From Eledone cirrhosa (lineage: Eukaryota), in contig OZ024754.1 of the NCBI GenBank assembly GCA_964016885.1, positions 22,754,001 to 22,818,000 on the forward strand: 64,000 nt of DNA. The letters are read 5' to 3'. Every line of letters begins with the position of its first letter. Position 1 is the first letter of the stretch. Shown piece after piece: positions 1 to 64,000 of the stretch. The position numbers and the translations under genes were made by a program. The notes beneath the pieces were generated by a model. It saw nothing but the letters and a program-made list of their open reading frames with translations. It did not search any database and was not told the origin of the DNA.

Positions 1-29
1 AAGTGTGTAAGGTTGGAATTTATCAAATC

Positions 30-182
30 GTGTGTATATATGTATGTGTGTATATATATATGTCTGTATATATATATGTCTGTGTATATATATGTGTGTA
101 TATATATATATGTATGTGTATATATGTATATATGTGTATATATATGTAAATGTATATATATGTATATATATATGTGTGTGTG
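30..182. repeat. (TA/TG)n microsatellite
   Basis: Directly visible dinucleotide tract. Confidence 0.95.
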
Positions 183-422
183 TAAAATAAAATTATTTAA
201 AAAATGGAATTATAATCTTTGATGAAGAGAAAAGCATGGATCAACCACGCTTTTCTCTGTATGTATATATATATATATATATACAAAGCTCAAAATTATG
301 TAGAGAATGATAGTATATAATTGCTAAGTAGTTTCAGAATTAGTTCAATGTATTTATATATTGGTCTGAAGAAAAGGTAGAGAAAAAGTTAGAAAGGCAG
401 ACAAACACAGAGCAAATATATA

Positions 423-1004
423 TGTTTCTTTTATTTGCCACCAGGGCATCAAAAGTGGGACAAGTACAATGGGGGGAGTTTACAAAACAAGGCGTCCTCA
501 ATAAGGAGGAGGCAATAACAATATATAAGAATAAAATAAAATATAACAAAAATAAAATTTATAACAAAGTCCTCAATAGAGAGGAGGCGCCTTGGGGGGT
601 CGCACACACCCCCGAAAAAAGTGTGCAACCCTTCTCCCCAGGAGCACAGAGAAGGGGTGCTCCCTTGGTCTTTCATCTTCCTCACCTATAGTCTGATGTA
701 GAGTGAAGGCCCATTCACACATCTTTCATAGAAACGGCTGGGGTGCAGCACCTCTCTCTCCATCCTGATCCTTCTTCCGAAATGATATCGGAAGAAACGG
801 ACCAGTTGTTGGCCAGAGAGAAAGGTATCTGACCTCAGTCCTTTCAGACGCGTCCACCATACAACCTCTTTCGCCATGGCTATTACGCACAGAAACACCG
901 CCTCTCCTTCGTTTTTGAAGAGGGGAGGCGGCTTGATCGTTACAATAGACTCGGTGGTCAACCGGATCGGTCCCACCCTTGACAGCAGTTGTTCGACATA
1001 GCCC
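423..1004 (-). mobile_element. 5'-truncated Tx1/L1-like non-LTR retrotransposon 3' end with 17-bp TSD
   Basis: ORF2 C-terminal-like peptide (AKEVVWWTR...RRIRMEREVL...VNGPSL*), 3' UTR ending in AATAAA. Direct repeat cacagagcaaatatata at 406-422 and 1005-1021. Confidence 0.75.
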
Positions 1005-1300
1005 CACAGAGCAAATATATAGATGGAAAATTTGCTTTTAAATCATTTTTAATTCCTCACACGTTTCAAGATAGTTGAACATGAAATTATTTGAAGAATG
1101 TTAGGTGAAAATCCGTTTAATCAAAATCTACACATACCTTTTACCCTAGGGGTAGATTCTTCATTAAGCAACCTAAAGTTATAAAGCTCAGCAGTTTCAT
1201 GAGCAAAAAGACAGAATTGTTCATCTTAATTGATCATCAGTTCGTTTTATCAGAAATGGCCCAATCCACAGAGGGTGTTCTGATTATATTTATAAGAAAA

Positions 1301-1306
1301 TTTATT
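1301..1306 (-). promoter_or_regulatory. Candidate polyadenylation signal (AATAAA) for Artemis
   Basis: AATAAA on the minus strand ~165 nt after the stop codon. The context is AT-rich, so a chance match is possible. Confidence 0.35.
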
Positions 1307-1470
1307 AATCTGTTGCTGAATATTGTGTGTCCAGCATGGTGAACAATGCTGCATGCATGAATAGATCTAACAACAGTAAATATTTGTATATCAGAGACTC
1401 TTACAAGAAAAAGCAGACATTAAACAGTGATGAGGATGAGAGGAATTATAATATTGGCGAGTACACTGAA

Positions 1471-4400
1471 CTAGTCGATTACATATCGTAGAACTTTTGT
1501 CTCAATAAATACAACATCATCGGGTTCTGTAACATCCCTATGGTTGCCAGCAGGATCTCTGGTAATATCACAACTGTTATCAAGTAAAGACATCTTTTTT
1601 AAGGTTTGAGGTGAGAGCAAAGGCTGAGAATTTGAAGATGTGGAAAAGGGGCTAGGGGGCATAGTTTCTTGGCTTTCATTTATATTTTTATCCTCCCAAT
1701 CAGGATCACATTCACTGTTTTGAGAGTCACTGAGGACTATAGTGGATCCTGATAAAGCTGTGGCATTTGAATTCATTGTGTGATTTCTATCAAGAGAATT
1801 ATGATTATTATTGAAAATACAGTCAACATCTTTCTCCTCATCAGATTCACAACATTGTTGTTGAGTGATGCAATGTTCATCTTTATTGCTAACATATTTC
1901 CTTTTAGTATTAATTACACCAGTACAGTTTTCTAAAACAACTGTATGGGGTGGAAGAGGAAGAGCTAACTCAGTGTTGTTCAGCAATAGACTATCACATG
2001 ATTTCTTTTGGTGCTTCTTGTTATTATATTCAGAAGAAGTTGCTATTTCATGTCTTCGCTTTCCCAGTAATTGTTGAGAAGAATTATCATCTGATTGAGG
2101 CTGAAAAATCGTTTTAGTTGGTTGATTTTTGTCTTCAGAGATGCGACATTTAATCATAACTTTATTAGTAGTTGCATTCGTTTGTGAAATGGAGCATCCT
2201 GCTTCACAGTTCAAGCTTTCATTTATTGAATCATCATCGTTATTATTATTACTATTAATATTATAATTCACATATTTTTCATTTCCTGAGGTTTTATACC
2301 TTTCTTTTTCCAGATGTTGTGATAGAACACCAAACCTCAAATCTTCCTCATTTCCTTTGTCCATTGGTGACTTAAATATATCCTGGTTACTGGTGTCAGG
2401 TTTTGGTGACATACTAAATATATCCTGGTTACTAGTTACAGGTTTTGGTGATATATTACTAGATATATCCAGGTTACTAGTTTCAGGTTTTGGTGACATA
2501 TTACTTGATATACCCTTATTACTAGTTACAGGTTTTGGTGACATATTACTAGATATATCCAGGTTACTAGTTTCAGGTTTTGGTGACATATTACTTGATA
2601 TACCCTTATTACTAGTTACAGGTTTTGGTGACATATTACTAGATATATCCAGGTTACTAGTTTCAGGTTTTGGTGACATATTACTTGATATACCCTTATT
2701 ACTAGTTACAGGTTTTGGTGATATATTACTAGATATATCCAGGTTACTAGTTTCAGGTTTTGGTGACATATTACTTGATATATCCAGGTTACTAGTTTCA
2801 GGTTTTGGTGACATATTACTTGATATATCCAGGTTACTAGTTACAGGTTTTGGTGATATATTACTAGATATATCCAGGATACTAGTTTCAGGTTTTGGTG
2901 ACATATTACTTGATATACCCTTATTACTAGTTACAGGTTTTGGTGACATATTACTAGATATATCCAGGTTACTAGTTTCAGGTTTTGGTGACATATTACT
3001 TGACATATCCAGGTTACTAGTTTCAGGTTTTGGTGACATATTACTTGATATATCCAGGTTACTAGTTTCAGATTTTGGTGACATATTACTTGACATATCC
3101 AGGTTAGTAGTTTCAGGTTTTGGTGACATATTACTTGATATATCCAGGTTACTAGTTTCAGGTTTTGGTGACATATTACTTGACATATCCAGGTTACTAG
3201 TTTCAGGTTTTGGTGACATATTACTTGACATATCCAGGTTACTAGTTTCAGGTTTTGGTGACATATTACTTGACATATCCAGGTTACTAGTTTCAGGTTT
3301 TGGTGACATATTACTTGATATATCCAGGTTAATAGTTTCAGGTTTTGGTGACATATTACTTGATATACCCTTATTACTAGTTACAGGTTTTGGTGACATA
3401 TTACTTGACATATCCAGGTTACTAGTTTCAGGTTTTGGTGACATATTACTTGATATATCCAGGTTAATAGTTTCAGGTTTTGGTGACATATTACTTGATA
3501 TACCCTTATTACTAGTTACAGGTTTGGGTGACATATTACTTGACATATCCAGGTTACTAGTTTCAGGTTTTGGTGACATATTACTTGATATATCCAGGTT
3601 ACTAGTTTCAGGTTTTGGTGACATATTACTTGACATATCCAGGTTACTAGTTTCAGGTTTTGGTGACATATTACTTGATATATCCAGGTTACTAGTTTCA
3701 GGTTTTGGTGACATATTACTTGATACATCCAGGTTACTAGTTTCAGGTTTTGGTGACATATTACTAGATATATCCAGGTTACTAGTTTCAGGTTTTGGTG
3801 ACATATTACTTGATACATCCAGGTTACTAGTTTCAGGTTTTGGTGACATATTACTTGACATATCCAGGTTACTAGTTTCAGGTTTTGGTGACATATTACT
3901 TGATACATCCAGGTTACTAGTTTCAGGTTTTGGTGACATATTACTTGACATATCCAGGTTACTAGTTTCAGGTTTTGGTGACATATTACTTGATACATCC
4001 AGGTTACTAGTTTCAGGTTTTGGTGACATATTACTTGATATGCCCTTATTACTAGTTACAAGTTTTGGTGATATATTACTTAAAGCAAATTCATTATTCA
4101 ATTTATGGTTTGAAAACATATTAATTGGTATGTTCTCGTTATCATTTCTTTCTTTTGCTATTGTAGTGGGTAACATGAACTCACAAGAACTAAAATGTTG
4201 TGACATATTTTCTAGTGAGAGACTTTGGCTCTTACAATGATGTAGTGCCACACATGGCAAGTTTTCTTTCTGAGAGTTACACTGTTTTGATGGTATGTCT
4301 TTAGACGAAATCTCTTCTATTTTATAACTTTGTAATGTCACTCTTTCACACAATTTTTCAATGTCATTACAGCTTTGTGATGTCATATCTTCAGACTTAT

Positions 4401-4988
4401 TTCTGTAAATGCAACTTTGTGATGTTATATCTTCAGACCTGTCTCTGTGGTTATTACAGATTTGAGATGTCATATCTTTAGAACTGTGTCTTTGGTTATT
4501 ACAATTTTGAGATGTCATATCTCCAGACCTGACTCTTTCATTATTACAACTTTGTGATGTCACATCATCAGACTTGTCTCTGTGGTTATTACAACTTTGT
4601 GATGTCATATCTCCAGACCTGTCTCTTTTGTTATTACAACTTTGTGATGTCATATCTCTAGACCTGTCTCTTTTGTTATAACAACTTTGTGATGTCATAT
4701 CTTCAGACTTGTTTCTGTGTTTATTACAACTTTGTGATATCATACCTTTAGACTTTTCTCTATAGATATTACAATGCTGTGATGTCACACCTTCAGATAT
4801 GTTTCTTGACATGTCAAAACATTGTGACATCACATTGTCAGACTCAATTTCCTGAACATTACAACTTGATGAGAACAGCTCTTCATTACTGCAGGTAATC
4901 TCAGAAATTGATAGTTGTGATTGTTGACTAAAGGAATTCTTTGAACTGTCAGAGTCAGCAAAGGAAAGACTTTCTCGGGGTGGATAAG
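1471..4988 (-). CDS. DCLRE1C: Artemis last coding exon: very long, repeat-expanded C-terminal tail
   Basis: ttttttggcag acceptor in phase 1 matches the exon 10 donor. 3518-bp open frame to TAG at 1471. Ser-rich low-complexity tail with two 45-bp tandem arrays. The summed CDS of 4689 nt is divisible by 3. Confidence 0.82.
2380..4080 (-). repeat. Coding minisatellite, 45-bp unit, ~38 copies, encoding SSNMSPKPETSNLD[I/M/V]
   Basis: Directly visible near-perfect tandem array (ggttttggtgacatattacttgatatatccaggttactagtttca on +), in frame in the last exon. Confidence 0.98.
4365..4835 (-). repeat. Coding minisatellite, 45-bp unit, ~11 diverged copies, encoding DMTSQSCNNxRDRSx
   Basis: ttattacaactttgtgatgtcatatct recurs at ~45-bp spacing. 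The translation shows an SQ dipeptide in register in each unit. Confidence 0.93.
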
Positions 4989-5242
4989 CTGCCAAAAAAT
5001 AATAGAAAAACAGAATCCACTTTAAAGTAAAAACAAAGACCAATCTCTCTATCTATATACTATATATATTTAACCATTTTGGTACCAGCCTCACCACATC
5101 GGCTGTTACTATGAAATAAAATGATCCATTTCAAATTTAAATTCAATTCCTATTTAAATCTAAATCTTCCAAGATAATTTTATATAAGAATCAAATATAG
5201 TAATGAAATAATAAAAAAAAAAAATAGTAGGTGTAAGTAATA

Positions 5243-5357
5243 CTTGTTTCTACTTTAGGCACAAGGCCAGCAATTAACCAGTGCATTACTGGTACCTTAT
5301 TTTATCGACCCCGTAAAGATGAAAGGCAAAGTCAACCTCGGCGGGATTTGAACTAGT
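5243..5357 (-). mobile_element. tRNA-derived SINE, partial
   Basis: Shares the core ttttatcgaccccgtaa..gatgaaaggcaaagtcaacctcggcgggatttgaact with more than 10 other copies in the window. Confidence 0.85.
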
Positions 5358-5524
5358 AGGTTAAGTAATACTGAGAGGCTGAGTGTGTACTGCGTGTATT
5401 TTATTGTGACACCAGCATTACCACTTTACAGTGTATACTGGGTGCATTTTATTGTTACACCAGCACTACCACTTCACAAAATGAACTGAGTGTATTTTAT
5501 GAATGAATGTTAAAGAAACAATAT

Positions 5525-6895
5525 TTAGCGACCTTTTAAAGTTGCACTGACCAATATTATAATGGTAATATAGAACAGACTAAAATGGAACCTCATATAT
5601 ATAAAGAGAGGTAGTGACATTAATTCATTCATGGATATAATATTTGATATAGATAATGAACACAACCGCAAGGATATGGTCCGAACGTGGAAGAGCCGAA
5701 CTCCCACTGTCATCGCCTCCATCTCTCTTACCCTCCCCATCTCTATGCATGGTGAGCAAATGAGGTCTCACATGCTGGCCTCCCCACAGGCCTGGCGGAC
5801 AGAATGGAGAAGGCGTTTACCCAGAGGATGATAAGGGTGATGCACTGGAAGAGCCATTCCATCTCGCAAGGCTCACTCTTGCAACTGGCCAGCTCAGTGC
5901 CTATGGTGGTGAATAGGGAGCTAGCCCTAGGGCCAAGGACACCAGAAGTCTCCACTGCCAAGGGCCTGACCACAAACCTGTTGGAGAGTTTGCCCTCCTC
6001 AGCCTGACATGCAGCAGAACCTAGGTTGCGGCTGTGGAGAAAGTGTTGCTGCAAGTGGCATCCTAGATGAGGGGTTTGCCACCGCGGAATGGGAAGATGG
6101 TCATACCATCTGGCCTTTTGCTGTCCCCTCGGTCTAGCCCCACCGGTTCAAGCTGGGAGGGGAAGCCTGAAGCGTCTAAGCCATGCTTAATGACTTCGTT
6201 GAGGTCAGGATGGCGTGGAAGGCGGCACTGTGGCGGTGGGAGACCAAAAGAGTCCATGGTTAATCCACAGCGACGTGGCTGGCTGATCCAGAGGCCAAGC
6301 CTCAGGGAAACGCCAATGCACAGGCTATTGATGTCCAGCTGCGTGCCAGTGGAGAAGTGGGCTTTCAAGGCCGTGCAAAAACAGGCAAGGCGGTGCTGGT
6401 GGAGCTGGCGTGTGAGCCTATCTGAGGGGGGACTTGACGTCAGCAGGGGGAGAAGGAGGAGGGACGTCTACCGGGCTAAGTCCTAGCCGGTCCTACATCT
6501 TTCAGGCGGCCTCACATTCCCCTATCACAGAGGGTTCCATTGTGTTTTGGAGAACTCTGCTGACGCGGCATGAAGTTACCAATGAAAGAAACGCTGGCAA
6601 AGCCAGCGAGATCGGGGACCGGAGGCCATGGCCACCATATCTAACGACTAAAGTGGCCGATGGCATCCAATGTCGTCAAACCTAACGGTGCATATCTCCT
6701 CAGCTGCCACTCGGATACAAGTATCGAGGTCAGCGAGGAGAGACGCGTGGCTGTAGCATGAGGTGCTGCAAAGGGTATAGAGGAGCTTCGGCATGGCGAA
6801 GCAGTTCCTCAACATGAAGAGGGTTGGGTGGCCATCAATCAAGGCCAGTTGGCTTGTGAGGGTCTTAAGTTGCTGGAGCCTGGATCTGATGGTGG
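5525..6895 (-). mobile_element. Degenerate CRE-like non-LTR retrotransposon 3' part (restriction-like endonuclease)
   Basis: Broken ORF pieces: LRNCFAMPKLLYTL, GVSLRLG, RHPDLN...EPVGLDRGDSKRPDGMT, RPLAVETSGVLGP. These fit the RT C-terminus plus PD-(D/E)xK RLE typical of CRE-clade elements. Confidence 0.72.
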
Positions 6896-7232
6896 ATTTT
6901 ATTGTGACACCAACACTATCACTTCACAGAGTGAACTGACATCAACACTACCAGTTTACAGTAAGTACTAGGTTTTTTATTGTGACACCAATACTACAAC
7001 TTTACAGTGTACATTGGTTACATTTTATTGTGATACTAGTAATGCCATTTATAGAGTGTACTCAGTATATTTTATTTTGGTGTCAGCACTACCACTTCAC
7101 TGAGTGCATTTTATTGTGGTACTAGCACTACCATTTTACAGAGTGTATTGGGTGTGGTTTATGGTGACACCAGCTCTACCATTTTACAGAGTGTATTGGG
7201 TGTGTTTTATCGTGAGACCAGCTCTACCACTT
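6895..7232. repeat. Degenerate ~48-bp minisatellite related to the RTE 3' UTR
   Basis: Units like gagtgtattgggtgtggtttatggtgacaccagctctaccattttaca. Similar units at 5381-5500, 15087-15330, 15620-15710, 36040-36260 and 38230-38400. Confidence 0.75.
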
Positions 7233-7302
7233 TATATGAATAAAAAATATTTTTAAAAATCATAAAAATATCATTAAAAAATATTGTGATCAAAATAGTT
7301 AC

Positions 7303-7420
7303 AGATTTCTGGAATATTCTTAATTTTCATCTTTCCTAGTAGCCTGACATCAGATAAACTTGGCTGCTTTTTAATCTCTTGTTTTGGAACATTTAGAAAT
7401 TTATCAAGCTCTAGTTGAAT
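7303..7420 (-). CDS. DCLRE1C: Artemis coding exon 10
   Basis: IQLELDKFLNVPKQEIKKQPSLSDVRLLGKMKIKNIPEI (LLGKMK cf. human PLGKLKR), AG acceptor and GTAACT donor. Its 0-to-1 phase links exon 9 to the last exon. The exact acceptor is less certain. Confidence 0.8.
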
Positions 7421-7540
7421 CTTCATCATATCAAAAATGATTTTAAAAAAAAACAAAAAGAAAAAAACAGTAATTAAAACAAAAATAATAATAATATAAT
7501 TTAGTAGCATAACTCTTACAAAACATATATACATAATATA

Positions 7541-7654
7541 ATCATCTCATACAAAACATATCTACATAATATATTGTACATATCCCTTACAAAACATATC
7601 TATATAATATATTGTACATATCCCTTACAAAACATATCTATATAATATATTGTA
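7541..7654. repeat. 38-bp minisatellite, left part (interrupted by RTE)
   Basis: Unit catatcccttacaaaacatatctacataatatattgta, ~3 copies. Confidence 0.9.
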
Positions 7655-9742
7655 CATCATCATCATCATCATCATCAACGTTTAACGTCCGTGTTCCACG
7701 CTTGCATGGGTTTGGACGGGGGTAGTCCCACTTGAGGCAAGAGTGATTGTCTTGCTCGCATAGGACCGTCTGGCAGGTTTTCTACAGTTGGATGCCCTTC
7801 CTAACACCAACCACATTTACAGTGTGGGTCTGGGAGGCTTTTACCGTGTTGCCTACACGGCCACATTACAGCGTGGACTGTGTGTTTTTTTGTCGTGACA
7901 CCTACACGATCTCATTTGTTTCGGCCTCGATGGCGCGGCACCAACATAACTTTACATAGAACGGGGTGGTGTGGATGGGGTAGGGGTGGTGGTGGTGGGA
8001 CGGGGGTGTATTTTGTTAGAGATGCCTACTGGCTGGAGTAGGTTTTACTATATATTTAGGTAAGGCGGGTCTTCTCTGTTACTGAGTACCGCCAAAGGTC
8101 TCGGTCCAGTGACATTGTCTTGGAGAGGTGTAAGTGTGTGATGTCGGAGTTTATCAGCTCGTCCCAGGTTTTTCTAGGTCTGCCTATTCCGTGACTACCG
8201 TCTATCTTTATTGCCCTGCACTTTGTTATACAGCTATCGACTTTCATGTGCATCACGTGTCCATACCAACGTAGCCTTCTCTCGAGTAAACAACATCTGA
8301 TCCCTCTTATCTCTAATTTTTTCCTTAGTTCGTTTATGCTTTGCCGTTCACGTATATTACTGTTACACATCCAGCGGAGCATGCAAGCTTCGTTCCTCTC
8401 TAGTCTGCGTATATCCTCTGCACACAATGCCCAGGTCTCACTGCCATGCAGCATTGCTGTTCGTATGCAGGCATCGTACAACCTGCCTTTCATTTTTAGG
8501 GAGAACCCTTTAGCAGCTAATAGTGGTATAAGCTCTCTGAACTTTTTCCAACCAGTTCTGACTCTAGCTACAGTACTTTCAGAGCACCCTCCCCCACTGC
8601 TGATTTTATCACCCAGGTAACGGAAGCTGTCCACTATTTCTATAGAACCCTCTGCGCAATTGAAAGAGCTAGTATTTTGTGGGCACTTGCTGCTACTTAT
8701 TGCACCAGAACACCGGCCACATGTAAAATCTATGTTCTTAGTTAGCTTACCTGTGATCCCACTACATCTTTTATGCACCCATACTTTGCATTTAGGACAT
8801 AAAATGGAGTTTCTACCTACGCCTTTCCTACACACCGAGCACGACCATTTCCCAGAAGGGACCGCCGCCTTGTTTTCTTTCCTACAAACTAGTAGTTTGG
8901 TCTTAGCCAGGTTAATTTTAAGTCCTTTTGACTCTAGGCCGTGCTTCCATGTTTGGAATTTCTTCTCTAGCTCGGCCATTGATTCCGCTATGAGTGTCAG
9001 GTCGTCTGCGTATAGGAGTTCCCATGGGCAGCCTGTCTTGAACTCCTCTGTTATAGCCTGAAGGGCAATAATAAATAGTAGGGGGCTGAAAACAGAGCCC
9101 TGATGGACGCCAACTTTTACGCTAAACTCTTCACTATATTCCTTGTTAATTCTAACCTTGCTGACTGTTTCTTTATACATAGCTTGTATAGCCCTCACAA
9201 GCCATTCGTCAACGCCTAGTTTTCTAAGAGCCCACCAGATAATGGAGCGGGGGACTCTGTCGAAGGCTTTCTCCAAGTCGACAAAAGCTAAGTAGAGGGG
9301 TTTACCTTTAGCTAGGTACTTCTCCTGTAGTTGTCGTACTATGAAAAGAGCGTCTGTGGTACTTTTGCCTGACACAAACCCGAACTGCATTTCATCTAGG
9401 TCAATTCTCTCTCTGATTAGTTGCGCTATTACTTTTTCCGTGACCTTCATGACCTGGTCGATTAATTTAATGCCTCTATAGTTACTCCTATCTAGGGCGT
9501 CTCCTTTACCCTTATAACAGTTAACGATGATGCTGCTATGCCAGTCCTTCGGAACAACCCCATTCTGTACGACTTGGTTAACTATGCGGGTGACCATGGT
9601 GTGTCCCACCGTGCCAGATGCCTTCAGCATCTCAGCAACTATTTCCGAAGGCCCAGCCGCCTTACCCGTCTTCATATCCTTGATTGCCTTACTTATTATA
9701 CTCCCCTCGACTAACACTGCTGGTCCCTCTATTGGGTCGATA
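7655..9742 (-). mobile_element. 5'-truncated RTE-clade LINE (RT plus 3' UTR, (GAT)n tail)
   Basis: Uninterrupted 567-aa ORF with RT motifs (KAAGP, QFGF, FVDLEKAFD, GVHQG, YADD, FRYLG) and the RTE C-terminus (RRLRWYGH, GRPRKTW). (CAT)n tail on +. Confidence 0.95.
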
Positions 9743-10047
9743 TATCCCTTACAAAACATATCTACATAATATATTGTACATATCCCTTACAAAACATATC
9801 TACATAATATATTGTACATATCCCTTACAAAACATATCTACATAATATATTGTACATATCCCTTACAAAACATATCTATATAATATATTGTACATATCCC
9901 TTACAAAACATATCTACATAATATATTGTACATATCCCTTACAAAACATATCTACATAATATATTGTACATATCCCTTACAAAACATATCTATATAATAT
10001 ATTGTACATATCCCTTACAAAACATATCTACATAATATATTGTACAT
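9741..10047. repeat. 38-bp minisatellite, right part (~8 copies)
   Basis: Same unit as 7541-7654, resuming at the RTE 5' truncation point. Confidence 0.95.
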
Positions 10048-10089
10048 AATATAATTATCTCATACAAAACACATGTACATAATATAATG

Positions 10090-10458
10090 ATTTCTTTATT
10101 AACCACAAGGGTTTACATAAAGTAGACATTAAGGACAGTGCAGGACAATACAGGACGGTACAAATGGGCATTTCTGCGTGTAAAGAACAAAAACAGAGGA
10201 TGTAACAAAAAATAACAATGAAAAATTCCCCAATAGGGGGGAGACTTCGGAGGGACATTTGTGGAGAAAGCCCAGTAAAAGGCCACAGTGACCCTGACCA
10301 CCAAGGCAAGTGCCCTCTCCCAGTTTTCCACCTTTAATTTACAGATACGTACTCAGAGTAGGCCCATTCACTCGGGCCATTCTTGCTTGTCTCACCCATC
10401 TTTCAACAAAATGCTGGGAAGAGAGCACTTCCCTCTCTACCCTGATTTTCCTTTTCAA
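10090..10458 (-). mobile_element. Short Tx1/L1-like 3' end with 11-bp TSD
   Basis: Minus strand reads KRKIRVEREVLSSQHFVERWVRQARMARVNGPTLSTYL*, homologous to the element at 423-1004. ataatataatg flanks it at 10079-10089 and 10459-10469. Confidence 0.7.
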
Positions 10459-10474
10459 ATAATATAATGTACAT

Positions 10475-10663
10475 AATTGTTTCTACTTTTGGCACAAGGT
10501 CAGCAATTACCCAGTACATTACTGGTACTTTATTTTATCGACCCTGTAAGGATGAAAGGCAAAGTTAACCTCGGCGGAATTTGAACTCAGATCGTAAAGG
10601 GACGTAACTCTTTGCGTCAAAGCATGGCGTCCGACCCTCAACCGATACTGCCAATCCACCGTC
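10475..10663 (-). mobile_element. tRNA-derived SINE
   Basis: Full head (A-box-like GGTGGATTGG, B-box GAGTTCAAATTCC) plus the shared core. Confidence 0.88.
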
Positions 10664-22500: not shown

Positions 22501-25500
22501 GTTGTTGGTGGTGGTGGTGGTGGTGTTGGTGGTGTTGGTGGTGGTGGTGGTGGTGTTGGTGTTGGTGATGGTGTTGGTGGTGGTGGTGGTGTTGGTGGTG
22601 GTGTTGGTGGTGTTGGTGGTTGTGGTGTTGGTGGTGGTGTTGGTAGTTGTGGTGGTGATGGTGGTGGTGGTGGTTGTGGTGTTGGTGGTGTTAGTGGTGG
22701 TGTAGGTGTAGGTGGTGGCGGTGTTGGTGGTGGTGTTGGTGTTGGTGGTGGTGTTGCTGGTGGTTGTGTTGGTGTTGGTGGTGGTGGTGGTGTTGATGGT
22801 GGCTTTGTTGGTGTTGTTGGTGTTGGTGGTGGTGTTGGTGGTGGTGGTGTTGATGGTGGTGTTGGTGTTAGTGGTGGTGGTGGTGGTGGTGGTGGTGGTG
22901 TTGGTGGTGTTGGTGGTGGTGGTCGTGGTGGAGGTGTTAGTGGTGGTGTTGGTGGTGGTTGTTGTGGTGGTGGTGGTGTTGGTGGTGGTGTTGGTGATGG
23001 TGTGGTGTTTGTGGTGGTGGTGTTGGTGGTGGTGGTGGTGTTAGTGGTGGTGTTGGTGTTGGTGGTGGTGTTGTTGGTGGTGTTGCTGGTGTTGGTGGTG
23101 GTGTTGTTGGTGTTGGTGGTGGTTGTGGTGGTGGTGGTGTTGGTGGTGGTTGTGGTGGTTGTAGTGGTGTTGTTGTTGTTGGTGGTGGTGGTGGTGTTGG
23201 TGGTGGTGTTGGTGGTGGTGGTGTTAGTGGTGTTGGTTGTGGTGGTGGTGGTGTTGGTGGTGGTGGTGGTGGTGTTGGTGGTGGTTGTGGTGGTGGTGGT
23301 GGTGTTGGTGGTGGTGTTGGTGGTGTTAGTGGTGGTGTTGGTGGTGGTGTTGGTGGTGGTGGTCGTAGTGTTAGTGGTGTTGGTGGTGGTGGTGGTTGTG
23401 GTGGTGGTGTTGGACGTGGTGTTGGTGGTGTTGGTGGTGGTGTTGGTGGTGGTGTTGGTGGTGGTGGTGTTGGTGGAGGTGTTGGTGGTGTTAGTGGTGT
23501 TGGTTGTGGTGGTGGTTGTGTTGGTGGTGGTGTTGGTGGTGGTGGTGGTGGTGTTGGTGGTGGTTGTGTTGGTGGTGGTGTTGGTGGTGTTAGTGGTGGT
23601 GTTGGTGGTGGTGGTCGTAGTGTTAGTGGTGTTGGTGGTGGTGGTGGTTGTGGTGGTGGTGTTGGACGTGGTGTTGGTGGTGTTGATGGTGGTGGTGGTG
23701 GTGGTGTTGGTGGTGGTGTTGGTGGTGGTGGTGGTGGTGTTGGTGTTAGTGGTGTTGGTTGTGGTGGTGGTTGTGTTGGTGGTGTTGGTGGTGGTGGTGT
23801 TAGTGGTGTTGGTTGTGGTGGTGGTTGTGTTGGTGTTGGTGGTGGTGGTGGTGGTGTTGGTGGTGGTTGTGTTGGTGGTGGTGTTGGTGGTGGTGTTGGT
23901 GGTGTTAGTGGTGGTGTTGGTGGTGGTGTTGGTGGTGGTGGTCGTAGTGTTAGTAGTGTTGGTGGTGGTGGTGGTTGTGGTGGTGGTGTTGGACGTGGTG
24001 TTGGTGGTGGTGTTGGTGGTGGTGTTGGTGGTGGTGGTGGTGGTGGTGGTTGTGGTGGTTGTGTTGGTGGTGTTAGTGGTGGTGGTGGTGATTGTGGTGG
24101 CGTTGGTAGTGGTGTTGGTGGTGGTGGTGGTGGTAGTGGTGGTGGTGTTGGTGGTGGTGGTGCTGCTGGTGGTGGTGGTGGTGGTGGTGGTGGTGGTGTT
24201 GGTGGTGGTGGTGTTGGTGTTGGTGATGGTGGTGTTGGTGGTGGTGTTGGTGGTGGTGTTAGTGGTGGTGGTGGTGATTGTGGTGGCGTTGGTGGTGGTG
24301 GTCGTGGTGGAGGTGTTAGTGATGGTGTTGGTGGTGGTGGTTGTGGTGGTGTTGGTGGTGGTGGTGTTGGTGGTGGTGGTGGTGGTGTTGGTGACGGTGG
24401 TGGTGTTGGTGTTGGTGGTGGTGTTGGTGGTGTTAGTGGTGTTGTTGGTAGTGGTGGTGGTGTTGGTGGTGGTGGTGGTGTTGATGGTGGCTTTGTTGGT
24501 GTTGTTGGTGTTGGTGGTGGTGTTGGTGGTGGTGGTGTTGATGGTGGTGTTGGTGTTAGTGGTGGTGGTGGTGGTGGTGGTGTTGGTGGTGTTGGTGGTG
24601 GTGGTCGTGGTGGAGGTGTTAGTGGTGGTGTTGGTGGTGGTTGTTGTGGTGGTGGTGGTGTTGGTGGTGGTGTTGGTGATGGTGTGGTGTTTGTGGTGGT
24701 GGTGTTGGTGGTGGTGGTGGTGTTAGTGGTGGTGTTGGTGTTGGTGGTGGTGTTGTTGGTGGTGTTGCTGGTGTTGGTGGTGGTGTTGTTGGTGTTGGTG
24801 GTGGTTGTGGTGGTGGTGGTGTTGGTGGTGGTTGTGGTGGTTGTAGTGGTGTTGTTGTTGTTGGTGGTGGTGGTGGTGTTGGTGGTGGTGTTGGTGGTGG
24901 TGGTGTTAGTGGTGTTGGTTGTGGTGGTGGTGGTGTTGGTTGTGGTGGTGGTGGTGTTGGTGGTGGTGGTGGTGGTGTTGGTGGTGGTTGTGGTGGTGGT
25001 GGTGGTGTTGGTGGTGGTGTTGGTGGTGTTAGTGGTGGTGTTGGTGGTGGTGTTGGTGGTGGTGGTCGTAGTGTTAGTGGTGTTGGTGGTGGTGGTGTTG
25101 GACGTGGTGTTGGTGGTGTTGGTGGTGGTGTTGGTGGTGGTGTTGGTGGTGGTGGTGTTGGTGGAGGTGTTGGTGGTGGTGGTGGTGGTGTTGGTGGTGG
25201 TGTTGGTGGTGTTCGTGGTTGTGTTGGTGGTGGTGTTGGTGGTGGAGGTGGTGGTGTTGGTGGTGGTTGTGTTGGTGGTGGTGTTGGTGGTGGTGTTGGT
25301 GGTGTTAGTGGTGGTGTTGGTGGTGGTGTTGGTGGTGGTGGTCGTAGTGTTAGTGGTGTTGGTGGTGGTGGTGGTGGTTGTGGTGGTGGTGTTGGACGTG
25401 GTGTTGGTGGTGGTGTTGGTGGTGTTGGTGGTGGTGTTGGTGGTGGTGTTGGTGGTGGTGGTGGTGGTGGTGTTGGTGGTGGTGTTGGTGGTGGTGTTGG

Positions 25501-28500
25501 TGGTGGTGGTGTTGGCGTTGGTGGTGGTGGTGTTAGTGGTGTTGGTTGTGGTGGTGGTGGTGTTGGTGTTGGTGGTGGTGTTGGTGGTGGTGGTCGTAGT
25601 GTTAGTGGTGTTGGACGTGGTGTTGGTAGTGGTGTTGGACGTGGTGTTGGTGGTGGTGTTGGTGGTGGTGTTGGTGGTGGTGGTGTTGGTGGTGGTGTTG
25701 GTGGTGGTGGTGGTGTTAGTGGTGTTGGTTGTGGTGGTGGTTGTGTTGGTGGTGGTGTTGGTGGTGGTGGTGTTGGTGGTGGTTGTGGTGGTGGTGGTGT
25801 TGGTGTTGGTGGTTTTAGTGGTGGTGTTGGTGGTGGTGGTGTTGGTGGTGGTGTTGGTGGTGGTGGTGTTAGTGGTGTTGGTTGTGGTGGTGGTTGTGTT
25901 GGTGGTGGTGGTGGTGGTGTTGGTGGTGGTTGTGGTGCTGGTGGTGTTGGTGGTGGTGTTGGTGGTGTTAGTGGTGGTGTTGGTGGTGGTGTTGGTGGTG
26001 GTGGTGTTGGTGGTGGTGGTGTTAGTGGTGTTGGTTGTGGTTGTGGTTGTGTTGGTGGTGGTGTTGGTGGTGGTGGTGGTGGTGTTGGTGGTGGTTGTGG
26101 TGGTGGTGGTGTTGGTGGTGGTGTTGGTGGTGTTAGTGGTGGTGGTTGTGGTGGTGGTTGTGTTGGTGGTGGTGTTGGTGGTGGTGGTGGTGTTGGTGGT
26201 GGTTGTGGTGGTGGTGGTGGTGGTGGTGGTGGTGTTGGTGGTGGTATTGGTGGTGGTGTTGGTGGTGGTGGTGTTGGTGGTGTTGGTTGTGGTGGTGGTT
26301 GTGTTGGTGGTGGTGTTGGTGGTGGTGGTGTTGGTGGTGGTTGTGGTGGTGGTGGTGTTGGTGGTGGTGTTGGTGGTGTTGTTGGTGGTGGTGTTGGTGG
26401 TGGTTGTGTTGGTGGTGGTGTTGGTGGTGGTGTTGGTGGTGTTAGTGGTGGTGTTGGTGGTGGTGTTGGTGGTGGTGGTCGTAGTGTTAGTAGTGTTGGT
26501 GGTGGTGGTGGTTGTGGTGGTGGTGTTGGACGTGGTGTTGGTGGTGGTGTTGGTGGTGGTGTTGGTGGTGGTGGTGGTGGTGGTGGTTGTGGTGGTTGTG
26601 GTGGTTCTGTTGGTGGTGTTAGTGGTGGTGGTGGTGATTGTGGTGGCGTTGGTAGTGGTGTTGATGGTGGTGGTGGTGGTAGTGGTGGTGGTGTTGGTGG
26701 TGGTGGTGCTGCTGGTGGTGGTGGTGGTGGTGGTGGTGGTGGTGTTGGTGGTGGTGGTGTTGGTGTTGGTGATGGTGGTGTTGGTGGTGGTGTTGGTGGT
26801 GGTGTTAGTGGTGGTGGTGGTGATTGTGGTGGCGTTGGTGGTGGTGGTCGTGGTGGAGGTGTTAGTGATGGTGTTGGTGGTGGTGGTTGTGGTGGTGTTG
26901 GTGGTGGTGGTGTTGGTGGTGGTGGTGGTGGTGTTGGTGACGGTGGTGGTGTTGGTGTTGGTGGTGGTGTTGGTGGTGTTAGTGGTGTTGTTGGTGCTGG
27001 TGGTGGTGTTGGTTGTGGTGGTGGTTGTGTTGGTGGTGGTGTTGGTGGTGGTGGTGTTGGTGGTGGTTGTGGTGGTGGTGGTGGTGTTGGTGGTCGTGGT
27101 GGTGGTGTTGGTGGTGGTTGTGGTGGTGGTGGTGTCGATGGTCGTGGTGGTGGTGGTGGTGGTGGTGGTGGTGATGGTGGTGGTGGTGGTTGTGGTGGTG
27201 GTGGTGGTGGTGGTTGTGGTGCTGGTTGTGGTGGTGGTGTTGGAGGTGGTGGTGGTGTTGGAGGGGGTGGTGGTGATGGTGGTGGTGGTGGTGGTGGTGG
27301 TCGTGGTGGTGATGGTGTTGGTGTTAGTGGTGGTGGTGGTGGTCGTGGTGGTGATGGTGTTGGTGTTGGTGGTGGTGGTGGTGGTGGTCGTGGTGGTGAT
27401 GGTGTTGGTGTTGGTGGTGGTGGTGGTGGTGATGGTGGTGGTGGTGTTGGTGGTGGTGGTGGTGGTGATGGTGGTGGTGGTGGTGGTGGTCGTGGTTTTG
27501 GTGGTGGTGGTGTTGGTGGTGGTGATGGTGTTGGTGGTGTTAGTGGTGGTGTTGGTGGTGGTGGTTGTGGTGGTGGTGTTGGTGGTGGTGTTGGTGTTGG
27601 TGTTGGTGGTGTTGGTGGTGGTGGTGGTGGTGGTGGCAGTAGTGGTGTTGTTGTTGGTGGTGGTGGTGGTGGTGTTGGTGGTGGTTGTGGTGTTGGTGGT
27701 GGTTGTGGTGGTGTTGGTGATGGTGGTGTTGGTGGTGGTGGTGTTAGTGGTGGTGATTGTGGTGGTGGTGATTGTGGTGGCGTTGGTAGTGGTGTTGGTG
27801 GTGGTGGTGGTGGTGTTGGTGGTGGCGGTGGTGGTAGTGGTGGTGGTGGTGGTGTTGGTGGTGGTGGTGGTGGTGTTGGTGACGGTGGTGGTATTGGTGG
27901 TGGTGGTGTTGGTGTTGGTGGTGTTGTTGGTGGTGTTGGTTGTGGTGGTGGTTGTGTTGGTGGTGGTGGTGCTGGTGTTGGTGGTGGTTGTGGTGGTGGT
28001 GGTGTTGGTGGTGGTGGTGGTGTTAGTGGTGGTGGTGGTGGCGTTGTTGGTGTTGTTGGTGTTTGTGGTGGTGGTGGTGTTGGTGGTGGTTGTGTTGGTG
28101 GTGGTGTTGGTGGTGGTGATGTTGGTGGTGGTGGTGGTGGTGGTGTTAGTGGTGGTGGTGGTGGTGGTGGTCGTGGTGGAGGTGTTAGTGATGGTGTTGG
28201 TGGTGGTGGTTGTGGTGGTTGTGGTGGTGTTGGTGGTGGTGGTGTTGGTGGTGGTGGTGTTGGTGGTGGTGTTGGTGGTGGTGGTGTTGGTGGTGGTAGT
28301 AGTGGTGTTGTTGTTGGTGGTAGTAGTGGTGTTGTTGTTGGTGGTGGTGTTGGTGGTGTTGGTGGTGGTGGTGTTGGTGGTGGTGGTGTTGGTGTTGGTG
28401 ATGGTGTTGGTGGTGGTGGTGGTGTTGGTGGTGGTGTTGGTGGTGGTGGTGGTGGTGTTGGTGGTGGTGGTGTTGGTGGTGGTGTTGGTGGTGGTGGTGG

Positions 28501-31500
28501 TGGTTGTGGTGTTAGTGGTGGTGTAGGTGTAGGTGGTGGCGGTGTTGGTGTTGGTGGTGGTGTTGCTGGTGGTTGTGTTGGTGTTGGTGGTGGTGGTGGT
28601 GTTGATGGTGGCGGTGTTGGTGTTGTTGGTGTTGGTGGTGTTGGTGGTGGTGTTGGTGGTGGTGGTGTTGGTGGTGGTGTTGGTGTTAGTGGTGGTGGTG
28701 GTGGTGGTGGTGGTGGTGTTGGTGGTGGTGGTGTTGGTGGTGGTGGTCGTGGTGGAGGTGTTAGTGGTGGTGTTGGTGGTGGTTGTTGTGGTGGTGGTGG
28801 TGTTGGTGGTGGTGTTGGTGATGGTGTGGTGTTTGTGGTGGTGGTGTTGGTGGTGGTGGTGGTGTTAGTGGTGGTGTTGGTGTTGGTGGTGGTGTTGTTG
28901 GTGGTGTTGCTGGTGTTGGTGGTGGTGTTGTTGGTGTTGGTGGTGGTTGTGGTGGTGGTGGTGTTGGTGGTGGTTGTGGTGGTTGTAGTGGTGTTGTTGT
29001 TGTTGGTGGTGGTGGTGGTGGTGGTGGTGGTGGTGGTGGTGATGGTGGTGTTGGTGGTTGTGGTGGTGGTGGTGGTGGTGGTAGTGGTGGTGGTGGTTGT
29101 GGCGGTGGTGGTGTTGGTGGTGGTGGTGGTGATGGTGGTGGTGGTGTTGGTGCTGGTGGTGGTGGTGGTGTTGGTGCTGGTGGTGGTGGTGGTGTTAGTG
29201 GTGGTGTTGGTGGCGGTGTTGGTGGTGGTGGTCGTAGTGTTAGTGGTGTTGGTGGTGGTGGTGGTGGTTGTGGTGGTGGTGTTGGACATGGTGTTGGTGG
29301 TGGTGTTGGTGGTGTTGGTGTTGGTGGTGGTGGTGGTGTTGGTGGTGGTGTTGGTGGTGGTGGTGTTGGTGGTGGTCGTGGTGGTGGTTGTGGTGGTGGT
29401 GGTGGTGGTGGTGGTCGTGGTGGTGGTGGTGGTGATGGTGGTGGTGGTGGTTGTGGTGGTGGTGTTGGTGTTGGTGGTCGTGGTGGTGGTGGTCGTGGTG
29501 GTGGTGGTTGTGGTGGTGTTGGTGGTGGTGGTGATGGTGGTGGTGTTGGTGGTATTGGTGGTCGTGGTTGTGGTGGTGGTGGTGTTGGTGGTGGTGGTGG
29601 TGGTGGTGATGGTGGTGGTGTTGGTGGTGTTGGTGGTCGTTGTTGTGGTGGTGGTGGTGTTGGTGGTGGTGGTGGTGGTGTTGGTGGTGTTAGTGGTGGT
29701 GGTGGTGGTGGTCGTAGTGTTAGTGGTGTTGGTGGTGGTGGTGGTTGTGGTGGTGGTGTTGGACGTGGTGTTGGTGGTGGTGGTGTTGGTGTTGGTGTTG
29801 GTGGTGGTGGTGGTGTTGGTGGTGGTGTTGGTGGTGGTGTTGGTGGTGTTGGTGGTGGTCGTGGTGGTGGTGGTGGTTGTGGTGGTGGTGGTGATCGTGG
29901 TGGTGGTGGTGATGGTGGTGGTGGTGGTGGTTGTGGTGGTGTTGGTGGTGGTGGTGGTGGTGGTGTTGGTAGTGTTAGTGGTGTTGGTGGTGGTGGTGGT
30001 TGTGGTGGTGGTGTTGGACGTGGTGTTGGTGGTGGTGTTGGTGGTGGTGTTGGTGGTGGTGGTGGTGGTGGTGTTGGTGGTGGTGGTTTTGGTGGTGGTG
30101 TTGGTGTTGGTGGTGTTGGTGGTGGTGGTGGTGGTGGTGGTGGTGGTGTTGGTGGTGGTGGTAGTGGTGTTGTTGGTGGTGGTGGTGGTGGTGGTGTTGG
30201 TGGTGGTTGTGGTGGTTGTGGTGTTGGTGGTGGTTGTGGTGGTGGTGTTAGTGGTGGTGGTGGTGATTGTGGTGGTGGTGGTGATTGTGGTGGCGTTGGT
30301 AGTGGTGTTGGTGATGGTGGTGGTGGTAGTGGTGGTGGTGTTGGTGGTGGTGTTGATGGTGGTGCTGGTGGTGTTGGTGGTGGTGGTGGTGGTGGTGTTG
30401 GTGGTGTTGGTGGTGGTGGTGGTGTTGGTGGTGGTGTTGGTGATGGTGGTGTTGGTGGTGGTGTTGGTGGTGGTGTTGGTGGTGGTGGTGGTAGTGGTGG
30501 TGGTGGTGATTGTGGTGGTGGTGATTGTGGTGGCGTTGGTAGTGGTGTTGGTGGTGGTGGTGGTGGTAGTGGTGGTGGTGGTGGTGTTGGTGACGGTGGT
30601 GGTGTTGGTGGTGGTGGTGTTGGTGGTGGTGTTGGTGGTGGTGGTGTTAGTGGTGTTGTTAGTGGTGTTGTTGGTGGTGGTGGTGGTGTTGGTTGTGGTG
30701 GTGGTTGTGTTGGTGGTGGTGTTGGTGGTGGTGGTGGTGGTGGTTGTGGTGGTGGTGGTGTTGGTGGTGGAGGTCGTGGTGGTGTTGGTGGTGGTTGTGG
30801 CGGTGTTGGTGGTCGTGGTGGTGGTGGTCGTGGTGGTGGTGGTGATGGTGGTGGTGGTGGTTGTGGTGGTGGTGGTGGTTGTGGTGGTGGTGGTGGTGTT
30901 GGTGGTGTTAGTGGTGGTGTTGGTGGTGGTGGTCGTAGTGTTAGTGGTGTTGGTGGTGGTGGTGGTTGTGGTGGTTGTGTTGGTGTTGGTGGAGGTGGTG
31001 GTGGTGTTGGTGGTGGTGTTGGTGTTGGTGGTGTTGGTGGTGGTGGTGGTGGTGTTGGTGGTGGTGGTAGTGGTGTTGTTGGTGGTGGTGGTGGTGGTGG
31101 TGGTGTTGGTGGTGTTGGTGTTGGTGGTGGTGGTGGTGGTGGTGTTGGTGGTGGTGTTGGTGGTGGTGGTGTTGGTGGTGGTTGTGGTGGTGGTTGTGGT
31201 GGTGGTGGTGGTGGTGGTGGTCGTGGTGGTGGTGATGGTGGTGGTGGTGGTTGTGGTGGTGGTCGTGGTGGTGGTGGTCGTGGTGGTGGTGGTGGTGGTT
31301 GTGGTGGTGTTGGTGGTGGTGGTGATGGTGGTGGTGTTGGTGGTGTTGGTGGTCGTGGTTGTGGTGGTGGTGGTGTTGGTGGTGGTGGTGGTGGTGGTGG
31401 TGATGGTGGTGGTGTTGGTGGTGTTGGTGGTCGTTGTTGTGGTGGTGGTGGTGTTGGTGGTGGTGGTGGTGGTGGTGGTGGTGGTGTTGGTGGTGTTAGT

Positions 31501-34500
31501 GGTGGTGTTGGTGGTGGTGGTGGTGGTGGTCGTAGTGTTAGTGGTGTTGGTGGTGGTGGTGGTTGTGGTGGTGGTGTTGGACGTGGTGTTGGTGGTGGTG
31601 GTGTTGGTGTTGGTGTTGGTGGTGGTGGTGGTGGTGGTGTTGGTGGTGGTGTTGGTGGTGGTGGTGTTGGTGGTGGTCGTGGTGGTGGTGGTGGTTGTGG
31701 TGGTGGTGGTGATCGTGGTGGTGGTGGTGATGGTGGTGGTGGTGGTGGTTGTGGTGGTGTTGGTGGTGGTGTTGGTGGTGGTGTTGGTAGTGTTAGTGGT
31801 GTTGGTGGTGGTGGTGGTTGTGGTGGTGGTGTTGGACGTGGTGTTGGTGGTGGTGTTGGTGGTGGTGTTGGTGGTGGTGTTGGTGGTGGTGGTGGTGTTG
31901 GTGGTGGTGGTTTTGGTGGTGGTGTTGGTGTTGGTGGTGTTGGTGGTGGTGGTGGTGGTGGTGTTGGTGGTGGTGGTAGTGGTGTTGTTGGTGGTGGTGG
32001 TGGTGGTGGTGTTGGTGGTGGTTGTGGTGGTTGTGGTGTTGGTGGTGGTTGTGGTGGTGGTGTTAGTGGTGGTGGTGGTGATTGTGGTGGTGGTGGTGAT
32101 TGTAGTGGCGTTGGTAGTGGTGTTGGTGATGGTGGTGGTGGTAGTGGTGGTGGTGGTGGTGTTGGTGGTGGTGTTGATGGTGGTGCTGGTGGTGTTGGTG
32201 GTGGTGGTGGTGGTGGTGTTGGTGTTGTTGGTGGTGGTGGTGGTGTTGGTGGTGGTGTTGGTGATGGTGGTATTGGTGGTGGTGTTGGTGGTGGTGGTGG
32301 TAGTGGTGGTGGTGGTGATTGTGGTGGTGGTGATTGTGGTGGCGTTGGTAGTGGTGTTGGTGGTGGTGGTGGTGGTAGTGGTGGTGGTGGTGGTGTTGGT
32401 GACGGTGGTGGTGTTGGTGGTGGTGGTGTTGGTGGTGGTGTTGGTGGTGGTGGTGTTAGTGGTGTTGTTAGTGGTGTTGTTGGTGGTGGTGGTGGTGTTG
32501 GTTGTGGTGGTGGTTGTGTTGGTGGTGGTGTTGGTGGTGGTGGTGGTGGTGGTTGTGGTGGTGGTGGTGGTGGTGGTGGTGGTGGTGTTGGTGGTGGTTG
32601 TGGTGGTGTTGGTGGTCGTGGTGGTGGTGGTCGTGGTGGTGGTGGTGATGGTGGTGGTGGTGATGGTGGTGGTGGTGGTTGTGGTGGTTGTGGTGGTGGT
32701 GGTGGTGTTGGTGGTGTTAGTGGTGGTGTTGGTGGTGGTGGTCGTAGTGTTAGTGGTGTTGGTGGTGGTGGTGGTTGTGGTGGTGGTGTTGGTGTTGGTG
32801 GAGGTGGTGGTGGTGTTGGTGGTGGTGTTGGTGTTGGTGGTGTTGGTGGTGGTGGTGTTGGTGGTGGTGGTAGTGGTGTTGTTGGTGGTGGTGGTGGTGG
32901 TGGTGGTGGTGGTTCTGGTGTTGGTGGTGGTTGTGGTGGTGTTGGTGATGGTGGTGTTGGTGGTGGTGTTGTGGTGGTGGTGGTGTTAGTGGTGGTGATT
33001 GTGGTGGTGGTGATAGTGGTGGCGTTGGTAGTGGTGTTGGTGGTGGTGGTGGTGGTGTTGGTGGTGGTGGTGGTGGTAGTGGTGGTGGTGTTGGTGGTGG
33101 TGGTGTTGGTGACGGTGGTGGTATTGGTGGTGGTGGTGTTGGTGGTGGTGTTGGTGGTGGTGGTGTTAGTGGTGTTGTTGGTGGTGGTGGTGGTGTTGGT
33201 TGTGGTGGTGGTTGTGTTGGTGGTGGTGGTGGTGGTGGTGTTGGTGGTGGTTGTGGTGGTGGTGGTGTTGGTGGTGGTGGTGGTGTTAGTGGTGGTGGTG
33301 GTGGCGTTGTTGGTGTTGTTGGTGTTTGTGGTGGTGGTGGTGTTGGTGGTGGTTGTGGTGGTGGTGGTGTTGGTGGTGGTGTTGGTGGTGGTGGTGGTGG
33401 TGGTGGTGGTGTTAGTGGTGGTGGTGGTGGTGGTGGTCGTTAGTGGTGGTGTTGGTGGTGGTGGTGTTGGTGGTGGTGTTGGTGGTGGTGTTGATGGTGG
33501 TGTTGATGGTGGCGGTGTTGGTGTTGTTAGTGTTGGTGGTGGTGGTGGTGGTGGTGGTGTTGGTGGTGGTTGTGGTTGTGTTGGTGGTGGAGTTGGTGGT
33601 GTTGGTGGTGTTAGTGGTGGTGTTGGTGGTGGTGGTGGTGGTGTTGGTGGTGGTGATGTTCGTGGTGGTGTTCGTGGTGGTGTTGGTGGTGGTGGTCGTG
33701 GTTGTGGTGGTGTTGGTGGTGTTGGTGGTGGTGTTGGTGTTGGTGGTGTTGGTGGTGTTAGTGGTGGTGTTGGTGGTGGTGGTGTTGGTGGTGTTGGTGG
33801 TGGTGGTGGTGGTGTTGGTGTTGGTGGTGGTGGTGGTGGTGTTGGTGGTGGTGGTGGTGGTGGTGGTGTTGCTGGTGGTGTTAGTGGTGGTTGTGTTGGT
33901 GGTGTTGGTGGTGGTGGTCGTGGTGGAGGTGTTAGTGGTGGTGTTGGTGGTGGTGGTTGTGGTGGTGTTGGTGGTGTTGGTGTTGGTGGTGGTGTTGGTG
34001 TTAGTGGTGGTGGTGGTGGTGGTGTTGGTGGTGTTGGTGGTGGTGGTCGTGGTGGAGGTGTTAGTGGTGGTGGTGGTTGTGGTGGTTGTGGTGGTGGTGG
34101 TGTTGGTGATGGTGTTGGTGATGGTGGTTGTGGTGGTGTTGGTGGTGTTGGTGTTGGTGGTGGTGTTGGTGTTAGTGGTGGTGGTGGTGGTGGTGTTGGT
34201 GGTGTTGGTGGTGGTGGTCATGGTGGAGGTGTTAGTGGTGGTGGTGGTTGTGGTGTTGGTGGTGGTGGTGGTGTTAGTGGTGGTGTTGGTGGTGGTGTTG
34301 GTGGTGGTGTTGTTGGTGGTGTTGCTGGTGTTGGTGGTGGTGTTGTTGGTGTTGGTGGTGGTTGTGGTGGTGGTGGTGTTGGTGGTGGTTGTGGTGGTTG
34401 TAGCGGCGTTGTTGTTGTTGGTGGTGGTGGTGGTGTTGGTGGTGGTGGTGTTGGTGGTGGTGGTGTTGGTGGTGGTTGGTGTTGGTGTTGGTGTTGGTGG

Positions 34501-34782
34501 TGGTGGTGGTGTTGGTGTTGGTGGTGGTGGCGGTGGTGTTGGTGGTGGTGGTGGTGGTTATAGTGGTGTTGTTGTTGTTGGTGGTGGTGGTGGTGTTGGT
34601 GGTGTTGGTGGTGGTGGTGTTGGTGGTGGTGTTGGTGGTGGTCGTGGTGGTGGTGGTGTTGGTGGTGGTGTTAGTGGTGGTGGTGGTGGTGTTGGTGGTG
34701 TTAGTGGTGGTGTAGGTGCTGGCGGTGTTGGTGGTGGTGTTGGTGGTGGTGTTGGTGGTGGTGTTGGTGGTGGTTGTAGTGG

Positions 34783-34813
<31 letters not shown>

Positions 34814-35793
34814 GGTGTTGGTGGTGGTGGTGTCGGTGGTGTTGGTGGTGGTGGTTGTGGTGGTGTTGGTGTTGGTGTTGTTGGTGTTGGTGATGGTGGT
34901 GGTGTTGTTGGTGTTAGTGGTGGTGGTGGTGGTGGTTGTGGTGGTGGTGGTGTTGGTGGTGGTTGTGGTGGTGGTTGTGTTGGTGGTGGTTGTGGTGGTT
35001 GTAGTGGTGTTGTTGGTGGTGGTGGTTGTAGTGGTGGTAGTTGTGGGGTGGTGGTTGTGGTAGTGGTGTTGTTGGTGGTGGTGGTTGTAGTGGTTGTGGT
35101 GGTTGTGGTGTTGGTGGTGGTTGTGGTGGTGGTTGTGGTGGTGGTGGTGTTGGTGGTGGTTGTAGTGGTGTTGTTGTTGTTGGTGGTGGTGGTGGTGGTG
35201 TTGGTGGTGGTGGTGTTGGTGGTTGTGGTGTTGGTGGTGGTGTTGGTGTTTGTGGTGGTGTTGGTGGTGGTGGTGGTGTTGGTGGTGGTGGTGGTGTTGG
35301 TGGTGGTGGTGTTGGTGGTGGTGTTGGTGGCCGTGGTGGTGGTGGTGGTGGTGGTGTTGGTGGTGGTGTTGGTGTTGGTGGTGTTAGTGGTGGTGTAGGT
35401 GGTGGCGGTGTTGGTGTTGGTGGTGGTGTTGGTGGTGATGTTGGTGGTGTTGGTGGTGGTGGTGTTGGTGTTGGTGTTGGTGGTGGTTGTGTTGGTGTTG
35501 GTGGTGGTGTTGATGGTGGCGGTGTTGGTGTTGTTGGTGTTGGTGGTGGTGTTGTTGGTGGTGTTGGTGGTGGTTGTGGTGGTGGTCGTTGTAATGGTGT
35601 TATTGGTGGTGGTGGTGGAATTGGTGTTGGTGGTGGTTGTAGTGGTGGTGTTGTTGTTGTTGGTGGTGGTGGTGTTGGTGGTGTTGGTGGTGGTGGTTGT
35701 AGTGGTGGTGGTAGTGGTGGTGGTGGTGGTGGTGGTGTTAGTGGTGTTGGTGGTGGTTGTAATGGTGTTGGTGGTGGTTGTAGTGGTGTGGGT
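16527..35793. repeat. ~19.3 kb (GGT)n-derived low-complexity satellite filling intron 5
   Basis: Nearly continuous GGT/GTT/GAT variants between exons 5 and 6. Rare marker words recur at kb offsets. Confidence 0.98.
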
Positions 35794-35911
35794 GTATAAT
35801 GACACTACTATGTCACTACTATAACACGATAATGTAACTACTATGTGACTATAACCAATATGTTGTCAGAAACAAGAACAAATATTAAGATAATAGCTGT
35901 GAAAGACTTAC

Positions 35912-35967
35912 ATAACAGAACCAATGCAGTGTCCAGCATGTAGCAACGTTACTGTTATAGTGGTACT
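35912..35967 (-). CDS. DCLRE1C: Artemis coding exon 5
   Basis: tttcttgtag acceptor, STTITVTLLHAGHCIGSV(M) = MBL motif 3 (human VTLLPAGHCPGSVM), GTAAGT donor. 56 bp. Confidence 0.96.
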
Positions 35968-37126
35968 CTACAAGAAACAAAGTTTTATATATATCATCAT
36001 CAAAATGAAAAAAAATGTAAAATATTGACATCACCACACCAACCATGTTACAGGATAGACTGGGTGCTTTTTATTGTAGCATAAAAACAACCATCTAACA
36101 AGGTGAACTGGATGCTTTTTTCTCTTGTCACCAACACAATCACCTTACAGAGTGGACTGGGTGCTTTTCGTCATGTCACCAGCATGACTATCTTACAGGG
36201 AGGACTGGGTGCTTTTTGTCATGTTACCAGCACAACTATCTTACGGGGTGGACTGGGCGCTTTGATAAGTACTTTGTATCTGTTTTCCAGTTCACATTGA
36301 AATTTAGCTGTTCTTCTATATATAATTAAGGGTTTTGTATGCATCACTTTACTAAATGAAGAGTAAAATTGAATTTAAACTTATTTAAGTACACAGTCAT
36401 TGTCAAAATCAAATTGATTTTCAAGAAAAAACATAATCATGTAATCTTAACACCTACTGTAGCAGGTACACTTTATGCCATACACCTGTAAATTTAAAAG
36501 TTTACCTGTGAATTTATTTTTTGTCCTGTTTAGGATGTGTAAACTTTCACAATTGTAATAAATTTGATTAAATGTGTAGCAAGCTACTTTCCTTTGGCGC
36601 ATTTGTAAACTATTCGTGCGTGATTTGGCTAAGTCAGGCCAATCGTGAGCCGCCCACGAGATTTTCCCACTACTTTCGATAAACTCTTTCTCTTGCAGCT
36701 TCAATCGTGGAAAGGTAAATGCCATTTTTCTTTTGCCGTTTGACCACTAGCCAATGTGTAAAGACAACAACATAACTATGGCCTGGCCAGCACCTTAGCC
36801 AGTTGACTGTACCTTCTAAACTATTAATTTGTTTATTCCTTTGTTTGGCATGCCAGCTCAACCTTTGTAATCGGTTTGTAAATAAAATATGTAAAAACAT
36901 TGTAAAGTCTTGTGATGCTATTACTGCAGCCATAGCCTTTAAATGTGATATGGAAAAATCCCTTCCAGAGTTATTATCACAGCAGGAACAGAACCTGAGA
37001 CTTACAGCCGAACCTCAATTCAACTAACATTGTCATATAACCAAACCGTTACATTTATTGATATAACAAAACCATACCTTTCCTACAACACAAAATATAT
37101 CATTCTTATTATTATTGTCGTTGGAT

Positions 37127-37328
37127 TGGCGGTGGATTGGTAGTATCGGTAGAGGGTCAGACGCCATGCTTTGATGCATAGAGTTACTGCCCTTGCCATT
37201 CTGAGTTCAAATCCTGCCGAGGTTAACTTTGGCTTTCATCCTTACGGGGTCGATAAAATAAAGTACCAGTAATGTACTGGGTAATTGCTGGCCTTGTGCC
37301 AATAGTAGAAACAATTATTATTATTATT
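37127..37328 (+). mobile_element. tRNA-derived SINE (plus orientation) with (ATT)n tail
   Basis: ggcggtggattggtagtatcgg...gagttcaaatcc...gtcgataaaataaagtaccag...attattatt. Confidence 0.9.
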
Positions 37329-37656
37329 GTCGTTGATATTATTATTACATGGCATAATATTATTTTTCTGCTAAACTGGTGACTATTAAATGTCTGCTCT
37401 ATTGGTGAACCCTGATGATACAAATATTATTAATATTACTATAAATCTGTTAAAAATGCTCCCTTTTCCATGCATTATGATACTAAAGAGAAGACACTAC
37501 ATGTTATACACAACGGACATTTTTTCTGGGATTTTAATGGCCATAATTAGGGGACATAGAATAAATATGAGTGCATGTTATACACAAATAGAAATGGTAA
37601 TAAAGAAAGGGGGCCAAATTGTATATAAAGATGAAGAATTTAAAAAGTTGTCTTAC

Positions 37657-37719
37657 TTGAGAAGAATGTTCATTTTGGGGAACTTCAATCAGGGTTGGGC
37701 TGTTGACTTCCAGTACTTT
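37657..37719 (-). CDS. DCLRE1C: Artemis coding exon 4
   Basis: catag acceptor, KVLEVNSPTLIEVPQNEHSSQ (cf. human ISIEIETPTQISL), GTAAGA donor. 63 bp, phase 0-0. Confidence 0.88.
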
Positions 37720-38487
37720 CTATGAGTGAATACAGAAAAAAACAACAACATAATTAGCAACTGTTCTACTTGATGATGATATGATAGTATGATAATAATG
37801 GTTATCATGATTGTTCTATTATTTGAACAGAACAATAATCCCAATTTAGCCCATAACAAAAAGACTCCATTTGCTGTTTCTAACTATAAGCTTTTCATCT
37901 TTACCATGCTGTTGTAAGATTTATGATTTAAAATATGTAGCCAACCCCATTACCCTTTAAAATATACTAGCCAACTAGGAAACTCCTATATCAGGCACAG
38001 GCAACATCAGGGGAGTAAAGAGAAGAGTGGCGCAGACTAGTGTCCTCTACATGTTTGTTTCATCCTGTGTACATGGGAAGATGGGTTTTCTGCATGATGG
38101 CAGAGTTCTCGATCCTGTGTCATGTATAGCAGGGAGTGTTAAAACATATTTATCATGTCACAAGAACTGGAGAAGTTATTATATCCTTTGCAATCTAAAG
38201 GCTCCTCTTGTCCTAATACCATCTCTACATGTTCACCAACCACTTTACATAGTGTACTGGGTGTATTTATCAAGACACAAGAACTAGAGAAGTTATGTCC
38301 TTGGCAAGACTAAAGCTCCTCTTGGCTTAACACTGACTCCACCTATTCACCAACCACTTTACAGAGTGTACTGAGCGTATTTATCATAACACAAGCACTA
38401 GAGAAATTATCATGCCCTTGTTAAGACTAAAGGCTCCACTTTATAAAAAAAACATTAAAAAAAAAAAGAAAAACAAATGTTTCTTAC

Positions 38488-38572
38488 CACATAAGGTTCC
38501 AATCTTTTAAAGATGTCCATTTTAAGGAGAATAGTTTTTACTATTTTGGAACAGTATACATAGGTAAATGGC
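38488..38572 (-). CDS. DCLRE1C: Artemis coding exon 3
   Basis: tgcag acceptor, PFTYVYCSKIVKTILLKMDIFKRLEPYV (cf. human VYLYCSPVTKELLL), GTAAGA donor. 85 bp, phase consistent. Confidence 0.93.
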
Positions 38573-39082
38573 CTGCATAAAAGAAAAAATATACAGATAG
38601 ATAGAAAAACAGATGTATGAATGCATGTATAGATGTAATGTCCTCAGAATTTTATGTTTGTTTTTCCATGCTTGCATGGTTAGACAGATCTTCTCTAGCA
38701 CAACCTCTTGTCACTAGTTGAGGTCCTTCTTTATCTTCTCCTAACATCATCCTTCAACATTTTCCACCATGTCTTTCTCTTCTGCAGCTTCTTTCTCCTT
38801 GCATCACTTGGCACTTCTTTATCTATCTCTCATCCACTGTACACATGATATATCTATGGTGTTTGAAACATAACTTAATAAAGGTTTTTACGTAAAATTA
38901 TGTCTAGAAAACACACATGATGTTATGAGACTGTTTGCATGCAAACGAACCAAATATTAATAATATTATTATTATTCACTCATGAATATAAAAGGTTTTT
39001 AGATAAATATAAACACTTCAACCCTTTCATTAACATATTTCAAATGAAATACACTGCCTATGATTTTCAAATAATTTTGAAA

Positions 39083-39272
39083 ATAATTGTTTCTACTTTA
39101 GGCACAAGGCCAGCAATTACCCAGTGCCTTACTGGTACTTTATTTTATCGACCCCGTAAGGATGAAAGGCAAAGTCAACCTCGGCGGGACTTGAACTCAG
39201 ATCGTAAAGGGACGTAACTATGCTGGAAAGCATGGCGTCCGACCCTCTACCGATACTACCAATCCACCGCCC
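39083..39272 (-). mobile_element. tRNA-derived SINE (minus orientation)
   Basis: Reverse complement of the family at 37127. ataattttgaaa/caattttgaaa flanks resemble a TSD. Confidence 0.9.
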
Positions 39273-39469
39273 CAATTTTGAAAATAATGAAGAAATTTGA
39301 GAGATCTAGTAATACAACTAACTTCCTCATTATTAAGTATGTGTTTAGAATATACTTTAACAAATGTTCTTACATAAAACTATAATGGAAGGGTTTTAAA
39401 TAAAATTATATTTCAAAACAAACACTTCTATATCATAGCATGCATGCCCTTGTATGCTGCAAGCAGTGT

Positions 39470-39725
39470 GTTGAGCCAGTGTTTATTCCGGTTTCATGGC
39501 ATGAAGCGACTGAGAGTACAAAACTCCACACTAGACAGGACGCCAGTCCATCGCAGGGTTAAACCCCCAGCTATTGCTGCTACTCATTTTCAGCTGAGTA
39601 TACTGGAGCATTGTGAAATGAAGTGTTTTGCTCAAGAACACAAAACGCAACCCAGCCCAGTAATCGAACCCACAACATTATGATCGTAAGTCCAAAACCC
39701 TTACCACTAGGCCACAAACCTCCAC
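39470..39725 (-). mobile_element. Second tRNA-derived SINE family
   Basis: Minus strand starts gtggcctagtggtaaggg...gggttcgattac (A/B boxes), followed by tgtgttcttgagcaaaacactt. Related pieces at 41640-41762, 56990-57095 and 62590-62700. Confidence 0.75.
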
Positions 39726-39771
39726 ATCTAGACTAGATACAATGTAATTAAATCTAATTTAAACTAAATAC

Positions 39772-39823
39772 CTTTTTTCAAGAACTTCAAAAAACTCTTG
39801 CTGCTCAAGTCCATGAGTGTGAT
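39772..39823 (-). CDS. DCLRE1C: Artemis coding exon 2
   Basis: ttttcag acceptor, (D)HTHGLEQQEFFEVLEK(R), GT donor. 52 bp. Completes the HxHxDH metal-binding motif in phase with exon 1. Confidence 0.92.
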
Positions 39824-40302
39824 CTGAAAAATGATGAAAATATACTAAATTATGTATATATATCTGACTTCTTTACTACACTGTTTCATAAAACAAATGA
39901 TGGATCAGCCTCCCAGTGAAATTAATGTGCAAGTGACTGAGCATTCCATAGATAGACACATGAGGCTTTATATAATTTTCAAAGACATTCAGCAAGACAG
40001 AGTGATCAGGATGACTCTTTGTATTACATAGACAATTCAGTTTCTCCAATCATGTGAACTGGAGCAATGTGGAATAATGTGTCTTGCCCACAGACACAGC
40101 ATGCATCCTGGAAATTAAACATCTTAAACACTAAGCCACATGTCTTCACATACACATACAATATAAACACACATTATGCTCATAACAACCGGCTATTTAC
40201 AGCTACTCCCATGTTAAGATTCCTACAATTTTATGAAAACTCATATACACTCATAGTTCCAGTTCTCTCCAATTAATGTGTACATATATATATATATATA
40301 TA

Positions 40303-41270
40303 TTTCGTTTCTGAATTTGTTTAGCAAGATTCTTTATCTGAAAACGTGTGTTGAAACCGATATTGTTATACTTTGGGAGGGTCATGTTGCCAATAAGAAA
40401 CACACGCAACAGTTGCTTTCACTCCAATTTATTATAAATTAAATTTATAAATTTCCAGTTGGTTGGTTGGTTCCACAACTGGACGGTTGATCATATATTG
40501 TCAAAGTTCTTTCGTCACACATTCTGTGACCTCTTCAGTGACTGGGGATTTTTCTCTTTGTTTTGTGCCTCTCCTTTGTTCTGTCCTATGCCATCTTGTT
40601 TTTGTGTGTGTTGTGTGCTTAGTTTGCACATGTGTTACATCCGGGTGTCTGTGTGTGTTTTTATTTGTTTATTTATTTGTTTATTTACATGTTATTGGTT
40701 GGTTGTTTGATCTATGTGTGTGTGTTTTCATTTTGTCCTTAATTGTAAGTTGTGATGTTGCTATTCCATTCATGTTTTCTATTTAATTTGGTTGGAGTTC
40801 ATTTATGTTTATTGCCTCTGTGATTTGTCTAAACATTGCGTCTTTTCTGAGGGTAGATTTTATTTTTATTTCTATGTTCTCTAATTTGCCCTTATGTTCT
40901 ATTTTAGCATGTTGGTGGAGTACTGATGAATCTGTTCTATCTTGAAGCTCTCACCAGTGTTCATTTAACCGTTCCCCTATACTACGAGCTGTCTCACCTA
41001 TGTATATTCTTATCTTTACATTGTCCTTCAGTACATCTTATGCTATATACTATGTTTCTATTTTTACAGTTAATATGGGGGCTTAGTTTACAGATTATGC
41101 ATTTCTTATCTATATAGGGAGGTCTTTGAAAAGGGTATGTATTACTAATAAGTGTTTTTATGGAGGTACCTGGTCTTTCTACTATCTTAATATTTAGTTT
41201 AAGTTTATCTAGGGCCCTTCTAAATGTGTAAGCTAATTCACCTCTAAGGGTTGTATTGATAAACATATTG
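40303..41270 (-). mobile_element. Penelope-like element 3' fragment (GIY-YIG endonuclease plus terminal repeat)
   Basis: CIIC..NCKNRNIVYSIRC, then after a frameshift IYIGETARSIGERLNEH, the GIY-YIG signature. Terminal sequence is repeated at 43757-43825. Confidence 0.85.
40500..40542 (-). ncRNA. Degenerate minimal hammerhead ribozyme in the Penelope terminal repeat
   Basis: Minus strand: gtca-CTGAAGA-g-gtcaca-gaatg-tgtgac-GAAA-gaactt-tgac. Both core boxes, a 6-bp stem II and a 4-bp stem I are present. There is one unpaired G before stem II. Confidence 0.6.
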
Positions 41271-41530
41271 TCAGCTCAAAAGTGACACAGAGGAGACTGA
41301 GGTTAGCTGGACATGCTCACCGACATCCAGAGTTGACATTGCACTCAGTGTTCCTGTGAGAGCCCCTACATGGACACACTCGAAGAGAAAGACCAAGGTT
41401 AACGTATGTTGATGCTCTAAGGACACACACTGGTCTGTTGGAGACGCAGGACATGGCAGCGATAATGAGGGACAGAGACCACTGGAGAGAACTCGACCAT
41501 GGATCTCGGGAATTTTACCCACCCTAGAAG
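41271..41530 (+). mobile_element. 3' fragment of a second RTE-like family
   Basis: Reads RRLRLAGHAHRHPEL...RPRLTYVDAL...MRDRDHWR, an RTE-type ORF C-terminus. Confidence 0.7.
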
Positions 41531-42137
41531 TATATATATATAAATATATCGATCGACTTTTGTTAAATTGGACCGACTAAACAATGTTTTCGTTGGTCTT
41601 TCCAATTGCTAGTACTATCTATCGGTCGCAACTCCAGGTAGAAGGAGCAATGTGAAATAAAGTGTCTTGCTCAAGGACATAACGCATCGCCCGGTCCAGG
41701 AATCGAACTCACAACCTGAAGATTGTGAATCCAATTCTCAAACCACTCAGCCACACGCCTTCACTATATATTAATATATATTAATATATGTATATATATG
41801 AATACATATATGAAAACAGCTGGTGATATGCATGTAAGTAAATATTCTTTTTATCTGATATTTTGTAACTAACCTTACATAGATCTATAACGGAGTATAG
41901 CTACAATGTATTATCATCATCTAGAAATGATCTTAAAGCAGTGAAGTATATCTCTAATGACTTGATTTTTTGTTTCATTGTTTTAACTTATATCATGACT
42001 CTGTTTTCCTTTTAATGTTTTATCTTAACCTACAACATTTTCAACATATGGATTACATCGAGTTCTTCGTGCAGAATAGACCCCACAACTTACTGTGGAT
42101 ACCTCTGTGTATATATTAATATATGTATATATATATT

Positions 42138-42332
42138 AATAATTGTTTCTACTTTTGGCACAAGGCCAGCAATTATCCCAGTACATTACTAGTACTTTAT
42201 TTTATCGACCCCGTAAGGATGAAGGGCAAAGTTAACCTCGGCGGGATTTGAACTCAGAATGGCAAGGACCATAACTCTATGCGTCAAAGCATGGTGTCTG
42301 ACCCTCTACTGATACTGCCAATCCACCGCCCT
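42138..42332 (-). mobile_element. tRNA-derived SINE
   Basis: Close reverse complement of the copy at 37127, sharing the gaatggcaagg variant. Confidence 0.9.
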
Positions 42333-42399
42333 ATATAATCTATATAATATATATATATATATTAATAATAATAATAATAATAAATTTGATAATATTAAT

Positions 42400-43572
42400 A
42401 ATGTGAATTCCCGAGCTGTGTCTATTATTAGGTACAGTGCGGGAATTCTGAAATGGAATGTTGCTGAACAAAAAGAAATGGATAGGAAGACTAGGAAGCT
42501 ATTGACTATCTACAACATGTTCCACAAGAGGAGTGATGTCGATAGACTCTACTTAAAGAGATCTGAAGGTGGAAGAGGTCATATCAGCATAGAGGACTGT
42601 GTTCAGATGGAGAAAAACAACCTGCACAAATACGTGACCGACAGTAGGGAGCCAATACTCAGAATTGTACTGAAGGAGAGAACAGTAGACCAGGGGATGT
42701 CCAAGGAGGAAGACCAACCTTCATGAAAAATCCCTTCATAGTACCTTCTTTGAGAAAACTGAATTTAGAGATCCACAGACATGGAACTGGTTAAAAAGAG
42801 GAGACCTTAAAAAGGCTACAGAAGGAATGCTAATGGCTGCGCAAGAGCAGGCACTCAAAACGAAGTGGGTGAAACACCATATTTAGAAGGTGGAGGCTAG
42901 CCCACTGTGTAGGATCTGTGGAGAGAGAGAGGAGACTGTGGCTCACATTGCATCCGAGTGTAAACACCTAGCCCAGACTCACTATAAGGGCTGGAGACAT
43001 GATGTGATGGGCAGGGTGATCCACTGGCACCTATGCAAAGTAAACAATTTACCACATTCTGAGAAGTGGTATGAGCATAAGCAAGAGTCGGTGATAGAAA
43101 ACGATCAGGTGAAGGTGCTATGGGATTTTAGGATACAGACGTATAAGAAACTGGAACACAATAGGCCTGACCTGGTGGTTTTGGACAAGGAAAAAAGATC
43201 ATGCCTAATTGTAGATGTAGCCTGCCCATTTGACACGAGAGTGCAAGAAAAGGAGAGGGAGAAAATTAACCAATACCAAGACTTAAAGTGGGAGGTAAAA
43301 ATGATTTGGAACTGCCATGAAGTCAGAGTTGTCCCGATTGTCATAGGCGCACTAGGTACTATCTCAAAGAGTTTCCAAGGATGGTTAAAGAAAGTTAGTC
43401 CAGCCTCGCTTTTTGGAACACTTCAAAAGACATGCTTGCTGGGAACAGCAAGAACCCTCCGATACGTCCTGAATATCTGAGGCTGCAGGTAGCGGCTTGA
43501 TATTCATTTCAACAAACTTTCCAGTTAAATAACATCAATGACTAAGACTCAAAGAACAATAATAATAATAAA
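42400..43572 (+). mobile_element. R4/Dong-like RLE non-LTR retrotransposon, 5'-truncated
   Basis: CRICG..ETVAHIASEC zinc knuckle, RHD, HNRPDLVVLD..DVACPFD..EKINQYQDL, PIVIGALG. (AAT)n on both sides. Confidence 0.88.
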
Positions 43573-43849
43573 TCCAAAGAGGGCTCGATAAGATAAATAT
43601 ATATCAAATATATAAGAACCGTAGACAAATATTTATTAAAATAACAGATTAAAGTTTAAGCAAAGAATCGTTGCTTTCACCCTTAACGGGATCTTCTGAA
43701 ACTTTAATCTGTTATTTTGATAAATATATATATTAATATATATATATATATATATATCGTTTCTGAATTTGTTTAGCAAGATTCTTTAAATATTGGTAAC
43801 ATGACCCTCCCAAAGTATAACAATATATATATATATATATATATATTAA

Positions 43850-43915
<66 letters not shown>

Positions 43916-44150
43916 TATATTAATATATATATATTAATATATGTATATATATATATATATCAATATAAGCAAAAGGGATATTTAATTTGTTGGTAATTCA
44001 ACAAATATATATATTTATAACTGATTCGAAGCATTCGACAAGTTTTCTGGAGTATATTATCAATGATGTTAATAAATGGAAACTATATTTATAAAACCAT
44101 ATTTATTCTATTATATATATTTCAAAGGTACCAAAACTTTGGTCCGCTCT

Positions 44151-47100
44151 CATCATCATCATCATCGTTTAACGTCCATCTTCCACGCTAGCATGGGTTT
44201 GGACGGGAATTTTCTCACTTGAGGCAAGATTGGTTGTCTTGCTCGTATAGGACTGTCTGGTAGGTTTTCTACGGCTGGATGCCTTTCCTAACACCAACCA
44301 CGTTTACAGTGTGGACTGGGAGGTTTTTACCGTGTTACCTACACGGCCACATTACAGCGTGGACTGTGTATTTTTTTGTCGTGATACCTACACGACCTCA
44401 TTTGTTTCGGACTGGATGTTGTGGTACCAACATAACTTTACATTGGAAGGGGTGGTGTGGATGGGGTGGGGGCAGTGGGGCCGGGGTGTATTTTTGTTAC
44501 AGGTGCCTACTGACTGTAGGTTTTGCTTTGTACTTAGGCAAGGCGGGTCTTCTGTATTACTGTGTAGCGCCAAAGATCTCGGTCCAGTGACATTGTCTTG
44601 GGGAGGTGTAAGTGTGTGAGGTCGGAATTTATCAAGTCATCCCAGGTTTTTCTGGGTCTGCCTACTCCGTGGCTACCGTCTATTTTTATCGCCCTGCACT
44701 TTTTTATACAGCTGTCGTCTTTCATGCGCATCACGTGACCGTACCAACATAGTCTTCTCTCGAGTAAACAACAACTGATCCCTCTTATTCCAAATTTCTC
44801 CCTTAGTTCGTTTATGCTTTGCTGTTCACGTATATTACTATTACACATCCAGCGGAGCATGCAAGCTTCGTTCCTCTCCAGTCTGCGTATATCCTCTGCA
44901 CACAATGGCCAGGTCTCACTGCCATGTAACATTGCTGTTCGTATGCAGACATCATACAGCCTGCCTTTCATTTTCAGAGAGAACCCTTTAGCGGCCAATA
45001 GTGGTATAAGCTCTCTGAACTTTTTCCATCCCGTTCTGACTCTAGCTACTGTACTTTCAGAGCACCCTCCCCCACTGCTGATTTTGTCACCCAGGTAACG
45101 GAAGGTGTCCACTATTTCTATAGAACCATCTGTGCAATGGAATGAGCTAGTATTCTGTGGGCACTTGCTGCTACTTATTGCACCTGAGCATCGGCCACAT
45201 ATAAAATATATATTCTTAGTTAGCTTACCTGTGATCCCACTACATCTTTTATGCACCCATACTTTGCATTTGGGACATAAAAATGGAGTTTCTGCCTACT
45301 CTTTTCCTACACACTGAGCATGGCCATTTCCCAGATGGGACCGGTGCCCTATTTTCCTTCCTACGAACTAGAACTTTAGTCTTAGACAAGTTAACTTTAA
45401 GGCCTTTTGATTCTAGGCCATGCTTCCATGTTGGAATTTCTTCTCTAGTTCAGCCATTGATTCAGCTATGAGCATTAGATCATCTGCATAAAGGAGTTCC
45501 CATGAGCAGCCGGTCTTGAACTCCTCTGTTATAGCCTGAAGGGCAATAATAAATAGTAGGGGACTAAGAACGGAGCCCTGATGAACACCAACTTTTACGC
45601 TAAACTCTTCACTATATTCATTGTTAATTCTAACCTTGCTGACTGTTTCTTTATACATGGCTTGTATAGCTCTCACAAGCCATTCGTCAACACCTAGTTT
45701 TCTAAGAGCCCACCAGATAATGGAGCGGGGGACTCTGTCAAAGGCTTTCTCCAAGTCAACAAAAGCTAAGTATAGGGGTTTACTTTTAGCTAGGTACTTC
45801 TCCTGTGGTACTTTTACCTGACACAAACCCGAACTGCATTTCAGCTAGATCAATTTGTTCTGATTAGTTGCGCTATTACTTTTTCTGTGACCTTCATGAC
45901 CTGGTCGATTAATTTAATGCCTCTATAGTTACCCCTATCTAGGGAATCTCCTTTACCCTTGTAGCAGTTAATGATGATTCTGCTATGCCAGTCCTTCGGA
46001 ACGGCCCCATTCTGTATGACTTGGTTTACTATCCAGGTGACCATAGTGTGTCCCACCGTTCCAGATACTTTCGGCATTTCAGCAAGTATTTCCGAAGCCC
46101 CAGCCGCCTTACCCGTCTTCATATCTTTGATTGCCTTACTTATTATACTACCTTCAACTAGCACTGCTGGTCCCTCTATTGGATCGATGTGGGGGAGACT
46201 GTCTTTCTCCCATTTATTCTCCTCATTTAGTAGCCTTTCGTAGTGACACTTCCAAGCTACCTTCTTATCAGCGTCAGTGATAGCAAGTACACCATCATCA
46301 TTAAGGACACACTTCTCCCCGACAATATCACCGTTTTCCTTGACACATTGCCTAGCAATCCTGAACACCTCACGTTTTTGGTTTTCGCGTTGTAGAACAT
46401 GCTTGAACTTTCTTTCCTCTGCTTCCCTTCTTGCGAAGTACACTTGTCTCCGAGCTTCCCTCCTGGCTACTTGATAGTCTTCTCGACTTCCCCCATCCCG
46501 CCATACTTTCCAAGCCTGCTTTTTGGCCTTAATTGACTCCTCCACCTTACTGTTCCACCACCACGTTACTCTCCTCCTGCCTATAGGCCTGCTCTAGCCA
46601 CAGACTTCATCTGCCGCCTTCAGCAAGTTAGCTTTCAGGAATTCCCACTGTTCCTCTATATTGTATGACTCTAATCGCTTTTCCTTACTGTTGAAAGCAT
46701 CAAGTAATAGGCTTTTAAATTTATTACTGGCTGTGGGGTCCTTTAGCTTCCATATTTTTCTCCTGAGGAAAGTCCTCCTCTGTTGTTGAGTACGTCTTGT
46801 CCTGACTATGAGGTCGCTAATTATCAGTCTATGTTGGGAGGTGCATTCTTCATGGGGGAGGGATTTAGTGTTTAGAACAGACACTCTATCACGTCTTCTG
46901 GTAAGGATATAATCTATCTGACTGGCGTGTTCCCCTGATCTATAGGTGATCAAGTGATTGTCCCGTTTTTTGAAGTTAGTGTTACAGATAATTAGGTTAT
47001 TTGCGTCACAGAATTGCAGGATTCTGGAGCCTTCCCCATTTCTAGTACCAAACCCATAGCCTCCATGGATTCCATCATAGCCGTCACAATGTTGTCCAAC

Positions 47101-48020
47101 ATGACCATTTTGGTCGCCAGCAATAATTATGTAGTCACTGTCGGTTATTTGGGAGGTAGTGAGCATCAATGTCTCATAGAATCTGTCTTTTATAGTGCTA
47201 GGCAGTCCGGATTGGGGTGCATATGCAGATATTACTGTCACAGTAGTTCTATTTAGGACAAGTCTTATTTTAATTATTCTGTCGTTCACTCTATTTACTA
47301 TCTACCCATTTTTCTGCTAACATGATTCCTACCCCACCCAGCCCATTGTCATTTCCCCCTCAGAAAAGCTTATAGCATCGTTTTTTACCCACAATGAATA
47401 TAGCAGATCCACCCCTCCAACTGGTCTCTTGGATACAGCAAACATCAACCTCCTTACGTTCAAGCATTTCTACAACCTCTTAAGGTGCCTACATTCATGG
47501 TACCAACTCTGAGGTTTTGGATTGCGTTTGGTGGGTGGGAACGGTGGGGTGCGGGGAGGGGTGTGCAGGATGGGGTTGTGGTTATGTTGGCCATCCGCGG
47601 CCGAAACAAAGAGGGGGAGTCCTTGCCTTTTCGTCCGGCAGCATGAGGTGAATTTGTCTTTATCTTTGGCATTGTCACTGAGTGTCCAGATTTTTCAGAC
47701 TCTCCAGAATTCCTTAGTCCATCCATCATATCGAAAAGCAACCAGAAGTGATAGCATAGGCCACTGACTTATGATTGGTCCTAATAATAATGGTGGAGAG
47801 TGGGGGCGAGCAGGAGGGGTATGGGGTAGTTAGCAAGAGGGTTTAAATAAAATCTTCGAATTTTGGGCATAATTGGACAAGCATATAAAAGTAATAATAA
47901 GCGAATAATGGGATTTTAAAATACAAGAAGATTATTTAGAACAACCAGACAGAATTATAGAATAGCATTGAGAGAGAGCAAAAGATTGGATTCTGGGCGA
48001 TGATACGGATATATGAATGA
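44151..48020 (-). mobile_element. Near full-length RTE LINE, frameshifted
   Basis: Successive ORF pieces: GTMNVGTL (EN start), ISAYAPQ, QIDYIL, SQHRL, then RT with YADD and the C-terminus, 3' UTR and (GAT)n tail. Confidence 0.95.
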
Positions 48021-48109
48021 ATGGACCGAGAGGCTGGAGAGACAAGAAAAAAATGGCATTTTACATTATTATATATTTATATATATATATTTATATATAT
48101 ATTTATATT

Positions 48110-48140
<31 letters not shown>

Positions 48141-48157
48141 ATATATATATATATTTA

Positions 48158-48997
48158 TATATGGCCTTGCTCAGTATGTAGGAAAGGTGTAGGTAGGAAC
48201 TCCATTCTCTGCCCAAAATGCAAACAATGGGTACACAAGAGATGTAGCGGGATCTCAGGAAGCTTAATTAAGAATGTAGGCTTCACATGCAGCAGCTGTG
48301 CTGCGACAGCAATCAGCAAACAGCCACAGGAAACAAGTACCACCAATCTCTGGGAGGGCTCTGTAGAAACAGTAGACAGCTTCTGCTACCTAGGTGACCG
48401 AATTAGCAGCGGAGGTGGGTGTTCAGAAAGTACAATAACTAGGGTAAGAACGGGATGGAAGAAGTTCAGGGAACTACTGCCACTGCTAGCTGCAAAAAGC
48501 TTCTTCCTCAAAATGAAAGGCAGACTGTATGATGCGTGTATCCGAACAGCAATGCTACATGGTAGTGAGACCTGGGCGCTGAAGGTGGAAGACTTATGTA
48601 GATTAGAAAGAAACGAAGCTTGTATGCTCCGATGGATGTGTAATAGTAATATAAGCGAACGACAAAGCATAAATGAATTGAGAGAGAGACTGAGCATAAG
48701 AGGAATCAAATGCTGTGTGCAGTAGAGGCGGTTGCGTTGGTATAGACATGTGATGCGTATGAAGGATGACAGCTGCATAAAAAGGTGCAGAGCACTAGAA
48801 GTCAATGGAAACCGCGGAGTGGGGAGACCCAAGAAGACCTGGGATGAGGTGATAGAAGCTGACCTTACCCAATTACACCTCTCAAAGGCGATGACACACG
48901 ACCGTGACCTAAGGCGTCACGCAGTAATACAGAGTACCCGACCTCCCATGGGTACAAGCTGAAGCATATAGACAATATGCCCCCACACCCTCCCACT
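48158..48997 (+). mobile_element. RTE LINE 3' fragment (diverged subfamily)
   Basis: WPCSVCRKGVGRNSILCPKC...FCYLG...GRPKKTW. Begins at a (TA)n tract. Confidence 0.92.
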
Positions 48998-51300
48998 GCA
49001 AAGTGGTCGTGGAATCCATCAGGGAGAGAGAGACTGAGCATAAGAGGAATCAAATGCTGTGTGCAGTAGAGGCGGGAATCCATCAGGTCCAGCAGCTGAG
49101 TTTGTTCTAATTTCGTCTATGGCATGTACCACATCCTCCTCCGTTATGTCTATGTGGCTGATGGTCGCCATTTCTTCATGGAGTGTTGTAGCATCAAAGA
49201 AATCCTATGGCTTTGTTATTTGCATGTGCCTCAGTGGACATGTGAACACAACTTTTGTACTGTTCGTTCAGTATTTCACTTATCTCTTGGGGATTCTCGG
49301 TTAATGAACCGTCTTTATGGAAGTGTGGCCCAATCTTGCAGTGTACCGAGACAGTCTCTTTTGCAAATTTAAAGAAGGCTTTAGGGTTTGTTTTAATATT
49401 TTCTATGGCCCTGATTTCTTTCTTTGCTCTCTCATTTTCATAGGAAAGTATGAGTGCAATCTCGATGTCAAGTAGTGCACATTTCAAATAGGATTCCTTC
49501 TTGTTTTTGTTTTTTTGTTGTGCATTCAACTGGTTTGAGAGTTTAGTTCTTCGTCTCATAAGGATTTTCCTATCTCTGGGAATAAGATTTCTGTGTCTGT
49601 TGGCCTTTTTTTCCGGGACAAACTTTTGGCATATAGTTTGTATCATTGTCATGAAGTGTTGAAAATGTGTGTTGGTGTCTTGTGTGACGATGTTGTCACT
49701 CCATATTTGCTTCCGGATTTCTCTCTTTTTCCAGTTAGCCTTGTAGAAGTTAAGGCTGTGCTTCTTGATGGTTGTGTCTCTGTTGATTCTCTCGGACCAC
49801 ATATCATTAGTTCTACTAAGTTATGATCCGAGAAAGTTGTTGGTGTCACCTTTACATTGTGGATGAGCACAGCGTTGTTAGTAAAGCAGAGATCTAGGAC
49901 ATTCTCGCCTCTTGTTGGGAGGAGTACTGCTTGTTCCATGAACAGCCTGTGTGTGAGGGCCAGCAGGGACTCCGTCTGTCTCTGTTCTATTGATGTCATT
50001 CCAGGGAGGAAGTGGCCCTCAGGCCATTTGACCTTTGGCAGGTTGAAGTCTCCCAGCAGTAGAATGTTGAGACCCTGGTCCAGTTTGTCAAGGACCTCTT
50101 CTATCCTACTGAGGCTATCCTCAAATTTTCCCTCATGACTGGGGGCATCAGGTGGCTGATATGTGACACCTATTACCGTCTTTAGTTGCTTCATATGTAC
50201 TATCAGTGTGTCACAGATTGAGTTTGAATGTGTCAACAGTACAATTGGTGTGACATCTTCACAGATATACAGAGCAACTCCACCATGAGTTCTCTCCTTC
50301 CTGTCCAAACGAAATACAGTATATTTTGGTATATGTATTTCTGCATCTGCTATACTGCTTGTCAGGTGCGTTTCGGTTAGTGCCATGCATAATGCTTGAT
50401 TGTTTATGGCTAAGTCTCCCAGGTAGGAAATTTTACTCATGTTAGTGAGTTTCACCAGCCTCTGACATTCAGCAGCAGCAATGGTGTGACTTTTGGGGTG
50501 CCAGTAATGGCTGTCGGTGTGACACCTGGCCTGGTGTCAGCGGCAGCCACCCTGGGTCCCTTAATTGTGGTGGTCTTGAGTGCTAGTGTGAGTGACCTTG
50601 GTACTGAAAACGATGCAGCCAGGTCAGCTGCCCCACAATCTTCTCTGCCATCACTAAAAAATTTATTTGCTCTGCTACCACCATCTGTATCTTGTCGGCA
50701 GCTTGCATCGGTTCTGGTTTTGGCTGGGGCATGTTGTGTGAGCAGGTTGGGCGTAGTTCGCTTGGGGCCTGGGGTGAGCGAATCTACAGCCTGTCCCTGT
50801 TTCTCCATGCCAGCAGGTCTCGTTCCTGAAGAACTTGCACGTTACCTGGGTTTTTTTGTTCCCAGTGTCACGGCGCATCCTGTTCTTCCTTTGGACAGTT
50901 GTCCACTGGTCCCTCTCTGCTTGGTTATCTTTCGGAAGGTGATTTCGCTTCTCACCTTTACCACTTGCCTGTTGTTTTCCCGGTCTGCCTTCCTTGACTG
51001 TGGCGGCGGGTATTTCATTTTCTTTCAGGTCTGTGCCTGTGCTTTCTTCCTTTTCTTTTTCTTTCTCCTCGTTTTTCTCTTCCTTGAGGACACGGCTTAG
51101 CATGGCCATGTGTGGCGCTATGAGGACACAGGCTCTCTCAATTTCTCTTTTTCTGTCTATCTGTGCCAAAGTCCTCAGAAAGCCATGGTTCTTCAGAGTC
51201 TCTGCAATATTTTGCTTGGTAGTGACCCATCAGCCAGGCTCCACACCTTGATCAACACCTCTAGTTCCATCTTTGACTAGTTTCGCTGGCTTTTAATTTC
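48998..51300 (-). mobile_element. CR1-group LINE 5' half: ORF1 with CCCH zinc finger plus APE endonuclease
   Basis: ORF1 CKFFRNETCWHGETGTGCRFAH. ORF2 LLNVRG, LTETHL, GDFNLP, LDLCFTN, SDHNLV, NPKAFFKF, and SAAGPDG at the truncation point. Confidence 0.82.
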
Positions 51301-51984
51301 ATTTCCTCCCTGCATGCAGTCCATTTCGTTGTAGAGGGGAGAGAGAGAGATAGGGGGAAGGGTAGGGAAAAGGTTAGAGGGGGAGAGAGAGAGAGAGATA
51401 AATCCAGTGAGAAATTTAAGGAGTGATTTAGAGGGAGAGAGAGAGAGCTTGTGAAATCTAGAGAGAGAAAAAGAAAGGAGAGAGATAGGAGAGACAGAAG
51501 AGAGGAGAGAGAGAGATAGCGGGCAGGGTGGGGAAAAGGTTAGAGAGAGAGATAGATAAGTCCAGTGAGAAATTCAAGGTGCAATTTAGAGGGAGAGAGA
51601 GAGAGAGCTTGTGCAATCTAGAGAGAGAGAAAGAAGGAGAGAGATAGGAGAGAGACAGAGACAGCATGAAAAATAGCAACGGAGACTTGAACAGGTCAAA
51701 GATAATTATAAATATTAATATCGTTTGAAATTAATATTTCGCGATTAAAACATGGATAACCAAAACAAAGTGTAAACAAATGATAAAAACATGAAATATA
51801 AAAGGAGACAAAATAAATTAAAATAAATTAAATTAATGAAATCCAAATAAGTTTAAAAATATAGAATCGCGAAAGATTTAGATAAGATATGATGATTTGA
51901 TGATTTTAACTGTAGGTATTGGTTCGTTTACAAATATACTTTCAAATCAAAATAACTTGTAATGTATATATATAATGAATCCTA

Positions 51985-52720
51985 GTTATTATAATACCAT
52001 GGCTGAGATGACTGTCAGTTTTGGGTTTCCATTGAAGGTCACCCCCAACACTCGCGGGGAGACAGATATTATTTCCCTCACCAATAGACTGGTTTTTCCA
52101 CTGAAAACAAAACCCACTCCTCCTACTGCAGCATTGGTCATGTTCCTCACTGCCGATGTGGTGATGAGCTGGCTCATCTTCCCATCATCACACTCTTCAC
52201 GGGCTCATCGTGTAGGTTCCTGTGTTCTTGGATCGCAAGTATCTGTATACCACTCTCCTCAAACAGATGACCCAACTCCTCTCTCTTCTCCAGCGTCCAA
52301 ATAGTCCTCACATTCAAAGTGCCCATTTTGATGGCTCTTCTGCAGGACAAAACTGCATTCTTTATATTTGTCTCAGAGACAGCTGATCCATCATCCACTG
52401 GCCCTCTCTGTGGCACTAAACCAGCAGAGTCATAATGACCAGACTGCTCCTTGACAGTGTAGTTAGGGGCTCTAACCCTAGTGCTGTTAAATACACTCTC
52501 CATGGTTCTTGTCAGTGGCTGATAATACCTTACTGGCGCCACTCGAATAAGGTAATTATTTAACCCATAAATGGGGCCCTAACAGGTACTACTGCTCTGG
52601 ACCAGAGAAGACCTGGGAGTTATGACAACTAAGGGGTAACTCCACATTCCCCACAACTCCTGAACTCCCGAACTGGAACCTTGCCACTGGATGTAGTTTA
52701 ATGTCATACCCAGGACATTT
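51985..52720 (-). mobile_element. RTE-like element 5' fragment (5' UTR plus endonuclease N-terminus)
   Basis: GTLNVRT, ILAIQEHR, GGVGF, SPRVL...TVISA motifs. Confidence 0.78.
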
Positions 52721-52730
52721 ATATATATAT

Positions 52731-53145
52731 ACAGAAGACCGCCTTGCCTAAGTACAAAGCAAAACTTACAGTCAGTAGGCACCTCTAACAAAAATACCCC
52801 CCCCCCCCCACACACACACACCCACCCCATCCACACCACCCCTTTCGATGTAAAGATATGTTGGTACCACAACATCCAGTCCGAAATAAATGAGGTCGTG
52901 TAGGTGTCATGAAAAAAAAACACACAGTCCACGCTGTAATGTGGCCGTGTAGGTAACACGGTAAAAACCTCCCAGTCCACACTGTAAATGTGGTTGGTGT
53001 TAGGAAGGGCATCCAGCCGTAGAAAACCCGCCAGACAGTCCTATTCGAGCAAGACAACCAATCTTGCCTCAAGTGGGAAAACTCCCGTCCAAACCCATGC
53101 ATGCGTGGAAGATGGACGTTAAACGATGATGATGATGATGATGAT
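52731..53145 (+). mobile_element. RTE 3' UTR fragment with (GAT)n tail
   Basis: Reverse complement of the 3' UTR at 44151-44550. Confidence 0.92.
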
Positions 53146-53174
53146 ATATATATATATATATATATATCATCATC

Positions 53175-54100
53175 ACCACAGTACTGAAATATGCAGATGA
53201 CATCAAGCTGTACCTTGAGATAGAAAGGACAGATACTGAACACTATAGATCTTGCCTGCAATCTGACCTGGACACAATGCAACAATGGATCATGGACTGG
53301 CAACTGAAGCTGGCTGTGGACAAGTTTACCACCATGCATTTTGGGAGTAAAAACCCAGCATCCACATACTCCCTCCACAACACTAATATCAAGAAGTCTT
53401 CTTGTGAACATGACCTGGGCATTACTGTCAGCAGCGATTTACGTTGGACGAAGCATGTCTCTAAAATTGTCAAGAAGGCCAAGAGTGTCTTAGCATCACT
53501 CAGCAAGATCTTTGTCAATCACTCTCTGGCTATCTATTTAAAGCTGTATATAGCTATGGTGCAGTCACACTTAGAATTTGCATCCCCAGTCTGGAACCCC
53601 TATCTTGCTCAGAACATTGACCAGCTGGAAACTGTTCAGAGACATGCAACCAAGCGAATACCCTCCATCAGGCATCTACCATACTCTGAATGCCTTGCTT
53701 ACCTGGGCATGGATACATTGAAGCTCCGACATCTGGAAACTGACTTGGTAAACACCCACAAGATTATTAACCATCTTGCCAACAACAACCCCGAGCACCT
53801 TTTTGAATTCCTTGTGTCTAACACACGTGAGCATGCCTACAAAGACAGAAAACAGCACAGCTTCCATGACATTCGGAAACATTTTTTCACGCTCAGAGTT
53901 GCTGAAGCATGGAACAAACTACCAGCATCAGTTATTAGCTGTCGAGACACTGCATCCTTTAAAACCTCCATGCTTCCTGAGATTCGCCAACACTACACCT
54001 AATATTTCCTCTCCATACACACGCACACATATATATCATGACTCATACACTATTCACTCCCTTGACATTTGTATATTATTCTATTGCCTGCAAAACTATA
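53175..54100 (+). mobile_element. CR1-like LINE 3' fragment
   Basis: YADDIKLY, DLGIT, HLEFASPVWNP, LETVQRHATK, FFTLRVAEAWNKLP: a CR1 ORF2 C-terminus. Confidence 0.9.
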
Positions 54101-54459
54101 ATGAACAGATATATATATATATAACAAAGAAAGTATGGTAAAAAACCAGGTGGACCATAACACACCAGAGTACTCGATACTTAGGGTAGTAGAGTGGGTA
54201 ATAGGAAAAGAGTCAGGACCCCGACGGCTGAGATCTGGCCGTTTTGGCTCAAAGATCCCCGCCACCAGATCTTCATATAGCTTGAAGATAAATCTCTTGG
54301 AGAGTGGCCGGCACTTTAACAATTTGCGTTCCGATGTTGATTCACCGGATTTAACGTTTTGTGTTGTGTATTTTGTAAACCAGGTCGTTATATTATTATT
54401 ATTAATTAACACATTAAATGAAAACAAACTCCTACAGGTATTCATTGTATTGCGCCCCG

Positions 54460-55087
54460 ATGATTTCTGGTTTAGGTACAACGCCAGCAATTTTGGGGGA
54501 GTGGAAAGTAGATCAAATTAACCCCTGTGCGTGACTGGTACTTTATTTTATCGACCCTCCGTAACGATAAAAGGCAAGGCTAACCTCAGCAGGATTTGAA
54601 CTCAGAACGTAATTTATAATAATAATTGTTTCTACTTTTGGCACAAGGCCAGCAATTATCCCAGTGTATTATTGCTACTTTATTTTATCGACCCCGTAAT
54701 TTATAATAATAATTGTTTCTACATTTGGCACAAGGCCAGCAATTACCCCAGTATATTACTGATACTTTATTTTATCGACCCCGTAGGATGAAAGGCAAAG
54801 TCAACCTCGGCAGGATTTGAACTCAGATCAGAAAGGGGCGTAACACTGTACTGCAAAGCATGGCGTCCGACACCTCAGAAATAATGGTTTCTTATTTAGG
54901 CACAAGGCCAACACTTTGGGGGAAGGGGAAAGTCGATAAAATTAACCGTGTATTACTGGTACTTTATTTTATCGACCCCGTAAGGATGAAAGGCAAAGCT
55001 AACCTCGACGTTATTTGAACTCAGAACGTAAAGGGGCGTAACTCTATGCTGCAAAGCATGGCGTTCAACCTTCTACCGATACTGCCA
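54460..55087 (-). mobile_element. Tandem cluster of ~4 SINE copies or partials in intron 1 near exon 1
   Basis: Repeated SINE cores at ~54465, 54620, 54710 and 54885. Confidence 0.88.
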
Positions 55088-55502
55088 TGGATTCGGATTC
55101 ACAAATTACGAAATACATTTCACTTTGTGTTTATTGTTTATTTAACCAATTTAATCGTCCGATAAAACCTGATATGCCACAACAGACTGAGAACGGCATC
55201 AATACCCCTTATATAAGAGAGAGAGAAGAAAAGAGAAACAAAAATAAGGAAAAGGGACAGATAAGAACAGCTGCTTTTGTTGTTTAATCGTTTTATAGCC
55301 TCAACCAATTATACAAAACGATCGAAAGAATTTTAATAACCATCGTATATTGTTGATGACGAGTGCTTCAACTGTAGAATACATTTTCGATGGTGCAAAC
55401 CCGGATAAACTCATGATTGTACTTGTAAACCTGTGCACACAGACACGGGAAAAGTGGTGTAAACTTTGTTAAACGTCCGCTAAATTTAAAAGCTATACTT
55501 AC

Positions 55503-55611
55503 CATAGTGTGTGTGAGATAGAAAGAACATGGTAGATGATAGGTTTTCTCCATCAAATCGGTCAAGAGATATAAAAGAATATTCTAACATACGACCCTGA
55601 AATGTACTCAT
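55503..55611 (-). CDS. DCLRE1C: Artemis (DNA cross-link repair 1C) coding exon 1
   Basis: ATG at 55611 translates [36 protein letters not shown]-(D), matching the Artemis N-terminus (human [33 protein letters not shown]). 109 bp, followed by a GTAAGT donor. Confidence 0.96.
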
Positions 55612-56026
55612 TTTGTCAGTTTACTTCAGACAAGTGCAGTACAATGACACTAGATACTTTCATAACTACCTCCTTGTAGGATATAACATTATTATACTGT
55701 TAAACTCTTCTGTATTTAGGAATTACCTCCCTTGATTTCTACTGTGAGGGTGCTTGGTTGTTTCAGCATTGCTATCTACTGCGGTAACGCTGCCAGTATG
55801 CTGCTTGCCTAAAAAAGTATTAGAGAGAGAGTGAGGCTCCGGCATCCCTTGTGGGTGTGTAGCTGATTGACATACTTTGTCTTGAATTAATATTTTCTTT
55901 CGTTTTGATTCTATATTTTCATGTGGAATATTTATGTAAATAACTAATAGAGATGTGTATGAATGTGTTGGCTTTTGATAGCTATGACGTTCGTGTTTGT
56001 AATTTCAAGCTATTTACATTTTACAA

Positions 56027-56770
56027 ATAATTGTTTCTACTTTTGGCACAAGGCTAGTAAATACCCAGTACATTACTGGTACTTTATTTTATCGACCCCG
56101 TAAGGATGAGAGGCAAAGTTAACCTCGACGGGATTTGAACTCAGACCGTAAAGGGACGTAACTATGCTAGAAAGCATGGCGTCCAACCCTCTACCGATAC
56201 TGCCAATTCTACAAATAATGAAGAAAAGGTATGAAATTTCCAGAGAATAATATATATTGTATTTTGGGAGTGTCATGCTGATAATTAATATATGCACTCG
56301 ATATGATTCATTTGAGTTTTTTATTATTCAGGGCGGTAGATTGTCAGTATCGGTCGAGAGTCGGACACCATGCTTTGCAGCATAGAATTACGGTCCTTTA
56401 CGGTCTGAGTTCAAATCCCGCCGAGGTTAACTTTGCCTTTCATCCTTACGGGGTCGATAAAATAAAGCATCAGTAACGTATTGGGGTCGATTTAATCGAC
56501 TTTCCCCTCGCCCCAAATTACTGGCCTTGTGCCTATACTAGAAATCATTATTATTTAGGACAGTGAATTGGCAGAATCAGTAGATCGTCGGACACTATGC
56601 TTCGTGGCATAATTACATCCCTTTACGTTCTGAGTTCAAATCTCACCGAGGTTAGCTTCGCAATTCATCCTTACAGGGTTGATAAAATAAAACACTAGCA
56701 ACATACTGGGTTCAATTTAATCGACTTACCCCTTCCCCTCAAATTGTTGGCCTTGTGCCTGAATCAGAAA
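56027..56770. mobile_element. Three SINE copies upstream of Artemis (one minus, two plus)
   Basis: 56027-56208 on minus; 56330-56552 and 56558-56775 on plus. Confidence 0.88.
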
Positions 56771-57485
56771 TCATTATTAATCAGAAAGACGTTTTGCCAT
56801 CTCAATTTCACCTTTATTCTCTTTGTCTTTCATAATATAAAAGATCATCTGAGAATCTTAAGAGAAATGAAATATAAACCTCATGCCTATGTAGCTTTAG
56901 CTGATCTCCATGAGATTGTACTTCATAGAAGGTTTCTTTGGTCTTTTAACGATAGAAGCAACAGAACTATCATTAAAAACTATGTAAAATGAAGTGTTTT
57001 GTTTAAGAGCACAATGCAATGCCCAGTTGAGGAATCAAACTCACAACTTTATGATTGTAAGTTCAACACACTAACCACTAATTCATGTGCCTTCATGACT
57101 AGTCCATCATGTACATATACATGCACACACACATGCATGTATGTGTATATATCATCATGATCCTTTTTACGTCCATTTTTCCATGCTTGCATGGGTTGGA
57201 CAGGCCTTTCTCAGTACAGCATCTCTCCATTTGTCATCTCCTCTTCTAGGCTTAGAGATTTGAGGTCAGCTCTCATAACTTCTACCCTGGTCTTTCTTGG
57301 TTGTCCTCCACTGGGATTTCTGTCATTTCTTCACCCATCGGTCATTGTCCATGTGCATCACATATCAATATCAATGCAGTCTTCTCTCCTGCACACCATC
57401 TCGGATTCCCCTTAAACCCAGCTTCTCCCTAAGCTCTACCTTTCTCTCACATTTACATTGCGCATCCAATGAAACATATATATAT

Positions 57486-57677
57486 AATTGTTTCTACTTT
57501 TGGCACAAGGCCAGCAATTATATCAGTGTATTACTGGTACTTTATTTTATCGACCCCGTAAGGATGAAAGGCAAAGTTAACCTCGGCAGTATTGGAACTC
57601 AGATCATAAAGGGAGGTAACTCTATGCTTTAAAGAATGGCGTCCGGCCCTCTACCGATACTGCCAATCCACCGCCCC
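57486..57677 (-). mobile_element. tRNA-derived SINE
   Basis: Same family, within a (TA)n context. Confidence 0.88.
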
Positions 57678-58196
57678 ATATATATATATATATACTAGTA
57701 TAGTACTTGTCAAAAATGATAGTGTTTAGAGTAATTTGATTTGATTCTTTGATTACAGCATTCTATGCAAAGATTCTTGAATCCTCATGTTTCCTTTATC
57801 TTGTCACTCATATATATATTGTAATACATAGGTGGATAGATGATTCTCTTATCTCCTGATCTCACTCCAAAATAGTAAATAGATATATGGAAAAGCATGG
57901 ATCATCTGACTGATAAAATGACAAGTCAGTCAATCATATTGGTGGCCTCCCCACAGTCCCGGCGGACAGAATAGAGAAGGCGTTTCCATCAATGTTGTTT
58001 TTATTGTTGTCTGAACACCCACATTTACATATGTATGTCTGCCCAATTATATACATACATATATATATTCTCCATTTTTTCACTCAAAAAGACAAATACC
58101 GCTTGAGACAAAACAACAAAATTCAGAAATTTATTAACTCATTACAAAAAAAGAAAAATTTACATGTCACAAACTCATAAGTCCTATTTTGTGTAA

Positions 58197-58407
58197 CCCT
58201 TTAGCATTTAAACTGGCCATAATTCTCTCACCTCATTCTGTTCAAACCGGCTGCAACCAGCCCTTCATACTGACATTAAGGTATTGTTCTCAAAATAAAT
58301 AATATCAAAATCTCATAGATTCGATATTATTTGAGATAATTATGTATGATAAAGCCTTTATCCCAGAAATACAATAGTAAATATAGAGTAATGTAAATGC
58401 TAAAGGG
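58197..58407. mobile_element. piggyBac-like MITE
   Basis: Terminal inverted repeats ccctttagcattta / taaatgctaaaggg. Flanked by gtaa (degenerate TTAA) and ttaa. Confidence 0.7.
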
Positions 58408-58811
58408 TTAATGTAATTGATCATGTTTTTGTTTTTACTTTTTCGTTAAACTAAATTATATAAAAGAAATATATTTTTCCCTGATGATTTTTTATAAAGC
58501 TGAGAAATTGAGTTTCTGAGTAAAATAAATAGATCTAGTCTATTCATTTGTAGTAAGCTCTTTATATATTGTGAGCCTTTCCATAAAAAAAAAAGCCTTA
58601 ATGTCCTATACCACATGAAATTGCATTAACAAGATGTTCTTGAAAAACACAAAGCAACACTGATTGCATCACATTAAAAAACAAAGTCTTTAATATTGCA
58701 AATTTTCATAAAGGTATCTTGACTATTAAATATAAACACTTGCATTAACAAACCTGTTTTTAGATATTTTCTGCTAAATGATTACAGGATGTTAAGACAA
58801 AAGTATATGAG

Positions 58812-59592
58812 TGTGTGAACGGCAAAGCATAAACGAACTAAGGAAAAAATTAGAAATAAGAGGGATCAGATGTTGTTTACTCGAGAGAAAGCTACGTTGG
58901 TACGGTCACGTGATGCACATGAAAGACGACAGCTGTATAACAAAGTGCAGGGCAATAAAGATAGACGGTAGCCACGGAGTAGGCAGACCCAGAAAAACAT
59001 GGGACGAGCTGATAAATTCCGACCTCACACGCTTACACCTCTCCAAGACAATGTCACTGGACCGAGACCTTTGGCGGTACTCAGTAATAGAGAAGACCCG
59101 CCTTACCTAAATACAAAGTAAAAACCTACTACACCCCCGTCCCACCACCCTCCACCCCACCCACACCGCCCCTTTCAATGTAAAGTTATGTTGGTCCCAC
59201 AACATCCAGGCCGAAACAAATGAGATCGTGTAGGTGTCACGACAAAAAACACACAGTCCACGCTGTAAATGTGGCCGTGTAGGCAACACGGTAAAAACCT
59301 CCCAGCCCCACACTGTAAATGTGGTTGGTGTTAGGAAGGGCATCCAGCTGTAGAAAACCCGCCACACAGTCCACGCTGTAATGTGGCCGTGTAGGCAACA
59401 CGGTAAAAACCTCCCAGCCCCACACTGTAAATGTGGTTGGTGTTAGGAAGGGCATCCAACTGTAGAAAACCCGCCAGACAGTCCTATGCGAGCAAGACAA
59501 CCACTCTTGCCTCAAGTGGGAAAACCCCCGTCCAAACCCATGCAAGCGTGGAACACGGACGCTAAACCTGATGATGATGATGATGATGATGA
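58812..59592 (+). mobile_element. RTE 3' fragment with internal tandem duplication
   Basis: RKLRWYGH..GRPRKTW, 3' UTR with a ~113-bp duplication, (GAT)n tail. Confidence 0.93.
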
Positions 59593-60086
59593 ATCATGTG
59601 TGTGTGAGAGAGAGAGAGAGCAAATTGGCAGAAACGTTGAGGGAGTAAGATAAAACACTTTCTGCAATATATTATATATTCCAGTTGTGAGTGCTTTTCA
59701 TTCATCTGAGGTCAATAAAATAAAGTAAGAGAGGGATAAGAGCATTGGACATGATGTCTATTGTAGTATCTGTTCTGGTGGTCTGCATTCCAAGTTCAAA
59801 TTCCACCAGTGGTCACAGTTAATCACCCAGCCATAGGATGTAAAGGGATAAAAGCAAAACAGTGGATTAAAATACTACAAGGTATTTTTTGTTTGATTTG
59901 ACTATCTCATGCAGACACACCCACTTACATATATATCCGTCTGATGGGCTTCCACACACGGGTTTTAATCAACCAAATTTGACTCACAAGACCTAGTTTG
60001 ACCTGAGGTTTGAGTAAGAGATACTTGCTGAAGGTGCTGTATAATTGAACTCACAACTATGTGGTTGCTAAGTGAACTTGTATATA

Positions 60087-61431
60087 TCATCATCGTTTAA
60101 CGTCCATTTTCCACGCTAACATGGGTCTGGACGGGAATTGTCCACTTGAGGCAAGATTGGTTGTCTTGCAGGTTTTCTACGGCTGGATGCCCTTCCTAAC
60201 ACCAACCACGTTTACAGTGTGGACTGGGAGGTTTTTACCGTGTTACCTACACGGCCACATTACAGCGTGGACTGTGTGTTTTTTTGTCGTGACACCTACA
60301 CGACCTCATTTGTTTCAGACTGGATGTTGTGGTACCAACATAATTTCACATTTTAGGGGGTGGTGTGGATGGGGTGGGGGTAGTGGGACGGGGGTGTATT
60401 TTGTTAGAGGTGCCTACTGACTGTAGGTTTCGCTTTGTACTTAGGCAAGGCGGGTCTTCTGTATAACTGTGTAGCGCCAAAGATCTCAGTCCAGTGACAT
60501 TGTTTTGGAGAGGTGTAAGTGTGTGAGGTCGGAATTTATCAAGTCGTCCCAGGTTTTTCTGGGTCTGCCTACTCCGTGGCTACCGTCTATTTTTATCGCC
60601 CTGCACTTTTTTTATACAGCTGTCGTCTTTCATGCGCATCACGTGACCGTACCAACGTAGTCTTCTCTCGAGTAAACATCTGATCCCTCTTATTCCTAAT
60701 TTCTCCCTTAGTTCGTTTATGCTTTGCCGTTCAAGTATATTACTATTACACATCCAGCGGAGCATGCAAGCTTCATTTCTCTCCAGTCTACGTATATCCT
60801 CTGCACACAATGCCCAGGTCTCACTGCCATGTAACATTGCTGTTCGTATGCAGGCATCATACAGCCTGCCTTTCATTTTTAGAGAGAACCCTTTAGCGGC
60901 CAATAGTGGTATAAGCTCTCTGAACTTTTTCCATCCTGTTCTGACTCTAGCTACTGTACTTTCAGAGCACCCTCCCCCACTGCTGATTTTGTCACCCAGG
61001 TAACGGAAGGTGTCCACTATTTCTATAGAACCATCTGTGCAATGGAATGAGCTAGTATTCTGTGGGCACTTGCTGCTACTTATTGTACCAGAGCACCGGC
61101 CACATATAAAATCTATATTCTTAGTTAGCTTACCTGTGATCCCACTACATCTTTTATGCACCCATACTTTGCATTTGGGACATAAAATGGAGTTTCTGCC
61201 TACTCCTTTCCTACACACTGAGCATGGCCATTTCCCAGATGGGACCGGTGCCCTATTTTCCTTCCCACAAACTAGAACTTTAGTCTTAGACAAGTTAACT
61301 TTAAGGCCTTTTGATTCTAAGCCATGCTTCCATGTTTGGAATTTCTTCTCTAGTTCCGCCATCGATTCAGCTATGAGCGTTAGATCATCTGCATATAGGA
61401 GTTCTCATGGGCAGCCGGTCTTGAACTCCTC

Positions 61432-61432
<1 letters not shown>
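60087..61432 (-). mobile_element. RTE 5'-truncated copy
   Basis: From LLYADD through the PHD-like finger and C-terminus to the 3' UTR. (TA)n on both sides. Confidence 0.94.
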
Positions 61433-61474
<42 letters not shown>

Positions 61475-62864
61475 TTGTTTATCAACAGATAACACAAACT
61501 TCCATAACTTTCCTTCTTAACTTTTGTATGTTTTATGTGATTCTACAAAGTCTACAGGCCTTTAAAAACTGATGGCGTTTTAGGGGCTCTGTTGTGGGTA
61601 TTTAAAACTGGTGGAGCCCATCGCTGTACAGGTTTGAAAAGAATGAGAGAAAAACATAGTAGAAGAATTGACCCAAGTATTAGACTGGTACTTTATTTAT
61701 TGATCTTGAAAAGATGAAAGGCAAAGTTGTCCTTGGCAGGATTTGAACTGAGAGTGCAGAGAGCTGGATTGAATACTGTAAAACAGTTTACCATATCATT
61801 CATTTTATGAGGCTTCGATTTAGATATGGACATATTACAGGCAGTTACAAATTTAGATTTAGATATGGACATATTACAGGCAGTTACAAACAGATTGGTA
61901 TTAAATAAAAGATAGAACAAATGATAAAAACCCATTAAAAAATAAAAAAAAGGTGGGCTGGGCTAAGTATAGAATTGATTCCCTATTTAAAGAATTTCTC
62001 CAAAACTCAAGATTTCTGAAGAAACAAAGTCAAACTGTTTCTCCTGAAATGTTAGGAGTTTAATTTGAAAGGATTTTTATTTTTTCAAAAAAGGAGTTTC
62101 CTAAGTAATTTCTGCAGTCAGTGGGGATGTTCATGGCTGGAAAGTAAAACAAAGAAATATTTTATTATTAGACAGCAAAAAGAAATGGACTTGTGTTTTC
62201 ATTAACACTTAAGTGTCATAAGATCATAATTTGGGGGATTATTAAGGATGATTTTTTTTTGGTATTTATGTGGCAGAGTTGTTAGAACACCAGACAAAAT
62301 ACTTTGTAATATTTGATTCAGCTCTCTGTGCTTTGAGTTTAAATCTTGTCACGGTCAACTTTGCCTTTCATCCCCTTAATCCTTTAGTTACCAAACCGGC
62401 GCCGGTTCTATAAAATAAAACCACTCATTTTAAAGGTTTCTAATTTAAATCAAAATCTTCCAACATATTTTTTTTATAAGAACCTTATTTCAAGTTACTA
62501 TCTTAGTAATGAAATAGTTAATACACTTAGTAAATCCCTCAAAAGTCTTCATTAATTAATTAAAATAGAGTGTATTTCATTGGATATGTGGTCATTTGAG
62601 TGTTGGGCTCATGATCATATGGTTGTGAATTTGATTCCTGGATCAGGTATCGCATAGTGTTTTTGAGCAAGACACTTTATTTCACACAGCTTCAGTCCTC
62701 TCAGCAGCTGCATTAGTCTGTTCTTTTCCTTTGAATAACACTGGTACCATGGAGAGAGGAGACTGGTATGTGTAGCTGAGTGAGCGACTGATGGTTTTCC
62801 ACAAAACACCTTCACCAGGCTTGAGCTTCAGAGATGAAGTTTCTAGGTGTAAACCCTATATATA

Positions 62865-64000
62865 TAGGTAAAGGGGATGTTCTGGAGAGGAGCAATTATA
62901 GGGGCATAAAGCTAATGGATCAGGTTATGAAAGTGGCAGAGAGAATATTGGTGCAACTAATTAGAGAAAGGGTCAAATTAGATGAGATGCAGTTTGGTTT
63001 TGTGCCTGGGAAAAGTACAACAGGTGCCCTCTTCTTAGTGAGACAACTACAAGAAAGGTTCTTAGAGAAAAATAAGCCACTATACTTAGCTTTTGTTGAC
63101 CTAGAGAAGGCCTTTGATAGGGTACCCCGATCTGACATCTGGTGGTCCCTAAGGAAACTAGGTGTAGAGGAATGGCTTGTGAGGACAGTGCAAGCTATGT
63201 ACAGAGAAGGAATGGAGTTTAGTGAGGAATTCCAGATACAAGTAGGAGTACATCAGGGTCTGGTCCTCAGCCCGCTCTTGTTCATTATAGTTTTCCAAGA
63301 CATAACAGAGGAGTTTAAGACTGGCTGCCCATGGGAACTTCTCTATGCTGACGATCTAGTTCTTATAGCAGAATCAGTAGAGGAGCTAGAGAATAAATTC
63401 TGGCTATGGAAACAGCAGTTGGAATCAAGAGGACTGAGAGTGAACATAGCTAAGACAAAAGTGTTGATAAGTAGAAAAGAGGACAAAACTCTGATTCCAT
63501 CAGGGAAATGGCCATGTTCGATATGTAAAAAAAGGAACTGGCATAAATTCTATAAAATGTACACAAGAGATGTAGTGGGATAGCATGCAAGCTAACAGGT
63601 AGGGAAAACTACATATGCAGTAGAGATACAGGGAAATTTGACAGTAGTAATCACAGTGATAGACACATTTTTCAAATGCAGATGGGTTCTATAGAAGCTT
63701 CGGGTATCTAGGTGATCAGATTAGCATGGGAGGGGTGGGGTGTTCTGAGGCCATAGTATCTAGAATAAGGACGGCATGGAAGAAGTTTAGGGAGCAACTT
63801 CCTCTGTTGACAAAGAAGGTTTCTCCCTGCGTACGAAAAGCCGGTTATATAATGCCTGTGTGAGTTGCCCAATGCTGCATGGTAGTGAGACATGGGCAGC
63901 AACTACAGAGGATATGCGACAGCTGGAAAAAAATGAAGCAAGCATGCTCCATTGGATGTGCGTGAACGACCAAATATAGTTGAGTTGAGAGAGAAACTGT
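62865..64000 (+). mobile_element. Older RTE copy (RT region), runs off the window
   Basis: SNYRGIKL, QFGF, FVDLEKAFD, YADD; degenerate downstream. Confidence 0.9.

What the first reader, a model, noticed from the sequence alone, without database searches (positions are those of the whole stretch)
2380..4080. Artemis tail carries ~38 near-identical 15-aa S-P-K-P repeats (~570 aa)
Seen: a 45-bp array sits in frame, with no stops, inside the last exon, making the predicted protein 1562 aa. Variant units (PVTSNKG vs PETSNLD; V/M/I) alternate in higher-order patterns, the signature of recent unequal crossing-over. Established: the Artemis C-terminal tail is a disordered, phospho-regulated, autoinhibitory region. 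Inference: the expansion creates ~38 Ser-Pro sites for proline-directed kinases (CDK/MAPK) and a length-variable spacer or multivalent phospho-module on an NHEJ nuclease. I know of no such array in Artemis.
Basis: partly seen in the sequence, partly recalled or inferred. Interest (0 to 1): 0.78.

Follow-up and report, generated by a model that had tools for sequence, protein, structure and literature searches.

The report
Recent repeat expansion in octopod Artemis
The DNA-repair nuclease Artemis of this octopod carries 38 tandem copies of a 15-amino-acid unit in its tail, a likely recent and likely transcribed expansion that most likely acts as a tolerated floppy spacer, since other molluscs carry unrelated repeats in the same tail.

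Summary
A 45-bp x 38 array (2376-4081) lies in frame in exon 11 of an intact 1562-aa octopod Artemis gene, giving 38 S-P-K motifs. It is probably not an assembly artefact: word depth in a probable DNA run fits the assembled multiplicity of the unit variants tested. A second run that behaves like spliced RNA holds the units at full-inclusion depth. The array grew from a seed in place: three Octopus species have 3 SPK motifs there, and a close relative about 5-6 units. The phospho-module reading is weakly supported. None of the 38 sites fits the full CDK or MAPK consensus, and unit variation looks neutral, 2 synonymous to 8 non-synonymous. Arrays in Artemis are not unique: 6 of 29 mollusc species have tail arrays of four or more copies of unrelated units, against 0 of 73 vertebrate proteins. 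Most likely a tolerated coding minisatellite in a disordered linker; a selected, MDC1-like phospho-switch is possible but unshown.

The parts
2376..4081 (-). Array 1: 45 bp x 38, consensus unit N-M-S-P-K-P-E-T-S-N-L-D-I-S-S, aa 693-1262; 38 S-P-K motifs; 26% Ser, 13% Pro, 13% Asn, no Arg; net charge -15
4366..4797 (-). Array 2: older 45 bp x ~10 array, unit D-M-T-S-Q-S-C-N-N-x-R-D-R-S-x; 11 in-register S-Q motifs at aa 445-600 (ATM/ATR/DNA-PK type sites)
1471..4988 (-). Exon 11 coding part (3518 nt, to the TAG stop); holds both arrays
1642..1731 (-). Conserved C-terminal block S-D-S-Q-N-S-E ... S-Q-E-T-x-P-P-S-P-F-S (starts aa 1477), shared with Octopus and Argonauta
2220..2263 (-). Junction where about 190 aa of the Octopus tail (O. 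bimaculoides 623-813, alignable to Argonauta) are missing, beside a short triplet repeat
7303..7420 (-). Exon 10; holds L-G-K-M-K (aa 379-383), matching the L-G-K-L-K DNA-PKcs contact of vertebrate Artemis
13718..13969 (-). Exon 9, beta-CASP/DRMBL end with motif B His and motif C Val
14258..14377 (-). Exon 8
15768..15981 (-). Exon 7, motif A Asp (V-D-T-T-F)
16380..16481 (-). Exon 6, motif 4 Asp (T-G-D-F-R)
35912..35967 (-). Exon 5, motif 3 His (A-G-H-C-I-G-S)
37657..37719 (-). Exon 4
38488..38572 (-). Exon 3
39772..39823 (-). Exon 2, end of H-x-H-x-D-H
55503..55611 (-). Exon 1 from the ATG, motif 1 Asp and start of H-x-H-x-D-H

Best explanation
This is a coding minisatellite of 38 in-frame units in the tail of an intact octopod Artemis, likely expanded recently from a short ancestral SPK segment by unequal exchange, likely transcribed, and most likely working as a tolerated disordered spacer rather than a selected signalling module. 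Shown: the gene, the array, the seed motifs in Octopus, the dimer periodicity. Inferred: the nuclease and the DNA-PKcs contact (aa 1-~400) lie before the arrays and the conserved C-terminal block (aa 1477 on) after them, so added units lengthen a floppy linker without breaking either end. The 45-bp unit keeps the frame, so gains and losses are nearly free. Some Ser-Pro sites would probably be phosphorylated in mitosis as minimal CDK sites, but the number 38 is predicted not to matter.
For: Seed: at the same place O. bimaculoides, O. sinensis and O. vulgaris each have 4 SP (3 SPK) and Argonauta 2 SP (1 SPK), against 39 SP here; flanks align on both sides. Recency: run X5 of a relative 7.6% diverged in the 3' flank shows about 5-6 units, while only 4 private substitutions lie in 35 internal units, 1575 bp. 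Neutral look: 2 synonymous, 8 non-synonymous distinct variants outside one linked block; p 0.67-0.79 for a synonymous excess. Tolerance: 10 of 49 non-vertebrate proteins (10 of 29 named mollusc species, 6 with four or more copies) carry tail repeats with unrelated units, 8 of the 10 without any SP/TP; 0 of 73 vertebrate proteins; non-vertebrate lengths 649-1763 aa. About 190 aa of tail shared by Octopus and Argonauta are lost here. AlphaFold gives 20 units no fold (pLDDT 34, single sequence, weak). In human Artemis, mutating 9 S/T-Q sites did not affect repair (PMC8887466).
Against: S-P-K is unchanged in 38 of 38 units, its one variant being synonymous, and is kept in Octopus, Argonauta and the relative in X5, so the seed motif looks constrained. 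The neutrality test has only 10 variants and little power. Nucella independently amplified S-P-x-K. A near-doubling of the spacer (1098 aa against 594-775) may not be free. No genome-wide baseline for coding arrays in octopods was measured; one paralog frame of 783 aa had none.
Confidence: 0.6

Rival explanations
1. A selected multivalent phospho-switch: CDK1 or a related proline-directed kinase would phosphorylate the 38 Ser-Pro sites, possibly priming GSK3 on the serine four residues upstream, and so move Artemis off chromatin or off its partners in mitosis, as for the MDC1 PST repeats.
For: S-P-K invariant in 38 of 38 units; 36 sites have S/T at -4 and 29 have S/T/D/E at +4. The seed is conserved in octopods. 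Nucella has 12 full S-P-x-K sites in its own array. S-Q-S-P occurs in 66 of the 122 database proteins. Precedent: CDK1 phosphorylation of 21 TP motifs and repeat number tune MDC1 chromatin binding (PMC11761366, passages and section 15).
Against: 0 of 38 sites have the +3 basic residue of the CDK consensus (consensus from bioRxiv 10.1101/2022.05.24.493195, passages) and 0 of 38 are P-x-S-P. No non-synonymous change in the S-P-K codons has p about 0.2 with 8 variants; it falls to about 0.03 only with a rough count of 18 that includes old end units, and the three codons were picked after the fact. The array is acidic and has no Arg, a poor fit for nucleosome binding (inference). A relative has about 5-6 units. 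8 of 10 other arrays have no SP/TP.
Confidence: 0.2
2. A selected entropic linker: length, not sequence, would matter. The array moves the conserved C-terminal block away from the nuclease, lowering its local concentration (weaker autoinhibition) or extending its reach to partners.
For: Distance from L-G-x-M-K to S-D-S-Q-N-S-E is 1098 aa here, 594 and 596 in two Octopus species, 775 in Argonauta. Human autoinhibition uses N456-S457-E458 (PMC9303282, PMC8887466), and the octopod terminal block holds an N-S-E. Unrelated units in other molluscs fit selection on length alone.
Against: Three shared residues do not show homology, and the human motif lies about 85 aa after the DNA-PKcs contact, which would put its counterpart before the arrays. 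Autoinhibition has not been shown in any mollusc in the papers seen. Tail length varies without visible order among molluscs.
Confidence: 0.12
3. The array is not in the mature protein at this size: it would be spliced out of the exon, cut off by early polyadenylation, or inflated by the assembler.
For: Most units hold a donor-like site scoring 6.0, inside the range of 9 of the 10 real donors (4.3-9.4), and an AATAAA lies at 4725. Run X1 has no library record, so its RNA nature is inferred. No laid piece spans the array. The 90-nt depth test depends on choosing 1 of 4 candidate strings; the other three would give 6.2-10.7 per copy.
Against: In X2 the unambiguous 54-nt record gives 14.0-14.2 per assembled copy and the 90-nt record 14.6, against flanks of 14.9 and 13.3. 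In X1 four array records give 5.9-8.1 per copy, at or above the upstream flank (5.68), and one contig runs without joint from the last units past the stop. No acceptor-like site above -2.2 lies inside the array past its first bases or in the 150 nt after it. The post-array coding part is conserved with Octopus and Argonauta.
Confidence: 0.06

Closest known systems
Artemis/DCLRE1C (SNM1C) with its disordered C-terminal region
   Same: Same MBL/beta-CASP nuclease with all catalytic motifs, same L-G-x-L/M-K DNA-PKcs contact, long low-complexity tail rich in S/T-Q.
   Different: Tail of about 1180 aa against about 310-330 in human; two tandem arrays; none found in 73 vertebrate proteins.
Tail repeats of other mollusc Artemis proteins (Nucella 10 aa x 24, Littorina 8 x 16, Babylonia 11 x 9.5, Haliotis rufescens 10 x 9, Pecten 13 x 8, Candidula 18 x 4)
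   Same: Lineage-specific tandem units in the same disordered tail. Nucella's also carries Ser-Pro-x-Lys.
   Different: Units unrelated in sequence; this array is the longest seen (about 570 aa against at most 242). Those are database gene models, not checked here against reads.
MDC1 PST repeats
   Same: Pro/Ser/Thr-rich tandem array with proline-directed sites in a DNA double-strand-break protein.
   Different: MDC1 has 41-aa units with T-P sites shown to be CDK1 targets and to bind nucleosomes (PMC11761366). Here 15-aa units, S-P, acidic, no Arg, young, and no function shown. No homology claimed or tested.
PST-rich degenerate repeats of bdelloid rotifer Ligase K
   Same: Invertebrate repair protein whose disordered region expands and contracts through Pro/Ser/Thr repeats (PMC6264785, passages).
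   Different: There the repeats flank and multiply PBZ domains; here no folded module is carried.
Coding VNTRs / minisatellites in general
   Same: Frame-preserving unit, variant units in short higher-order blocks.
   Different: Strong recent unit gain is rare in human protein repeats (PMC3995336, abstract only); polymorphism among individuals is untested here.

Membership tests
Artemis/DCLRE1C | MBL motifs 1-4 and beta-CASP motifs A-C intact | tested here: met
   D17, H33-x-H35-x-D37-H38, H116, D137, D166, H320, V342 in the model
Artemis/DCLRE1C | Closest to Artemis rather than SNM1A or Apollo | tested here: met
   7 of 7 PDB matches of exon 9 are Artemis; aa 1-390 are 70-71% identical to Octopus Artemis; two other DRMBL loci lie elsewhere in the genome
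Artemis/DCLRE1C | DNA-PKcs contact after the nuclease, and a DNA-PKcs gene in the genome | tested here: met
   L-G-K-M-K at aa 379-383 (human L372, L375 in PMC8887466); PF08163 exons on G000:C12. Binding itself not tested.
Artemis/DCLRE1C | Tail autoinhibits the nuclease | not testable with these tools
   Needs biochemistry; the counterpart of human N456-E458 could not be assigned
Coding minisatellite (VNTR) | Tandem 10-100 bp unit inside a coding exon, frame kept | tested here: met
Coding minisatellite (VNTR) | Present in the transcript | tested here: inconclusive
   Probable: run X1 fits spliced RNA with the array included, but its library is not on record and no junction was seen directly
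Coding minisatellite (VNTR) | Copy number differs between species | tested here: met
   38 here, about 5-6 in the relative of run X5, 3 SPK in Octopus
Coding minisatellite (VNTR) | Copy number differs among individuals | not testable with these tools
   The one run of another sample set that was laid (X6, RAD-seq) has no depth on the array side
MDC1-type CDK-regulated multivalent repeat | Full CDK consensus S/T-P-x-K/R in the units | tested here: not met
   0 of 38; all are minimal S-P sites
MDC1-type CDK-regulated multivalent repeat | Units under purifying selection and kept over long times | tested here: inconclusive
   2 synonymous to 8 non-synonymous variants, low power; the S-P-K core is invariant
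MDC1-type CDK-regulated multivalent repeat | Phosphorylation in mitosis and copy-number-dependent binding | not testable with these tools
   Needs phosphoproteomics and cell assays

The most novel reading that the evidence does not exclude
Mollusc Artemis tails are a repeat hot spot on which proline-directed phospho-arrays have arisen twice (S-P-K-P in this octopod, S-P-S-K in Nucella). Here a conserved SPK seed was amplified about six-fold since the split from a close relative, next to an 11-site S-Q array, giving one end-joining nuclease a damage-kinase block followed by a cell-cycle-kinase block: an MDC1-like tunable switch caught as it evolves.
Probability: 0.15. Interest if true: 0.7.

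Novelty: new variant of a known kind. Interest (0 to 1): 0.38.

Why it matters
If tolerated, it shows that about 570 aa can be added to the Artemis tail, and about 190 aa lost, with the nuclease intact. It also shows that the tail's fixed length in vertebrates (599-759 aa proteins, no arrays) is not general, and it marks the two short conserved blocks as the likely working parts. The octopod series of 1, 3, about 5-6 and 38 SPK units is a natural length series for asking what the tail does, a question the cited structural papers call open. If the phospho-switch reading were true it would be a rare case of a young multisite module on a core repair enzyme.

Tried and rejected
Dispersed satellite or mobile insertion: rejected; one place in the own genome and seed motifs in orthologs. 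Antisense 657-aa frame (2267-4240, +) as a gene: rejected; it is the mirror of the repeat, and its Pfam hits had 0-1 passing stretches on repeated hydrophobic units. Common origin of arrays 1 and 2: not shown; best rotation 21 of 45 identical, shuffle p 0.30 and 0.36. Folded solenoid: no support, pLDDT under 50 at 300 of 300 residues, but from a single sequence. ESM Atlas: best score 0.86, lead level only, nothing usable. No RNA holder is listed on record; this is no evidence either way. The exon 10-11 junction was not seen directly in reads and stays inferred from homology and contig length. More cephalopod orthologs: a search with the C-terminal 109 aa gave only Argonauta, 1 of 204 candidates; no squid or cuttlefish protein was obtained, and no search of the 50% representative library was obtained. 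Earlier scan findings: none. Literature: four searches (listings and abstract starts) showed no paper on repeats in Artemis tails or on octopod Artemis; subscription journals are mostly absent. Two primary papers on autoinhibition and tail deletions (PMC5336168, PMC9691611) were not held, so they are known only through citing papers. No supplements were read; the cross-species alignment in Supplementary Figure S2B of PMC8887466 may bear on tail conservation.

Full report
1. The observation. Tandem Repeats Finder reports a 45-bp array at 2376-4081 with 38.0 copies, 91% matches and no indels, inside a long minus-strand frame ending at 1471. Using Octopus Artemis proteins found by search as guides, I placed 11 exons from 55611 to 1471. 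All 10 introns are GT-AG, the coding sequence is 4689 nt, and the protein is 1562 aa with no internal stop. S-P-K occurs 38 times between aa 697 and 1251. Units 2-36 are 93.5% identical on average, and units two apart are more alike than chance (p 0.0012), which fits duplication of 90-bp dimers.

2. The gene. Exon 9 matches only Artemis among solved structures (7 of 7) and Pfam DRMBL. All catalytic motifs are present. Residues 1-390 are 70-71% identical to Octopus Artemis, 61% to Argonauta and 37% to an ape, so the source is an octopod. L-G-K-M-K at aa 379-383 matches the vertebrate DNA-PKcs contact (PMC8887466 section 22), and the genome has a DNA-PKcs gene.

3. Is the array real? A flank plus the last three units was laid on 4 of the 8 listed runs. 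Run X2 (1381 million letters of contigs, flat flanks of 14.9 and 13.3) is probably DNA and may be the source of the assembly, so it tests the assembler, not a second animal. A de Bruijn graph of the assembled array predicts the start of the upstream unique contig at 4012, where the contigs of X1 and X2 both begin. Dividing contig depth by assembled multiplicity gives 14.0-14.2 for a 54-nt record (both candidate strings) and 14.6 for a 90-nt record (the 1 of 4 candidate strings that occurs three times; the others give 6.2-10.7). This supports the assembled counts of these variants; it is not a direct count of 38.

4. Is it transcribed? No run is on record as RNA. Run X1 behaves like poly(A) RNA, by inference: only 88 million letters of contigs yet depth 16.6 here; depth falls from 16.6 after the array to 5.68 before it, while X2 is flat; and its upstream contig is 1683 nt, close to the spliced length through exon 7 (1681, plus up to 3 shared bases), whereas the X2 contig stops after 1181 nt beside a high-copy intron element (2363 candidate places). 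In X1 four array records give 7.0, 6.4, 8.1 and about 5.9-6.4 per assembled copy (5.9-11.2 over all 31 strings tried for the last), never below the upstream flank. So most transcripts probably keep the whole array. A splice-site score built from the gene's own 10 introns finds a donor-like site in most units but no matching acceptor. The exon 10-11 junction was not seen directly.

5. Where it came from. The unit is found nowhere else in the own genome. Between conserved anchors, three Octopus species have 4 SP motifs (3 SPK) with similar neighbours (M-S-P-K-P-V/I-S-S-N-Q-G), and Argonauta has 2. Run X5, from another organism 7.6% diverged in the 3' flank, has the 45-bp unit: a 75-nt contig (one unit plus 30) at depth 52.8 against flanks of 14.6-18, one single-copy variant and two flank contigs, which together account exactly for the binned depth. 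That is about 5-6 units; units under 85% alike or filtered records would be missed. A loose end reads S-M-S-P-K-P by hand translation. With only 4 private substitutions in 1575 bp of internal units, most of the growth is likely younger than that split. The same tail has a second, older 15-aa array with 11 S-Q motifs and lacks about 190 aa that Octopus and Argonauta share.

6. Is it selected? Outside one linked block there are 10 distinct variants, 2 synonymous and 8 non-synonymous, as expected without selection (p 0.67-0.79), with low power. The S-P-K core is invariant (p about 0.2; about 0.03 on a rough, after-the-fact count). None of the 38 sites has the +3 basic residue of the CDK consensus or a -2 proline (MAPK motif, recalled). 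The array is 26% Ser, has no Arg and a net charge of -15. AlphaFold finds no fold in 20 units (weak).

7. Is it unique? I scanned 122 Artemis proteins: the best 120 of 579 hits plus two cluster members. Tail repeats occur in 10 of 49 non-vertebrate proteins, all molluscan (10 of 29 named species by my count from the names, 6 with four or more copies; 0 of 9 other invertebrate proteins), and in 0 of 73 vertebrate proteins. Units are unrelated; 8 of 10 have no SP/TP; Nucella has a 10-aa x 24 array with 12 S-P-x-K sites. These are unverified gene models and isoforms are not independent. The window's array is the longest of the set.

8. How it likely works. The catalytic domain and DNA-PKcs contact come first, then the S-Q array, then the SPK array, then a conserved terminal block at aa 1477. 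The human tail is disordered and autoinhibitory, and the role of its phosphorylation is called unknown (PMC9303282, passages); mutating 9 S/T-Q sites did not affect repair (PMC8887466); described sites are ATM/ATR targets such as Ser516 and Ser645 (PMC11584690, passages). I conclude that the array is most likely a tolerated spacer made by frame-preserving unequal exchange (0.6). A selected phospho-switch like the MDC1 PST repeats (PMC11761366) gets 0.2, a selected linker length 0.12, and absence from the protein or assembly inflation 0.06.

9. Novelty. Coding minisatellites in disordered tails are a known kind, also in repair proteins (MDC1; rotifer Ligase K, PMC6264785). Four searches showed no paper on repeats in Artemis tails. 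Octopus bimaculoides is among the DNA-PKcs sequences of PMC8021618 (passages). The finding is a new variant of a known kind: real, sizeable and young, but one of several mollusc cases and with no function shown. Interest 0.38.

Noticed in passing
window 4366-4797 (-): Second 45-bp array of about 10 copies encoding 11 in-register S-Q motifs (ATM/ATR/DNA-PK type) with a Cys in most units; Octopus and Argonauta have fewer, more degenerate units. It fits known Artemis phosphorylation chemistry better than the SPK array does.
   Followed up: partly
window 2220-2263 (-): About 190 aa of tail shared by Octopus and Argonauta, with a conserved hydrophobic motif (Q-L/I-V-N-L-x-x-I-F-x-P-L-x-x-Y-F-x-G-N), are missing just after the array.
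   Followed up: partly
window 16528-35788: Intron 5 is a 19.3-kb (TGG)n-type satellite, GC skew about 0.96 on the + strand, so C-rich on the transcribed sense strand.
   Followed up: no
window 2267-4240 (+): 657-aa open antisense frame across the array; a by-product of the repeat unit.
   Followed up: yes
window 8056-9786, 11074-13300, about 44500-47300 and 60500-61400 (-): Several similar reverse-transcriptase-like frames, probably LINE fragments, in the introns and upstream (family assigned by eye, not searched).
   Followed up: no
window 9742-10048 and 14411-14956: Intronic minisatellites, 38 bp x 8.1 and 68 bp x 8.0, 98-99% identical units: young tandem arrays are common around this gene.
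   Followed up: no
window 1743-1749, run X5: The relative has about 96 extra bases here, a probable in-frame insertion in the post-array tail.
   Followed up: no
proteins P0051 (Nucella), P0010 (Littorina): Both snails have several S-P-x-K motifs late in the Artemis tail, as a clear array in Nucella and as a loose series in Littorina.
   Followed up: partly
protein P0006 (Argonauta) aa 1080-1183: The conserved S-D-S-Q-N-S-E block is duplicated; a similar block is duplicated in Ostrea P0024.
   Followed up: no
L002 (G000:C2:357236737-357239925): A 783-aa open frame of another DRMBL nuclease, Apollo-like by eye, with no tandem array above threshold.
   Followed up: partly
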